Of a DNA stretch of 57,306 bases, positions 1 to 57,306 are shown one piece after another. The position numbers were made by a program, and so were the translations under genes. The notes below the pieces were generated by a model, which saw nothing but the letters and a program-made list of their open reading frames with translations, was not told where the DNA came from and searched no databases. Source of the stretch: Clostridia bacterium (GTDB lineage Bacteria; Bacillota; Clostridia; Christensenellales; UBA1242); NCBI GenBank assembly GCA_009929275.1, contig SAAW01000004.1, positions 1 to 57,306 on the forward strand, read 5' to 3'. The number at the start of each line of letters is the position of its first letter. Positions within the stretch are counted from its first letter, which is position 1.

Positions 1-720
1 GCGGGGACGAGTGTTGGCTCTCTCATCGGAGCAATTTATTGTTCCGGGAAAACAATCGAAGAGATGATGGAAATTGCAAAAGGTGTGAGAGTGAAAGACA
101 TCAGAAAAAGCAAGTTTTTCTTGCCTTCAAAAACAGACGGCTTGATTGATTTTATGAAAGAAAGCATAGGAGAAGTCAACATTAGTGATTTGAAAATTCC
201 ATATGCAGCGGTGGCGGTTGATTTGATTTCTGGCAGTGAACTTGTGTTCACAAAGGGCAATGTTGCAAAGATTGTGGCGGGGAGTTGTGCAGTTCCGGGC
301 GTTTTCGTGCCTGTGGAATATGAAGACTATCACCTTGTCGACGGCGGACTTCAAAACAACATTCCGTCTGACGTCCCCAGATATTTTGGCTGTGACTATG
401 TTGTGGCTATCGACGTGAATGCCACAAGAGGCGAGGGAACAGAATCTTTGAAACTTGTCGATGTGCTTTTGGCAACTGTTAGGATAATGACAAAAAGTAA
501 TGTTGTGAAGGGATATATGAATGCCGACATTGTCATCAAGCCCAGCCTAAAAAAATATAAATCAACAAAACTAGACGAGGTGGACGCTATGTTTGCACAG
601 GGATATATGGCAGGGATAGACGCAGTGGAGAAGATTTTAAATCTTATCTCTAAAAAACCAAAGAGATTTCACAGAAAAAAATTTGAAGTTATCACCGAAA
701 ACAAGCCAATTATTTTGTGA
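1..720 (+). CDS. patatin-like phospholipase (5' end lies outside the window)
   Basis: Frame 1 is open from nt 1. Nt 1-63 translate to AGTSVGSLIGAIYCSGKTIEE, giving the patatin G-x-S-x-G nucleophile motif (GTSVG). The catalytic Asp motif HLVDGG lies downstream. Stop TGA at 718-720. Confidence 0.85.
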   Translation, partial: AGTSVGSLIGAIYCSGKTIEEMMEIAKGVRVKDIRKSKFFLPSKTDGLIDFMKESIGEVNISDLKIPYAAVAVDLISGSELVFTKGNVAKIVAGSCAVPGVFVPVEYEDYHLVDGGLQNNIPSDVPRYFGCDYVVAIDVNATRGEGTESLKLVDVLLATVRIMTKSNVVKGYMNADIVIKPSLKKYKSTKLDEVDAMFAQGYMAGIDAVEKILNLISKKPKRFHRKKFEVITENKPIIL

Positions 721-761
721 AAAAATAAAGACATTTTGTTTTATAATAAAGGAAGAAACCC

Positions 762-1898
762 TTGAAGAAAAAGAAAAATAATTTAGAAAAAATTATTCTT
801 GGGAAGAAGAAAGATAAAAAAAGAGAAAAAAATTTTTATATAAAATTTTTTATATATTCTTTTTTTTGGCTGGGACTTTTGTTCACACTGTTTTTTAGTT
901 CGTCTATTGAAAGTATTTTAAACAAAACGGAATTTGACTTTTCAAGTGCTATTTTGAGCGGAAGTTATAGAGTGCATTTCATCGACGTTGGACAAGGTGA
1001 TTGCATTTTGGTGGAGTTGCCAGACGACAAAACACTTGTGATAGACAGCGGACCAAGTTCGAGCGAAAACGAAGTTATGGAATATATTAATGCCTTAAAA
1101 ATATCAACAATAGACTACTTCATTCTCACTCACACGGACAGCGACCATATTGGAAATGCTGTGGCTATTTTTGAAAATCTTGACGTTATAAATGTGTTTG
1201 TCCCAAAGATATATTCAAGCTATGAGGTGGAGCAAGGCTTGAACAGTGAAACTTTTAATGTGGTGACGACTGACATTTGGAGCAATGTGACGCAGGCAAT
1301 TTATAACGAAACTTGCCTTGAAAATAAGACATATAATTTCACCGAGGAAACGATTTTTGGGGAAAATTATTCTTTTGTGTTCTATTCTCCTTTTGAAGAT
1401 GTGATTTCGAATGTGAACAATTATAGCCCAATAATTATGGCAAACATTGAAGGGACTAAATTCATTTTCACAGGCGACGCAACTTCAAGTGTGGAAAATA
1501 ATTTTTTGAGCAATTATTCTCAATTGGTGGAAAGTGATTTTTTTGACTGTGACGTCTTAAAAGTGGGGCATCATGGGAGCGCAACTTCCACAACTGTCCC
1601 ATTTTTGCAGGCAATTTCGGCGGAGTATGCAGTGATAAGTGTTGGAATAGACAATTCCTATTCTCACCCACGAGATGAAGTCTTAAACAATCTCTTTGAT
1701 GCGGGCTGTGAAGTTTTAAGAACGGACACTATGGGAAGTGTTGTGATGACGACAAGCGAGGGTAATGTCATCAGTCAAACGGGATATAATAATTTAAGCA
1801 GGTTTATTGTTCAGTGGGATATTTTTGTGCTGGGTGGCGGAATAATTTTGGTGTGTTTGGCGTTTGTTTTTTTTAAAATTAAAGTTAAAAAGATGTAA
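762..1898 (+). CDS. membrane-anchored MBL-fold hydrolase, ComEC/Rec2 C-terminal-domain-like
   Basis: TTG start 7 nt after AAAGGAAG. N- and C-terminal TM segments. Metallo-beta-lactamase motifs HFIDVGQGDC, HTDSDHIG and KVGHHGS. Confidence 0.8.
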   Translation: MKKKKNNLEKIILGKKKDKKREKNFYIKFFIYSFFWLGLLFTLFFSSSIESILNKTEFDFSSAILSGSYRVHFIDVGQGDCILVELPDDKTLVIDSGPSSSENEVMEYINALKISTIDYFILTHTDSDHIGNAVAIFENLDVINVFVPKIYSSYEVEQGLNSETFNVVTTDIWSNVTQAIYNETCLENKTYNFTEETIFGENYSFVFYSPFEDVISNVNNYSPIIMANIEGTKFIFTGDATSSVENNFLSNYSQLVESDFFDCDVLKVGHHGSATSTTVPFLQAISAEYAVISVGIDNSYSHPRDEVLNNLFDAGCEVLRTDTMGSVVMTTSEGNVISQTGYNNLSRFIVQWDIFVLGGGIILVCLAFVFFKIKVKKM

Positions 1899-1946
1899 AT
1901 TTTGTTTCAAAAATATAACCATATTTGACAAATTTCACTAACTTAA

Positions 1947-1975
1947 AGGCAGTTGTAAAAAGCAACTGTTTTTTT
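1947..1975 (+). terminator. intrinsic terminator after the MBL-fold gene
   Basis: Perfect stem CAGTTG (1950-1955) / CAACTG (1963-1968), 7-nt loop, followed by a T7 run. Confidence 0.8.
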
Positions 1976-2012
1976 ATAATTTTTTTAATTTGTGCAAGTG
2001 TGACAAAGAAAA

Positions 2013-2071
2013 CCACAACATATGGTATTTTTAGTTTTTGTATTGACACTATATATAGTGAGTGGTAAATT
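2013..2071 (+). promoter_or_regulatory. nrdD promoter with two NrdR boxes
   Basis: ACACTATATATAGTGA (2046-2061) matches 15/16 of the NrdR-box palindrome acaCwAtATaTwGtgt. CCACAACATATGGTAT (2013-2028) matches 12/16. Centre-to-centre spacing is 33 bp. -35 TTGACA at 2043-2048, 17-nt spacer, TGgTAAATT at 2063-2071, so box 2 fills the spacer. Confidence 0.7.
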
Positions 2072-2107
2072 TTATCTATCATTAAAAAAGGAGTTTGTGA
2101 ACATAAG

Positions 2108-4228
2108 ATGATTACACAAGTTAGAAAAAGAGACGGAAAGATTGAAAAATATGAGAGGGAGAAAATTACAAATGCAATCTTCAAAGCGGCAGTTGCTTGC
2201 AATGGAAACGACAGGGGTATTGCCGAGGATTTAGCAAAGCAAGTGGAGAAGATTTTGTTTGAAAATTTTGACTCCAAAACTCCTTCAGTGGAACAAGTTC
2301 AGGACATTGTGGAAAAAGTGCTGGTGGAAAATAGGCACGCAAAAGTGGCAAAAGCATTCATTCTTTACAGAGAAAAAAGAAACGCAGCAAGAGAACTCAA
2401 CGCTCTCACTGGTGCGACGATAGACCTTTTTTCAAAATATCTCGACAATGCCGACTGGGCAGTGAAAGAAAATGCGAATATGCAACACAGTGTTGCCGGG
2501 CTGAACAACTATGTTCGTGAGAATTTCACCAAAAGTTATTGGCTTAATGAGATTTATCCACAAGAAGTTCGTGAGGCTCACGAAAGTGGGGCAATGCACT
2601 TGCACGACCTTGGATTTTTCGGGGCATATTGTGTGGGCTGGGATTTAAGACAGATTTTGACAGACGGCTTCACAGGTGTGCCAAAGAAGATGTCAAGCAA
2701 GCCACCAAAGCATTTGCGAACTTTTTTGGGGCAAGTTGTCAATGCAACTTTTACCACGCAAGGCGAGACTGCGGGAGCGCAAGCATGGAGCAGTTTTGAC
2801 ACATATTGTGCACCATTTGTGAAGAAAGACAATATGACTTATAAAGAAGTGAAACAGGCTTTGCAGGAGTTTATTTTTAATATGAATGTGCCGACTCGTG
2901 TCGGATTTCAATGTCCTTTTTCCAACATTACCCTTGACATAAAATGCCCAAAAACTTTGGCAGACCAACCAGTTGTGATTGGCGGAGAATTGCAAGAAAG
3001 CACTTATGGCGAATTTGGCAAGGAAATGGAGATGATAAATAAGGCTTTTTGCGAAGTTATGCTTGAAGGTGATTCAAAGGGCAGAGTGTTCACTTTCCCC
3101 ATTCCCACAATCAATGTGACAAAAGACTTTGAATGGGACAGCGATATTGTCAATTCCATTATGGAAATAACTTGCAAATATGGCATTCCATATTTTGCAA
3201 ACTATGTCAATTCAGACTTGTCGCCCGATGACGCCGTTTCAATGTGTTGCAGACTAAGGCTTGACGTGTCGCAACTCAGAAAGCGTGGTGGTGGGCTCTT
3301 TGGTTCAAATCCGCTCACTGGCTCAATTGGCGTTGTGACGATAAATTTGCCCCGCATTGGATACCTTGCCGTTGATGAGAAAGAGTATTTTGCAATGCTC
3401 TCAAAATATGCCGATATTGCCAAGAATTCTCTTGAAATTAAGAGAAAAGTGGTGGAAGACCAAACGGAAAAAGGACTCTATCCTTATTGCAGATTTTACT
3501 TGCGTGATGTGAAGAAAAGAACAGGCGGATATTGGTCAAATCACTTCAACACCATTGGCATTTTGGGAATGAACGAGAGTCTTCTCAACTTTATGGGCAA
3601 AGATATAACAACGAAAGAAGGGCAGGAGTTTTCCATCAAAGTTATGAATTTTCTTAGGGAAAAAATGGTGGATTATCAAAAGGAAACAGATCATCAATAT
3701 AACCTTGAAGCCACTCCAGCAGAGGGCGTGAGTGCAAGACTTGCAAAGATTGATAAAAAGCGTTTTCCAGACATCATAACAGCAGGCAAAAATTCTGTGT
3801 GCTACACAAATTCCACTCAAATCCCAGTGGAATATAGCGACGACATTTTCAAAGTGATTGAGTTGCAAGACGAACTTCAATCGCTCTATACAGGTGGAAC
3901 AGTTTTGCACCTTTATCTTGGAGAAAGGATTGAAAACAAAGAAGTTTGCAAAAAACTCATCAAAAAGATTTTCACAATGTCAAAGATGCCATACATTTCA
4001 ATAACTCCAACTTTCAGCGTGTGCGAAAATCACGGTTACATTGCGGGAGAGCATTTCACCTGCCCAGAATGTGGCGAAAAGACGGAGGTTTGGTCGCGTG
4101 TTGTGGGATATTTACGTCCTGTGCAAGACTTTAATGAAAGCAAATTAGACGAATATATGCAAAGAAAGAAATTTGTGATTGGTGACGATATTGAAGTGGA
4201 CGATTGTTTGAGTGATTTTAAGAGTTGA
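2108..4228 (+). CDS. nrdD: anaerobic ribonucleoside-triphosphate reductase (class III RNR)
   Basis: 706 aa. N-terminal ATP-cone (VRKRDGKIEKYEREKITNAI), C-terminal Zn-ribbon (CENHG...CPECG) and glycyl-radical motif RVVGYLRP. Followed by nrdG. Confidence 0.95.
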   Translation: MITQVRKRDGKIEKYEREKITNAIFKAAVACNGNDRGIAEDLAKQVEKILFENFDSKTPSVEQVQDIVEKVLVENRHAKVAKAFILYREKRNAARELNALTGATIDLFSKYLDNADWAVKENANMQHSVAGLNNYVRENFTKSYWLNEIYPQEVREAHESGAMHLHDLGFFGAYCVGWDLRQILTDGFTGVPKKMSSKPPKHLRTFLGQVVNATFTTQGETAGAQAWSSFDTYCAPFVKKDNMTYKEVKQALQEFIFNMNVPTRVGFQCPFSNITLDIKCPKTLADQPVVIGGELQESTYGEFGKEMEMINKAFCEVMLEGDSKGRVFTFPIPTINVTKDFEWDSDIVNSIMEITCKYGIPYFANYVNSDLSPDDAVSMCCRLRLDVSQLRKRGGGLFGSNPLTGSIGVVTINLPRIGYLAVDEKEYFAMLSKYADIAKNSLEIKRKVVEDQTEKGLYPYCRFYLRDVKKRTGGYWSNHFNTIGILGMNESLLNFMGKDITTKEGQEFSIKVMNFLREKMVDYQKETDHQYNLEATPAEGVSARLAKIDKKRFPDIITAGKNSVCYTNSTQIPVEYSDDIFKVIELQDELQSLYTGGTVLHLYLGERIENKEVCKKLIKKIFTMSKMPYISITPTFSVCENHGYIAGEHFTCPECGEKTEVWSRVVGYLRPVQDFNESKLDEYMQRKKFVIGDDIEVDDCLSDFKS

Positions 4229-4318
4229 AAATAAAAAAAAGCGGGGCAATGAAAAGCCTCTCTTTTATCAAAATTAAGATGACAATAGTTTAAAAATTAA
4301 AAAAGGAGATGTGAACAT

Positions 4319-4996
4319 ATGAACATTGGAGGAATGGTTAAAAATTCTTTTGTAGATTATCCAGCCAAAATCGCTTGCGTGTTTTTCACGACGGGGTGTA
4401 ATTTCAGATGTCCATATTGTCACAATCCCCAATTGTTTGAAAGTTCCCCAAAAATTACAGAGGAAGACGCCTTGAATTTTTTGGAAAGTCACAAGACTTT
4501 TTTGGAGGGAGTGGTTGTTTCTGGCGGAGAGCCAACTTTGCAAAAAGACCTAAAAGATTTTATTATGAAAGCAAAGAAAATGGGCTATTTTGTAAAACTT
4601 GACACTAATGGCACAAATTTTGAAGTTTTGAGAGATTTGGTGGAAAATAAACTCGTTGATTATGTTGCGATGGACATCAAAGCCCCGATGAAAAAATATA
4701 TTTCGGTTGTCGGAAACACAGACAAACTGGACGAAGTGAAAAAATGCAGAGATTTTTTGCTTAATGGCACTGTTGATTATGAGTTTAGGACGACTTTTTC
4801 AAGCGATTTGACACTTAGTGATTTGGAAGAACTTTGCAAGGAAATTAAAGGTGCAAAGAATTTCAGTTTGCAAAAATGTAACGAGAATCTATCTAGCAAC
4901 AGTCCTGTGCCAGAGAAAAGTAAAGTCGTGCTTTTGCAAGGACTTGAAATTGCAAAAAAATATGTGAAAAATTGCCTTTTAAAAGGTGTGAATTAG
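4319..4996 (+). CDS. nrdG: anaerobic RNR activating protein (radical SAM)
   Basis: CNFRCPYCHN (CX3CX2C) cluster motif, GGEPTL motif, position directly after nrdD, SD AAGGAG. Confidence 0.9.
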   Translation: MNIGGMVKNSFVDYPAKIACVFFTTGCNFRCPYCHNPQLFESSPKITEEDALNFLESHKTFLEGVVVSGGEPTLQKDLKDFIMKAKKMGYFVKLDTNGTNFEVLRDLVENKLVDYVAMDIKAPMKKYISVVGNTDKLDEVKKCRDFLLNGTVDYEFRTTFSSDLTLSDLEELCKEIKGAKNFSLQKCNENLSSNSPVPEKSKVVLLQGLEIAKKYVKNCLLKGVN

Positions 4997-5004
4997 ATTT
5001 TTTT

Positions 5005-5049
5005 TATTTTTTCTCTTTTTCTCTTTTTCTCTTTTTCTCTTTTTTTCTC
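5005..5049. repeat. (CTCTTTTT)n microsatellite
   Basis: Four perfect 8-bp units at 5013-5044 plus a partial fifth unit, in the nrdG-floA spacer. Confidence 0.9.
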
Positions 5050-5116
5050 AAACAAGTTTAGTTAGCCTTTTATTGATTAAAAAAGTAATTAGAAAAACAA
5101 TAAAAATATAAATAAT

Positions 5117-5149
5117 CCCTCAAAATTGGGGGTTTATTTTTGTTTTTTT
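5117..5149 (+). terminator. putative terminator of the nrdDG operon
   Basis: Stem CCCTCA (5117-5122) / TGGGGG (5127-5132, one G-U pair), loop AAAT, then a T-rich tail TTTATTTTTGTTTTTTT. Confidence 0.55.
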
Positions 5150-5152
5150 GTG

Positions 5153-5161
5153 TGGTATAAT
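5153..5161 (+). promoter_or_regulatory. extended -10 promoter element for floA
   Basis: TGgTATAAT (perfect TGnTATAAT) lies 25 nt upstream of the 5186 ATG. The -35 is weak. Confidence 0.5.
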
Positions 5162-5185
5162 AGCAGTGTTAAAGGAAAAAATGAT

Positions 5186-6214
5186 ATGTTTTTAGATTAC
5201 CTTTGGCTTTTAATTTTAGGTGTGATTTTTGTTGCGTCCGTGATTATATTTTGCATTCTCGTGCCTGTTAAAGTGTGGCTGAAAGCAATTTTTTCGGGCG
5301 TGAGAGTTAGTCCACGCGTTCTTTCAAGTTTGAAGTTAAGAAAAATTAACGCAAATTTGATTGTCGATGAATATATTTATGCCATAAAGGCGGGCATTCA
5401 AGTCGCCCTTGGAGATTTGGAGACTCACTTTATCAGCGGGGGAAACATAAGAAATGTGGTGGACGCTATGATTGCCACAAAAAATGTGTCTGTTGATTTG
5501 TCTGTCGACACAGCAAAGGCAATTGACTTGTCGGGTGCAAATGTAAGCGAGATTGTGAATGAATCCATAACTCCAAAAGAGATTGTCACGCCAGTCATCT
5601 CTGCTTTTACGATGGACGGAGTGGAGATTTTGGTGACATTGAGCATAACACTTAAAACAAACCTTGAGAAATTTCTTGGTGGAGCAAAGGAAAAAACAAT
5701 CATCTCTCGTGCAACTGAGGGGGTGGTGTGCATCGTTTCCAGTGCCAAAGAAGCCACGGAAATTTTGCAAAATGTTGACCTTATCTCAAACTTTGTGCAG
5801 ACGAGAAATATTGATGAAAAAACTGCTTATGATTTGCTGAGTGTGGACATTTTGAAGTTGGAAAGGGGCAGAGATTTGAAACAAGAGCATGCCGAATATG
5901 AACGGGACAGAAGAAATCAGGAGACTGTTTTAAAAGTTGAAGAAGAAAAATTGCTTTATATTTTGGAGCAGGAAAAACTCAAAGCAAAAGCGGAACAGGA
6001 ACGACTCAACCGTGCAAAGTTGGAAGCAGAAGTGCCAAAAGCACTTTTGAAGGCTTTTGAAAATGGAAAAATTGAAGCGATGGACTATTATAAAATGCAA
6101 AATATCATCGCCGACACAAATATGCGTAAGGCACTTTCAGAAACTCCTGCAAAAGCACCTGAAACAAAAAAGATTAAGTTTGACTTTGAAAGCGACGACG
6201 ATGACGAAAAATAA
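5186..6214 (+). CDS. floA: flotillin-like protein FloA (SPFH domain)
   Basis: ATG at 5186 follows AAAGGAAAAA. The longer 5126 start would lie inside the upstream terminator and promoter. N-terminal TM and FloA-typical C-terminus EAEVPKALLKAFENGKIEAMDYYKMQNIIADTNMR. Confidence 0.85.
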   Translation: MFLDYLWLLILGVIFVASVIIFCILVPVKVWLKAIFSGVRVSPRVLSSLKLRKINANLIVDEYIYAIKAGIQVALGDLETHFISGGNIRNVVDAMIATKNVSVDLSVDTAKAIDLSGANVSEIVNESITPKEIVTPVISAFTMDGVEILVTLSITLKTNLEKFLGGAKEKTIISRATEGVVCIVSSAKEATEILQNVDLISNFVQTRNIDEKTAYDLLSVDILKLERGRDLKQEHAEYERDRRNQETVLKVEEEKLLYILEQEKLKAKAEQERLNRAKLEAEVPKALLKAFENGKIEAMDYYKMQNIIADTNMRKALSETPAKAPETKKIKFDFESDDDDEK

Positions 6215-6233
6215 TTTATAGGGAGAAAAAACT

Positions 6234-6950
6234 ATGTTTGTTACACTTGCAATTGTATGTATATGTTTTTTTATTCTCTCTTTTTCTCTGCTTTTTTGGA
6301 AAAAACTGGGGAAGTTTTTCAATTCAATTTTAAAATTTTTTAATAAACTTTTTCGTATAAAAAAGAAAAAAAAAGAGCGTCTTAAAGCAAGCAAAAGCCA
6401 AATTGTCCCAAAATTGATCACTGCAAACAAGAGTGTTGACGCTTTAAAAGAAGACCCAAAACAAGAAAAAACTGTGATTGTTGGTGAAAAAAACATTGAA
6501 AACCCCTTCGTAAAAATTTCTGAAGAACTTCCTTTAAGAAAAATTGTGGAAGATGAAAAATTTGAAGAAAAAATGAAGTTGCCCGAAAAAAAGTTTTCTC
6601 TTTCTCTTGAAGAAACACAAAGAAATAAATTGATGGCAAAAGAACGCCTTGAACTTGATGAAGAACTAGAAAAGTTAACAAAGAATTTTTATATTGACGA
6701 GAAAAAATCCGAAGATAAAGTCAGTATGTTTGAAAAAAAGAAACATCTTCCAAATTTCATCTTAAATAGAACCCAAGAAGATGAAAAAGCAATTTTAAGC
6801 AAAAGAAAAATGAGCAATTTCACTGATTTTGCTGAAAATAAAAATTCCACAGAGATAGTGATTGATAATGAAAAGATTGATTTGGGAAAGTTGCCAACAA
6901 ACATCAAAAAACTTCTCATATCTGGAATTTTGGATAGGAAAGATTTTTAG
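6234..6950 (+). CDS. hypothetical membrane-anchored K/E-rich protein
   Basis: SD GGGAGA. One N-terminal TM (LAIVCICFFILSFSLLFW) followed by a low-complexity charged region. Starts 20 nt after floA, so likely co-transcribed. Confidence 0.6.
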   Translation: MFVTLAIVCICFFILSFSLLFWKKLGKFFNSILKFFNKLFRIKKKKKERLKASKSQIVPKLITANKSVDALKEDPKQEKTVIVGEKNIENPFVKISEELPLRKIVEDEKFEEKMKLPEKKFSLSLEETQRNKLMAKERLELDEELEKLTKNFYIDEKKSEDKVSMFEKKKHLPNFILNRTQEDEKAILSKRKMSNFTDFAENKNSTEIVIDNEKIDLGKLPTNIKKLLISGILDRKDF

Positions 6951-7060
6951 GAAAATATTTTTGTAATAGTCTTTAAAAATTAAAAAATGCAAAATCAATA
7001 TTTGTTTGACAAAGTGGGCAAAATTTTATTATCATTAAGCATATGAAAAGAGGTGAAAAA

Positions 7061-7750
7061 ATGGAACCTTATTCTTTTGATGACATTACTGATAGACAAC
7101 TCAAAACTCTGGCTCACACACTTTCCACCATAGGCGGAACGGCAGAGCAGGTGCATTTTTTTAAGTCCGAACAAGATTGGGTTAACCTTTTTCCCGTTGA
7201 TATTGCAATAATTGAACCCACTGAAATTTTCGAATATTTTATTGTAACGACGGTGGGTTTGAGTGCGTTCAAATTCTCTGACGGCACCGCTAGAGCAGAA
7301 CTCATCATGCTTTTGCCAAAAGATTGGAAAGTAAATCCTTCCAAGCAGGAATATTTTTGGCCTGTGAAATTAATGAAAGACATTGCCCTTTCAGCCGTCA
7401 AAAACAAAGTTGGAGTTGTGCCACTTCAAGTCTATCAAATTCAGGAAGAAGAACCATATGAAACGACCAAATTTATTGGTGGAATTGTCAATTTGCCGGA
7501 ACTTTTCCCTGTGGAATATATTGATGAAAAGATTGGAGTTGATTACACGAGATTTTATCAAGTTGTCCCTATCACCAAAAAACAACTGGACAAGATTAAT
7601 GACATAGGTTCGGTAAAATTCATTCGATTTGACTTGCACGATGCAGAAGGCCCTTTGCTTAATGTGGAAGTGCCTGATGTCAAAAAAAATGAAGGGAAGA
7701 AGATTGACAGGATAATTTCTCACAATGAAAGAACTTTAAAAGGAAAATAG
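7061..7750 (+). CDS. suppressor-of-fused (SUFU)-like domain protein
   Basis: ATG at 7061 is preceded by AGAGGTGA (7043 is an alternative start). The pattern FIVTTVGLSAFKF...AELIMLLPKDWK...YFWPVKLMKDIA resembles bacterial SUFU-like proteins, recalled from memory and not searched. Confidence 0.5.
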   Translation: MEPYSFDDITDRQLKTLAHTLSTIGGTAEQVHFFKSEQDWVNLFPVDIAIIEPTEIFEYFIVTTVGLSAFKFSDGTARAELIMLLPKDWKVNPSKQEYFWPVKLMKDIALSAVKNKVGVVPLQVYQIQEEEPYETTKFIGGIVNLPELFPVEYIDEKIGVDYTRFYQVVPITKKQLDKINDIGSVKFIRFDLHDAEGPLLNVEVPDVKKNEGKKIDRIISHNERTLKGK

Positions 7751-7751
7751 A

Positions 7752-7773
7752 AAAAGGTGGCAAACCTTTTTTT
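7752..7773 (+). terminator. intrinsic terminator
   Basis: Stem AAAAGGT / ACCTTTT, loop GGCAA, then a T run. Confidence 0.6.
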
Positions 7774-7782
7774 AATAGAAAA

Positions 7783-8280
7783 ATGAAAAGAAGAATTTTG
7801 GGAATAGACCCCGGATTTGCGCTCGTTGGATATGGTGTGATAGACGAAGATTGTGGCGTTGTTTGTGCTGTGGACTATGGCGTCATCTCCACCACAAAAG
7901 ATGAAAATTTTACACTAAGACTTCAAAAAATTTATGACGGCATAATCCTTTTGATTGAAAAATATCAACCAGATGCAATCGCAATTGAGGAACTTTTCTT
8001 TTTCAAAAATCAGACGACTGTCATTCCTGTTGCGGAGGCAAGGGGCGTCATCGTGCTTGCAGGCAGGCAGAAAAATGTTGTAATGTATGAATACACACCT
8101 CTTCAAATTAAACAAGCCCTCACAGGAAACGGCAGAGCAGAGAAAAAGCAAATTCAATATATGGTCAAAAATATTTTAGGGCTATGTGAAGTGCCAAAAC
8201 CAGACGATGTGGCAGACGCAGTTGCGGTGGCTCTCACCCATTTGCAGACGAACAATGTGCTTTGCGACAACAGAATTTAA
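7783..8280 (+). CDS. ruvC: crossover junction endodeoxyribonuclease RuvC
   Basis: ILGIDPGFALVGYGVI (catalytic Asp), AIEELFF, DDVADAVAVALTH. 165 aa. Confidence 0.93.
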   Translation: MKRRILGIDPGFALVGYGVIDEDCGVVCAVDYGVISTTKDENFTLRLQKIYDGIILLIEKYQPDAIAIEELFFFKNQTTVIPVAEARGVIVLAGRQKNVVMYEYTPLQIKQALTGNGRAEKKQIQYMVKNILGLCEVPKPDDVADAVAVALTHLQTNNVLCDNRI

Positions 8281-8372
8281 ACAATGAGAAAATAGAATTT
8301 AAACAATTTGACAACAGAATTTAAACAAGGTGACAACAGAATTTAAACAATGCGACAACAAAAATTAAACAA
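8263..8372. repeat. 5 x 22-bp exact-period tandem repeat (nnnGACAACAGAATTTAAACAA)
   Basis: Units at 8263, 8285, 8307, 8329 and 8351. Unit 1 contains the last codons and the TAA stop of ruvC. Units 3 and 4 are identical over 19 nt. The array ends 29 nt before the ruvA ATG. Confidence 0.95.
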
Positions 8373-8400
8373 TTTGTGTTAGAATTAGAAAAGGGAAAAA

Positions 8401-8985
8401 ATGTATAGTTATATCATTGGAAAAATAACCGAAAAAAATGAGAACTCAATCACGCTTGAAAATGGCGGGATTGGCTATGAAGTTTTGGTGTCAAGTTTTG
8501 CACAGCATAACTTTCAAGACATAGACGGCGAAGTGAAAGTTTACACCTACTATCAACAGCGGGAAGATGGTGTCAACCTTTTTGGATTTTATTGCAAAGA
8601 AGAAAAAAATATGTTCTTAAAACTCATCACAGTCAGTGGTATTGGACCAAAAATGGCAATTACCATACTTTCAAATGTTTCTGTGAATGATTTGTGCGTC
8701 ATCGTTGGCACAGAGGACGTTCGCGCGCTCTCTTCTGTTAAGGGCGTTGGCAAAAAGACGGCGGAAAGAATTTTGATTGAACTAAAAGACAAAATTCAGG
8801 TGTTTATGCAACAAGAAAACTTTGAAAAAGTGGAAATGTCAAGTGAGATTGATGATGCTTGTGGAGTGCTTGTTAGCCTTGGGCTGAGCAGATTTGAAGC
8901 GGAAAGACTTGCTAAAAATTGCTTTGAAAAGGGCGACAGTGTGGAAGCACTCGTCACAAAGACTCTTTCTCAAATGAGAGGATAA
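8401..8985 (+). CDS. ruvA: Holliday junction DNA helicase RuvA
   Basis: OB-fold N-terminus, HhH motifs ITVSGIGPKMAITILS and VKGVGKKTAERILIELKDK, domain III C-terminus. Confidence 0.93.
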   Translation: MYSYIIGKITEKNENSITLENGGIGYEVLVSSFAQHNFQDIDGEVKVYTYYQQREDGVNLFGFYCKEEKNMFLKLITVSGIGPKMAITILSNVSVNDLCVIVGTEDVRALSSVKGVGKKTAERILIELKDKIQVFMQQENFEKVEMSSEIDDACGVLVSLGLSRFEAERLAKNCFEKGDSVEALVTKTLSQMRG

Positions 8986-9021
8986 TTTTTTTAAAACAAA
9001 AACACTTTGAAAGGAAAAAAT

Positions 9022-10020
9022 ATGAACGACTTTATCAAAAGCACAAAAAATATGAGTGAAGCGGAGATTGAAAATTCGCTTAGGCCAAATTGTCTTGCCG
9101 ATTATGTGGGGCAAAACAAAGTTAAAAACGCTCTCAAAATATACATTGAAGCAGCAAAGAAAAGAAAAGAACCACTAGACCATGTTTTACTCTATGGACC
9201 TCCGGGGCTGGGAAAAACAACCCTTTCACACATTATTTCAAATGAACTTGGCTCTCAACTCAAAATCACCAGCGGACCTGCCATTGAACATGCAGCCGAC
9301 CTTGCGGCAATTCTCACCACTTTGCAGAAAAATGATGTTCTTTTCATTGACGAAATCCACAGACTTAGGCACACAGTGGAAGAAATTTTATATCCTGCAA
9401 TGGAGGATTTCTCACTTGACTTCATAGTCGGCAAAGGTCCAAGTGCCAGAAATATGAGACTTAAACTTCAACCCTTCACCCTTGTTGGTGCGACCACAAA
9501 AGCGGGGAATATTGCTTCTCCACTTCGGGATAGATTTGGGATTATTGAACGGCTTGAACTCTATGAATCACAAGAACTTGCAGACATAATCACACGGAGT
9601 GCAAAAATCCTTGACGTAAACATTATGCCAGAGGCAATAAAGGAAATTGCGATGCGTAGCCGTGGCACACCAAGGATTGCTAATAGACTTCTCAAAAGAG
9701 TGAGAGATTTCGCCGAAGTTAAGGGAAACGGAATTGTTGACCTTGACATTTGCAGGCAAGCGCTTTTGATGATGGACGTCGATGACAAGGGGCTTGACTT
9801 TGTGGACAGACGATTGCTCGAAAGACTCGTTGTCACTTTTAACGGCGGACCTGTGGGAGTGGAAACTCTTGCAACCAGCATTGGCGAAGAGATTGCTACT
9901 ATTGAAGATGTCTATGAACCATTTCTAATTCGTTTGGGTTATATTGCGAGAACTCCACGGGGAAGAGTGGCACTTGAAGGAGCATATGAACATATGCACA
10001 TTGAAAGAAAATTAAACTAA
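9022..10020 (+). CDS. ruvB: Holliday junction branch-migration ATPase RuvB
   Basis: ATG at 9022 after GAAAGGAAAAAA (TTG 9007 is an alternative). Walker [12 protein letters not shown], Walker [11 protein letters not shown]-terminal RTPRGR. Confidence 0.95.
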
Positions 10021-10069
10021 AAAATGTTCTAAAAAATTGAAAAATAAAAGAGATAATAAAAAATATATA

Positions 10070-12237
<2,168 letters not shown>

Positions 12238-12327
12238 AAATATTGTCAAAAAGTTTAATAAAAGATTTGATTTAAAAAAATTTTTATATTATACTTTAAA
12301 AACTAAAAAGAATTTAAGGAGATTATT

Positions 12328-12849
12328 ATGTTGAATATGTTATGCGCCACCAAGGGAATAGGCTGGACAATTGCACTCATCGCACTTCTTGCTTTAATGG
12401 TTGTTTATCTTGTTTTTGGCACTATCAACCGCAAAAAAAATCAAGAGCAAGTTGTTAAAATGATTAACGAACTTAAAAAAGGCGACAAAGTCGTCACTAA
12501 TGCTGGCGTCTATGGTGAGATTGCTTCAATTAGGGAAACAAATATGGGCAAAGTCGTCGTCATCAAAACAGGACACGAAGAAGACAGCAAAAATGCAAGT
12601 TTCATCACTGTCAATGCAAGCGTTATTTTGGGACTCGACAAGAAAGAAGATTTAATTTTTGACAAAGACGGCAATGTTGTGGAACCAATTGACCTCAAAA
12701 AAGAAGTTATGGCTGAGATTTCAGAAAAAACAGAAAATAAATCAAAAGAAAAATCTGCTGAAAAAACTCAAGTTAAACCTGCTAAAAAAACAACTGCTAA
12801 AAAACCTGTTGCTAAAAAACCTGCAACAGCAAAAAAAGAAACAAAATAA
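12328..12849 (+). CDS. yajC: preprotein translocase subunit YajC with a long Lys/Ala/Pro-rich C-terminal tail
   Basis: SD AAGGAG. TM segment plus YajC core LKKGDKVVTNAGVYGEIASI. The tail is KSAEKTQVKPAKKTTAKKPVAKKPATAKKETK. Confidence 0.85.
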   Translation: MLNMLCATKGIGWTIALIALLALMVVYLVFGTINRKKNQEQVVKMINELKKGDKVVTNAGVYGEIASIRETNMGKVVVIKTGHEEDSKNASFITVNASVILGLDKKEDLIFDKDGNVVEPIDLKKEVMAEISEKTENKSKEKSAEKTQVKPAKKTTAKKPVAKKPATAKKETK

Positions 12850-13077
12850 TTTTTGTTTCATTTATAAATTTTAAAAAAATAAAAAGTCGCCATATGTTTG
12901 GTGATTTTTTCTTTTTCTCATTCGTTTAATTATTTTATTTTTTTGACTTTTTCTAAAATAATTTTTAAAAATAAAAAGCAAAGAGAAAAAAAGAAAAAAA
13001 AGAAAAATTTTATTTGCATAAAGTGAAAATTTTCCTCATAAATTTTATTATTAAAGTTTTGCAAAAAAGGGGAAATT

Positions 13078-13464
13078 ATGGAAAGAACTTTGAAAAAAAG
13101 AGTGCTGTCACCAATTGTGAAAGGGGTGCTTTATTCAGTTTGTTTTTCGGTGGTTGCAGTATTAATCTTTGCAATTATATATAAATTTGTGGACTTTTCG
13201 CAGATGACAATTAAAGTTATCAATCAAATAATCAAAGTTTTGAGCATTGTCATCGGGGTGAATATTTCTCTTAAAAATAACAAAACAAAAGGAATGCTGA
13301 AAGGTGCTCTCGTGGGCATTTTGTATGTCATTTTGTCATATATAATATTTTCTGCGTTGGTGGCAAGTTTTTCTTTTAGTTTAAGCATCGTCTATGACAT
13401 CATTTTTGCCGTTTTGGTGGGTGTCATTTGCGGGGGCTTTATTGTGAGTTTGAAAAAATATTAG
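13078..13464 (+). CDS. small four-TM membrane protein (TIGR04086/YrzE-like?)
   Basis: SD AAGGGGA. 128 aa and four hydrophobic segments. The family assignment is from memory only. Confidence 0.6.
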   Translation: MERTLKKRVLSPIVKGVLYSVCFSVVAVLIFAIIYKFVDFSQMTIKVINQIIKVLSIVIGVNISLKNNKTKGMLKGALVGILYVILSYIIFSALVASFSFSLSIVYDIIFAVLVGVICGGFIVSLKKY

Positions 13465-13501
13465 ATAATAAATTAAAATAAAGTTAAAACAAAGATTTTT
13501 G

Positions 13502-13537
13502 GCAACAATTTATTAAGTAATTTTGTTGCTTTTTTTT
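13502..13537 (+). terminator. intrinsic terminator
   Basis: Stem GCAACAA (13502-13508) / TTGTTGC (13523-13529), then a T8 run. Confidence 0.75.
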
Positions 13538-13615
13538 GCTTTTAAAATAAAAAATTATGTTTGACTTAATTTCATTATTTCTATATAATTACCAAGAAAC
13601 AAAAAGGAGACTTTT

Positions 13616-14962
13616 ATGAGCAAGGCTAGAAGTAAGACCAAACTTTGCATTGTGGCTATTCTCACCATCATCGGACTACTGCTTACATTTGTAAGTTTTG
13701 TTGTTCCAACGACGAACACCACTTTTAACAGTTTTATTGGGGCAATCAATTTTGGCTATGATATTGGCGGAGGAAGACTTTCAGTGTATGAAGTGTCTGA
13801 AGAAAGCCTTAGCGACAGCAATTTCGAATTAAAACTTGATGAAACTGTGAGAAAATTCAAAGACAGTTTCAGTGGTTATGGTTTTGATGTGACAAGACAA
13901 GGCGACACTGTGCGAATCGAGGTTTCTCACTATGATGACAGTGAGATGACGGCGCTTCTTTCTTCGGGTGGGTCAAGTTATGATTTGCAGACGATAATTG
14001 CTGGTGAAAACGGGATTAGTTTTAACAGCAGTAGCAGTGAATTTGACGCAGAGGGCAGTGTCACAGAGGAATATATCAAAAGTTGCTCAGTTGGGACTTC
14101 ACTTGTGAGTGACGGCAAAGATGTTTGGCCTGTGACCATTGAATTTTCAGAAGATGGGCAAGAACTTTTCAAAGAACTAACTCAAAGCATTGTTGACAAT
14201 AGTGGAAGTTTATATATGTATATTAACGGCACAGTCTACAATTCAAGCGGATTTTCGTTAACCCAATCTCAATCTAGTTTGACTCTCTATGCCACTTCAC
14301 AAGCGTCGGCAAAAGCATTACAAATTCAAGTGAATGCCCTTGCGAAACCTTTTGAACTTTCAACAATTGTGGACGACATTGTGACAAGCGGGCTAAACAC
14401 AGGAACAGGAGTATTTTTTGGGAATGTGAAAGCAATGCTTTCCCTATCTCTCTTAACTCTTTTTGTCGCTTGCGTCATCTATCTTATTTTAAAATATAGA
14501 ATGCTTGGCGTCTTGGCAACGGTTGCAATGCTCATTTTCATTGTGATTTATGCGTTTTTGCTCCAAAGCATTCCGCTTGTTTTGATTGACATCAACGGGC
14601 TTATGGGAGTGTTGTTTACTTTCTCTATTTTATTTTTCAATATCATTGGGATTTTTGAGCGAATTAAGAAGGAATATTCGCTGGGAAAGAAAATAACAAA
14701 CAGTGTGAACACCGCTTTTCGAAAGAGCGTGCTTCCAACACTTGAAAGATATATTTTCCTTCTGCTGTTTTGTGCAGTTTTATATATAGTCGGTTCAACT
14801 GCTTTAATGGCTTTCTCCACGGCACTTTTTGTGGGATTATTTGTGAACTATTTCGTTTTGTTTGTGGCTTTGAAGGGAATGAGCAGTTCCTATCTCGTCA
14901 TTAACAGCACCAAAAAGACTTATTACAATTTGAAAAGGGAGGAAGTGAAAAATGAAATCTAA
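13616..14962 (+). CDS. secD: protein translocase subunit SecD
   Basis: SD AAGGAG. N-terminal TM, periplasmic-type domain, C-terminal six-TM block. Overlaps and precedes secF. Confidence 0.85.
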   Translation: MSKARSKTKLCIVAILTIIGLLLTFVSFVVPTTNTTFNSFIGAINFGYDIGGGRLSVYEVSEESLSDSNFELKLDETVRKFKDSFSGYGFDVTRQGDTVRIEVSHYDDSEMTALLSSGGSSYDLQTIIAGENGISFNSSSSEFDAEGSVTEEYIKSCSVGTSLVSDGKDVWPVTIEFSEDGQELFKELTQSIVDNSGSLYMYINGTVYNSSGFSLTQSQSSLTLYATSQASAKALQIQVNALAKPFELSTIVDDIVTSGLNTGTGVFFGNVKAMLSLSLLTLFVACVIYLILKYRMLGVLATVAMLIFIVIYAFLLQSIPLVLIDINGLMGVLFTFSILFFNIIGIFERIKKEYSLGKKITNSVNTAFRKSVLPTLERYIFLLLFCAVLYIVGSTALMAFSTALFVGLFVNYFVLFVALKGMSSSYLVINSTKKTYYNLKREEVKNEI

Positions 14963-16097
14963 TTCCTCTAAAAAACGCGATTTTCTGTCGTTTATCAAGC
15001 CAATTTTAACAGTTTGTTTTGCACTTGTTGTGCTTGCAGGTGTCGTTGTCGGATTTTATGGATTCAGAGCAAATGTGGACATTAATGGGGGCACTCAACT
15101 TGTCGTTGATTTTGCTGTTTCAAATGTTGACATTGAAGACGAAACTGAACTCAACGAAGCGTCTAGCATAATAAATGAAATTTTGCAAGAAAACGATGTT
15201 TCCGTCAACTCATTTCAAGTGCAGGGAGATTTTGGAACAAAGAGTTTTATCATCACTTTTGAGAAAACTTCGCAACTAACTCTTCAAAACATTCGTCTTG
15301 CAATCAACGAAGAATTTAATGCCAGCGAAACATATGCAAACTTTGTGGCGGACGAAAATGTCATCGCAATTTTGGACGACAACTATGATTTAACTCGCAG
15401 GACTTCGACAATTGATTCATTTATTTCAAGCGACGAATTTTTGGTGACTCTCTCAACTTTGCTTTTTGCTCTCACAATTTTAATGATTTATGCCCTTTTC
15501 CGTCTGAAACTTGCGGGGGCACTTTCTATGTTCTTCGCGGGACTTTTCGATGTTGTGTTGACGCTTGCATTCATTGCCATCGCAAGAGTGGAGATTAATT
15601 CATACATTTTTGTAGTGATGGGACTTGCTCTTTCTGTGAGTGTTTATCTCAGTGCAGACTTCGCTTTAAACATAAAAGAAAAAATGAAAGATAGTCAATT
15701 CGCCGACATTTCAACTCGTGAGATTGCAAATATGGTTGTGACAGAGAATTTAAAAAAGAATTTTGTTATGACGATTTGCACATTTGTTGGTCTTGTCATC
15801 ATCGGGCTGATTTCCTATGGTTCCATTATGTATGTCGCCCTGGGCAGTCTTGTTGGAATGGTCGTCGTGTTCGCTTCACACATATTTGTGATGCCTGCAT
15901 TCTTTGCCTTTTTCAATAGAAATCAAGAATTTTCAAAGTTAACAAACGCTATGAAAACTTCAAAAACAATCAAATCAAACAATAATTTAACTGAAAAAAA
16001 GTCTAATGAAATTGAAATCAAAAAAGGTGAAAATGAGATTGAGACAAACGACGAAGACAAATCCGCCAAAGTGATTGAGATTAAGGAAGATAAGTAA
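14952..16097 (+). CDS. secF: protein translocase subunit SecF (with charged C-terminal extension)
   Basis: 11-nt overlap with secD, SD GGGAGGAAG. N-terminal TM, GGTQLVVDF motif, six-TM core. The K/E/N-rich tail is about 50 aa. Confidence 0.85.
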   Translation: MKSNSSKKRDFLSFIKPILTVCFALVVLAGVVVGFYGFRANVDINGGTQLVVDFAVSNVDIEDETELNEASSIINEILQENDVSVNSFQVQGDFGTKSFIITFEKTSQLTLQNIRLAINEEFNASETYANFVADENVIAILDDNYDLTRRTSTIDSFISSDEFLVTLSTLLFALTILMIYALFRLKLAGALSMFFAGLFDVVLTLAFIAIARVEINSYIFVVMGLALSVSVYLSADFALNIKEKMKDSQFADISTREIANMVVTENLKKNFVMTICTFVGLVIIGLISYGSIMYVALGSLVGMVVVFASHIFVMPAFFAFFNRNQEFSKLTNAMKTSKTIKSNNNLTEKKSNEIEIKKGENEIETNDEDKSAKVIEIKEDK

Positions 16098-16133
16098 CTT
16101 TATTTTTATAAAAATAATTTTTAAAAGAAATTT

Positions 16134-16159
16134 AAAAGAGAGTAAAACCTCTTTTTTTT
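16134..16159 (+). terminator. weak A/T-rich terminator after secF
   Basis: Stem AAAAGAG / CTCTTTT, 9-nt loop, T8 run. Only two G-C pairs. Confidence 0.45.
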
Positions 16160-16289
16160 CGCGTTTTCTTATTTATTTTTATTTTGCACTTAAAAAACGC
16201 AATAGAAATATAAATTTTTTTTGCGTTTAATTATAAAATGATATTGACTTTATTGTGTTTTCTGATTTTTTGTGGTAAAATAAAGCTAT

Positions 16290-18632
16290 ATGAAAGAAAA
16301 TGAATATAACATTTCTCCACTTGTTATGGAACTGTTAAACAAGCGGGGATTTCGTTCGAAAAGCGAGATTGACAACTTTTTGAACCCAAAGGACAGTATT
16401 TTTTATGACCCATTTTTGCTAAACGATATGGACAGACTTGTGAAGAGAATTGAAAAATCAATGAAAAATAATGAAAAAGTGCTTATTTTTGGCGATTATG
16501 ATGTGGACGGAGTGAGTGCAAGTGCCATTTTAATCAAATATTTTTCATCACAAAATTTTTATGTGGATTATTTTTTGCCAAATAGATATATCGACGGCTA
16601 TGGGCTGACAAACGAAACTCTTTTAATAATTAAAGAGAAGTTTAACCCTGCTCTCATCATCACTGTTGACTGCGGAATTTCTTGCTATAATGAAGTGGAG
16701 TTTGCAAAAACGCTTGGCATTGAGATTGCAATCACCGATCACCACGACATTCCAGACAAAATTCCAGACACAATTGTTGTGAATGCAAAACTTGACGGAC
16801 AAAAATATCCTTTCAAATTTCTCTGTGGGACGGGGCTTGCTTTCAAGATTGTTCAGGCTCTTTGCGGACTCGATGAAGCCAAAAAATATCTTGGTATTTC
16901 TGCCATTGCAACCATTGCCGACATTGTTCCGCTTGTGGACGAAAACAGGGCAATTGTGAAACTTGGAATGAGAGATTTTGAGCATAATCTGCCAAAGGGA
17001 ATTAAGATGCTTTTTGAGGAAAACAAACTTCCTTTGTCTGCTTCGTCGACAGATATTGCCTTTAAACTATCGCCAAAAATAAATGCAGCAGGCAGAATGG
17101 GCGACGCGGGAGTTGCACTCAAACTCTACATTAAAGACGACACAATTTTGCTCAAAAACACCATTGAAAATTTGAACGAACTCAATCTTGCAAGGCAGTC
17201 ACTTTGCAACACAGTCTATGACGATGTGAAGAAAAAACTTTCTAAAATTAATATTGCAAACTACAATTCCATTGTCCTTTCGGGCAAAAAATGGGACAGC
17301 GGGATTTTGGGCATTGTGGCGGCAAAGGTGGCAAATGAATTTAACAGACCCACCATTCTTTTTCAGGACTTGGGTGAAGAACTCAAAGGCAGTGCGAGAA
17401 GTGTTAATGACATCGATATTTTCTCTGCAATTTCCAGTCTAAAAGAGGTGTTAGAGGCTTTTGGTGGGCATAAAATGGCAGCGGGTTTGACGATTAAAAA
17501 AAGTAATTTTGCTCCCTTTCTTGCCAATCTTAATAAATTTTTAAACGAGCATTATGAGCCGAAAGATTTTGTCTTAATTGAAAACTATGACCTCGACTTA
17601 AAGCCCGAGCAGGTGAACGAAAAATTTGTGGAGGACTTGGAACTTTTGGAGCCTTGCGGTTGCAATAACAAAAAGCCTTTGATTAACTTGACTTTGAGCG
17701 AAAAAGCGACTTTTGCACCGATGCCAAAGCACCTAAATCACATCACAATTAATGCTGGTGGTATAAATATTGTTGCGTTTAATTCTTATAAATATTTGCC
17801 TCTTTTGAAAAATGCAAGCACAAAACAAATCCAAGTTGAACTTCAAGAAAGTGCTTTTAGAAACAAAAAATATCTCAAAGGTGTGGCAAAAAATATAACC
17901 ACAGGAGAACTTTTGAAGCCTAAAAATAATAGTATGCTTTGCGGAGAATATCTCAAACAACTTTTCTATTCAAATGAAACTGTGAAAAGGACAAAAACAT
18001 ATGCGAAAAACGATTTGCAAAATTTCGTGAAGATGGCAAAAGAGGAATTTTTTGGCACTTTATTTGTATGTTTTAGTTATGCTTCATATAAGGAATTTTG
18101 TTCTAACTTTAAGGACATAAAATTGCAACATTATATGTATGAAGTCATTTCAAACAGTGGGATTAACAGTATTGTCATCTCGCCTTCAAACTTTAATAAT
18201 TTTTCGGCATACAAGCGAATTGTCTTTTTGGACGCCATTTTAAACAAAGGCTATCTTGGCAAAGTTGCAAAGGTGACAAACGCCATACAATTCATTCCAA
18301 AAGACAAAAAAGTGGAAAAAAGTATTTTTAATAATCTTCAAACAGACAGGGTTATTTTTGGCGAATATTTTAGGCTTCTGAGTAATTTTGCTTCAAAACA
18401 ATCGAGTTATTATGGTGATGCCGATTTATTTAGAATCTTGTGCCTTGAAAGCAAACGTTTGGAATATAAGCAGTTCATTTTTTGTTTTTATGTGTTCATT
18501 GAACTTAATATTTTTGAAGTGGAAAGCGAACTTGGGATCTACACTTTGAAGGAAAACAAAAAAGTTGTGTCGCAACTTACAAATTCAAATTTTTACAATT
18601 CCGTTTCTCTTTTTCTTAATGCAACCAAATAA
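16290..18632 (+). CDS. recJ: single-stranded-DNA-specific exonuclease RecJ
   Basis: 780 aa. DHH motifs GDYDVDGVSA, TVDCG and ITDHHD. DHHA1 motif GGHKMAAG. Confidence 0.92.
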   Translation: MKENEYNISPLVMELLNKRGFRSKSEIDNFLNPKDSIFYDPFLLNDMDRLVKRIEKSMKNNEKVLIFGDYDVDGVSASAILIKYFSSQNFYVDYFLPNRYIDGYGLTNETLLIIKEKFNPALIITVDCGISCYNEVEFAKTLGIEIAITDHHDIPDKIPDTIVVNAKLDGQKYPFKFLCGTGLAFKIVQALCGLDEAKKYLGISAIATIADIVPLVDENRAIVKLGMRDFEHNLPKGIKMLFEENKLPLSASSTDIAFKLSPKINAAGRMGDAGVALKLYIKDDTILLKNTIENLNELNLARQSLCNTVYDDVKKKLSKINIANYNSIVLSGKKWDSGILGIVAAKVANEFNRPTILFQDLGEELKGSARSVNDIDIFSAISSLKEVLEAFGGHKMAAGLTIKKSNFAPFLANLNKFLNEHYEPKDFVLIENYDLDLKPEQVNEKFVEDLELLEPCGCNNKKPLINLTLSEKATFAPMPKHLNHITINAGGINIVAFNSYKYLPLLKNASTKQIQVELQESAFRNKKYLKGVAKNITTGELLKPKNNSMLCGEYLKQLFYSNETVKRTKTYAKNDLQNFVKMAKEEFFGTLFVCFSYASYKEFCSNFKDIKLQHYMYEVISNSGINSIVISPSNFNNFSAYKRIVFLDAILNKGYLGKVAKVTNAIQFIPKDKKVEKSIFNNLQTDRVIFGEYFRLLSNFASKQSSYYGDADLFRILCLESKRLEYKQFIFCFYVFIELNIFEVESELGIYTLKENKKVVSQLTNSNFYNSVSLFLNATK

Positions 18633-18728
18633 AATAATATTTATAATAGTCATAATTAATTATTTTTAATATATTTTTAATATATTATTAATCTTTAAAA
18701 AATCTTTACAGCGAAAATTTTTTAATAG

Positions 18729-18757
18729 TTGACAAATTTATTTTTTTAGAGTAATAT
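18729..18757 (+). promoter_or_regulatory. sigma-A-type promoter of rpsO
   Basis: TTGACA (18729-18734), 17-nt spacer, TAATAT (18752-18757). Confidence 0.7.
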
Positions 18758-18763
18758 TTTCAC

Positions 18764-18844
18764 ATACCTAAACAAAGGGGTTCGCGTTTTACTCTCTATA
18801 ACGACTTTCTTTGTTTATGGCAAATTTTAATAAGGGAGAGAAAA
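18764..18844 (+). promoter_or_regulatory. structured rpsO 5' leader (candidate S15 autoregulatory element)
   Basis: Perfect 8-bp long-range helix AAACAAAG (18770-18777) / CTTTGTTT (18809-18816) enclosing a GC-containing insert, just upstream of SD GGGAGAG. Confidence 0.4.
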
Positions 18845-19105
18845 ATGGATAAGACTAAAAAACAAGAAATTATCAACACTTTTGCAAGAAGCGAGAAAGA
18901 CACCGGTTCGACAGAAGTTCAAATTGCAATCCTCACAGAGAGAATCAGGCATTTGACAGAACATCTCAAAGTCAACAAGAATGACAAACATTCCAGCCGT
19001 GGACTTTTGCAAATGGTTGGACACAGAAAGGCTCTTTTGAAATATCTTGAAAAGCAAGATATAAACAAGTTTAGAGAAATCAAAAAACAACTTGAAATAA
19101 GATAA
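18845..19105 (+). CDS. rpsO: 30S ribosomal protein S15
   Basis: 86 aa. [49 protein letters not shown]. Confidence 0.97.
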
Positions 19106-19115
19106 AAAACTAAAT

Positions 19116-19158
19116 AGCGGGTTTAAAGATAAAAATTTGTCTTTTTGCCCGTTTTTTT
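19116..19158 (+). terminator. intrinsic terminator after rpsO
   Basis: Extended hairpin AGCGGGTTTAAAGA...TCTTTTTGCCCGT followed by T7. Confidence 0.7.
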
Positions 19159-19253
19159 ATTTTGTTTCAAATAACAATTTGCCCAAGTTTAAAAATATTA
19201 GTTTGAATTGAGGGCTTGTTGGGTTATAATTAAACAATTATTAGGAGAAAAAA

Positions 19254-21338
19254 GTGAAAGAAAATATTTTTAAAACGACTGTAGGTGGTCGTGAACTCAC
19301 TGTGAAGACAGGAAAATACAGTGAACAGGCAAATGGCACTTGTTGGGTGCAATATGGAGAGACTATTGTCCAGTGCAGTGTGACTATGGCACAGAGCCCA
19401 AGAGACGGGATAGATTTCTTCCCTCTGGGCGTGGATTTTGAAGAAAAGATGTATTCAGTTGGGAAAATTCCCGGCGGATTTAAAAAAAGAGAAGGGCGTC
19501 CAAGCGACAAAGCAATTTTGACATCAAGACTTATCGACAGACCGTTAAGGCCTCTTTTTCAAAAAGGTTTTTATAATGATGTGGCAGTTGTTTGCACAGC
19601 ACTTTCTGTTGACCCAGATTTTGCTCCAGAAGTGATTGCAATGGTTGCTTCAAGTATTGCAGTTTCAATTTCAGACATTCCTTTTGCAGGTCCAACAGGA
19701 AGTGTCATTGTGGGGAAGGTTGACGGAAAATATGTCATCAACCCAACACTTTCTGAAAAAGAAAAAAGCACAATGAGTGTTACAGTCGGCGGAACAAAAG
19801 ATGCCATTTTAATGGTGGAAGCAGGTGCAAATGAAGTCAGCGAACAAGAAATGCTCGACGCAATTATGTTTGGACACGAAGAGATTAAAAAATTGGTGGC
19901 TTTCCAAGAAGACATTGTCAAAAAGATTGGCAAAGAAAAAAGAACGGATTTGAAACTCTTTGTCCCAACCCCAGAGATTGACAAGGCTGTGCGTGCCTAT
20001 GCCGACAAAAAACTCTCTCACGCACTCGACACATTTGACAGACAAGAAAGACAACAAAGACAAGACGAATTAAACGCTGAAGTTTTGGAACATTTTGCTG
20101 AAAAATTCCCCGAAGAAGAGAAAATGGTTGCAGATGTTCTCTATCATATGACAAAAGAAAAAGTTAGAGATAAGATTTTGAACAAAAGTGTTCGACCAGA
20201 CGGCAGAAAACTTGATGAAATTCGCCCAATTTGGTGCGAAGTAGGGGTTCTTCCTCGTGTTCATGGCAGTGCTGTGTTCACTCGTGGACAAACTCAAGTT
20301 CTCAACTGTTGCACTTTAGGGACAATGTCGGAAGTTCAAAAACTGGAAGGGCTTGACGACGAAGAAGCAAAGAGATATGTTCATCACTACAATATGCCAC
20401 CATATGCAACTGGCGAAGCAAGACAACTCAAAACTCCAGGCAGGCGTGAGATTGGACACGGAGCACTTGCTGAAAGAGCACTTCTTCCTGTTATTCCAAA
20501 TGAAGATGAATTTCCATATGCACTAAGACTCGTCAGTGAAGTTTTGAGTTCAAACGGCTCGTCGTCTATGGCAAGCGTTTGCGGATCAACCCTTTCATTA
20601 ATGGACGCAGGTGTTAAGATTAAAGCACCTGTGGCAGGCATCGCAATGGGACTTATCAAAGACATAGATAGCAAGAAAGTTGCAGTTATGAGCGACATTC
20701 AAGGAATGGAAGATTTTCTAGGAGATATGGACTTTAAAGTTGCAGGCACTGAAAAAGGTATCACTGCCATTCAAATGGACATAAAAATTAAGGGCATTGA
20801 CAAAAATATTTTGACAACTGCTTTAAACCAAGCAAAAGAGGGCAGACATCACATTTTGAAGATTATGCTTGAAACAATAAAAGAGCCAAGAGAGGAACTT
20901 TCTAAATATGCGCCAAAGATAATTTCTTTTGACATCGACCCAGACAAGATTAGAGAAGTTATTGGCTCTGGCGGAAAAGTCATCAACAAGATAATTGAAG
21001 AAACTGGCGTGAAGATTGACATCGATGACAGCGGAAAAGTCTTCATCGCAACACCTGACGCAGAAAAAGCAAAAATGGCAAAAGACATCATTTTGAGCAT
21101 CGCAGAGGACGTCAAAGTGGGCAAAATCTACACTGGAAAAGTGGTGAGAATAATGCAATTTGGCGCTTTTGTGGAACTTGCTCCGGGCAAAGATGGAATG
21201 GTTCACATCTCCAAACTTTCAAAGGAAAGAGTGGAAAAAGTGACTGATGTTGTCAATATTGGCGACACTGTGAAAGTGGAAGTGATTAAAGTGGACGAAA
21301 AGGGCAGAGTTGACCTTAAACTTGTGGAAAAACTTTAA
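19254..21338 (+). CDS. pnp: polyribonucleotide nucleotidyltransferase (PNPase)
   Basis: GTG start after AGGAGA. Two RNase PH domains, KH motif (GSGGKVINKIIEETG) and S1 domain (GKVVRIMQFGAFVELAPGKDGMVHIS). Confidence 0.96.
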   Translation: MKENIFKTTVGGRELTVKTGKYSEQANGTCWVQYGETIVQCSVTMAQSPRDGIDFFPLGVDFEEKMYSVGKIPGGFKKREGRPSDKAILTSRLIDRPLRPLFQKGFYNDVAVVCTALSVDPDFAPEVIAMVASSIAVSISDIPFAGPTGSVIVGKVDGKYVINPTLSEKEKSTMSVTVGGTKDAILMVEAGANEVSEQEMLDAIMFGHEEIKKLVAFQEDIVKKIGKEKRTDLKLFVPTPEIDKAVRAYADKKLSHALDTFDRQERQQRQDELNAEVLEHFAEKFPEEEKMVADVLYHMTKEKVRDKILNKSVRPDGRKLDEIRPIWCEVGVLPRVHGSAVFTRGQTQVLNCCTLGTMSEVQKLEGLDDEEAKRYVHHYNMPPYATGEARQLKTPGRREIGHGALAERALLPVIPNEDEFPYALRLVSEVLSSNGSSSMASVCGSTLSLMDAGVKIKAPVAGIAMGLIKDIDSKKVAVMSDIQGMEDFLGDMDFKVAGTEKGITAIQMDIKIKGIDKNILTTALNQAKEGRHHILKIMLETIKEPREELSKYAPKIISFDIDPDKIREVIGSGGKVINKIIEETGVKIDIDDSGKVFIATPDAEKAKMAKDIILSIAEDVKVGKIYTGKVVRIMQFGAFVELAPGKDGMVHISKLSKERVEKVTDVVNIGDTVKVEVIKVDEKGRVDLKLVEKL

Positions 21339-21351
21339 AATTAAAATTCAA

Positions 21352-21378
21352 AAAGAGGTGATTAGTCATCTCTTTTTT
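21352..21378 (+). terminator. intrinsic terminator after pnp
   Basis: Stem AGAGGTGA / TCATCTCT (one G-U pair), loop TTAG, T6. Confidence 0.75.
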
Positions 21379-21426
21379 ATTTGTGAAAAAAAGTCTTATT
21401 TATCAATTTTTTGCATATGATTAAGT

Positions 21427-22158
21427 ATGAAAACTTTTGGATTTTGTGTCCATAATGAAAAAAAATTTGTGAATTTTACTTGCAATCTCATTTTGATTGT
21501 CACTGCTTTTTGCGTGATGAGTCTGTCTTTTTTTGCACCCATTGTGACAGAGGCTTTTTCAACTGCGACGGCGCCATATCATTATGGAGATAAAAGTTCA
21601 AACAAGGTGAGTTTGATGATAAATGTCTATTGGGGCACGGAATATTTGGACGAAATGCTTGAAGTTTTAAAAGTTAACGACGTTAAAACAACTTTTTTTG
21701 TGGGTGGCTATTGGGTTGCGAAAAACAATGAAATGTTAAGAAAAATCGTCCTAGACGGACACGAGATTGGCAATCACGGCTATCATCATAAAGACCAAGC
21801 CACAATCTCAACACAGCAAAATATCGACGAGATTTATATGACACAAGAACTTGTCAAAAGTGTGGCAGACGTCGAAATGGATTTGTTTGCTCCGCCGTCG
21901 GGCAGTTATAATAACAAGGTGCTTTCAGTGGCAGAAAGTTTGGGTTATAAGACAATTATGTGGACGCATGACACGATTGATTGGCGAGATAAAGACAGCG
22001 AATTGATTTTTCAGCGTGCAACAAAAAACACTGTGGGGGGAGATTTAATTTTAATGCACCCAACCCAAAAAACAGCAGAGGCACTGCAAGAAATCATCAC
22101 CACTTTAAAAGAAAAAGGGCTCGTGCTCACGACTGTGACGGACGCCCTTGGGGGATAG
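21427..22158 (+). CDS. NodB-homology polysaccharide deacetylase (YlxY/PdaB-like)
   Basis: N-terminal TM. INVYWGTEYLDEML...TTFFVGGYW...GHEIGNHGYHH. The position after pnp matches Bacillus pnpA-ylxY-mlpA synteny. Confidence 0.8.
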   Translation: MKTFGFCVHNEKKFVNFTCNLILIVTAFCVMSLSFFAPIVTEAFSTATAPYHYGDKSSNKVSLMINVYWGTEYLDEMLEVLKVNDVKTTFFVGGYWVAKNNEMLRKIVLDGHEIGNHGYHHKDQATISTQQNIDEIYMTQELVKSVADVEMDLFAPPSGSYNNKVLSVAESLGYKTIMWTHDTIDWRDKDSELIFQRATKNTVGGDLILMHPTQKTAEALQEIITTLKEKGLVLTTVTDALGG

Positions 22159-22317
22159 CAAAAAATTTGACACAGTTTCAATTAAAATTGGCAATAATTA
22201 GAGATGATTTGTTTTAATTTCGAAAAGCAAAAATATTTTGGTAAATTCAAAAAAGAATATAAAAACAATTTTTGAAAACGGCTTTATTTGATATAATTAT
22301 TTTAATTGAGGTGACAA

Positions 22318-23583
22318 GTGAAAGAATATTGCAAAACGTATGAAAGTGGGCTTAGGTTGGTGTTTCAAAAACTTTCTAAAAACAGACCAGCATCGCTGAT
22401 GATTGCCGTGGACGCAGGAAGTAAGGACGAAAGTGACAGCCAAAGTGGCATCTCGCATTTTGTGGAACATTTGAATTTTAAGGGCACAGACAAACTTTCG
22501 GCGAAAGACATTATGGTTGTTTTGGAAAACAATGGCATTGATGTCAATGCCGTGACAAGCAAACTTTACACTCAGTTTTTTGGAACAACTTTGCCAGAAA
22601 AAATTGAGACAGCATTCGACATTTTGTCGCAGATTGTCTTTGAGTCAAACTATAAGCAAGCGGACATTAACAAAGAGAGGAAGGTTGTTTTCAGAGAGAT
22701 TGAAATGCACGAAGACTCTCCTGAAAGTGTGTTGTATGAAAGATTCTGCAAGGATTTTTATGCTGGCACTCCTTATGAAAGTTCTGTCCTTGGCTCTAAA
22801 AAAACTTTAATGAAAATCAACAACAAAGAGATTGTTTCTTATGTGAAAACGCACTATGTTGCAAACAAGATTGTCGTTTCTGTGAGCGGGTGTTTTAGAA
22901 AAAGTTATGTGAAAAAACTGATAAAAAAATATATTTCTAATAGATTTAAAGACAAGAGTGAGGTGGAGAAAAAGCAAGAGGGAAATATCATTATCCCTAA
23001 AAAAGTGTTTTCTTTTATCAAAAAAGATGTCAAACAAACTCAAATTATTTTGGGATTTCCGACTCCAAATATATTTGATAAAAATGTTAAAGCAAATTTT
23101 ATCTATTCTTTAATTTTTGGCGGGGCGGCGAGTTCCAGACTGTTTCAAAAAGTGAGAGAGGAAAAAGCGCTCGTGTATAGCATTAACTGCTCAAATGACC
23201 GTAATATATTTGGGGGTGTAAACACAATCTCTTTTGGGACGACTGAAAATAACGCTAAAATTGCCCTTGCTCTTATCAAAAAAGAAATAGATAAATTTGT
23301 GGCAAAAGGCGTTACGGACGAAGAACTTGAAATGGCGAAAATACTGTCAAAAAGTCTCATTGTTTCTGCAAATGAAGAGGGTGCAACCGTCACCAGAAGA
23401 AACGCCACAAATATGCTCAGTTTTAATAAAATTTTGACTATGGACAGCACTATTCGTGAGATTGAAAGTCTTACAAAAGAAAATGTCAATGAAGTCCTCA
23501 AAGACGGCTTTGACTATTCACATATGGTGGGGACTGTGGTGACCAAAAATATCGACAAAACATTGTTTGATATTTTTAAGTAG
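22318..23583 (+). CDS. M16-family zinc peptidase (MlpA/YmxG-like)
   Basis: GTG start after GAGGTGA. HxxEH zinc motif HFVEH. 421 aa. Confidence 0.85.
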   Translation: MKEYCKTYESGLRLVFQKLSKNRPASLMIAVDAGSKDESDSQSGISHFVEHLNFKGTDKLSAKDIMVVLENNGIDVNAVTSKLYTQFFGTTLPEKIETAFDILSQIVFESNYKQADINKERKVVFREIEMHEDSPESVLYERFCKDFYAGTPYESSVLGSKKTLMKINNKEIVSYVKTHYVANKIVVSVSGCFRKSYVKKLIKKYISNRFKDKSEVEKKQEGNIIIPKKVFSFIKKDVKQTQIILGFPTPNIFDKNVKANFIYSLIFGGAASSRLFQKVREEKALVYSINCSNDRNIFGGVNTISFGTTENNAKIALALIKKEIDKFVAKGVTDEELEMAKILSKSLIVSANEEGATVTRRNATNMLSFNKILTMDSTIREIESLTKENVNEVLKDGFDYSHMVGTVVTKNIDKTLFDIFK

Positions 23584-23624
23584 TTTCTTTAATAGATTTT
23601 TGTTTGAAAATTTTTATAACGATT

Positions 23625-23652
23625 TTGACTTGCTTAAAAGATGTGTTATAAT
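23625..23652 (+). promoter_or_regulatory. sigma-A-type promoter of ftsK
   Basis: TTGACT (23625-23630), 16-nt spacer, TGtTATAAT (TATAAT at 23647-23652). Confidence 0.55.
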
Positions 23653-23699
23653 TCTAAATAAATTTGTTCTAAAATAATTTTGAGAGGTTAACTTTTAAG

Positions 23700-26561
23700 A
23701 TGGAAGAGGAAAGAAAAAGCGGGATTTCTGTCAGCACAAAAAGACAAATGGGAATAACAATGATTGTCATTTCTTGTGTTTTGCTTGTGTTTTCGATTTT
23801 TAACATTTTAAGTGATGTAAGGGCTTTTCTTCTAGGTGTTTTCGGGCTTATGATTTTTCCTATTCTTCTTTTTTCGCTCTTTTTTGGAGTCGCTTTGACT
23901 TTGGGGAAAAGATTTGTCTATACATTTAGATATACGATTTATATAATGCTTGTTTTTTTCTTCTTTGTGTGTGTTTTGCACATCATTTTCACTGGATTTG
24001 GCTCGAGGGAACTCTCCTATGGCGAATATCTTCTCTCGTGCTATCATTCGCTCTACACTCCCGGCGGGTTGTTTGTTGGACTTTTCACTTTTCCGCTTAT
24101 GAGCCTTTTGCACGATATGGCGGGTGTGATTATATATGCCATTGCATTTGTCATTGCTCTCTATTTTGTGTTTTCCTATTTAGATATGCTTAAACAAAAA
24201 AGAACGCAGAAAGTGCCATACAAAAAATATGAAAATTTTGTGGACGAGGAACTTCAATTTTTCCCTAAAAAAGAAATTGTGACAGAAAAAGTGGAGCAAG
24301 AAACACAAATTCCAAAAATAAACACTGCAGAAGACGACATATTTATTAAAGACACCGCTGAAAAAAGTAAGGAAGTTGATGTTGCAAAGAAAAAACTGGG
24401 GCTTTCAAAAGAGCAAGATGTCGAAAATTTTGAAGAGGAAGAAAAGTCAACTCCAAAAAGCAGGCTCTTTGGAAATAAAGTTGATGATAATAATGAAAAT
24501 TGGAGCAACAGGGCAGTGTCCTCCAATAGACCTCAAAAGTTTGTCTATGACGACCAAAAGATTGACAAAAAACCAAACCCTATCATAGACGAAAATAGAA
24601 AATATATGAATATCATTCAAGACAAAAACAATGTGAATGAAAACCCAATTATAAATGCTGAAAATTATGATGATTATAAAGAAAAAATGAAGTTGTTTGA
24701 ACAAAAGCACTTGCACGCGGTGAGCCGTTTCGACGAGCCTTCATTAAACAAAATTAGCGAGCCAGACGATGAAATCAGTGACACAAATTCCTTTGGGATT
24801 GAGCCTGAGAAAGATTTTATTGCCGACGAATTTGACATTGAAGATGACTTTATTAAGCCAAACGAAAATGTGAGAAAAATGAGCCCGCTCAACCCTGTGA
24901 ATTTTTCTGTGAATGACAAAACAGATGATGAAGACGAAAATGCAAGCGAAAGATTTGTTAAAGAAAAAGATTTTAATGACGAAAATTTTGAAGACAGTGA
25001 CATTTTGAGCGCTAAAAATATGTCGCAGAGAAAGTTTAACTACGATGTTTTGGGCGGTGGGAGCGAAAAACAAAAAGTTGAAGAGCCAGATTTTAGATAT
25101 GACTCAAACTATATTTCGCCGTCTTTTGAACTTTTGAAAACATATAAAAATGAAGAAGATTTTGAAACTGACCATGCTAAAAACATTGAAGCACTCGAAA
25201 AAGTTCTTGAAGAATTTAGAATCCCTGCCAAAGTGGAAAATGTCTGCCGTGGGGCAGCCGTGACGAGATATGAGATGCATATGCCAGTGGGAATTCCTGT
25301 GAAGAAAATTCAGATGCACTCTTCGGACATTGCCCTTGCCCTTGCTGCAAAAAGTGACATTCGAATTGAAGCCCCAATCAAAGGCAAAAGTGCCGTTGGG
25401 ATTGAAGTGCCAAACAATAAAGTGGATATCGTGGGTCTTAAAGATATTATTCGCAGTGATAAATTTATGGAAGCAAAGTCGCCACTCACTTTCGCTCTTG
25501 GCAAAGACGTGGACGGCACTGTCTATTGTTGTAATCTGGCGAAAATGCCTCATTTGCTGGTGGCAGGTTCGACTGGCAGTGGCAAAAGCGTCTGCTTGAA
25601 TGCCCTCATTTTGAGTTTGATTTTTAGGACTAGCCCCGAAGATTTAAGGCTAATTTTAGTCGACCCAAAGAGAGTGGAATTTGCAGTGTATAACAATCTC
25701 CCTCATCTTTTGATGCCAAAAGTAATCACAGAGCCTAAAAAGGCACTCAATGCTTTTGACTGGCTCATAAACGAGATGGAAAGGCGATTTATGGTGTTTC
25801 AAGCGTGTTTTGTTAAGAGTATAAACGAATATAATATGCAAAGCGATGTGTTGAATAAAAGAAAGCCAAAATTGCCATATATCGTGCTTATTGTCGATGA
25901 ACTTGCCGACCTTGTCATCACGACAAACAAAAAAGATTTGGAAGAAAAAATTATTCGTTTGACTCAAAAGGCACGTGCCGCTGGAATTCATATCATTCTT
26001 GCCACTCAAAGACCCACTGTGGACGTCATTACGGGGAGCATTAAGATTAATTTGCCGACAAGAATCGCGTTTGCTGTGACTAATTTTATGGACTCAAAGA
26101 CCATTCTTGACCAAGGTGGTGCGGAGAAACTTTTGGGACGTGGCGATATGCTTTATGCTCCAAGTGACGGAGAACCTGTCAGGGTGCAAGGCGCTTTTGT
26201 GGATACCCCAGAGGTGAGAGCAGTCGTTGATTTCATTAAAGAAAATAATAGTTTAAGTTATGACGATAATGTTGAAAAAAATATTAACAGCGAAAACGGT
26301 GCTAAAAATTTTGACGGTTCATATGGTGGCAATCTTCAAACTGCCGACTCGATTATGTCCGACGCATTAAAGCATGTGATTGAAGTTGGGCAAGCGTCCA
26401 CATCAATGCTTCAAAGACGATTTGGACTCGGATTTCAACGCGCGGCAAAAATAATCGACCAAATGGAGCGTGCAGGATTTATTTCAAGTTCAGACGGCAG
26501 TAAACCTCGTGCAGTTTATATGACAATGGAAGATTATAACAAATATTACGGATTAAAATAG
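23700..26561 (+). CDS. ftsK: DNA translocase FtsK/SpoIIIE
   Basis: Four or five N-terminal TMs, a ~300-aa acidic/K-rich linker, Walker A GSTGSGKS, Walker B IVLIVDELADL, and a gamma winged helix (MLQRRFGLGFQRAAKIIDQMERAGFIS). Confidence 0.93.
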   Translation: MEEERKSGISVSTKRQMGITMIVISCVLLVFSIFNILSDVRAFLLGVFGLMIFPILLFSLFFGVALTLGKRFVYTFRYTIYIMLVFFFFVCVLHIIFTGFGSRELSYGEYLLSCYHSLYTPGGLFVGLFTFPLMSLLHDMAGVIIYAIAFVIALYFVFSYLDMLKQKRTQKVPYKKYENFVDEELQFFPKKEIVTEKVEQETQIPKINTAEDDIFIKDTAEKSKEVDVAKKKLGLSKEQDVENFEEEEKSTPKSRLFGNKVDDNNENWSNRAVSSNRPQKFVYDDQKIDKKPNPIIDENRKYMNIIQDKNNVNENPIINAENYDDYKEKMKLFEQKHLHAVSRFDEPSLNKISEPDDEISDTNSFGIEPEKDFIADEFDIEDDFIKPNENVRKMSPLNPVNFSVNDKTDDEDENASERFVKEKDFNDENFEDSDILSAKNMSQRKFNYDVLGGGSEKQKVEEPDFRYDSNYISPSFELLKTYKNEEDFETDHAKNIEALEKVLEEFRIPAKVENVCRGAAVTRYEMHMPVGIPVKKIQMHSSDIALALAAKSDIRIEAPIKGKSAVGIEVPNNKVDIVGLKDIIRSDKFMEAKSPLTFALGKDVDGTVYCCNLAKMPHLLVAGSTGSGKSVCLNALILSLIFRTSPEDLRLILVDPKRVEFAVYNNLPHLLMPKVITEPKKALNAFDWLINEMERRFMVFQACFVKSINEYNMQSDVLNKRKPKLPYIVLIVDELADLVITTNKKDLEEKIIRLTQKARAAGIHIILATQRPTVDVITGSIKINLPTRIAFAVTNFMDSKTILDQGGAEKLLGRGDMLYAPSDGEPVRVQGAFVDTPEVRAVVDFIKENNSLSYDDNVEKNINSENGAKNFDGSYGGNLQTADSIMSDALKHVIEVGQASTSMLQRRFGLGFQRAAKIIDQMERAGFISSSDGSKPRAVYMTMEDYNKYYGLK

Positions 26562-26568
26562 GTGTGCG

Positions 26569-27906
26569 ATGACAAAAGAAAAATTTCACAAAAAAATTGG
26601 ATTTATATCTCTCGGTTGCGATAAAAACAGAGTTGATTTGGAAAAAATGATTACAATTTTGTCGGCGTATGAAGAGTTTGAGTTCGTGGGCGACAAAAAC
26701 ATTGCAGATGTTATCATTGTGAACACCTGTGCTTTTTTAATCTCGGCAAGAGATGAAGCGCAAAAGATTATCCTTGAAATGGCTAAATTAAAACAATCTT
26801 CAAATTTGCAAAAACTCGTCGTCACCGGTTGTTTAGGTTTTCTTGAAGGTGAAAAACTAAGGGAAAGAATGTCAGACATCGACGCCGTTGTTTTAGAGAA
26901 AGATTATAACAAGATTGACGACATTATTTTTGGACTTTATGGGCAAGAATTTTTTAGGATTAATGAGGACATTGCGAGAAAACTGACGACTCCGCACCAC
27001 TTTGCCTATCTTAAAATTGCCGACGGGTGCAACAACAGGTGTGCTTACTGCAAAATTCCATTTATTCGTGGGAACTACAAGTCTTTGCCAATGAATGAAC
27101 TTGTGCAAGAGGCGAGTCTTCTGTGCGAAAAGGGAGTGAAAGAAATCATTCTCGTTGCACAAGATGTGACGCGTTATGGTTGTGATAAAAACGGAAAAGA
27201 AAACTTAGTGAAACTTCTTAAAGAACTGGAAAAAATCAAAAAATTAAGTTGGATAAGACTGCTCTATTGCTATCCTGACTCTGTGAGCGACGAACTCATA
27301 AAAGAGATTAAAGACAGTGCAAAAGTTATCAACTATATCGACATTCCTTTTCAGCATGTGAGCGACAACGTCCTTAAAAATATGCGCAGGCGAGAAACAA
27401 AAAAAGATATAATCACACTCATCACAAAACTTAGAAATGAGATGGACGACATCAAAATTCGTTCCACTTTTATGGTGGGATTCCCTGGTGAAACTGAAAA
27501 GGACTTCAAAGAGTTGTGCGAATTTTTGAAAGAGTATAAACTGGATAATGTAGGGTTTTTCAAATATTCAAGGGAAGAAGGGACCGCTTCTTTTGATATG
27601 AAAAATCAAATTAGCGAGAAAATCAAAGACAAGCGACTTAAAATTGTTCAAAGTGTGCAAGAAAAGATTGCGATAGAAAATAACCTCTCACTTGTGGGGC
27701 AGACTTTTAAAGTTTTGTGCGACAGTTATGACTCTAAACATAACTTTTATGTGGGAAGAAGCTACTTTTGTGCACCAGACATTGATTTTGAAATCCTCTT
27801 TACTTCCAAAAGGGAAATTACGATAGGTTCTTTTGTGGACGTGGAAATTGTCGACTATGACAAAGGATATTTCATCGGTAAAACGGAAAAATTTGCAACA
27901 TATTAA
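26569..27906 (+). CDS. rimO: ribosomal protein S12 methylthiotransferase RimO
   Basis: KIGFISLGCDKNRVDLE N-terminus, radical-SAM CNNRCAYCKIP, C-terminal TRAM domain. Confidence 0.85.
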   Translation: MTKEKFHKKIGFISLGCDKNRVDLEKMITILSAYEEFEFVGDKNIADVIIVNTCAFLISARDEAQKIILEMAKLKQSSNLQKLVVTGCLGFLEGEKLRERMSDIDAVVLEKDYNKIDDIIFGLYGQEFFRINEDIARKLTTPHHFAYLKIADGCNNRCAYCKIPFIRGNYKSLPMNELVQEASLLCEKGVKEIILVAQDVTRYGCDKNGKENLVKLLKELEKIKKLSWIRLLYCYPDSVSDELIKEIKDSAKVINYIDIPFQHVSDNVLKNMRRRETKKDIITLITKLRNEMDDIKIRSTFMVGFPGETEKDFKELCEFLKEYKLDNVGFFKYSREEGTASFDMKNQISEKIKDKRLKIVQSVQEKIAIENNLSLVGQTFKVLCDSYDSKHNFYVGRSYFCAPDIDFEILFTSKREITIGSFVDVEIVDYDKGYFIGKTEKFATY

Positions 27907-27918
27907 AAGGAAAACATT

Positions 27919-28506
27919 ATGAATTTACCAAACAAAATTACAATTTCAAGGATTATTCTTATTCCATTTGTCATCTTTTTTTATCTTTCGTCCAGTTTTA
28001 TTTTTGCAGGGAAATTGATTGCAGGTTTGCTTTTTGTTGTCGGTATTTTAACTGATTATTTAGACGGGCATCTTGCACGGAAAAACAATCAAATCACACT
28101 CCTTGGAACTTTTCTCGACTCTATTGCCGACAAAATGTTTGTGATTGCGGGGCTTGTGCTTATTGTCGTTGACGGCACTATTGCAAATCCATTTGGAGTT
28201 ATCGCCCTTGTCATTGTCATTTCAAGGGAACTTATTGTCAGTGCTTTAAGGCAACTAGGGGCAGGCAAAAATGTCATAATTTCAGCCGATATGTGGGGAA
28301 AAGTGAAAGCAACCGTGCAATTCTTTGCAATATTTTTGTTTATGATTTTTAGTTTTTTCATTGATAATCCAGCCATTCTTGGCACGACATTAAACACAAT
28401 TTTTTCAGTTGTTTGTTACTTGTCACTCTTTGTGACTGTCGTTTGCACAGTTCTATCAGGAGTGCATTATCTTTTAAAATATAAAGAAGTTTTTAAGGAA
28501 AATTAA
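27919..28506 (+). CDS. pgsA: CDP-diacylglycerol--glycerol-3-phosphate 3-phosphatidyltransferase
   Basis: CDP-alcohol phosphatidyltransferase motif DYLDGHLAR...GTFLDSIADK. Multi-TM. Confidence 0.9.
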   Translation: MNLPNKITISRIILIPFVIFFYLSSSFIFAGKLIAGLLFVVGILTDYLDGHLARKNNQITLLGTFLDSIADKMFVIAGLVLIVVDGTIANPFGVIALVIVISRELIVSALRQLGAGKNVIISADMWGKVKATVQFFAIFLFMIFSFFIDNPAILGTTLNTIFSVVCYLSLFVTVVCTVLSGVHYLLKYKEVFKEN

Positions 28507-29735
28507 TGAAGATTTCAATTATTGCCGTTTCAAACAGTGAGATTGTTTCAAATGAGAAAAATGACACTGTCAGTTTAATTTCTTCTTCTTTGCACAAAAA
28601 TGGGCAGGAAGTCGTTTGTAACCAAATGGTGAGTGCAAATAGTGGTGTTGTCAATTCAATGCTTGTTTCTTTTATGGAGAAAAGCGATTGCGTTCTTCTT
28701 TTGTGTGAAAACGAGTTTGAAAAAATTTATATGTGCAAAAAATTGCTTTGCGACCTGCTTGAATGTAAGATGATAAACAGCACTTTTGCGAAGTTTAACA
28801 TTGACGAATATTCAAAATCTCAGAATATTCCGCTCAAAAAAGAAGACGGTGCTTATGCACAAATGCCTGAAAGTGCAAGGACAATTAAAAACCCATTCAG
28901 CCCTTTTCAGGGTTGCTTGTGCGAAAAGAACGGCAAGGCTATTTTTTTGCTTCCTTTGAGGCACGATGAACTTTATCAAATGTTTTTTTCCTCTGTTTTG
29001 CCATACATTTTGAAGTCTGTGGGAAACGAGTCTTCCACTTTTGTGATGAAAACTTTTGGACTTAAAAGTGGCGAAATGCAACTTCTTCTTAAAGATTTTA
29101 TCAAAAACAAATTAAGCATTGAAGTAGTTTGTGGTGAATATTTGCTCTCGGGTGAGATTATCATAAGAATTCCAAAATCAACGCGCAAAGACTATGCCGA
29201 CAACTTTGTTAAGAGTGTGTTTGAAAAGATTTTGCCATATGTCTATGCCGAAAAAGATGAGTCGATGCCTCAATACATTTTCTCTCTTTTGTCGCTTCAC
29301 AAAGAGAAGATTGCCTTTGCAGAAGATTTCACTGCGGGGAATATGAGTGCCACACTTTCTCAAACTTTGGAGGGGACAGAAAGCATTTTGCAGGAAAGTT
29401 ATGTTACAATCTCAAACGATTCAAAGATAAAAATTTTGGGTGTCGAAAAGGAAATCTTTAATCGTGCAACACTAGATTTTGGCGAGATTGCATATCAAAT
29501 GGCAATGGGAGTGCTTGAAAATTCGTCTGCCGATGTCGTGGTTGCAAATTGCGGAGATGTGACGGCTGGGAACTTAACTTTTGCCATCGGAAACAGGGAC
29601 GGACTTCATATTTTCACCAAAAAGGTGAGCGGAAACAGAAAACAAAAGATTATTATGGCGACAAATGCAATCTTTTTTGAACTCATAAAGAAATTGAAAC
29701 AAAACGACTTTTCATTTGGAAAAACTGTTTTGTGA
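28506..29735 (+). CDS. cinA: divergent CinA-like competence/damage-inducible protein
   Basis: 1-nt stop/start overlap with pgsA. Position is pgsA-cinA-recA as in Bacillus. C-terminal CinA/PncC-like block FAEDFTAGNMSATLSQ. The N-terminal domain is weakly conserved. Confidence 0.65.
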   Translation: MKISIIAVSNSEIVSNEKNDTVSLISSSLHKNGQEVVCNQMVSANSGVVNSMLVSFMEKSDCVLLLCENEFEKIYMCKKLLCDLLECKMINSTFAKFNIDEYSKSQNIPLKKEDGAYAQMPESARTIKNPFSPFQGCLCEKNGKAIFLLPLRHDELYQMFFSSVLPYILKSVGNESSTFVMKTFGLKSGEMQLLLKDFIKNKLSIEVVCGEYLLSGEIIIRIPKSTRKDYADNFVKSVFEKILPYVYAEKDESMPQYIFSLLSLHKEKIAFAEDFTAGNMSATLSQTLEGTESILQESYVTISNDSKIKILGVEKEIFNRATLDFGEIAYQMAMGVLENSSADVVVANCGDVTAGNLTFAIGNRDGLHIFTKKVSGNRKQKIIMATNAIFFELIKKLKQNDFSFGKTVL

Positions 29736-29749
29736 AAATGTTTGAATGT

Positions 29750-29763
29750 AGAACAAAAGTTTG
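29750..29763 (+). promoter_or_regulatory. LexA (Cheo/SOS) box upstream of recA
   Basis: AGAACAAAAGTTTG compared with the Firmicute consensus CGAAC-N4-GTTCG (GAAC-N4-GTTT). It lies 31 nt upstream of the recA -35. Confidence 0.6.
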
Positions 29764-29793
29764 ATAATTTTTTATAAAATTTGATTTTTTCTT

Positions 29794-29821
29794 TTGAGAA
29801 AATTTTTTATAATGCTATAAT
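29794..29821 (+). promoter_or_regulatory. recA promoter
   Basis: TTGAGA (29794-29799), 16-nt spacer, TGcTATAAT (TATAAT at 29816-29821). Confidence 0.55.
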
Positions 29822-29858
29822 CTAATTATAAAATTTGACGAATATAAAAGGAAAAATT

Positions 29859-30854
29859 ATGGATAAGGAAAAAAATGTTGAACAGGCAATTTTGCAGATT
29901 GAAAAACAATTTGGCAAAGGTTGCATTATGAAACTTGGCGAACAGCCAATGGAAAAAGTAGACGTCATTCCCACTGGGTGTTTGGTTCTCGACAGTGCTC
30001 TGGGCATTGGCGGAGTGCCTCGTGGCAGAATTATTGAGATTTATGGGCCAGAATCTTCTGGGAAGACAACCGTTGCTTTGCACCTCATTGCACAGGCACA
30101 AAAACTTTCAGGAACAGCGGCGTTTATCGATGCGGAACATGCTTTGGACCCCGTTTATGCGGGCAATCTTGGCGTTGACCTCGATGAACTCTATGTCTCT
30201 CAACCCGACAATGGCGAGCAGGCACTTGACATCTGTGAAACGCTTGTGAAAAGCGGTGCGTTTGACATCGTTGTCGTCGATTCTGTGGCTGCACTCACTC
30301 CAAAAGCGGAGATTGAGGGTGAGATGGGCGATAGTTTTATGGGACTGCAAGCAAGACTTATGAGTCAGGCTTTGAGAAAACTCGCAGGCATAACAAACAA
30401 AAGTAAATCTTGCGTTGTATTCATCAATCAACTTCGCGACAAAATCGGCGTTATGTTTGGTTCACCAGAGACGACAACAGGCGGAAAGGCTCTCAAATTT
30501 TACGCAAGCGTTCGACTTGACGTCAGAAAAATCGACACCATCAAAGAGGGAAGCGATATGGTGGGCAATCGAACTAGGATTAAAGTGGTTAAAAACAAAC
30601 TTGCGCCACCTTTTAAGACTGCTGAATTTGACATTATTTATGGCAAGGGCATTTCAAACGTGGGGTGCATATTAGATTTGGCAGTGGAACATAATATTAT
30701 TGACAAAAGTGGCTCTTGGTTTGCATATAAAGGCGAAAAAATTGCTCAAGGAAAAGAAAATGTGAAAGTTTATCTTGAGAAAAATCCGCAGGTGTGCGAG
30801 GAAATTGAAAAATTAGTGAAAGACGCAATTCAAAATCCAACAAAAAAAGACTGA
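29859..30854 (+). CDS. recA: recombinase RecA
   Basis: ATG at 29859 after AAAGGAAAAA (TTG 29835 is an alternative). Walker [44 protein letters not shown]. Confidence 0.97.
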
Positions 30855-30881
30855 GTCACTCATCGACGGGAGAAAGGATAA

Positions 30882-32567
30882 ATGAAAAAAATTTTTAAAT
30901 ACATATATATCACAGTCATCTTTTTTTGCGTTGGGCTGGTCTTTTATGGTTGCTCAACTTCAAACGCTGTGACGGCATATCAAATCGCAGTCAGTTATGG
31001 TTTTAAGGGGACTGAAGAAGAATGGCTCGCAAGTCTTATTGTTGAAGGTAAGTCTGCCTATGAAATTGCGGTTGAAAATGAATTTGAAGGCACTGAAGCA
31101 GAATGGCTTGAAAGTTTGAAAGGTAAGTCTGCCTATGAAATTGCGGTTGCGAATGATTTTGAAGGCACTGAAGAGGAGTGGCTCGCAAGTCTTATTGTTG
31201 AAGGCAAGTCTGCCTATGAAATTGCGGTTGAAAATGGTTACGATGATGATGTTGTTTCGTGGCTGGTAAGTTTGTTTGTTGTTGACGATTCAAACATTGA
31301 AGATTTGTCCGCACAAAGTTTGTTTAATCTTGGCGTTTCTTTGGGAGAATACACAGAGGATTCCGCTGGTTATGAGGATTTTATGGCGGACTATTTGGCT
31401 ACTGTGACAAGTTCTGCTAGTTCGACGGCAGTGCAACAAGTGTCTGCAAAGTGTCTAAATCAAGTGGTTAGTGTCTACACAGAGGACGGCTCTGGGGCTG
31501 GAGTCATCTATGAAATTAACGAAGAGGAACAATTTGCCTATATTATAACAAACTATCACGTGGTCGTGCTTTCGACAACAGTTGACTCAACGACAACATA
31601 TGCTCCTGCAACGGATATATATTTTTACACTTATGGCGCGGAAACAGTTGGAGTCACAATGGAAAGTGAATATAACTATGGAAATAAGTTTTATATGGCA
31701 GAATATGTTGGAGGCAGTGCGGACTATGATATTGCAGTCCTTAAAGTGACTGGAGAATATTTCACCAGATTAAACGCAACAGACGCAGAGACAGTGACTT
31801 TTGCAGACACGACAAATCTTCAACCGGGGACGACGGCAATTGCAATTGGCAATCCTTTGGGAGAGGGCATCGCGGTCACAAGCGGGGTTGTCAGTGTGGA
31901 CAGGGAAATGGTGAGCGTTTCCATCGCTGGAGAAGACAGAACTCTTCCTTGTTTGAGGCTTGATGCTGCCATTAATGGCGGAAACAGCGGTGGCGGAGTG
32001 TTCGACATAAACGGAAATCTCATTGGTATTACAAACGCAAAATATTCGAGTGTGGCAATTGAAAATGTTGCAAACGCCATTTTGGCAAGTAATGTCAAAA
32101 ATGTTGTGGAAAATATAGTTTATTTCTATGAACAAAATTTTGATGAATTAGCCGAAGATAATAGTGTGGGAGTCCACAAATATGTCATTGGATTTTCTTC
32201 ATACGACCTAAACCCAACAAATACTTATAATTCAGAGAATTTCACAAACAATAAATCCGCAGACATAACAGTTGATTTGGTGGGTGAAAATTCAATTGCA
32301 AGTGAGATTGGGCTTGCTGTGGGTGACATCGTGAGGTCACTTAAAATTAAGCGAGCGGGAAGTGACACTTTCCAAACAATTAGTTTTAACACAGGCTATG
32401 AAATTAGTAATTTTATGCTGACAGCACGTGCGGGCGACGAGATTGTTCTTGTCGTGGACAGATTACAAAGTGGCACGACGGACACTTATGTCAGCACTGA
32501 TTTAACTTCTTTCACGGTGGACTCTTCAAAATATGTTGAATATAAAAACAACTCTGTGATTGAGTAA
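30882..32567 (+). CDS. lipoprotein trypsin-like (S1C) serine protease with N-terminal tandem repeats
   Basis: Lipobox VFYGC. Four ~27-31-aa repeats (SAYEIAVEN.FEGTE.EWL.SL). Catalytic His/Asp/Ser motifs NYHVV, DIAVLKV and GNSGGGVF. Confidence 0.85.
   Translation: MKKIFKYIYITVIFFCVGLVFYGCSTSNAVTAYQIAVSYGFKGTEEEWLASLIVEGKSAYEIAVENEFEGTEAEWLESLKGKSAYEIAVANDFEGTEEEWLASLIVEGKSAYEIAVENGYDDDVVSWLVSLFVVDDSNIEDLSAQSLFNLGVSLGEYTEDSAGYEDFMADYLATVTSSASSTAVQQVSAKCLNQVVSVYTEDGSGAGVIYEINEEEQFAYIITNYHVVVLSTTVDSTTTYAPATDIYFYTYGAETVGVTMESEYNYGNKFYMAEYVGGSADYDIAVLKVTGEYFTRLNATDAETVTFADTTNLQPGTTAIAIGNPLGEGIAVTSGVVSVDREMVSVSIAGEDRTLPCLRLDAAINGGNSGGGVFDINGNLIGITNAKYSSVAIENVANAILASNVKNVVENIVYFYEQNFDELAEDNSVGVHKYVIGFSSYDLNPTNTYNSENFTNNKSADITVDLVGENSIASEIGLAVGDIVRSLKIKRAGSDTFQTISFNTGYEISNFMLTARAGDEIVLVVDRLQSGTTDTYVSTDLTSFTVDSSKYVEYKNNSVIE
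30973..31260 (+). repeat. intragenic tandem repeats (about 75-93 bp units)
   Basis: 31019-31080 and 31176-31237 differ at only 2 of 62 nt. Four protein-level repeat units. Confidence 0.9.
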
Positions 32568-32595
32568 AATAATTTTTAAAAAAATTGCAAAATGA

Positions 32596-32628
32596 TAAAA
32601 AAAGCACCATAAATTTGGTGTTTTTTTT
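32596..32628. terminator. bidirectional terminator between convergent genes
   Basis: A-run, stem GCACCA / TGGTG(T), T8 run. Confidence 0.7.
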
Positions 32629-32656
32629 GTTGATTTTCCAATAAATTCAAAGGTTA

Positions 32657-34021
32657 TTATAAACTTTTAGATTTGAATTTTTTTATAATAGAAACATTAT
32701 CTTTTGAATTTGAAATTAAAGGGAAGTTTTCGTCATCTATTACTTTTTTGTTAAGAAAAAGTCCTATGCACATAAAGGAATATATGTGAGCGGAGGCGTT
32801 AAAACTGCCAAGTAATCCCACAATAATATTGATGATGATTGCAAGTAAAAATCCATATTGAACAAGACTTTTTGTTTTGTTTTTGAAAAATATTTGAAGT
32901 AAACAAAAGATTATTGCAATGTAGCAAGCACCGCCCAGCAAGCCAAAGTCGAGAGAAAGAGAAAGGAAAACATTGTGTGGGCGAAAGGTGTTAAAACTGC
33001 CCGCACCATAGCCGAAAATTGGACTGTTTGAAATGTTGACGATTGCATTTTGCCACAGTTCTGCCCTGTCCCAGCCGTCAAAACCTAAAATGTTTGAAGT
33101 GTCGATGCCGTGTTGCTGAGTTATGCCAAAAAATTCCAAGAGTTTTGTGCCAAGAAGGCTGTCGCTTGCTCCCAAAATTTCCACAAAATAGTTTGCAGTT
33201 GTCGTGGCTCGATTGTTGTATAAAATTGGAATTATGTCTACCAACAGTGAAATCGCCACCATTGAGAGTATAAAAATTAAAGACCACACTGCGTATTTTT
33301 TATTTTTGTTCAAAAAAACAATGAGAGAAACAAAAAGAATGATAAAAACAGCGCTTATGGACATAAAGGAACTGTTTAAAAAAAGAAAAAGTGCAAAGTT
33401 TATAAAGCCAATAAATAAGAGAATTCTGGTTCTTTTTTTACTTGATTTTAAAAAATATATAAATGTGACGGCAAGGGCAGTGGCGACAACTTCTGCGGAA
33501 TAGTTTGGATTCAAAAATTGAAGGGAAAGTGGATATGACCCTGTGTGAAAACCTGGCATAAAGAGATTTTTTGGGTCAATATATCCCATTATGCAACAAA
33601 TGCTGATGACTATGAGAAAAACAAAAATGACATTTTTCGCCTGACTTTTGCTTAGAAAATAGAAACACAAAATTATCAAAGCAAAAGAAAAATAGGTGAG
33701 CAAATCAATGGTAAAGCCGTTCACAAATGAAGATGCAATCATAACAAAAAACAAAACGAAAAGGGAGATTATAAGCGGTTTTTTGAGAAAATTTTGAAAA
33801 CTTATTTTCGTAATTTGATGTTTTTGAATTGCACTTTTGAGTTGGACTGAAAGAAAAATAAGATAGGCAATAAAAAATAAAATTAGAAAAGCGTCAACTT
33901 TTAAAAAGTAAAAAAATCCAATAAGTGAGATTAATATTGGAATTAAAACAATGTATAGTGCAAAAATATAGTTTATCACGCTTTCTTTGTTATGTTTAGC
34001 GGGTTCTTTTGTGATTATCAT
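32657..34021 (-). CDS. O-antigen ligase/polymerase-like (Wzy_C) multi-TM membrane protein
   Basis: About 10-12 TM segments with a loop containing the PIFGYGAGSFN motif typical of the O-antigen ligase family. The family call is from memory. Confidence 0.6.
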   Translation of the reverse strand: MIITKEPAKHNKESVINYIFALYIVLIPILISLIGFFYFLKVDAFLILFFIAYLIFLSVQLKSAIQKHQITKISFQNFLKKPLIISLFVLFFVMIASSFVNGFTIDLLTYFSFALIILCFYFLSKSQAKNVIFVFLIVISICCIMGYIDPKNLFMPGFHTGSYPLSLQFLNPNYSAEVVATALAVTFIYFLKSSKKRTRILLFIGFINFALFLFLNSSFMSISAVFIILFVSLIVFLNKNKKYAVWSLIFILSMVAISLLVDIIPILYNNRATTTANYFVEILGASDSLLGTKLLEFFGITQQHGIDTSNILGFDGWDRAELWQNAIVNISNSPIFGYGAGSFNTFRPHNVFLSLSLDFGLLGGACYIAIIFCLLQIFFKNKTKSLVQYGFLLAIIINIIVGLLGSFNASAHIYSFMCIGLFLNKKVIDDENFPLISNSKDNVSIIKKFKSKSL

Positions 34022-34096
34022 AAGAAAATTTTACCATAAAATTATTTTTAAGAAAATCTTTTTAAACTCTTAATATTAAAGTAAATGCAAAATTTT

Positions 34097-34402
34097 TTAA
34101 AGATTAAGTTTTTGAAAAAAATATTTTCTTATATCGCTTGGAAGTGTGTCCACCGCTTGCCGAAGAAGAAGTTTGTCGCTTCCTGAAAGGAAAAGACTCT
34201 CAAGTGAAAAATTTTTTTCTATGCCAATGCCTCCATTCCTTCCTGGTTTAGTGAAGGTTGGAATGCCCGCACTTTCAAGTTCCGAAAGATATCGAAAAAC
34301 AGTGCGAGTGGAAATCTCAAATTTATTTGCCACCTCTTTTGCAGGCACTATATGATGTTTGTTCAGTTCCAAAAGGACTGCAAATCCAAGATATATTTTC
34401 AT
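34097..34402 (-). CDS. small HTH_11/DeoR-N-type transcriptional regulator (YafY N-terminal-like, no WYL domain)
   Basis: SD AGAGGGGA. 101 aa. AKEVANKFEISTRTVFRYLSELESAGIP winged-HTH signature. Confidence 0.7.
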   Translation of the reverse strand: MKIYLGFAVLLELNKHHIVPAKEVANKFEISTRTVFRYLSELESAGIPTFTKPGRNGGIGIEKNFSLESLFLSGSDKLLLRQAVDTLPSDIRKYFFQKLNL

Positions 34403-34480
34403 TTTTCCCCTCTTATAATTTTATTTTTAAATTTTCTTTTTAAAAACGACTAAATAATGTTAAATTTATATCCAAAAACA

Positions 34481-34520
34481 ATTATACAATATATTTATTT
34501 ACAAGTCAAACATATGTTCG
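34481..34520 (-). promoter_or_regulatory. near-consensus promoter with overlapping LexA box (minus strand)
   Basis: Minus strand reads CGAACATATGTTTGACT-N17-TATAAT. LexA box at 34507-34520, -35 TTGACT at 34504-34509, -10 TATAAT at 34481-34486. Confidence 0.65.
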
Positions 34521-34659
34521 ACAGTATTTTTCTTTTTTAATTTTTCTTTAAACTCGTTTAAATTTGTATATAATATTATTATAAAAAAATTGATATAATT
34601 TTTGGAATTTACAAAATTTGTGGTAATATTTAGATTATAAAAAGAGATGAAAGATAAAA

Positions 34660-37026
34660 ATGAAAAATAGTAATTACATTTTAAAATATAAAACAGCGGG
34701 CAAAGGTCCGAGAAGTGCGGTGCCGACTGGCAATGGAAAAATTGGGCTTCTTGTTTTTGGTGGTGCAAAAAATGAGAGGATTGTTGTCAATAACAGCGAA
34801 CTTGTTTGGAAAGGGCACACGGGCGTGCTCCCAGACGTTTCAGACAAAGTGAAAATGATTTCAAAAAAGATGCTTTCGAGCAACTATCGTGAGGCTGAAG
34901 TTGTGCTTACAGATGCACTTTTTGCCAAAAATTATAAGCCTGAGCCCTCATATCCTTTGCCTCTTTGCGACTTTGTGCTGAACAACTTTGTCGCCAGCGA
35001 TGTGGACGAATATTTCAGAGCCGTGGATATGCAGACGAGCGAAGTGGAAGTGAGTTTTAGAGATAAGGAAGGCAGGCTTGTCAGGGACCTCTTTGTGGAC
35101 AAAAATAGCGATGTGATTTGCTACAAAATTTTTGGCACAAACGGCAAAAAAGTCAGCCTAGACTTCACCATAACTTTGCACGACAAAGTTTATAATAGAA
35201 TGGCAAACCTTGAAACTTTTCCTATTGATATTCCGTTTGAAACCCACACCGACAGAGATTTTGTCGTCTTCACCGCAAGAAATGACGACGGAACAGACTT
35301 CGGCTGTGTGGCGAAAGTGCTTTCTCCAAGCGGAAATATGCAGAGATATGACGATAAGATTGAGATGAAATGTGCTGATAAAGTGCTCATTCTGGCAAAG
35401 ACTTTTGTGAAAAAAAACAAAGACGAAGAAGTTCAGAAGATTATGGACGAATTGTCGCTTATGAAGACTCCATATGACAAAATGATGAAAGAAAACGCAA
35501 TTTCTTTTGGCAAGAGAATGATGACGACTGAGTTTGACCTTGAAAATGACGACGAGAAAACTGTGGAAGAGGAGTTGCTTGATTGCAAGAGCGGAAAGAT
35601 AAACAGAAATTTTCTTGTGAAACTATATAACTATGGCAAATATCTTTTTGAGATTTCGTCAGAAAATTTGAACTGCTGTGCTTGTGGTGTTTTAAACGGC
35701 GACTATATGGCATATCAAAGCACGACAAATAATTTTGTGCAACTTTCAAGGCTCTACAACTTTTCTTTCAAAAGTTCTCCTAATGATAATATGAAGAATG
35801 TTTTTGAGCGATTTTTTAATAATATAGACGACTACAAAAAGAATTCGACGAGGCTTTTTGGGTGCAGAGGCATTTTTATCCCCAGCCTTGAAGCCCCTGA
35901 AAGTGGACTGCCGGGGAACATTACTCCCGACGTTGTGCTTAACTTTAATGTGGCGTCGCAAGTGTCCTATATGATTTTTAAATATTATCTTGTCACGGGT
36001 GACGTCGATTTCATTCGTGAGAAAGGCTTTGAATTTATTGAACAAGCAGGGTTTTTCTATGAGGAATTTTTAAAAGAAAACAAAAACACACAAATGCTTG
36101 AATCACCTTTTGGCATCTCTCCCTATTCATCTCCACTTAATTTTAAGAGCAAACTTGGCGACTTGCACATTTGCTCAAATTGCCTTGTCGATTTTGCGAG
36201 TGCAAAACTTGTGTTTATGATCCTAAATCAACTTTGTGTGGTGCTGGGGAAAGAACAAACGCAAATTGAAAAGTGGGAAAATCTCTATGCCAAAATTCCC
36301 GATGTGGAAGTGGACAAAAGCGGGCTTATCAAGGAATATAATTCCAACATTTTTGAGACAGACAATTCTTCTCCTTACATTTCTCACCTTTTCCCCTACA
36401 ACATTGGCTTCAAACCTTCTAAAACAAAGAGGGAATTTGAAACGCTTGTTGCAAACACCATTAAATATCGCTTTGTAAGTGCAATCGGGGCATTTTCTTC
36501 AAGCGAACTTGTGGATATGGCGCTCGCTCTTTCCACTTGCGGAGAGTCAAGCGACTCCTATGAAGTGCTGAAAACTACAATCAAAAACTTCATTGGCACA
36601 AATCTCATCTTCAACACCGACGACATTTCAAATATGGGCATTGGCAGGACAAGTCAGTTCAGCAGTGTGAACCTAGACAAAAACACTTGCCTTTGTGCTT
36701 GCGTGCAAAATATGTTTTTAAATTCAAGCAAAAACAATATATATTTGTTTCAAAATTTGCCTGCCGAATTCAAAAAAGGCTTTATTAAAGGCTTGACGCT
36801 CGACTATCAAATCACCTGCGACGTTGAGTTTAATTTGAGGCGGGGGTTAATCAAACTTAGGCTGAAATCTCCACGAAACACCACTGTCAACCTCTTTTTG
36901 CCACGAGGGTTTAGGAAAGTTAAAGGGACAGATGTTTTGGTGGACAAACAAAATATGGTGATAAACGGATTTAGCCTGCCTGCAAATAAATATGTTAAAC
37001 TGAAAATCTTTTATACTAACTTGTGA
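34660..37026 (+). CDS. cytoplasmic GH95-like glycoside hydrolase (alpha-L-fucosidase family?)
   Basis: 788 aa with no signal peptide. The N-terminus PTGNGKIGLLVFGGAKNERIVVNNSELVWKGH resembles the GH95 N-terminal domain, recalled from memory. Confidence 0.5.
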   Translation: MKNSNYILKYKTAGKGPRSAVPTGNGKIGLLVFGGAKNERIVVNNSELVWKGHTGVLPDVSDKVKMISKKMLSSNYREAEVVLTDALFAKNYKPEPSYPLPLCDFVLNNFVASDVDEYFRAVDMQTSEVEVSFRDKEGRLVRDLFVDKNSDVICYKIFGTNGKKVSLDFTITLHDKVYNRMANLETFPIDIPFETHTDRDFVVFTARNDDGTDFGCVAKVLSPSGNMQRYDDKIEMKCADKVLILAKTFVKKNKDEEVQKIMDELSLMKTPYDKMMKENAISFGKRMMTTEFDLENDDEKTVEEELLDCKSGKINRNFLVKLYNYGKYLFEISSENLNCCACGVLNGDYMAYQSTTNNFVQLSRLYNFSFKSSPNDNMKNVFERFFNNIDDYKKNSTRLFGCRGIFIPSLEAPESGLPGNITPDVVLNFNVASQVSYMIFKYYLVTGDVDFIREKGFEFIEQAGFFYEEFLKENKNTQMLESPFGISPYSSPLNFKSKLGDLHICSNCLVDFASAKLVFMILNQLCVVLGKEQTQIEKWENLYAKIPDVEVDKSGLIKEYNSNIFETDNSSPYISHLFPYNIGFKPSKTKREFETLVANTIKYRFVSAIGAFSSSELVDMALALSTCGESSDSYEVLKTTIKNFIGTNLIFNTDDISNMGIGRTSQFSSVNLDKNTCLCACVQNMFLNSSKNNIYLFQNLPAEFKKGFIKGLTLDYQITCDVEFNLRRGLIKLRLKSPRNTTVNLFLPRGFRKVKGTDVLVDKQNMVINGFSLPANKYVKLKIFYTNL

Positions 37027-37075
37027 TTATTTGCAATATTTGATATAATGTCTTTGTTTAAAAGAGGAGAAATTT

Positions 37076-37570
37076 ATGTTTGAATTTTTTAAGAGTTATC
37101 AAAAATGGGAACATCTAAGCATTGAGGACAAAAAGGATACTTTGCAAAATTGTGTTGAGTTTTATGAGAGCAAAACTCTCAGCTACATTTTGGCTTTTCT
37201 TCCCGAAGAAAAGAGAGTTAAGTTTGTTAAAGAACCTGTTCAACTGAGGTTTACCACCACTCAAACTGCGGGGCAAGATGTAAGTTTTGCGGATAATGTT
37301 GTTATGGTTTTTTCCACAAAAATATTGAGCGGAGATAAGAAAAATTTGTTTTTTGATGTTGCAAAAAACACAATCTGTGCAGTATTTTTGAATTTGTTTA
37401 ACAGCACGGCGAACACCTCTTCTAAAAAGACAAAATTTGGCGAACTTGCAAACGGATATTTTGCTTCAATCACCAGCGAATTTGGCGAAGGTCAACAGTT
37501 TGAGCAAGATATGATGGCAGTTTGCAGTGAAGTCTTATCGGAAAGCGTTGAGATGACAACTTCAAAATAA
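37076..37570 (+). CDS. hypothetical protein
   Basis: SD AGAGGAGA. 164-aa intact ORF with no recognisable motif. Confidence 0.6.
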   Translation: MFEFFKSYQKWEHLSIEDKKDTLQNCVEFYESKTLSYILAFLPEEKRVKFVKEPVQLRFTTTQTAGQDVSFADNVVMVFSTKILSGDKKNLFFDVAKNTICAVFLNLFNSTANTSSKKTKFGELANGYFASITSEFGEGQQFEQDMMAVCSEVLSESVEMTTSK

Positions 37571-37617
37571 AAAAATAAATATAAAAAAAATTAAAAAATA
37601 ACTTTTTTAAACAAAGG

Positions 37618-38688
37618 TTATTTTTTTTCATTTTTAAGCACGGATAAAATGACATTGCAGATGTTTTCTGCTCCGTTGAAAAATTCTTGATTGCTGGAAC
37701 TTTGGGTTTTGGCAATTTCTTTTCGTTTTTCAAAAAGATTTTCAATCGAGTCCATAAGCGTTTTTTCTGTCATATTCGATTGCTCCAAAACAGTGGCAAA
37801 ATTTTTCTTCTCAAAATATTTTGCGTTTTCCACTTGGTCTCCCCGCGAAATGCCTTTTGGGAGCGGAATGAGAAGCATTGGCTTTTTGAGAAAGAGAAGT
37901 TCATAGATGGCATTTGAGCCCGCGCGAGAGATGACGACGTCACAAACTTTGAAAAGATGCTCAATGTTTTGGCAAAATTCCATTTGACAATAATTTTCAT
38001 AAGCAATCTTTTTGTTCATTTTATTTTTGCCAGTGAGATGAATGACATTATATTTTTTTAAAAGTTTGGGCAAGATTTTTTGGATAATATCGTTCAAATC
38101 ACTTGCCCCTGCCGAACCGCCTGTCACCAAAATTGTGGGGCGAGTTCCGTCCACTTTGGACAATTCATAGCCTTTTTCTTTGTCGCCATTTTGAAGTTGT
38201 GCGCGAATTGGAGAACCTGTGAAGACTGCTTTTTTAAGTCCAACACAAGTGATGTCAAAACTGGTGCAAAACTTTTTGCTAATACTATATATAAGTTTGT
38301 TTGCTCTCCCAAGAGTCATATCAGATTCGTGGCTGACAATGGGAATTTTTAGCATTTTTCCTGCTATGCAAACGGGCACAGACACATATCCGCCTTTTGA
38401 GAAAATAACATCGGGCTTAATTTTTTTTAAAATTTTTTTGCACGAGCATATACTTTTCATCAGTTGAAAGGGCAGGGCAAGATTTTTAATTCTGTTTGCT
38501 CTGTTCAATTTGTGTGCGGGAATTTCGATGAAAGTCACCCCGCTTTGGCGAGAAATCAGTTCCTTTTCCATACCATTTGTGCCGATGTAAAAGATTTTTT
38601 GGAAATGCTTTTTAAGGTGTGGCAAAAGGCTAATGTTTGGAATGATATGTCCGCCTGTTCCTCCACCTGTCAGAACAATTGTTTTCAT
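37618..38688 (-). CDS. murG: UDP-N-acetylglucosamine--N-acetylmuramyl-(pentapeptide) pyrophosphoryl-undecaprenol N-acetylglucosamine transferase
   Basis: MKTIVLTGGGTGGHIIPNISL N-terminus. GT28 C-terminal TGGSAGAS and SRAGSNAIYELL. Confidence 0.92.
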   Translation of the reverse strand: MKTIVLTGGGTGGHIIPNISLLPHLKKHFQKIFYIGTNGMEKELISRQSGVTFIEIPAHKLNRANRIKNLALPFQLMKSICSCKKILKKIKPDVIFSKGGYVSVPVCIAGKMLKIPIVSHESDMTLGRANKLIYSISKKFCTSFDITCVGLKKAVFTGSPIRAQLQNGDKEKGYELSKVDGTRPTILVTGGSAGASDLNDIIQKILPKLLKKYNVIHLTGKNKMNKKIAYENYCQMEFCQNIEHLFKVCDVVISRAGSNAIYELLFLKKPMLLIPLPKGISRGDQVENAKYFEKKNFATVLEQSNMTEKTLMDSIENLFEKRKEIAKTQSSSNQEFFNGAENICNVILSVLKNEKK

Positions 38689-38892
38689 AAAGATAGTATA
38701 TGAAATAAGTTGCTAAAAAATTAAAAATGAATAAATATTTTATATATTGGATAATTATTCATAGTTTTGTGTGTGGAATTGTAAAAATAATAAAATTTTA
38801 GCAAAAAACTGCATATTCATTAGGAATTTAAAAGACCTTGTGATAAAATTTTTTCTTGAAAGATACTATATAAGTTCAAAAGGAGAAAAGAT

Positions 38893-40842
38893 TTGACTAG
38901 GAGTTATGATTCAAAAGATTTGGTAGTTTTAGATGGATTAGATGCTGTTAGGCTTCGCCCCGGAATGTATATTGGCTCGACGGGAAGTAAGGGTGTTCAT
39001 CACATTTTGTGGGAGATTGTGGACAACTCTATCGACGAAATTACAAACGGATTTGGTTCGAAAATTACCATCACAATGCACGCAAATGGTTCGGTTACTG
39101 TGGAGGACAATGGGCGGGGAATCCCTGTGGATATTCACCCAACGTACAAAGTCTCGGGGGCAGAACTTGTGTTCACAAAACTGCACGCAGGCGGGAAGTT
39201 TGACTCTAAAAACTATAACTATTCGGGCGGACTTCACGGCGTCGGGGCTTCGGTGACTAACGCATTAAGTGAATATATGGACGTGCGAATTTACAGAAAC
39301 TGCAAAGAATATGAGATTAAATTCCACTCTGTTGCAGATTCAAAGGGCAAAGTCCACGGCGGAGTGCTTAAGCAAAAACTAATGGAAATCGGACCCACAA
39401 AAAAGAATGGAACGACGATAACTTTTTTGCCAGACAAAAGGATTTTTGGCGACATAACACTTGACCCTGTTATAATCAAAAAAAGGCTGAAAGAACTTGC
39501 ATATCTAAACAAAGGGCTAGAAATTATTTTTGTGGAAGACGAGGCAAATGTCACAAAAAAATATAAATTTGACGGCGGGTTGGTGGACTTCATTGAATAT
39601 TTGTGCGAAGCAAAGACAATGCTTTTCAAACCTGCTTTTTTCATCGAAAGTGAAGATGAAAGGTTGCAAATGTCTGCTGCCATTTCCTACACAGACGGTT
39701 ACACCGACAGTTTCTTTTCGTATGTCAACAACATACCCACCACAGAGGGTGGAACTCACGAAATGGGCTTTAAGTCGGGGTTGACCCGTGCATTAAACGA
39801 TGTGGCAAGGAAACTCGGGCTTTTGAAAGATAAAGAGGAAAATCTCTTGGGTGAAGACTATCGCGAGGGCATTTCAGCAGTGCTTGCAATCAAAATGAGA
39901 GATATTGAATTTGAAGGGCAGACAAAGACAAAACTTGGCAATCCAGAAGTGAAAAATATTGTTGAAAATATGGTTTTCAAAGAATTATTGAGATTTTTTG
40001 ACAAAAAAGAAAACGCAAAGATTGCGGGAATAATTTTAGACAAGGCAAAAGGGGCTGCTCGCACAAGGCTTGCTGCAAAAAAAGCAAAGGAACTTACTAG
40101 GCAGAAAAACAGCATTGAAAACAGTTGCCTTGTGGGGAAACTGGCTTCGTGTTCGGGCAGAAAATCAGAGCAAAACGAACTCTTCATTGTGGAGGGCGAC
40201 AGTGCTGGAGGAAGTGCAAAACAAGCGAGGGACAGAGGTTTTCAAGCCATTTTGCCACTCAAAGGAAAGCCACTGAATGCCGAAAAGAAAAGGCTCGACC
40301 AAGTGCTTGCAAACGAGGAAATAAGGACGATTATTGCCTCATTAGGCACGGGGATTGGCGAAGATTTTGACATCTCAAACTTAAAGTTTTATAAGGTGAT
40401 AATTCTTTCCGATGCCGACCAAGACGGCGCGCATATCAGGGCAATTTTGCTTACTTTCTTTTTTAGATATATGAAAGAACTCATCACAAATGGCAATGTC
40501 TACATTGGCTTGCCACCGCTATATAAAATTGAGAAAAAAGACAAAGTTGAATATGTCTATTCCGACAAAGAACTGCCAGAAGCCATCGAGAGATTTGGCA
40601 AAGGCTACACCATTCAAAGATATAAAGGGCTTGGCGAGATGAACCCAGAGCAACTTTGGGACACCACTATGGACCCTGCAAAAAGGACACTTGTGCGAGT
40701 GGGGATCGACGACATTGCAAACGCTGAACTTTTGATAACAACACTTATGGGGAATGATGTCGAGGCGAGAAAACAATATCTTTCGGAATATATTGACTTT
40801 AACAAGGAAGATAATTTCACTAAATATGGCGAAGGGAAGTAA
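38893..40842 (+). CDS. type IIA topoisomerase subunit B (GyrB/ParE family)
   Basis: TTG start 7 nt after [30 protein letters not shown] ATPase, [29 protein letters not shown]. 649 aa. Not next to dnaA/dnaN/recF, so possibly the ParE-type paralogue. Confidence 0.9.
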
Positions 40843-40852
40843 TTGGCAGAAT

Positions 40853-43800
40853 ATGGACGAAGAAGATGAAAAAGAACTTTTGCCCATCGACGGACAAATT
40901 GAACTTGCGGAGATTTTGGTGCGAGAAGACGAAAATACTCAAAAAAATGACGATGAACGAGAGAAAATTGAAGTCGCAAAAGGGCAAATTTCTATGTTAG
41001 ACAATAAAAACGGAGAAGATATGGAAAAAGAAAAAGATAAAAACAAAGTTAAAAATGCAGTGAAGAAAGTTCAAAAATCGGCAAGCGAAACAAAGAAAAA
41101 TATAAAACAAGTGGATAATAAATCAAAATTAGCACAAAAAACACTTAAAAATGCCGAAAAAACTGCTGATAGCATTGCAAAAGGCTTTGATGATTTGAGG
41201 GAATTTTTAAACAAAGATGCCAGAGATGAAAAGAAAAAAGCGCAAGAAAAACAAACTCCTCCAAAATTGCAGGCGAGGCATGTTATCAAGCGAGAAGTTT
41301 CAAGCGACGACATTTTAAAAATCCTTGAAAACGACGAAAATGCAAAGATTATCGACGATGTGAATAATTTGAACAAGGATTTTGAGGAAGTGGACAAAGA
41401 TGTCGGTAAGGGTGTTTTTTCAAAATATTCAAACAAAAAAGTGTTTAACACTGGTGCTAAAAACTATGAAGAAAAGGTCTATTTTGAAAATTCGGGCGAA
41501 GACGACGGAATGATGTATAAAAATCTTGACACTGTTCTTCACGAATCTATGATGCCATATTCGGAGCATGTCATTTTGGACAGGGCTCTTCCGCGAGTGG
41601 AAGACGGCTTGAAACCTGTGCAGAGAAGAATTCTTTTTTCTATGCTGGAACTTGGCATAACTCCCGACAAAGCATACAAAAAATCGGCACGTATCGTCGG
41701 CAATTGCCTTGGTAAATATCACCCTCACGGCGATAGTTCTGTCTATGACGCTATGGTGAGAATGGCACAGCCGTTCAACTGCAACGAAACGCTTGTGGAC
41801 GGTCATGGCAACTTCGGAAGCGTGGACGGCGACAGTGCGGCTGCAATGAGATACACGGAAGCGAGGCTCACCCCCCTTGCGATGGAACTCTTGCGTGACC
41901 TCGACAAAAACACTGTGAAGTGGGGGTTGAATTTTGACGACACTCTAAAAGAACCAGAGATTTTGCCGGGCAGATTTCCAAATCTTCTCGTCAATGGGGC
42001 TTCGGGGATTGCCGTCGGACTTGCGACGAACATTCCACCTCACAATTTGGAAGAGGTTGTCGACGGAGTCATGGCATACATCGACAATCCTAACATTTCA
42101 CTCAAACAAATGATGAAGATAATTAAAGGCCCTGATTTTCCAACTGGCGGATATGTTTTGAGCACTTCTGAAATAACTCAAGCATATGAAACAGGCAGAG
42201 GAAGAGTTTTTCTGCGTGCAAAAATGCATGTGGAAGGGTTAGGGACGGACAAGAGATGTATTGTCATCACTGAGATGCCTTTTCAAGTTAATAAATCTTC
42301 TCTTTTGCAAAAGATTGCAAACTTTAAAGACGATGATAAATATGGCTTTGGCGACATCGCCGAGATTAGAGATGAATCCGACAGAAAAGGTCAGAGGGCA
42401 GTTATTCGTCTCAAAAAAGATGCAAATTTGAGCAAAATTTATAAATCCCTTCTTCAAAACACTGAACTTCAAGGCACTTTTGGAATCAATATGGTCGCAA
42501 TCGCAGGCGGAAAACCAAAGCAAATGGGACTTATCGACATAATTTCATATTATTCCGAATATCAACGGGAAATTATATATAGACGAACAAAATATGATTT
42601 GGAGCAGGCAAAAGAAAGGGCTCACATTTTGGAGGGACTTATTGTCGCTATCAAAAATATTGATGCTGTGATTAAGATTATCAAATCTTCACCAAACACT
42701 TTGGAAGCCAAAAAAAGACTTAGAGAGAAATTTTTATTCGACGAACGACAAGCGCAAGCAATCCTTGATATGCGCCTTGCAAGGCTCACCAGCCTTGAAG
42801 TCCAAAAATTGCAGGAAGAACTCGCAGGGCTTAAAAAATTGATTGTCGAACTCAGCGAGATCGTCGGCTCGACAAAGAGGCAATATGAAGTGGTCAAAAC
42901 AGAACTTAATGAAATTAAGAAAAAATTTAAGAACCCAAGAAAAACTTTCTTTATGAAAGAAGAGGAAATTGTGCTTGAGGAAGAGAAAGGAGAGGAAGAC
43001 GCGAAAGAACTGACAGTGCTGAAAACCCCGCTTGACAACATTAAGGCGGTGAATTCAAAACAATATAGAATGCTTGCGAAAGAAAACTTTGAAAATGCAA
43101 CTTTAAACGATATTTTCTTGATAAACTTGCCCACTTTGTCGACGGCAACCTTGCTTGCAATGACAAACTTTGGCAATTGTTTTAAAGCCCCTGTATCATC
43201 TTTGGGCGAAAGTAGACTTAGAGATAAAGGCACCCCTGAATGGACAATTTTTAAAGAAATGCAGAAAAACGAACGGATAGTTGCTCTGTTTGACGAGAGT
43301 GAGATGCAAAATAATGGGAATTTACTATTTTTCACAAAATTTGGAATGGTGAAAAAAACTGCAAGGCAAGAAAATTCGCTTTTGAAAAAGACTTATCAGG
43401 TGATTAAACTCAAAGATGGCGATGAACTTTTGAGTGTGGAATACGAGCCAGAAAAGACTTATTCATTTGTGTTTGTGACAAAAAAAGGTATGGTTTTAAA
43501 CGCAAAATCAGACGATGTGCCTGTTCAAGGCAGAGTGTCGAGTGGAGTGAAAGGAGTGTCGCTTTCATGTGAAGATTGTTGCGTGGGCGTTTCCACAGCA
43601 ATCTCTGGCGAGGGTGAAATTCTTTGCGTTTCGGACAAAGGATTTGCAAAACGAGTGGTTGTTTCTCAAATTGACGAAATGGCGAGATATCGAAAAGGTA
43701 TCAAAATTTTGAGCGGTGGAGTTTCGGGCAGTGAAGTAAAACTAGGGAAAGTGGTTAATGAAAGTGGACTGCTTTGCATCGTGGACGAGGAAAACGCACT

Positions 43801-43912
43801 TCATTTTAAAAACACCGACCTTGTGTCTATTGAGGCTCGCACAGGAAAAGGGAAAATGCTTGAAAAAACAAACAAAAATTTTAGCGTTAAAGACTCATTT
43901 TTAATTGTTTAG
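40853..43912 (+). CDS. type IIA topoisomerase subunit A (GyrA/ParC family) with ~219-aa charged N-terminal extension
   Basis: The conserved core starts near 41510 ([43 protein letters not shown]). [14 protein letters not shown] and catalytic [10 protein letters not shown]. No QRRGGKG GyrA box seen in the short CTD. The start is uncertain (40853, 40826 or 40754). Confidence 0.88.
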
Positions 43913-43965
43913 AATTTAGTGCAATATTTTTATAACAAATAATAATTTTTAATAATAAATATGTT

Positions 43966-43998
43966 TGAAAGAGTTTTCTTTCAGGCATATTTTTTTTG
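43966..43998 (+). terminator. putative terminator after the topoisomerase operon
   Basis: Stem TGAAAGA / TCTTTCA, loop GTTT, then a T8 run 6 nt downstream. Confidence 0.5.
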
Positions 43999-44106
43999 CT
44001 TTTATAGTATTTATAAAATAGATGTCATAGTTAAAAAGCATATTTTGATAAAAAAAGACATTTATGGACAAAAGTTGATAATTCCATTTTATTTGGAGGT
44101 TATAGA

Positions 44107-44895
44107 ATGAAGAAGCATAGAGGAAAACTTAGGTTTTATACATTCAAAATGTTTTGGGTTAAAGCAATCCTTCTTATGATGGTGACGCTTTGCGTGCTTT
44201 CAATCAGTTTTGACGGCACGGGGGCTTTGGCACAAGTGTTTTTCAACAAAACTGGCAAAAAACTGCCCGTTTATTGTGTTCAAAACAGTTCTAAACAAAT
44301 TGCAATTTCATTTGATGCCGCGTGGGGCAGTGACAAAACAGAGAGCATACTTAACATTCTTAAAGAGGAGAATGTTCTTGCAAACTTCTTTTTGGTGGGA
44401 ATGTGGGTGGACAAAAACGAGGAATTGACCAAAAAAATCTATGATGCAGGAATGGAAATAGGCACTCACAGCAACACTCATGCCAATTTTACATCTCTTT
44501 CAAAGACGCAAATGGAACTTGAACTGACAGAGAGTGTGAAAAAAATTGAAAATATCACAAAAGAAACAGTCAAATTGTTTCGCACACCTTTTGGGGCATA
44601 TGACAACAATGTCATTTCAGTGGCTGAAAATCTCGGGCTTCAAACAATTCAGTGGGACGTCGATTCTCTTGACTGGAAAGGTATTTCAAGTGAAGAGATT
44701 GTGAAAAACATTCTTAAAAAAGTGAGCAGTGGCTCGATTATTCTTTGCCATAATAACGCCGAAAGCATCGTGGAAGCACTTCCTAGCGTGCTGAAAATCC
44801 TCAAATCGCAAGGCTATGAATTTGTGCATATTAGTGACTTGCTTTTAAAAGAAAACTTTACAATCGACATAACTGGAAGGCAAATTTTAAAATGA
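44107..44895 (+). CDS. NodB-homology polysaccharide deacetylase (PdaA/PdaB-type)
   Basis: SD GGAGG. N-terminal TM/signal. IAISFDAAWGSDKT...NFFLVGMW...GMEIGTHSNTH...IILCHN. Confidence 0.8.
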   Translation: MKKHRGKLRFYTFKMFWVKAILLMMVTLCVLSISFDGTGALAQVFFNKTGKKLPVYCVQNSSKQIAISFDAAWGSDKTESILNILKEENVLANFFLVGMWVDKNEELTKKIYDAGMEIGTHSNTHANFTSLSKTQMELELTESVKKIENITKETVKLFRTPFGAYDNNVISVAENLGLQTIQWDVDSLDWKGISSEEIVKNILKKVSSGSIILCHNNAESIVEALPSVLKILKSQGYEFVHISDLLLKENFTIDITGRQILK

Positions 44896-44926
44896 AAAAA
44901 GTTTAAAATAAAATTGGAGGAAAAAA

Positions 44927-45580
44927 ATGAACTACGAATTAATGGAAAACAACAAAGTTTTTTTAAAAGGAGTTGTGTCGTCTGAGCCGAAGTTTAGCCA
45001 CGAAGTGTTTGGCGAGGGTTTTTATGAATTAGACTTAAAAGTGAAAAGGCTTTCGGATAATTTTGATGTGGTGCGGGTCACCGTTTCCGAAAGACTTCTT
45101 TCAAACGAAGATTTTGCACTTGGGAAATTAGTTGCTATCAAAGGGCAATTTAGGAGTTATAACAAAATTTGCGAAGGGAAAAGTAAACTGCTTTTGACTG
45201 TATTTGTCAGGGAAGTAATTGATTTTGACGACACGATGAACCCAAATATTGTGGAACTCAGCGGTTATGTTTGCAAAGAGCCAATTTTTAGGACGACGCC
45301 TTTTGGCAGAGAAATTTGTGATGTTTTGGTGGCGGTGAACAGAGCATATAATAAGTCGGACTATCTCCCTTGTATTGCTTGGGGGCGAAATGCCAGATTT
45401 GTGAAGTCCATTAAAGTGGGCGAGAAAGTGGACATAATTGGCAGAATTCAAAGTAGAGAATATCAAAAAAAGTTGAATGAAAACGAAGTTTTGACAAAGA
45501 CTGCATATGAGATTTCTCTCAACAAAATTAGAGTGGAAAATATGGAAAATTTCATTGAAAATGACGGGCAGTTGGCTTGA
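44927..45580 (+). CDS. tandem two-OB-fold SSB-like protein
   Basis: SD GGAGGA. Two internally homologous ~100-aa halves (VFLKGVVSSEPKF...IKGQFRSY and VELSGYVCKEPIFRTT...IIGRIQSREY) with an SSB/PriB-like pattern. No canonical acidic D-D-D-I-P-F tail. Confidence 0.6.
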   Translation: MNYELMENNKVFLKGVVSSEPKFSHEVFGEGFYELDLKVKRLSDNFDVVRVTVSERLLSNEDFALGKLVAIKGQFRSYNKICEGKSKLLLTVFVREVIDFDDTMNPNIVELSGYVCKEPIFRTTPFGREICDVLVAVNRAYNKSDYLPCIAWGRNARFVKSIKVGEKVDIIGRIQSREYQKKLNENEVLTKTAYEISLNKIRVENMENFIENDGQLA

Positions 45581-45632
45581 AAAATACTTGAAAATAAAAT
45601 AAAGTTTACCTTTTAAACATTTTTTTAAAATT

Positions 45633-45661
45633 ATATCCCTTTTATAATGGGATATTTTTTT
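45633..45661 (+). terminator. intrinsic terminator after the SSB-like gene
   Basis: Perfect stem ATATCCC / GGGATAT, 9-nt loop, T6. Confidence 0.8.
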
Positions 45662-45727
45662 ATACTAATAAAAAAATTAAAAAATTTAGAAAATAATTAA
45701 AGATGACACATTATGTCAACATAAAGG

Positions 45728-45750
45728 TGATAATATCGAACATATGTTTG
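45728..45750 (+). promoter_or_regulatory. extended -10 promoter with abutting LexA box
   Basis: TGaTAATAT (45728-45736) is followed immediately by CGAACATATGTTTG (45737-45750), which matches 13/14 of CGAACATATGTTCG and covers the expected transcription start. Confidence 0.55.
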
Positions 45751-46014
45751 AAACAGTAAAAAAATTTTGAAATAATTTTAATTTATCTTTTAAAATATTT
45801 TCGACAAAATTCGACAAAACTCAATCTTTCATTATATTTGAGAAAAAGAGTCAAAAATAATTAAAATAGTTTTTAAAGATATTTTAAAAAATTATTCAAA
45901 ATTATGTCATCAAGTCTTGACTTTGCGCATTTTAGTATCTTAAACTGATTGTGTCAAAGCAAAAATTTGCTTATTTTGAACAAATTATAAATTATTTTAA
46001 AAGGAAAATCTTTT

Positions 46015-46554
46015 ATGGAAATGATGAATTTTGAAGTAAAATCTTTGCTTGCAATTTATAATCTTATTCCGCAAGTCGCGGAGTCGATTGACAAGTTGGT
46101 GAGGACGCGTGCAAGTTGCTCGTGTGTGCAGGAGGTCGAAAATGGGGTGGAAAGGCAAATGGAGTCTATCATAAAACTTACCATGCAAAAAGTTAATTTG
46201 ATTAATCTAAAAATCCTCGCCGATGAAACTCTTTGTGAGATGCCTCCAAGACTCTCAAAATTGGTGATTGCGAGGTGTATAGACAAAATGGACATCAATT
46301 TCCTTGCAAGCACTCTTGGCATTAGCGTGCGGGACACATACAGAAAAATTAAGAACGCTTTGCAAGAGTTTAAGCGAGTTTTCCTCAAAATTGTTTTAAA
46401 AAACAAAAAAGTCTGGGACAAGATTGTTAAGAATTTCTTTTGGTTTGACGTGCTTGAAAAGATTAATAAGTTTGAAGATGAGGGCGGTGGGGTTTCTATC
46501 TGTCCAAAATTTGTTTGTAAGATGATTTTGCAAAAATTGAGAAAAATTGTTTAG
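46015..46554 (+). CDS. sigma-70 region-4-like HTH protein (candidate ArpU/RinA-type late-gene activator)
   Basis: 179 aa. LCEMPPRLSKLVIARCIDKMDINFLASTLGISVRDTYRKIKNALQEF resembles sigma region 4 / ArpU-family HTH. It lies upstream of the packaging genes, as phage late activators do. Confidence 0.45.
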   Translation: MEMMNFEVKSLLAIYNLIPQVAESIDKLVRTRASCSCVQEVENGVERQMESIIKLTMQKVNLINLKILADETLCEMPPRLSKLVIARCIDKMDINFLASTLGISVRDTYRKIKNALQEFKRVFLKIVLKNKKVWDKIVKNFFWFDVLEKINKFEDEGGGVSICPKFVCKMILQKLRKIV

Positions 46555-47351
46555 AGAGAATCGTCATAATAATCTTGGATTTGCTTTATTGTTTGAGGCT
46601 TTGAGTGCTTTTTTATACTGCTTGATTTTTGCTCTAGTTTGAATGGTTTGAAAAGGAGATATATCAAAAATAGCGCAGGAAATATAAGTAGAAATAGCAC
46701 CAAAATTTTCAGCCCCGAAGTCATTTCCACAAGATTATAGAGATATGAGTCGTCGTCTTCAAAGGGATTTGAAACATATGTCACCACTTCGGTGTTTAAA
46801 CTTACTGTGGAAGAAGTGTCGCAAAGCCCTTCATAAAGGTAGCCAAAAGTGTCGTTTACATTGCAATAATACCAAGTTGTGCCTCGTTCGCTCACCATTT
46901 CTTCGCCAGAGATTGCCCCATAAAAATTGGCTTGTTGGTGCAGGTCAACTCTTGTTGTCACTGTCCCATTTATTGAAGATGGAGTTGAATAGACATTTCT
47001 GCCGTCGCTTGAAAACACCCAAAAAGTGAAGTTTTCTAAAAAAGGATTTTCGGGCGTCTCGGCAACGGGGGACACTTCATCTTTCAAAACATACCCGACA
47101 AGGTCGCGATATTGTGCTTTATAAAAATAGTCATTAAAATTTGACAGCAGAAGAACAAAATAACTTTCAGGGATAACGAAAAGTGCGTTGTCGCTTATGT
47201 TTCTTTGCGGGAAAGAATAGAAATAGGTGGATGAATTTTCCACTCTTGCATAGGCATAGGTTGTGAGGGAATTCGCTTTGGCAGAGGCTGGTATGTTGCC
47301 ATAAAAAAAGAATAAAAAACAAAAAACGAAAAAAGACATTATGAATTTCAA
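46551..47351 (-). CDS. secreted, membrane-anchored protein with two SH3b-like repeats
   Basis: TTG start 7 nt after AAGGAG. Signal peptide (FFYGNIPASA), two Y..x..GYV/GYLY SH3b-like modules, a C-terminal TM and a charged tail. Confidence 0.6.
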   Translation of the reverse strand: MKFIMSFFVFCFLFFFYGNIPASAKANSLTTYAYARVENSSTYFYSFPQRNISDNALFVIPESYFVLLLSNFNDYFYKAQYRDLVGYVLKDEVSPVAETPENPFLENFTFWVFSSDGRNVYSTPSSINGTVTTRVDLHQQANFYGAISGEEMVSERGTTWYYCNVNDTFGYLYEGLCDTSSTVSLNTEVVTYVSNPFEDDDSYLYNLVEMTSGLKILVLFLLIFPALFLIYLLFKPFKLEQKSSSIKKHSKPQTIKQIQDYYDDSL

Positions 47352-47428
47352 AGTCGTTTCTCCTTTTAAAAAGAATAAAACATATCATTTTAAAATTAAT
47401 AACTTTTATTGTTGAATTGTGGGTGAAA

Positions 47429-48850
47429 ATGAAAGAAAAACTGGAAGCATTAAACAAAATTTTTAAAATACTTAAAATTAGAAAAAACAATAATAAACTT
47501 AAAACATATAATGCTGGCGAAAAAAAACACGAAAAACAGATTGCGTTTCACAAATGTCCCAAAAAAAATAGGTGGGTGTTTGGCGGGAATAGGACGGGCA
47601 AAACGGAATGCGGTGCAGTGGAAACTGTCTATCTGGCACGTGGTTGTCACCCTTACAGAAAGGTTGAAGGTGCAACGGAAGGCTGGGTGGTGAGTTTGTC
47701 GCGTCAGGTGCAAAGAGATGTGGCGCAGAGAAAGGTTTTGTTCTATTTGAACAAAGATTGGATTGAAGAAATTGTGATGAACGAGGGTAGAAAAGACTTC
47801 CCCGAAAATGGAATAATTGATTATATTTTGATTAAAAATGAGTTTGGGACGACTAGCAAGATTGGCTTTAAGAGTTGCGATCAAGGCAGAGAAAAATTTC
47901 AAGGAACGGGGCTGAACTATGTCTGGTTTGACGAGGAGCCACCCGAAGAAATTTATGTTGAGTGTAAGATGAGAGTGCTTGACAAGTGCGGTATTATTTT
48001 CGGCACAATGACTCCGCTTAAAGGCTTGACTTGGGTCTATGACACAATATTTTTGAATGAGAGAAGCGACGAAGAGGTGTGGTTTTGCCAAATGGAATGG
48101 CGAGACAACCCTTTTTTGAATGAGAGAGAGATTGAAAGTTTTGAACATAGTTTGTCCAAAGAAGATTTGGAAGCACGAAAATACGGGCGTTTTGTGGGCA
48201 CGCAGGGGCTTGTGTATAAGGAATTTGATGAGAGAGTAAATGTTATTGAGCCTTTTAATATACCAAAAGAATGGTTTGACAATATGTCCATCGACCCTGG
48301 GCTAAACAATCCGCTTTCTTGTCATTGGTATGCCGTGGATTATGATGGGAATGTGTTTGTGGTGGCGGAATATTTTCAGAAAAATAAAGACATTGATTAT
48401 CACGCAAATGAAATTAAAAAAATTTGCGAAAGACTTTCTTGGCACAAAACAAGTGCTGGAAATTTCGAGTCGCTCATCGACAGTGCGGCAAATCAACGCA
48501 CTCTAAATGGCGTTAGAAGCGTGGCAGAACTCTTTTGCGAAAGGGGAATAATGGTGAATACAAAAGTGAATAAGGATTTGTTTGCTGGCATTTCTGTCGT
48601 GAAAAGTTATCTCAAAAATGAACAAGGACAAGCCCGACTTTTCATTTTTAGCACTTGCGTTAATCTCATAAGAGAGATGAAAACATACTTTTGGGGCGAC
48701 GGCGACAATCCTGTGAAGAAAGACGACCATTGCCTCGACGAACTTAGATATTATCTTATGTCAAAGCCACAAGCACGAGAGCGAAAAAAAAGCGAGATTG
48801 AGAAACATAAGGAAAAGTTGATTAGGCAAAAACGAAGGAATAATTTTTGA
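47429..48850 (+). CDS. terL: phage terminase large subunit
   Basis: Walker A GGNRTGKTE, Walker B LNYVWFDEEP, nuclease-domain motifs SIDPG and DDHCLDELRYY. ATG at 47429 (TTG 47417 is an alternative). Confidence 0.85.
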   Translation: MKEKLEALNKIFKILKIRKNNNKLKTYNAGEKKHEKQIAFHKCPKKNRWVFGGNRTGKTECGAVETVYLARGCHPYRKVEGATEGWVVSLSRQVQRDVAQRKVLFYLNKDWIEEIVMNEGRKDFPENGIIDYILIKNEFGTTSKIGFKSCDQGREKFQGTGLNYVWFDEEPPEEIYVECKMRVLDKCGIIFGTMTPLKGLTWVYDTIFLNERSDEEVWFCQMEWRDNPFLNEREIESFEHSLSKEDLEARKYGRFVGTQGLVYKEFDERVNVIEPFNIPKEWFDNMSIDPGLNNPLSCHWYAVDYDGNVFVVAEYFQKNKDIDYHANEIKKICERLSWHKTSAGNFESLIDSAANQRTLNGVRSVAELFCERGIMVNTKVNKDLFAGISVVKSYLKNEQGQARLFIFSTCVNLIREMKTYFWGDGDNPVKKDDHCLDELRYYLMSKPQARERKKSEIEKHKEKLIRQKRRNNF

Positions 48851-48871
48851 AAGTAAAAAAAGGAAAAAAAA

Positions 48872-49168
48872 ATGGAAATTGAAAAAAATTTTGATAAAAA
48901 TTTAAAAAATAAAAATATCATCTTAACTTCACTTTTTGATTTGGCAAAAGGGTGTATTTTGAAAGAAAAGACAGAAGATTTTGTGACAGATTTGGAGGGA
49001 AACATCAGCCTTAAAAATAGAAAAATTGTGAGAAAACAACTTGCCCCAGATTTGCAAGCGATAAAAGTTTTAATGGACCTTAAAATTCACGAAGACTTTG
49101 AAGAAATGACAGATGAACAACTTCAAAAAGAAAAAGAAAGACTGCTTGAAGAAATTAAAAATTGTTAA
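48872..49168 (+). CDS. hypothetical small protein (possible small-terminase remnant or accessory)
   Basis: 98 aa, SD AAAGGAAAAA. The segment KQLAPDLQAIKVLMDLK is faintly reminiscent of the small-terminase C-terminal P-D-x-x-A-x-x-F/W-L motif. This is a memory-based, weak resemblance. Confidence 0.5.
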   Translation: MEIEKNFDKNLKNKNIILTSLFDLAKGCILKEKTEDFVTDLEGNISLKNRKIVRKQLAPDLQAIKVLMDLKIHEDFEEMTDEQLQKEKERLLEEIKNC

Positions 49169-49204
49169 AAATTTAAAAAAGGTTTTTATAAAAGAGGAGA
49201 AAAA

Positions 49205-50779
49205 ATGAAGAAAAATAAAAAAGAAGAATTTGTGGAGGACTTGGTTGAGGCTGTAAAGTTGGACTTTGAAAACAGACAAAAGGAGAGAAAAAGTTATGAG
49301 GCAGAATGGAAACTTAACAGCAATTTTTATGGCGGAAATCAATATGTTGGGATTAATGCGATGAATGATTTGGTGAAAATTCCAAAAGAATTTTTCTGGC
49401 AAGAAAGGCAAGTCTTCAATCACATTGAGCCTATCGTCGAATCTCGCCTTGCAAAACTCACAGCAATAAGGCCAGAGATGGAAGTTATGCCTGCAAGCAA
49501 CAATGAAAGTGACATAAAAACGGCAAATATTTCAAGGGACATTTTAAAAAGCGTGTATGAAAAACTTAATCTTTCATCTGTCATTTCAAAGGCGACAATT
49601 TGGAGCGAGATCACAGGCACGAGTTTTTACAAAATAACTTGGAACAATTTTGCTGGCAAAAAAGTGTTTTCAAAAAATGACAAAACAATTTTTGAGGGAG
49701 AAGTGGAAGTTGTCCCTGTGTCGCCTTTTGAGATTTATCCCGACAGCAGTAGCAATGAAAATGTGGACGATTGCGAAAGCATAATTCACGCAAAAAGTTA
49801 TAGCACAAAAATGATTAAAAACATTTGGAAAGTGGACGTGCAAGGAAGCGACATTAACGAAATGAGCCTCACAGACAGTGCTCGTGAGGATTGCGTCAAA
49901 CATTCGCAAGCAGTTGTGATTGAAAGATATGAGGCCCCAAATGAGGAATGTCCGAACGGTCGGTTGGTAATAGTTTGCGGTGATAATCTGCTATATTTAG
50001 GCGAACTTCCGTTCAAAAACGGTGTGGACGGGAAGAGGGTTTTTCCGTTTGTGAAGCAAGTGTGTTGTAAAAGGCCGGGTTGTTTTTGGGGAAAAAGTGT
50101 CATAGACAAAATCATTCCAGTGCAACGAGCATACAACGCTCTTAAAAACAGAAAGCATGAATATCTAAACAGAATTAGTATGGGTGTTTTGACGGTGGAG
50201 GACGGAAGTGTCGACACAGAAAGTTTGGAACAAGAGGGGTTGCAAGCAGGCAAAATTTTGGTGTATAGACAAGGCTCGGAGCCACCAAAATTTTTGGCGG
50301 AAGAGACTCTTTCAGGTGACTTTGAAAACGAGGAAAAAAGACTGCTTTCTGAATTTAATGAAATCAGCGGAGTGAATAGCATCTTAACTTCAAACATAAG
50401 TTCACAAACAATAAGTGGAACGGCACTTGAACTTTTGATTGAACAAAGCACTTCAAGGTTAAGTTCTTCTGCCAATGAAATTGAAATGGCGGTTAAAAAT
50501 TTGGCAAAAATAATCCTTAGACTATATAAACAATTTGCAGTCGTGCCGAGAATTTTGAGATTGTCAAACTCTGAAAAAGAATTGTCTTTTTGGAAAAATT
50601 CTGACCTTGGGCAAGACGATATTCAATTTTTGAGCGACAGTGCCACAGAAGAAAGCCTTGCCTCAAAAAGAAGCAACATTTTAAAACTTTTGTCGTCGGG
50701 TGTGTTGCACAACAACGACGGAAAACTCGATGATAGTGTGAAGTTAAAAATTGCCACTTTGTTTGGCATTAATTTATAG
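49205..50779 (+). CDS. phage portal protein
   Basis: 524 aa directly after terL. N-terminal pattern WKLNSNFYGGNQY...VFNHIEPIVESRLAKLTAIRPEMEVMPAS...D is typical of portals. SD AGAGGAGA. Confidence 0.8.
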   Translation: MKKNKKEEFVEDLVEAVKLDFENRQKERKSYEAEWKLNSNFYGGNQYVGINAMNDLVKIPKEFFWQERQVFNHIEPIVESRLAKLTAIRPEMEVMPASNNESDIKTANISRDILKSVYEKLNLSSVISKATIWSEITGTSFYKITWNNFAGKKVFSKNDKTIFEGEVEVVPVSPFEIYPDSSSNENVDDCESIIHAKSYSTKMIKNIWKVDVQGSDINEMSLTDSAREDCVKHSQAVVIERYEAPNEECPNGRLVIVCGDNLLYLGELPFKNGVDGKRVFPFVKQVCCKRPGCFWGKSVIDKIIPVQRAYNALKNRKHEYLNRISMGVLTVEDGSVDTESLEQEGLQAGKILVYRQGSEPPKFLAEETLSGDFENEEKRLLSEFNEISGVNSILTSNISSQTISGTALELLIEQSTSRLSSSANEIEMAVKNLAKIILRLYKQFAVVPRILRLSNSEKELSFWKNSDLGQDDIQFLSDSATEESLASKRSNILKLLSSGVLHNNDGKLDDSVKLKIATLFGINL

Positions 50780-50792
50780 AAGGAGAAAAAAA

Positions 50793-51302
50793 ATGAATGA
50801 TGAAAATTTGGAACAACTAGAAAATTCGGAAATTGAAACTGAAAATGACCTTGAAAAAACGCAATTTGATGGCTCCAAAAAAGACGAGCAAATGTCTTTT
50901 TTAGGCAAGTTTAAAGATGCACAAAGTCTCTTTGTTGCCTATAATAATTTGCAAAGTGACTACACCAGAAAGTGTCAGGCACTATCTTCATTGCAAAGGA
51001 AATTTAAGGATAAGATTGACGAATTAAGTCCTGAAAATTTTGAGAAAAGCGGTGAAGAAAAAATTGTGAAAGAAAAGTTGTCAACTCTCGAAAAGGACAC
51101 ACTTTTACAAGAATACATATTTTCAAATGAGGACCTTAAAAGCAAAATTTTGACAAAATATTTTGATGAAATTTATTTGCCAAAAAGCCCAAAGTTGATC
51201 AGTGGCGACAGGGGAAGTAACCCAATTTTGTCCCCGATATCAAAACCAAAAACTTTGGAGCAAGCACAGAGCCTTGTTAGAGATATGTTCGACAAAAAAT
51301 AA
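50793..51302 (+). CDS. phage scaffolding protein
   Basis: ATG at 50793 after AGGAGAAAAA. Acidic coiled-coil protein with FKDAQSLFVAYNNLQSDYTRKCQ motif. Lies between portal and capsid. Confidence 0.6.
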   Translation: MNDENLEQLENSEIETENDLEKTQFDGSKKDEQMSFLGKFKDAQSLFVAYNNLQSDYTRKCQALSSLQRKFKDKIDELSPENFEKSGEEKIVKEKLSTLEKDTLLQEYIFSNEDLKSKILTKYFDEIYLPKSPKLISGDRGSNPILSPISKPKTLEQAQSLVRDMFDKK

Positions 51303-51391
51303 ACTTTTTGGAAATGTTTTATATTTTACAATTATTTTCAAAAAGACTTTTTGTTATTTTAAAAATAATATAAAAAAAAGGAAAAATAAAA

Positions 51392-52558
51392 ATGGTAACA
51401 TTAACAACTGCAGAGAACGCTCTTAAAAGCGTTTATCTCAATGTTTTGAGCGAACAATTAAACATAAACGCAAATGCTTTTTTGTCAAAAATTAAGCAAA
51501 CAAGCAAAGATGTTTTTGGAAAAGAAATCATAAAACTTGCACCTTATGGATTAAACGGCGGGATCGCTGCTTTAAGCGAAACGGGAACTCTCCCAACTGC
51601 AAGCGGACACAATTTTTTGCAATTTAAAACAAGTCTTAAAAATCTCTATGGCAAAATCTGTCTTTCAGACAAAGCAATTCGTGCAAGTGCATCAAACACT
51701 GGTGCTTTTGTGAATTTGCTTAATGATGAGATGGAAAGCCTCATAAAATCGAGTGCTTTCAATCTTGGAAGAATGATTTATGGCGATGGCACAGGACTTC
51801 TTGCCACAGCAACTGTGACAGAAACAGTTGTCACTTTTGACACTGTGAAAAGTATGGTGGAAGGAATGAAAGTGGACGTCTTTAACAGCGCAACTCCCGT
51901 TGCTCTTGGCGCAACTATAACCTATGTGGATAGACAAGCAAAAAAAGTTACTTTTGACGCAGAGATTGCTTTTGTCACAGGCTACACTGTGTTTGCAAGT
52001 GCTTCAAAGGGCAATGAAATCACAGGTATAAAAAGATTGTTTGACAAAACAGAAGCAAACAAATTGCTTTATGGTGTGGACAGGACAGACTATGCTTGGC
52101 TCTATCCATACATTAACTTAAACGGCGGAAGTGACAAAGACATAACCGACGCTATGATTCAAAACGCTATTAACAGCATTGAAGAAGAAACTGGTGCACA
52201 GCCAGACTTCATTGCTGTGTCAGGGGACGTGAGAACGGCATATCAAACATATCTGAACACAAACCGAAGAAATATTGACATAGCCACCCTTGCAGGTGGA
52301 TATAAGGCAATGACGTATGCGGGAATCCCTGTTGTTTATGAGAGATTTGTGGAAGACGGCGAAATGTATTTTTTAAATTCAAAAGATTTCAATCTTCATC
52401 AACTTTGCGATTGGGAATGGTTGGAGGGCGAAAATGGAAACATTTTAGTTCCAAGTTCAACAACCCCAACATATTCTGCAACGCTTGTGAAATATGCCGA
52501 ACTAATCTGCGACAGACCTGGTGCACAAGGAAAAATCTCAAACATTAAGTCGGTTTAA
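51392..52558 (+). CDS. phage major capsid protein (presumed HK97 fold)
   Basis: 388 aa in the canonical position after the scaffold gene. Composition is typical of major capsid proteins. No protease gene is present. Confidence 0.75.
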   Translation: MVTLTTAENALKSVYLNVLSEQLNINANAFLSKIKQTSKDVFGKEIIKLAPYGLNGGIAALSETGTLPTASGHNFLQFKTSLKNLYGKICLSDKAIRASASNTGAFVNLLNDEMESLIKSSAFNLGRMIYGDGTGLLATATVTETVVTFDTVKSMVEGMKVDVFNSATPVALGATITYVDRQAKKVTFDAEIAFVTGYTVFASASKGNEITGIKRLFDKTEANKLLYGVDRTDYAWLYPYINLNGGSDKDITDAMIQNAINSIEEETGAQPDFIAVSGDVRTAYQTYLNTNRRNIDIATLAGGYKAMTYAGIPVVYERFVEDGEMYFLNSKDFNLHQLCDWEWLEGENGNILVPSSTTPTYSATLVKYAELICDRPGAQGKISNIKSV

Positions 52559-52593
52559 CAAAGAAATATTGTGAGAAACAATGGAGAGTCAAA

Positions 52594-52968
52594 ATGAAAA
52601 ATTATAGGATAGAAATTAAAAATGACGTGCTTTGCATTTCAAAAAGGATAAAGAAAATTGATAGGAATTATAAAATTTTTTTCAATCAAAATTCTGGGAA
52701 TTTTGAAGTGTGGCACAAAAAAGAACTATCACTTGTGTTGGGAAAAACACTGGACAATTTGGCTCTTTTAAAAACTCACAAAACAAACATCAGAAACTCA
52801 AAGACACTGCTTCAAAATATGGAAGAAACAAACGAAAAACTGAAAATGAATGAAAATGACGACCTTGAAAACAAAAATAAGGCCCTTCTTTCCAGTCTGC
52901 TTTCATATTTAGATAAAAAGTCTTGCGAAACTGATTTTAAAGATATTAACACGACAAAATGGTTTTAA
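52594..52968 (+). CDS. hypothetical phage-module protein
   Basis: SD GGAGAG. 124 aa, basic N-terminus and coiled-coil C-terminus. Confidence 0.55.
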   Translation: MKNYRIEIKNDVLCISKRIKKIDRNYKIFFNQNSGNFEVWHKKELSLVLGKTLDNLALLKTHKTNIRNSKTLLQNMEETNEKLKMNENDDLENKNKALLSSLLSYLDKKSCETDFKDINTTKWF

Positions 52969-52982
52969 AAAAGGAGAAAAAA

Positions 52983-53561
52983 ATGACTGTTTTAGAATTA
53001 TTAAAAAATGCAAGTTTTTATTTGAACTTGGACGATGAATTTGCTCCTTACTTCGACTCTTCTTCGGTCACTCCAAATGACGAAACAAAAAGAGAGTGGG
53101 GTAAAATGCTCTGTGCTTTCAATTCTCTCATCAAAAGCATCGCAACCGAAAGAATTCCTCTCACAAAAGAAGAAGAAATTGCGTTTGATTGCAACGGCGA
53201 ATTTTTGCTAAACACTCTTGCAGAAAAATTTCATTCCATTCAAACTATCACGGGCTACAGCGGTTTTGTGTTCGCAAGTTCTTCAAATGACGGAAAGTTA
53301 AAGTCGAATTACAAGGGACCTGCCGTCTTAAAATATGCTTATGTCCCAGCAGACTTTGTCGTTGAAGATGAAGTCAGCGTGTTTGATGGGGTGCTAAATG
53401 ATTTGGTCTATTCCTATGGAATTGCCTACATCTATTGTGAGATGTACGCACTTTATGACGACGCACAAATGTGGAAAGAAAAGTTTGAAAAGGCAATCAA
53501 TGATTGTATGAGTGGAGTTGTGCGGGAGCGGGTGATGAGAGTTAGAAGGTGGCTAAACTAA
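52983..53561 (+). CDS. head-tail connector (gp6-like)-type protein, putative
   Basis: ATG at 52983 after AAGGAGAAAAAA. The N-terminus MTVLELLKNASFYLNLDDE resembles the gp6-like connector opening (L..LK..LRIDxDD). 192 aa. Confidence 0.45.
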   Translation: MTVLELLKNASFYLNLDDEFAPYFDSSSVTPNDETKREWGKMLCAFNSLIKSIATERIPLTKEEEIAFDCNGEFLLNTLAEKFHSIQTITGYSGFVFASSSNDGKLKSNYKGPAVLKYAYVPADFVVEDEVSVFDGVLNDLVYSYGIAYIYCEMYALYDDAQMWKEKFEKAINDCMSGVVRERVMRVRRWLN

Positions 53562-53562
53562 A

Positions 53563-55038
53563 ATGACGAAAAAAAGTTACACTAAAAAAAGGCTTTTCAT
53601 CGACAATTTTTCTTCAATGCAAAACAAAGATAATAACGAATATGATCTCGAACTCTGTGAGCCAAAAACTTGCTTTAATGTGAAAGAAAATCTGGGAACT
53701 CTTGTGTGCACAAATGGGTTGATTCATCTAAAATTACCAATCTCACAAAGTTTTGTGTTTGAGACAAATATGAGAGAATTGTCTGGCATCACTTTTTCTA
53801 AAATTTGGCACTACAAATATTTTAGTCGCATAAACAACAGATACGAATATATTTTGGTGGCTTATGCAAGTGACAAAAAACTCTATTATACAAACATATT
53901 TTTTGCCGATGACTCTTTTCACAAAATTGACATCACCGTTAACTCCGAGCCTTCTGCGATAAACTTTATTGTTTCAGGCGACGATGTGATTGGCTTTTCT
54001 TCGCTGGAAGATGACTTTTTGGTGTGGTATTGCGATGCGAACCCCTATTCCGTTACAACTGCTCCAAGGTTTATATCGATATGTATGCACAAGCAAAGGT
54101 TGTTTGTCATAGACGCAGAAAACGACAATTTGGTGCGTTTCAATTCAAAAACTGACCCAATGGAATGGACAACTTCAAACGATGGGGAAGACGCGGGAAC
54201 GATTGAAATGAATGACTATAAGGGACACTTGAAAAATTTGCTCTCTTTTGGCGACTATGTATATGTTTTCAGAGATAATGGCATCTCAAAAATAATTTCA
54301 TATTCTTCCGATTCACTATATTCCGTGAGCAATGTCTATTCGAGCAGTAGAATAATCTATTGCTCCACGGCTTGTGTCTGCGAAGACAAAATATATTTTT
54401 TGCAAGAGGACGGACTTTATGAGTTTGATGGCTCAAAAGTTGAAAAAGTGGATTTGAAATTTTCATCAATGCTTAACGGGAACTCGCAGGAATTTGCTAA
54501 CACTTGTTTTTATGATGGGAAATTATATATTTCGTGCAAGTTGAATTTTGACGATAACACGACAGTAGGTTGCGAAAGTGGGTCGTTCAAAAACAATTGC
54601 CTTATGGAATTTGATCCAAAAACAAAAAAATATAACATCACTCGTGGCGTGGACATCTGTTGTATGATTGGCTTAACCGATTTGTTTGTGAATAAACTAA
54701 TTGTTTTGCAAAATAGCAGTTCTTTTCTTTGGCAACTTGATAAAACGGGGATTTTGCACAACACAGTGCTCCCAAAAAAATGGGAAAGCGGGAAGATAAC
54801 TTTAAGCAGTTATTCGACAAACAAAATCCTTAAAGAAATTAGACTGAAATGTTCTTGCAGTTGCAACATTAAAATCGAGTGTGAAAACAGAATCAAGACA
54901 TTTTCGCTTGTGAAAAGTGAAAAGATAACAAGACTAGTGTGTTTGCTTTCTGGGAAAGAGTTTAAACTGACTATTTCGTCAAATGATAACGAACTTAGTA
55001 TTTCAAATTTGGAGATGATTTTTATTGAAGAAAGTTAA
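53563..55038 (+). CDS. large beta-rich structural protein (candidate nozzle/tail/receptor-binding protein)
   Basis: 491 aa, starting 1 nt after the previous stop. Repeated hydrophobic-Tyr/Phe-Asp/Gly strand-turn patterns suggest a beta-propeller or beta-sandwich. No motif recognised. Confidence 0.5.
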   Translation: MTKKSYTKKRLFIDNFSSMQNKDNNEYDLELCEPKTCFNVKENLGTLVCTNGLIHLKLPISQSFVFETNMRELSGITFSKIWHYKYFSRINNRYEYILVAYASDKKLYYTNIFFADDSFHKIDITVNSEPSAINFIVSGDDVIGFSSLEDDFLVWYCDANPYSVTTAPRFISICMHKQRLFVIDAENDNLVRFNSKTDPMEWTTSNDGEDAGTIEMNDYKGHLKNLLSFGDYVYVFRDNGISKIISYSSDSLYSVSNVYSSSRIIYCSTACVCEDKIYFLQEDGLYEFDGSKVEKVDLKFSSMLNGNSQEFANTCFYDGKLYISCKLNFDDNTTVGCESGSFKNNCLMEFDPKTKKYNITRGVDICCMIGLTDLFVNKLIVLQNSSSFLWQLDKTGILHNTVLPKKWESGKITLSSYSTNKILKEIRLKCSCSCNIKIECENRIKTFSLVKSEKITRLVCLLSGKEFKLTISSNDNELSISNLEMIFIEES

Positions 55039-55138
55039 TAGAAAAACGAGTAAAAAAAAGGTGTTTTATGCAAAAATAATAAGGGAAGAAGACTTAAAAA
55101 ACGGCTTTAAAAAAATTCTAAACAGCAAGTAAAAAATT

Positions 55139-55357
55139 ATGTGGGACGAAATTTTCAAAATGGCTCTTTCAAACGGCATTTGGGCAGTTCTCTTTGTGGC
55201 ACTTTTGATTTTTCAACTAAAAGATAGTGCAAAAAGGGAAAAGAAATATCAGGAAACAATCGCAAAACTCAATTCTCACCTAGATTGCGTGGAAGACATT
55301 AAAGACGAAATCAAAGAAATACGCTCGGCAATCTTAAAAGGAGTGAAAAACAAATGA
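55139..55357 (+). CDS. BhlA/UviB-family holin-like protein
   Basis: 72 aa. NGIWAVLFVALLIFQLKDSAKREKKYQETI matches my recollection of the BhlA pattern (G.FAVLF..LL.Y..K.S.ERE.K). Single TM plus coiled coil. Confidence 0.65.
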   Translation: MWDEIFKMALSNGIWAVLFVALLIFQLKDSAKREKKYQETIAKLNSHLDCVEDIKDEIKEIRSAILKGVKNK

Positions 55358-55632
55358 ATAAAGACAAAAAATCACTGTCATTTTGGCTCGGATTTTCTTG
55401 CTTTGTTTTAGGGCTTTTGGAGACAATACTCTTGTCTTTTGGCATCGACTTTATCATAAATATCATCGTGGAAGGAGTGGCAATCTTGCTTTTTGTTCTC
55501 GTTTATTTTGGCGTGTTTAAAGCAAACGAGGAAGAAAACATTGAGGAAACTTATGAAAACATTAAAAGTTGCCTTAAAAAATCACTCAAAGACAAAGACA
55601 AAAGCCTTGATGACGACGAAAAAGAGGACTAG
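55354..55632 (+). CDS. two-TM small membrane protein with acidic tail (class-II-holin-like topology)
   Basis: ATGA overlap with the previous ORF, SD AAAGGAGTG. Two TM segments followed by a K/D/E-rich tail. Confidence 0.55.
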   Translation: MNKDKKSLSFWLGFSCFVLGLLETILLSFGIDFIINIIVEGVAILLFVLVYFGVFKANEEENIEETYENIKSCLKKSLKDKDKSLDDDEKED

Positions 55633-55652
55633 ATTTATAATTTATCTTAAAA

Positions 55653-55683
55653 GAGCACCAGAAAAACTTTGGTGCTTTTTTTA
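55653..55683 (+). terminator. strong intrinsic terminator closing the phage-like operon
   Basis: Stem GAGCACCA / TGGTGCTT with a 9-nt loop, followed by T7. Confidence 0.8.
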
Positions 55684-55867
55684 TTTTTTTGAACTTGAAG
55701 ATATCAAAAGTTTTTCGTAATTTCAAAAAAACAGTTGCATTTTTTTTTGTTTTAATGTATTGTTAGTAACATAGATTGAGTTTTTGTGTTGCAAAATTTC
55801 ACTGCTAGCGGGAATATTTTAGTTTACAATTCGTCTTTTGACGACTATATTTTGAGGAATATATACA

Positions 55868-56812
55868 ATGATTTTTAGAAATTCGATTAGACTTCTACTA
55901 ACCAACTTCTCAACAGTTTGGAAAGTCCTTGTTTACTATCTAATATGTTTCACGGTGACTATTGGTGTTTGCTATTTGCTCGCTGAACCAATTGTTCAAA
56001 AATTGACGCAAGCAAACATTTTTGAGGACGCAATTGCCATAATTAACAACATTTTTTCAAGCAATCCAACCACCACTGCCTACACCGCAAGCGAACTTTT
56101 AAGTAAGGCATGGACGATAATAATCACAAACTTTCAGTTCAAATTCAATTTTATTTTCCTCATCATTTGGCTTGTTTTTGCTTTTCCATATTTGCTTAAC
56201 CTTTGCCAACTTGCAATGGGCGACCTTCTCTATGGATATATGACAAGTCAAGTGAAATATTCTTTTTCTGGCAGAATGATCATCAATCTTGGCAGGAGTG
56301 CAGTGTTTTCGCTCGTCAGATTTGTTGTTATGTTAGCGTTTAATTTGGTAAGTATAGGGCTTTTTGTGCTTTCGGTGTCGCTGGCAATCACTGGGGTGAT
56401 ATCAAACATTCTTTTGGCTCTTGGGGTTCTCACTTTGCTCATTTGCTTCGTTGCCTTTAAACAAACATTGTTTTCTTGCTGGATGCCCGCATTAGCGGTC
56501 TTAGGCGTCAATCCTTTTAAGGCATTAAAACGAAACTTTAAAGCAGTTTTTCAAAACTTTTTTGCTGTCTATTCCAATTTTTTGCTTCTTTGCTTTTTAA
56601 CTGTGGTTGTGAACTTATTTTGTTGTGTTTTCACGGCGTCCATTTCTCTCATCATCACTTTGCCACTCACTGTCTTTGCCTTTTCGGTGTTCCAAATGGT
56701 GACTTACTTCACTTCCCAAGGAATGAGATTTTATGTCTATCCAGACCTGTTCATTTCGCCAAAACACTTTGAAGAACAAGACAAAATTAAGAGAATTAAA
56801 AATCTTTTGTGA
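55868..56812 (+). CDS. multi-pass membrane protein of unknown function
   Basis: 314 aa and about 6-7 TM segments. No SD. Confidence 0.6.
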   Translation: MIFRNSIRLLLTNFSTVWKVLVYYLICFTVTIGVCYLLAEPIVQKLTQANIFEDAIAIINNIFSSNPTTTAYTASELLSKAWTIIITNFQFKFNFIFLIIWLVFAFPYLLNLCQLAMGDLLYGYMTSQVKYSFSGRMIINLGRSAVFSLVRFVVMLAFNLVSIGLFVLSVSLAITGVISNILLALGVLTLLICFVAFKQTLFSCWMPALAVLGVNPFKALKRNFKAVFQNFFAVYSNFLLLCFLTVVVNLFCCVFTASISLIITLPLTVFAFSVFQMVTYFTSQGMRFYVYPDLFISPKHFEEQDKIKRIKNLL

Positions 56813-57085
56813 AAAACAAAAATTTTTAGCAATGTTTTTGATAGTAAAGTGTTATTTCCTGCTTAAAATTGCGTTATTTGAAAGCAAACAAAAACAAAGA
56901 TATCATAAAAAAACAAGTGAAATTGATTTCAAAAGATAAAAAACAAATTTGATATAAAAAGATTTATTAATTTAAAATGCTTTGCGTTTTATTTGTAAAT
57001 GTGCAAAATTACATCTTAAATTAATAAGTTTTTTAAAAAAATACTTAAAAAAATAAAAATATCTTAAGGAGATAAAAAAATTAAT

Positions 57086-57306
57086 ATGCAAAATCTAAAA
57101 GTAAGTTTTCTAGGGGGAATCGGCGAAATCGGCAAAAATATGACCGTTCTTGAATATGGTAAGGATATGATTGTCATCGATGCAGGGCAGGCGTTCCCAG
57201 ATGAGGCAACTCCGGGTGTCGACACGGTTGTGCAAGACTTGACCTACCTTGAAAAAAACAAATCAAAAATCAGAGGACTTTTCATCACTCACGGACACCT
57301 CGACCA
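57086..57306 (+). CDS. rnj: ribonuclease J (3' end outside the window)
   Basis: Not in the ORF track because it is open-ended. The translation is MQNLKVSFLGGIGEIGKNMTVLEYGKDMIVIDAGQAFPDE...IRGLFITHGHLD, an RNase J N-terminus with the HxHxDH beta-lactamase motif. SD AAGGAG. Confidence 0.88.
   Translation, partial: MQNLKVSFLGGIGEIGKNMTVLEYGKDMIVIDAGQAFPDEATPGVDTVVQDLTYLEKNKSKIRGLFITHGHLD

Follow-up and report, generated by a model that had tools for sequence, protein, structure and literature searches.

Organization of the locus

The window analyzed here is a whole contig (C59) of 57,306 nucleotides from a Clostridia bacterium of the order Christensenellales (UBA1242). The genome bin to which it belongs comprises 1.18 Mb, with 34% G+C and 95% completeness, and its close relatives are uncultured Christensenellales or Clostridia MAGs from animal and human guts. 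The locus contains, in order, genes for a polysaccharide deacetylase, a two-OB SSB-like protein, a regulator and a membrane protein, a series running from terL to a holin, a gene for a 92-aa protein and two flanking genes. The genes of the island proper (46015-55632) are the following.

46015..46554, plus strand: island regulator, 179 aa, with a sigma-70 region-4-like helix-turn-helix (PHROGs, PDB profile and fold)
46551..47351, minus strand: gene on the opposite strand that separates the regulator from terL; product of 266 aa, membrane or secreted (open reading frame)
47417..55632, plus strand: structural and lysis operon (Pfam and PHROGs matches; synteny)
47417-48850, plus strand: TerL, first gene of the structural operon
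49205-50779, plus strand: P22-type portal, with a 98-aa gene between TerL and portal
51392-52558, plus strand: major head protein, with a 183-aa gene between portal and head protein
55139-55357, plus strand: BhlA holin, after the 124-aa, 200-aa and 491-aa virion protein genes and before the 92-aa gene

The region upstream of the regulator, which is the main subject of this study, carries five further features.

45704..45718, unstranded: palindrome TGACA-N5-TGTCA (TGACACATTATGTCA), centered at about -32 from the predicted start of transcription
45728..45736, plus strand: extended -10 element TGaTAATAT of the distal promoter P1 (read from the sequence)
45736..45751, unstranded: predicted LexA operator TCGAACATATGTTTGA (core CGAAC-N4-GTTTG, 45737-45750), with the top matrix score in the genome
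45800..45816, unstranded: two tandem Spo0A-type 0A boxes, TTCGACA at 45800 and 45810 (10-bp spacing), in the leader
45917..45946, plus strand: putative proximal promoter-like site P2, TTGACT-18-TAAACT with ATGTCA in front (promoter scan)

The gene for the 266-aa protein is convergent with the regulator gene and divergent from terL, and no family match was found for its product. Since it occupies the same position in every relative that holds the region, it can be considered a part of the element. Because it separates terL from the regulator, terL has its own promoter region, which is short and weak-looking. Most relatives carry a TTGTC or ATGTC motif 6-8 nt 5' of the terL ribosome-binding site (upstream regions L029-L089), for which the sequence here is TTGTTG (47400-47416); this motif might be part of a late promoter or a translational signal. 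In several family-level relatives (L044, L046, L049, L053, L056, L061, L063 and others), the distance from terL to the portal gene is 4-5.5 kb, compared with 1.8 kb here, the difference being made up by additional DNA or an intein-like insertion that lies within terL or follows it.

Inheritance of the island

The locus order given above, both flanks included, is found in dozens of species, across which the identity of the head protein falls from 91% to 52%. The head protein occurs in 24 of the 27 other genomes of the genus, in all nine other genera of the family and in 10 of the 24 other families of the order, and is encoded by a single copy in nearly all genomes. The best phage match among 50,697 phage records shows 26-27% identity to it, against 52-91% within the host clade. 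When compared with the nearest species, the operon genes have dN/dS values of 0.04-0.30 (head protein, 0.06; 491-aa protein, 0.10; holin, 0.04), and the dS of island genes is similar to that of flanking host genes. A stop codon interrupts only two of about 50 head-protein matches.

No genes for an integrase, replication proteins or a CI-type repressor were found in the 45.6-57.3 kb interval, and neither obvious tail genes nor a recognizable endolysin were found in the cluster. The island is a vertically inherited, domesticated element and not a prophage. The sequence-only reading of this window, which preceded our analysis, had called it a phage-like island; the fixed locus, the single copy, the purifying selection and the lack of close phage relatives speak against a prophage. 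The same reading had offered SOS wiring as the explanation for the missing CI repressor, and this part of it falls away, since a vertically inherited element needs no special explanation for such an absence. Taken together, these features make the island look like a gene-transfer-agent (GTA)-like particle cluster.

The host SOS system and its LexA motif

The bin encodes one LexA (C47:2647-3267), recognized by the Pfam domains LexA_DNA_bind (PF01726) and Peptidase_S24 (PF00717). The protein has a VAAG cleavage site as well as GDSM and VKR catalytic motifs (corresponding to Ala-Gly, Ser and Lys, respectively). RecA is also encoded by the host, with its ORF at 29835-30854 of the window. In Firmicutes, the LexA (DinR) operator is the Cheo box, CGAAC-N4-GTTCG, which is located 5' of recA, lexA and uvrB in Bacillus subtilis.

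The lexA gene is preceded by an operator of its own, TAGAACATATGTTTGA, which overlaps its -35 element. Its upstream region carries TAGAACATATGTTTGACA, which overlaps a TTGACA -35 element and agrees with the 16-mer upstream of the island at 15 of 16 bases. The word GAACAWATGTTTGAC is present 5' of lexA in 11 of 12 related genomes. Motifs of the same type precede uvrB (C62) and recA, the latter within the window.

29749..29764, unstranded: recA LexA operator TAGAACAAAAGTTTGA, about 85 nt 5' of the ORF start at 29835, 18.5 bits

The sequence-only reading had noticed a weaker box at recA, and we located it as AGAACAAAAGTTTGA at 29749-29764, with 18.5 bits compared with 24.2 at the island site. Because the lexA, recA and uvrB sites and 11 of 12 relatives carry this motif, we conclude that the clade uses the classical Firmicute box. 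In the promoter-proximal half, the clade box prefers GTTTGA.

A LexA operator upstream of the island regulator

The box CGAACATATGTTTG at 45737-45750 directly adjoins the extended -10 element TGATAATAT (45728-45736), as had been described from the sequence. It agrees with the CGAAC-N4-GTTCG consensus at 13 of 14 bases and, as a 16-mer, with the host lexA operator at 15 of 16. The 1.18-Mb genome contains only four exact matches to CGAAC-N4-GTTYG. As also claimed earlier, the exact reverse complement of the 16-mer at 45736-45751 is found at 34506-34521. This pair did not arise by duplication, because the flanks differ and the shared word is no longer than an operator.

A scan of the whole genome with a LexA matrix had been proposed in the sequence-only reading as a check on the rarity of the site. 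We built a 16-nt weight matrix from the lexA operators of 11 relatives and the lexA, recA and uvrB sites of this genome, leaving out of the training set both the island site and the site upstream of a gene for an HTH_11 protein (see below). The sites at 45736 and 34506 nevertheless ranked first and second in the genome, with 24.2 of a possible 24.5 bits, followed by lexA (22.7 bits), uvrB (20.3 bits), one more intergenic site (18.7 bits) and recA (18.5 bits). Only 11 positions in the whole genome reach at least 14 bits, so that the motif is not a common one in AT-rich DNA. A one-mismatch scan confined to the window gave 11 matches where 6.2 were expected, which is not significant.

Conservation of the operator

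When the best matrix site within 450 nt 5' of the regulator is considered, 25 of 32 distinct species reach at least 14 bits. The majority of these boxes have scores of 21-24 bits and are 130-280 nt from the regulator start codon, and in 23 of 30 loci the box is at a fixed distance when measured from the downstream gene. The other 452 kb of the same loci contain about two comparable sites. In the nearest relative (G024), the box is identical at 16 of 16 positions, although neighboring genes have diverged to a dS of 0.4-1.4 and the intergenic sequence around the box is variable. Judged by its sequence and distribution, 45736-45751 is a genuine, conserved SOS operator.

The arrangement is not the same in all relatives. 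In one subgroup (G006, G008, G009, G011, G019 and G021), the box is found about 40 nt 5' of the conserved -10 element and thus off the start, so that the geometry of repression is not uniform, and the mode of repression in this subgroup may be different. In addition, the box is missing from seven species (six belong to this genus), which keep lexA with its operator, the SOS box of the HTH_11 gene and the island; LexA control is therefore dispensable. Inspection of upstream regions from which the box has been lost (L015, L019, L021, L022, L024, L025 and L029) showed that a (T/G)GACA-N5-TGTCA palindrome and the extended -10 element are kept, at only 40-140 nt from the regulator start codon.

Promoters and other elements of the leader

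A TGnTAttAT element, which becomes TATAAA-like in more distant genera, is found immediately 5' of the box in most species of the genus and family. This conserved extended -10-like element supports the promoter assignment made in the sequence-only reading. The predicted start of P1 transcription is near 45743, inside the LexA box. The rightward direction of P1 is clear because the upstream gene ends at 45580 and there is no leftward gene on offer. We also considered an arrangement like that at lexA and the HTH_11 gene, with the box overlapping a -35 element (TTGAAA at 45748, followed after 17 nt by AATAAT with a TG); it fits this genome only and was dropped in favor of the extended -10 because boxes of relatives that end in GTTCTAA do not fit it.

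The TTGACT block of P2 is conserved in the genus alignment, and among relatives a TTGACT-17/18-TAAAAT-like promoter is conserved 70-100 nt before the regulator. P2 could provide a LexA-independent source of regulator expression. The leader is AT-rich and contains 13 promoter-like sites compared with 4.2 expected. A terminator scan of the leader found none, and an Rfam search of 45500-47500 found no family.

The palindrome TGACA-N5-TGTCA occurs in two copies in the genome, of which the one considered here is the sole intergenic copy. A GACA-N5/6-TGTC motif precedes the regulator in 20 of 32 species, against a background of 0.028 per kb. In the sublineage lacking the LexA box, the palindrome is kept and is still 10-12 nt from the extended -10 element; it is therefore the older part of the promoter. 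Conservation in the 20 species and retention in the box-less sublineage support the earlier proposal that the palindrome is a second operator, and it probably binds a dedicated second factor. Several known types of site could be set aside for this motif: its spacings to the -10 element (21 and 10-11 nt) are wrong for an ordinary sigma-70 -35 element, it lacks the GG and GC expected of a sigma-54 site, and the half-site is TGTCA(A/T) and not the TGTCGAA of Spo0A, for which true 0A boxes are found elsewhere in the leader.

These 0A boxes are the sole intergenic tandem pair in the genome, and a gene for Spo0A is present on contig C122. In regulator leaders, 0A heptamers occur at 1.35 per kb compared with a background of 0.095 per kb (about 14-fold), and they are found in only about half of the species. 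The wider conservation of the palindrome and the presence of tandem 0A boxes suggest that one or more further regulators are involved, and possibly also Spo0A. On this comparative evidence, LexA appears as one of several inputs and as neither the sole nor the ancestral control.

The island regulator

The 179-aa product of 46015-46554 matches phrog_36, annotated as "transcriptional regulator" (E 7e-7). When a profile of 25 orthologues was compared with PDB, sigma-factor region 4 chains were matched, including SigF with an E value of 1.4e-3. The AlphaFold model of the regulator (pLDDT 84.8) was aligned by Foldseek to -35-binding sigma region 4 domains with an rmsd of 1.5-2 A over 55-68 residues. 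Orthologues share a conserved block, L-R-Y-I-D ... L-G-I-S-x-R-T-x-F-R-K, which we take to be typical of region 4.2. The gene has a dN/dS of 0.09 in comparison with the nearest species, and one homologue is present in 24 of the 27 other genomes of the genus and in seven of nine other genera of the family. Its profile and modeled fold indicate a sigma4-type DNA-binding protein, which would act either as an alternative sigma factor complete in itself or as an activator comparable to GafA and Xpf.

A second operator and other LexA-like sites

The reverse-complementary twin of the island box lies in front of another regulatory gene.

34506..34521, unstranded: second perfect LexA operator, overlapping the -35 element of a perfect TTGACT-17-TATAAT promoter on the minus strand
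34097..34402, minus strand: gene for a 101-aa HTH_11 / winged-helix regulator (Pfam HTH_11, E 7.6e-8)

The minus-strand promoter reads into the 101-aa HTH_11 gene, which was found in 23 of the 24 other genomes searched within the genus. A strong box in the -35-overlapping arrangement was found at this gene in 20 of 20 genomes of the genus. By these sequence criteria, the HTH_11 gene is a core SOS gene of the clade; that its product is linked to the island is a guess.

Additional LexA-like sites were observed before a XerD-like recombinase gene just upstream of lexA (C47:1448), before a gene for a 216-aa Cys-rich protein (C76:25883) and before a gene for a 295-aa acidic lipoprotein-like protein (C71:35567). 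The bin also includes a contig of 1477 bp (C120) that encodes a CI-like repressor of 202 aa, with HTH and S24 peptidase domains, divergent from a cro-like gene. We rejected this protein as a repressor of the island, as it is encoded on an unrelated contig together with its own cro-like partner and has different inverted-repeat operators; C120 represents either a piece of some other prophage or contamination introduced by binning.

Proposed mechanism and alternatives

We propose that the box is a functional LexA operator that blocks P1, and that the SOS response acts through the regulator on the phage-head, packaging and holin cluster. LexA bound at 45736-45751 would cover the P1 start and prevent transcription from it. 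When DNA damage stimulates LexA self-cleavage through RecA, P1 would be freed, and its transcript, consisting of a 265-nt leader followed by the regulator gene, would allow the sigma-region-4-like protein to be made. The regulator would then switch on the separately promoted operon from terL to holin, so that capsids would form, DNA would be packaged and cells would lyse. We infer three steps here, namely where transcription starts, that LexA represses it and that the regulator activates the late operon, and the connection between the regulator and the terL operon is drawn from two things, gene order and protein fold. Taken as a whole, we consider this scheme probable. It agrees with the suggestion in the sequence-only reading that the island is wired into the SOS regulon, for which the host LexA and RecA, the shared motif at lexA, recA and uvrB and the box in 25 of 32 species all speak.

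A different possibility is that the operator is real but controls no more than a minor or distal transcript, for example a leader RNA, while P2 together with the palindrome factor, Spo0A or growth phase dominates expression, in which case DNA damage would at most modulate the island. The conserved TTGACT-17/18-TAAAAT-like promoter 70-100 nt before the regulator, the box-less sublineage that retains both the palindrome promoter and the island, and the enrichment of 0A boxes in the leader are all in keeping with such an arrangement, as is the report that GTA-like particles of Faecalibacterium appear with lysis in late stationary phase and with no added DNA damage (PMC12946183). We regard it as unlikely, because there would be little reason for a box without influence on the only gene downstream to have stayed in place in 25 of 32 species while these diverged to family level; moreover, neither an Rfam family nor a terminator was found in the leader. 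It is still less probable, to the point of being very unlikely, that the island is an ordinary degraded prophage that has lost its repressor and that the box is left over from an antirepressor or early promoter once controlled by LexA. Such a history would account for the absence of integrase, replication, repressor and obvious tail genes and of a recognized endolysin, and it conflicts with the presence of a single copy at a fixed locus with constant gene order in dozens of species. Decay also predicts stop codons and patchy loss, whereas stops are present in only two of about 50 head-protein matches, every gene tested is under purifying selection and the dS equals that of the flanking host genes.

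That the box is a chance or neutral AT-rich sequence, or the site of another protein, with no SOS function, we consider scarcely credible. The region is very AT-rich, and within the window the one-mismatch count (11 versus 6.2 expected) would by itself leave room for such a view; however, the box is the best LexA-matrix site in the genome, is nearly identical to the lexA operator and is conserved in position across species against a background of about two sites in 452 kb. As to a site for another protein, the promoter of the bin's second S24 repressor, the one on C120, carries inverted repeats unlike this box. Beyond the proposed LexA operator scheme, one may speculate about a three-input switch, composed of LexA, the palindrome factor and Spo0A, that acts on an anciently domesticated podovirus-type GTA common to the whole family of reduced-genome gut Christensenellales; the cluster could then be the source of the Christensenellaceae packaging signals in human fecal VLPs, and the HTH_11 protein, whose gene has an identical operator, could be the partner that acts at the palindrome. 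We offer this wider picture tentatively and think it somewhat doubtful as it stands.

Relation to known systems

That LexA directly controls phage-derived elements is well established (colicins, tailocins, GIL01, PBSX), and the operator does not therefore represent a new mechanism: the kind of wiring is known, and it is this element and its hosts that have not been previously studied. With the Cheo box, the clade motif shares its consensus (13 of 14 bases), its location in promoters and the autoregulation of LexA, and the GTTTG half-site of the island box is also that of host lexA. It differs in the 3' half, GTTTGA, which also serves as the beginning of a TTGACA -35 element at two genes, lexA and the HTH_11 gene. 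Unlike the repair genes that are targets of Cheo boxes, the target here is the regulator of a phage-derived particle cluster.

PBSX of Bacillus subtilis is a GTA-like defective prophage with an Xre repressor, an ImmA-like protein (XkdA) and a sigma-like late factor (Xpf). Its xkdA gene is listed in the LexA/SOS regulon (PMC3896406). Like PBSX, the island is a chromosomally fixed particle element of a Firmicute with an SOS link, a sigma-related factor before the late genes and a lysis cassette. In contrast to PBSX, the cluster is only 9.6 kb long, has a P22-type portal and no long contractile tail module, and carries the box on the promoter of the activator. Neither an Xre-type repressor nor an ImmA/IrrE protease is encoded in the locus, in which the ORFs of 44927-47417 specify the SSB-like protein, the sigma4-like regulator and the membrane protein only. 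In the Bacillus thuringiensis tectivirus GIL01, LexA represses P1 of that virus together with the co-repressor gp7, and there is no CI-type repressor (PMC4551915, PMC6182141). The island resembles GIL01 in that host LexA is the predicted direct repressor of a key promoter of the element without a CI-like protein; however, GIL01 is an autonomous linear plasmid-prophage with replication genes, whereas the cluster lacks replication genes, is inherited chromosomally and has no close phage relative. Judged by its gene content, the cluster is a member of neither the GIL01 nor the PBSX type.

The FpGTA of Faecalibacterium is a 10.5-kb podovirus-type operon that encodes TerL, portal, scaffold, major capsid and conserved hypothetical proteins and is near-ubiquitous in its gut Clostridia lineage; no regulator or SOS link has been described for it (PMC12946183). 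The same study recorded GTA-like packaging from Christensenellaceae genomes and named no gene cluster or regulator for it (PMC12946183). The island is likewise an approximately 10-kb podovirus-like head and packaging operon in gut Clostridia. Comparison can also be made with the GTAs of alphaproteobacteria (RcGTA and that of Dinoroseobacter shibae), in which the effect of LexA is indirect or exerted via the CckA/CtrA network. LexA is part of the alphaproteobacterial GTA regulatory network (PMC6473078), and RcGTA is under the control of a dedicated activator, GafA, that has sigma-region-4-like features (PMC6363796, PMC9638019). A domesticated head-packaging cluster, a sigma-region-4-like regulator and a link to LexA are thus features in common; the island differs in having a consensus operator on the activator's own promoter, in its unrelated proteins and in its Gram-positive hosts.

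Implications

From the comparisons presented here, a LexA motif for the clade can be defined, together with an SOS regulon consisting of lexA, recA, uvrB, the gene for the small HTH_11 protein and the island. Through the operator, DNA damage becomes a testable inducing signal for a capsid and packaging cluster that is conserved, tail-poor and vertically inherited throughout the clade. The uncultured gut bacteria that carry it have genomes of about 1 Mb, which shed most accessory DNA yet kept these 10 kb under selection. DNA damage probably switches on the production of particles from the island. If the cluster is a GTA, antibiotics and genotoxic stress in the gut would trigger the packaging of host DNA and lysis.

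Follow-up and report, generated by a model that had tools for sequence, protein, structure and literature searches.

What is a set of phage head and packaging genes doing among housekeeping genes in the chromosome of an uncultured Christensenellales-like Clostridium? The window, a stretch of 57,306 nucleotides, carries between positions 46015 and 55632 a phage-derived operon of about 10 kb (~9.6 kb) that comprises a structural and packaging core. The first-pass annotation had taken it for a tail-less island, either a host-maintained particle-forming or DNA-packaging system or a capsid-forming satellite, rather than the product of random prophage decay. The block is probably a domesticated, vertically inherited, podovirus-derived DNA-packaging capsid operon with a minimal short tail, and a candidate GTA-like "viriform". 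Its maintenance by the host as a domesticated system is highly probable. That it would work as a GTA-like packager of host DNA is somewhat more likely than not, with particles, cargo and delivery all predicted from the genes.

Packaging and capsid genes

The large terminase subunit TerL is encoded on the plus strand at 47429..48850 (473 aa from ATG; the ORF opens at TTG 47417) and matches the profiles PF03237 Terminase_6N (5e-13), PF17289 (2e-5) and phrog_2 (2e-30). The alignment of 24 orthologs contains many invariant columns, and by our own assignment some of the invariant stretches may represent the Walker A (GGNR.GK) and Walker B (WFDEE) motifs of the ATPase and the acidic residues of the nuclease half. 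The dN/dS of TerL is about 0.04. The protein is intact in 28 of 28 orthologs; large insertions break it in at least three relatives, indicating that the system is dispensable in some lineages. In 32 of 65 informative loci the block from the TerS-like gene to the holin genes lies directly 3' of ABC-transporter genes, and the 4 kb or more preceding the portal gene contain no TerL. With TerL unlinked in about half of the relatives, the architecture is dispersed, as in known GTAs.

The 98-aa protein encoded at 48872..49168 (plus strand) is identified as TerS-like via orthology. The profile phrog_309 "terminase small subunit" is matched by 25 of 32 orthologs (best 1.5e-8) and phrog_23444 by 14 of 32; the window's own protein falls below threshold against TerS profiles, and only the orthologs reach significance. 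These matches are limited to about positions 190-265 of the 319 in the profile, and the missing N-terminal part is where the DNA-binding domain would be expected to sit. The portal protein (49205..50779, plus strand; 524 aa) is of the P22/SU10 type, with matches to PF16510 P22_portal (2e-19), PF23899 and phrog_156 (7e-38), and is intact in all 75 complete orthologs.

A putative scaffolding protein of 169 aa (50793..51302, plus strand; from an ATG with a GGAG site, the ORF opening at TTG 50751) is encoded between the portal and the major capsid protein (MCP), and 79 loci have such a gene. Its search against profile families gave no match except a weak one to phasin, and the assignment is by position and composition only. 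The MCP (51392..52558, plus strand; 388 aa) is of podovirus type: it scores 252 bits against NCBIfam NF033394 capsid_maj_Podo (cut-off 80; 7e-75), matches phrog_14242 at 2e-54 and carries a precomputed PF17236 (SU10_MCP) annotation. Microbacterium phage Shocker and Cellulosimicrobium phage DS1, genuine podoviruses of this capsid family, have MCPs that share 26-27% identity with it; dN/dS for the gene is 0.04-0.06. The TerL, portal and major capsid calls of the first-pass annotation are thus borne out by profile matches. Downstream, a conserved 124-aa protein with no assigned role (52594..52968, plus strand) occupies the equivalent place in 41 loci; its sole match is phrog_17018 (unknown function), found for 7 of 32 orthologs, and a profile search against PDB gave no match.

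Neck, tail and holin-like genes

Structure prediction sharpened two descriptions that had been left general. The "connector-like" ORF (52983..53561, plus strand; 192 aa) is, as modelled by AF2 (pLDDT 85), a podovirus head-to-tail adaptor like T7 gp11 / tubular protein A. Each of the top 25 Foldseek matches in PDB is a portal-tail, neck or connector chain of a phage, in nearly every case a podovirus, with E-values down to 6.5e-6; they include SU10 (7z4b_DU, TM 0.65), Pa223, N4, the PhiM1 adaptor and KP32 tail tubular protein A. The 491-aa "beta-rich" ORF (53563..55038, plus strand) is likewise, from its predicted beta-propeller fold (pLDDT 90.9, pTM 0.90), the podovirus tail nozzle or hub protein, like P22 gp10 / T7 gp12. 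All of its top 26 Foldseek matches in PDB are tail complexes of short-tailed phages, among them Pa223 (9nwi_Y, E 3.7e-21, TM 0.74/0.71), VP1, GP4, SU10, P22 and T7 gp12, and its profile also matches the SU10 tail chain 7z47_G (E 0.029) and phrog_3287 "virion structural protein". Since adaptor and nozzle are encoded, the block is not strictly tail-less, contrary to the first description.

The two ORFs noted earlier as holin-like retain that description. The first (55139..55357, plus strand; 72 aa) belongs to the BhlA/UviB family, matching phrog_2429 at 1.3e-13; its 87% identical ortholog at locus L001 carries PF10960 Holin_BhlA, and the gene is present at 69 loci. The second (55354..55632, plus strand) codes for a 92-aa membrane protein with two hydrophobic segments and a charged tail, which has weak matches to phrog_2429 and phrog_25899, is fast-evolving and occurs at 16 loci only.

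Upstream region and operon boundaries

The regulator gene is preceded by an AT-rich intergenic region of 434 bp (45581..46014; GC 0.30), which may have a regulatory role and contains several promoter-like sites at 45748-45867. The 179-aa activator-like protein (46015..46554, plus strand) is of the DUF1492 / phage late-gene-activator type with a sigma-70 region-4-like HTH, in agreement with its first description as a sigma-region-4-like regulator. It matches phrog_36 "transcriptional regulator" at 7e-7, and its orthologs match phrog_36 at 3e-12 and also phrog_248 "transcriptional activator"; PF07374 DUF1492 was found on the ortholog of locus L003, and weak sigma-70 NCBIfam matches span residues 39-123. 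The gene is kept 5' of TerL in 15 loci.

A 266-aa membrane protein is encoded on the minus strand at 46551..47351, running towards the regulator gene (4-nt overlap) and away from TerL, and was found at the same place and orientation in 26 loci. It comprises an N-terminal signal/TM segment, an extracellular SH3b-like region, with weak profile matches to bacterial SH3 domains (6biq, 0.007; 2kt8, 0.014), and a C-terminal TM segment; its gene has a dN/dS of 0.07-0.16. Neither this protein nor the TerS-like nature of the 98-aa ORF had been recognized in the first-pass annotation. The conserved motif AACTTTTATTGTTGAA (47401..47416, plus strand), located 12 nt 5' of the TerL ATG, may act as a promoter or operator for the structural operon. 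As judged by eye, variants of TTTTATTGTYGWAA occur again immediately 5' of TerL in L001, L003, L008, L011, L025, L046, L052, L053 and L076.

The operon is closed by a strong intrinsic terminator (55649..55691, plus strand; 14-bp stem, 5-nt loop and T-run). The hairpin with T-run at about 45629-45665, which ends the SSB-like gene, is modest, so that of the two strong terminators said to bracket the block only the right one stands. Similarly, Shine-Dalgarno sites of the GGAG type do precede most of the genes, but the reported overlaps of 1-4 nt come down to two 4-nt junctions, the others being gaps of 1-100 nt.

Flanking genes and absent modules

Across positions 1-45580, about 30 further ORFs (120 aa or longer) were scanned against Pfam, and they revealed housekeeping families only: NrdD/G, FloA, RuvCAB, QueA, Tgt, YajC, SecDF, RecJ, PNPase, FtsK, RecA, MurG and others. 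The genes at 38893-43912 may be read as topoisomerase IV ParE/ParC from the original call, sequence motifs and PF00521/PF03989 on the L001 and L003 orthologs. On the right, the RNase J gene begins at the end of the window, which stops 1.7 kb from the block. Both the housekeeping flanks and the lack of phage modules are therefore upheld: no integrase, repressor, replication, tape-measure, tube, sheath or lysin genes were found in the 57-kb window, which also encodes no fibres, needle or plug, internal ejection proteins or endolysin. No att-like flanking repeats were found around the block, nor an integrase outside its boundaries.

Conservation, synteny and selection

An MCP relative is encoded in at least 599 species-representative genomes, and the closest carriers among the matches listed are Christensenella or Clostridia MAGs. 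In the 80 loci fetched from these genomes for comparison gene order is identical, often at the ParC-deacetylase-SSB ... RNase J locus. Relatives with MCPs 53-91% identical share the arrangement of ParC-deacetylase-SSB, the block and membrane protein-RNase J, so the block does lie at the same site in related genomes; in distant relatives (MCP 37-43% identical) it again forms chromosomal blocks amid housekeeping genes. Frames are unbroken in nearly all of the roughly 80 species-level genomes, as the ORFs had been called intact: 82 of 83 MCPs, 75 of 76 nozzles and all 68 adaptors are complete.

Every gene of the block has a dN/dS of 0.03-0.3, in comparisons where dS is at or near saturation, pointing to purifying selection. 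Synonymous divergence is the same inside the block as in the adjoining housekeeping genes: when, for instance, L011 and L012 are compared, parC, ssb, terL, portal and nozzle all give dS values of 1.20-1.23. Pairwise protein identities of block and flank are correlated (TerL-SSB r=0.87, MCP-SSB r=0.72), and codon usage is host-like, with an RSCU correlation of 0.95 between block and flanks and a GC3 of 0.37 versus 0.39. The block is thus spread over hundreds of species of Christensenellales-like gut Clostridia and is vertically inherited. Its inheritance as an ordinary chromosomal locus makes a GTA-like particle system the most likely reading, rather than a prophage, the remnant of one or a satellite; locus, intactness, dN/dS and boundaries all support the original preference for a host-maintained particle or packaging system over random decay.

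Proposed mechanism and comparison with known systems

In a GTA-like system, the DUF1492/RinA-type activator, possibly controlled by the adjacent SH3b-like membrane protein, would turn on the operon from TerL to the holin genes in some cells. A procapsid would be built from portal, scaffold and MCP, and TerL with the ~100-aa TerS-like protein would perform headful packaging of chromosomal DNA with no sequence preference. Sealing of the portal by adaptor and nozzle would give a capsid with a very short tail, and the particles could leave the cell through the joint action of the BhlA-type holin-like proteins and either host autolysins or a lysin from another locus. By the classical criterion, a GTA particle holds less DNA than its own gene cluster comprises.

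Among published systems FpGTA of Faecalibacterium prausnitzii comes nearest, with a different capsid family by annotation. Its 10.5-kb operon yields ~40-nm particles with no visible tail (PMC12946183, Nat Commun 2026), which carry ~8.5-9 kb of random host DNA (PMC12946183). The same study found that the Christensenellales genera HGM11616 and QANA01 package host DNA in a GTA-like manner, as fragments of ~4-7 kb, and did not identify the genes (PMC12946183). Both FpGTA and the block, whose particles are predicted from its genes, are ~10-kb chromosomal operons of gut Clostridia without integrase, near-ubiquitous in the host clade and with further genes at a second locus. They share the backbone order TerL, portal, small protein, MCP, small proteins and podovirus tail nozzle, and a TerS-like protein without an evident DNA-binding domain. 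The FpGTA host belongs to Oscillospirales, whereas that of the block is Christensenellales-like. Compared by annotation, the FpGTA MCP is of the N4-gp56 family, while that of the block matches only NF033394 capsid_maj_Podo and PF17236 SU10_MCP. In the place between portal and MCP, FpGTA encodes a Prp-like protein and the block a scaffold-like protein with no protease match; FpGTA also has an abundant TolA-like protein. Unlike in FpGTA, the TerS-like gene of the block lies 3' of TerL, and the DUF1492 activator, SH3b-like membrane protein and BhlA holins are beyond the FpGTA set.

The alphaproteobacterial RcGTA and CcGTA resemble the block as vertically inherited, integrase-less head/packaging clusters under purifying selection, with TerS lacking a DNA-binding domain, dispersed accessory loci and a dedicated activator (partly general background, partly PMC12946183). 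They are, however, siphovirus-like, with tail tube, tape measure, head spikes and an unrelated HK97-type MCP, whereas the block has a neck and tail of podovirus type and lacks tube and tape-measure genes.

The adaptor and nozzle folds are common to the block and podoviruses (SU10, Pa223, P22 and T7). In Shocker the order of terminase, small ORFs, portal, scaffold-like protein and MCP is the same, followed further on by a 214-aa "tail tube" protein of adaptor size and a 514-aa protein of nozzle size. Shocker and DS1, at 45-46 kb, also have genes for DNA metabolism, for lysis enzymes and fibres, and for a virion-type protein of more than 1,700 aa; the block is only the ~9.6-kb structural/packaging core, fixed in the chromosome.

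Alternative explanations

A domesticated particle selected for something other than gene transfer would have the same anatomy with a different pay-off, and we consider it rather unlikely. Candidate roles are PBSX-like killing or competition, programmed lysis with eDNA release, a phage decoy, or a sporulation-linked role. PBSX of Bacillus subtilis is also a domesticated phage-like element of a Gram-positive host and packages random host DNA (PMC12946183), and the authors of the FpGTA study allow a PBSX-like role for FpGTA itself (PMC12946183). The absence of fibres, needle, ejection proteins and lysin from the block fits such roles, as does the annotation of the BhlA/UviB family as "involved in bacteriocin production or immunity". 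PBSX is, however, a defective prophage of myovirus type, equipped with a contractile tail and able to kill, while the block lacks sheath, tube and baseplate genes, and a nozzle without spike or needle is no obvious killing device. Some relatives adjoin spoIIGA-sigE-sigG-spo0A, or SpoIVA and a sigma factor, but sporulation-gene neighbours occur in some clades only. Few genes of the block are as conserved as those for TerL and the TerS-like protein (dN/dS ~0.04), and the ATPase-type and nuclease-type motifs are intact, which argues that DNA packaging itself is under selection.

The satellite reading, in which a cf-PICI-like element makes its own small capsids and packages DNA while a helper phage supplies other virion parts and induction, is very improbable and largely refuted. 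The resemblance, head and packaging genes (capsid, portal, terminase) with few or no tail genes and a phage-type late activator, is superficial, although many such blocks are entered in IMG/VR as viral contigs. Typical cf-PICIs have an integrase, att sites, a repressor, a replication module, a sporadic distribution and helper siphovirus tails, none of which characterize the block. Integrase, excisionase, repressor, primase/replication module and att repeats are absent from the window and from the flanks in relatives; even between deeply diverged relatives, chromosomal locus, dS and codon usage go with those of the core genes on either side; half of the relatives have a dispersed gene set; and the block encodes its own podovirus adaptor and nozzle.

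Equally improbable is an autonomous unconventional virus or mobile element with replication and integration genes beyond the window. The block does lie close to the window's right end, and fibres and lysin, if not lacking altogether, must be encoded somewhere. In relatives, however, the 7-10 kb right flanks hold RNase J, acetyltransferase, sigma factor, MgsA, PolA or ComEC and are free of phage and mobility genes, the left 45 kb are all housekeeping, and block divergence follows flank divergence.

The least probable alternative, a decaying functionless prophage remnant whose deletion is pending, could draw on the many absent phage modules, the TerL genes broken by insertions in a few relatives, and one truncated MCP and one truncated nozzle gene among about 80 loci, but is refuted by frames intact in about 99% of orthologs from at least 80 species, by dN/dS values this low despite dS at or near saturation and by a gene order kept down to 37% MCP identity, as neutral decay would long since have ruined these genes.

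Gene content of the block

Twelve ORFs occupy positions 46015–55632, eleven of them on the plus strand, and profile searches together with housekeeping flanks confirm a phage head and packaging block between core genes, as the first-pass annotation had it. Profile searches identified three plus-strand genes, coding for the large terminase subunit TerL (47417/47429–48850; PF03237 and PF17289, phrog_2), a portal of the P22/SU10 type (49205–50779; PF16510, phrog_156) and the major capsid protein (MCP; 51392–52558), which matches phrog_14242 (2e-54) and the NCBIfam family NF033394 “capsid_maj_Podo” (252 bits, cut-off 80). The plus-strand gene at 46015–46554 encodes a phage-type transcription regulator (phrog_36) with weak sigma-70 region-4 matches in NCBIfam; its ortholog in L003, one of the fetched loci of relatives designated by L numbers, carries PF07374 (DUF1492). 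A 72-aa holin-like protein of the BhlA/UviB family (plus strand; phrog_2429, 1e-13; PF10960 on an ortholog) is encoded with a 4-nt overlap with the gene for a second small membrane protein of 92 aa, also on the plus strand. The 169/183-aa protein encoded on the plus strand between portal and MCP is a putative scaffold by position only, and Pfam, PHROG and NCBIfam gave no protease match for it.

The gene at 46551–47351, on the minus strand, is convergent with the regulator gene and divergent from terL. It codes for a conserved 266-aa membrane protein with a signal or transmembrane segment, an SH3-like region and a C-terminal transmembrane segment; the similarity to bacterial SH3 domains is weak. 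This gene was missed in the first-pass annotation.

A strong terminator (55649–55681) ends the block and separates it from the following gene for a 314-aa membrane protein. Strong terminators had been reported on both sides; the right one stands, but the left edge has only a modest hairpin past the SSB-like gene and then 434 bp of AT-rich spacer. Of the Shine-Dalgarno sites and overlapping junctions described at the same time, ribosome-binding sites of the GGAG type are indeed present at most block genes, but only two junctions overlap. A TTTTATTGTYGWAA-type motif, recognized by eye at 47401–47416, about 10–20 nt 5′ of the TerL start codon, is kept at equivalent sites in the divergent relatives L001, L003, L008, L011, L025, L046, L052, L053 and L076; the DUF1492-type activator may use it as promoter or operator. 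An Rfam scan of 44000–57306 for regulatory RNAs returned nothing above noise.

Adaptor, nozzle and small terminase-like protein

Identifying the adaptor and the nozzle required predicted structures. The AlphaFold2 model of the 491-aa protein, built from 35 homologs, has a pLDDT of 90.9, and its first 26 Foldseek matches are nozzle or hub tail chains of short-tailed phages. The match to Pa223 (9nwi_Y) has an E-value of 3.7e-21 and TM-scores of 0.74/0.71; others are to VP1, GP4, SU10, PhiM1, P22 (9jg6_a) and T7 gp12. The sequence profile independently reaches the SU10 tail chain 7z47_G (E 0.029). By its modelled fold, this protein is a podovirus tail nozzle. The model of the 192/200-aa protein (pLDDT 85) matches podovirus head-to-tail adaptors, namely those of SU10 (TM 0.65), Pa223, N4 and PhiM1, and the KP32 tail tubular protein A, so that on structural prediction it is the head-to-tail adaptor; its profile gave nothing useful against PDB sequences, and the same was true of the profile of the 124-aa protein.

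Since capsid, packaging motor, adaptor and nozzle are all encoded, the block is a minimal podovirus virion core and not the tail-less head first described. Of the P22/T7/SU10-like core it has the portal, the gp11/gp4-like adaptor and the gp12/gp10-like nozzle. Profile scans of the window revealed no tail fibres or spikes, needle or plug, internal ejection proteins or endolysin. Fibre, needle and ejection genes may have their place elsewhere in the genome.

The 98-aa protein encoded 3′ of TerL falls below threshold against small terminase (TerS) profiles in the window copy, but 25 of 32 orthologs match phrog_309 “terminase small subunit” (best E 1.5e-8). These matches span only positions ~190–265 of the 319 in the profile, and the protein is therefore considered TerS-like without the N-terminal part, which is where the DNA-binding domain would be expected to lie. 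Against PDB sequences its profile retrieved designed repeat proteins only.

Genomic surroundings

Pfam scans of ORFs of at least 120 aa in 1–38688 detected housekeeping families only: NrdD/G, FloA, RuvCAB, QueA, Tgt, YajC, SecDF, RecJ, PNPase, deacetylase, M16 peptidase, FtsK, MiaB-like, PgsA, CinA, RecA, HtrA-like and MurG. In 38893–45580, ParC, deacetylase and SSB were read from Pfam marks on the orthologs in L001–L003; for ParE (38893–40842) the basis is the first-pass call alone. The SSB-like protein (44927–45580, 217 aa) matches phrog_26861 (2e-31) and, more weakly, phrog_44 (SSB). On its right the block is followed by the gene for the multi-pass membrane protein and then by the beginning of the RNase J gene.

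The window contains no recombinase or integrase, repressor, replication gene (primase/helicase, ori) or tRNA, and a repeat search for att-like sequences gave only low-complexity AT-rich imperfect matches. Genes for integration, excision and replication are absent from the flanks in relatives as well. The GC3 of the block is 0.37 versus 0.39 in the flanks, and codon usage is alike (RSCU r = 0.95).

Several neighbours have features of their own. In the ParC-like ORF (40754–43912, 1052 aa) the topoisomerase domain is preceded by ~270 additional N-terminal residues, of low complexity and rich in Lys, Glu and Asp; orthologs of the ORF are alike in length (1017 aa in L001, 1297 aa in L003). The SSB-like protein and the polysaccharide deacetylase are conserved left neighbours of the block in all ParC-type loci. 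The 314-aa multi-pass membrane protein (55868–56812) is found 3′ of the holins in 20 loci of several clades, with 24–87% identity; its identification as SpoIIGA was rejected, as BLASTP found no similarity.

Distribution and inheritance

Homologs of the MCP number in the thousands. An exhaustive profile search yielded 518 clusters at 50% identity (E<1e-30), and scanning one genome per GTDB species found an MCP relative in at least 599 genomes. Gene order and intactness were derived from the best 80 of these genomes, all MAGs, with titles that name uncultured Christensenella sp., Clostridia bacterium or Candidatus Onthoplasma, the last placed in Christensenellales by NCBI taxonomy. The order TerS-like protein, portal, scaffold, MCP, ~120-aa protein, adaptor, nozzle and BhlA holin is invariant among these loci. 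Orthologs are intact in 82 of 83 cases for MCP, 75 of 76 for the nozzle, 75 of 75 for the portal, 28 of 28 for TerL and 68 of 68 for the adaptor (best 80 of the at least 599 genomes).

The window layout, with ParC, deacetylase and SSB before the regulator, membrane protein and TerL through to the holins, and the 314-aa membrane protein and RNase J behind them, recurs in L001–L003, L008, L011–L013, L046, L067 and L084, as well as in several IMG/VR contigs. In another clade the block is flanked by rubrerythrin/HTH genes and by spoIIGA-sigE-sigG-spo0A. Relatives with 37–43% MCP identity are again chromosomal blocks amid housekeeping genes. Contigs of ~16 kb with a distant MCP were considered as small complete phages, a reading that was rejected, as they are chromosomal fragments carrying the same block.

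Pairwise dN/dS is 0.03–0.3 for every block gene. The dS of the block equals that of flanking core genes (in the L011/L012 pair, for instance, parC, ssb, terL, portal and nozzle all give ~1.2), and pairwise protein identities of block and flank are correlated (r = 0.53–0.87). The synteny and dN/dS checks proposed by the first-pass annotation thus support its suggestion of a host-maintained particle or packaging system, not one in decay, and neither the 57 kb nor the flanks in relatives hold an integrase or att site just outside the boundaries.

The portals of the closest relatives of the window (L001, L008, L011 and L012) have 504–531 aa, versus 617–628 aa elsewhere, and are ~100 aa shorter at the C terminus than those of L003, L005, L030, L087 and L212.

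Split loci, interrupted TerL and additional genes

Of 65 informative loci, 32 show neither TerL nor the regulator nor the SH3b-like membrane protein over a distance of 4 kb or more 5′ of the portal gene. About half of the lineages thus seem to have the system divided between two or more loci. The block then begins at the TerS-like gene; in L030 and L090, the two examined of these 32, ABC-transporter genes lie directly upstream and ComEC or PolA downstream.

TerL is interrupted in some relatives. L184 (1611–2591) and L095 (2559–3089) share the 65-kb contig IMGVR_UViG_3300001688_000618, in which TerL residues 5–318 and 319–477 are ~51 kb apart; one end of the insertion carries a type I restriction-modification system, the opposite end a Y-family DNA polymerase. 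In L142 (240–7187), prophage tail-type (DUF6711, DUF6273) and endolysin genes adjoin a TerL fragment comprising residues 173–471, and L134 is another relative with interrupted TerL. In such cases TerL may have lost its function, or the gene may be interrupted reversibly, in the manner of “skin”/comK.

Additional genes occur in some lineages, within the block or immediately past it. They encode a 758-aa protein, placed between TerL and the TerS-like protein (L005, 4623–6899), a DUF7934 protein of 296–336 aa between nozzle and holin (L005, 13698–14588; L212, 13618–14628), and proteins of 400 and 736 aa past the holin (L030, 14661–18162). For all of these, PDB gave no match and PHROG nothing informative; they could supply the fibre, needle or lysis functions missing from the block.

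Comparison with FpGTA and with phages

With the gene transfer agent (GTA) of Faecalibacterium prausnitzii, FpGTA, a podovirus-like GTA of a Gram-positive gut commensal became known for the first time in 2026 (PMC12946183). Its operon I (10.5 kb) comprises genes for a TerS-like protein, TerL, portal, a Prp-like protein and MCP, and further on the nozzle and a TolA-like protein, while a second operon, 125 kb away, encodes fibres, holin and endolysin; the capsids are ~40 nm in size, without a visible tail, and contain 8.5–9 kb of host DNA (PMC12946183). The block resembles FpGTA in its TerS-like protein lacking a DNA-binding domain, TerL, portal, MCP, podovirus nozzle and absence of an integrase; this is a match of architecture and not proof of common descent. 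The MCP of the window, however, matches only NF033394 capsid_maj_Podo among NCBIfam families, whereas that of FpGTA is named N4-gp56 (a comparison by description); the window block has no Prp-like cysteine protease encoded between its portal and its MCP, and the host order is different. Because of these three differences, the element is regarded as being of the same kind as FpGTA but of a separate lineage.

True phages are distant, with MCPs of Microbacterium phage Shocker and Cellulosimicrobium phage DS1 26–27% identical. Shocker has the same succession of terminase, small ORFs, portal, scaffold-like protein and MCP, followed further on by a 214-aa “tail tube” and a 514-aa protein, but it also carries further large virion genes and fibre, needle or ejection genes 3′ of the nozzle, which the window lacks. 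Full-text literature searches found no published description of this gene cluster.

A probable domesticated particle system of the GTA kind

As in a GTA, phage structural and packaging genes reside in the chromosome and bring along no machinery for integration, excision or replication (57 kb and the flanks in relatives). Judging from synteny in at least 80 species-level genomes, pairwise dN/dS, dS, identity correlation and codon usage, they are inherited vertically under purifying selection. The absence of mobility and replication functions, fixation at conserved core loci, co-divergence with neighbours, strong purifying selection on every gene including the packaging ATPase, host-like codon usage and the dispersed architecture in many lineages all argue for a domesticated particle system of the GTA kind.

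In the proposed sequence of events, the activator would switch the operon on in a subpopulation of cells, procapsids would assemble and be filled with host DNA by a headful mechanism, adaptor and nozzle would close the portal, and the holin-like proteins would drive release. In RcGTA, a TerS without its DNA-binding part goes with non-specific packaging, and the truncated TerS-like protein described here may correspond to this feature. The same association has been proposed for FpGTA (PMC12946183). Packaging of the GTA type, with fragments of ~4–7 kb, has been reported for the Christensenellales genera HGM11616 and QANA01 without identification of the genes (PMC12946183). Fragments of 4–7 kb would fit a head smaller than the coding locus, though they are not tied to this cluster, which is an obvious candidate for the genes involved.

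Taken as a whole, we tentatively propose, at somewhat less than even confidence, an ancient podovirus domestication that is separate from FpGTA and has reached fixation throughout an order-level clade of gut Clostridia, the Christensenellales (at least 599 species); it would produce a minimal capsid-adaptor-nozzle particle and underlie the 4–7 kb packaging in HGM11616/QANA01 faecal virus-like particles. Its marks are the pairing of the DUF1492 activator with the SH3b-like membrane protein, a TerS cut down to ~100 aa, division of the locus into two parts in half of the lineages, and repeated hits by mobile elements in the TerL gene.

A domesticated particle could also serve a role other than transfer, in killing, in lysis with release of eDNA or in connection with sporulation, and the lack of fibres and ejection proteins in the block would agree with this; we consider such a role rather unlikely. 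The block does not have the features of a prophage, of a prophage remnant or of a satellite. A capsid-forming PICI or other phage satellite, the alternative retained in the first-pass annotation, is highly improbable, as the window has no integrase with flanking att sites, neither block nor window has a replication module or repressor, and the synteny, dS, identity and codon data point to vertical inheritance instead of a sporadic horizontal distribution. A decaying prophage is hardly more credible: window scans found no lysogeny, replication, full tail or lysis modules of a complete or defective prophage, nor decayed fragments of them, and the ORFs first left without a firm assignment proved to be intact genes for adaptor and nozzle instead of degraded tail or integrase genes. 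An autonomous element has an equally slight chance, and an encapsulin-type compartment is excluded since TerL and portal are present.

To our knowledge, only a handful of GTAs are known, almost all siphovirus-like and from Alphaproteobacteria. If domesticated as proposed, the cluster would represent a second type beside FpGTA, with another capsid family, at a core chromosomal locus in hundreds of Christensenellales-like species. Gut bacteria of this kind are frequently linked to host health and heritability. The cluster provides a concrete, testable gene set for the GTA-like packaging seen for Christensenellales in human faecal virus-like particles, and thus a possible genetic basis for GTA-like DNA mobilization in a large, uncultured, health-associated gut clade.

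Occurrence in viral catalogues and a compact relative

MCP relatives are present in 62 IMG/VR contigs and TerL relatives in 212. The closer ones (L092–L147 and L155–L187) are for the most part short pieces of this chromosomal block, in some cases still flanked by ssb and deacetylase genes. Because IMG/VR catalogues dozens of these blocks as “viral contigs,” virome surveys may count host loci as phages.

A distant compact relative, L213 (2894–11024), comprises SpoIVA, a sigma factor, TerL (492 aa), proteins of 359 and 117 aa, MCP (403 aa) and proteins of 107, 110 and 284 aa; PNPase, deacetylase and M16 peptidase come next. Possibly this is a still more reduced form of the block beside sporulation genes. 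The same PNPase-deacetylase-M16 peptidase trio is found at 19254–23583 of the window.
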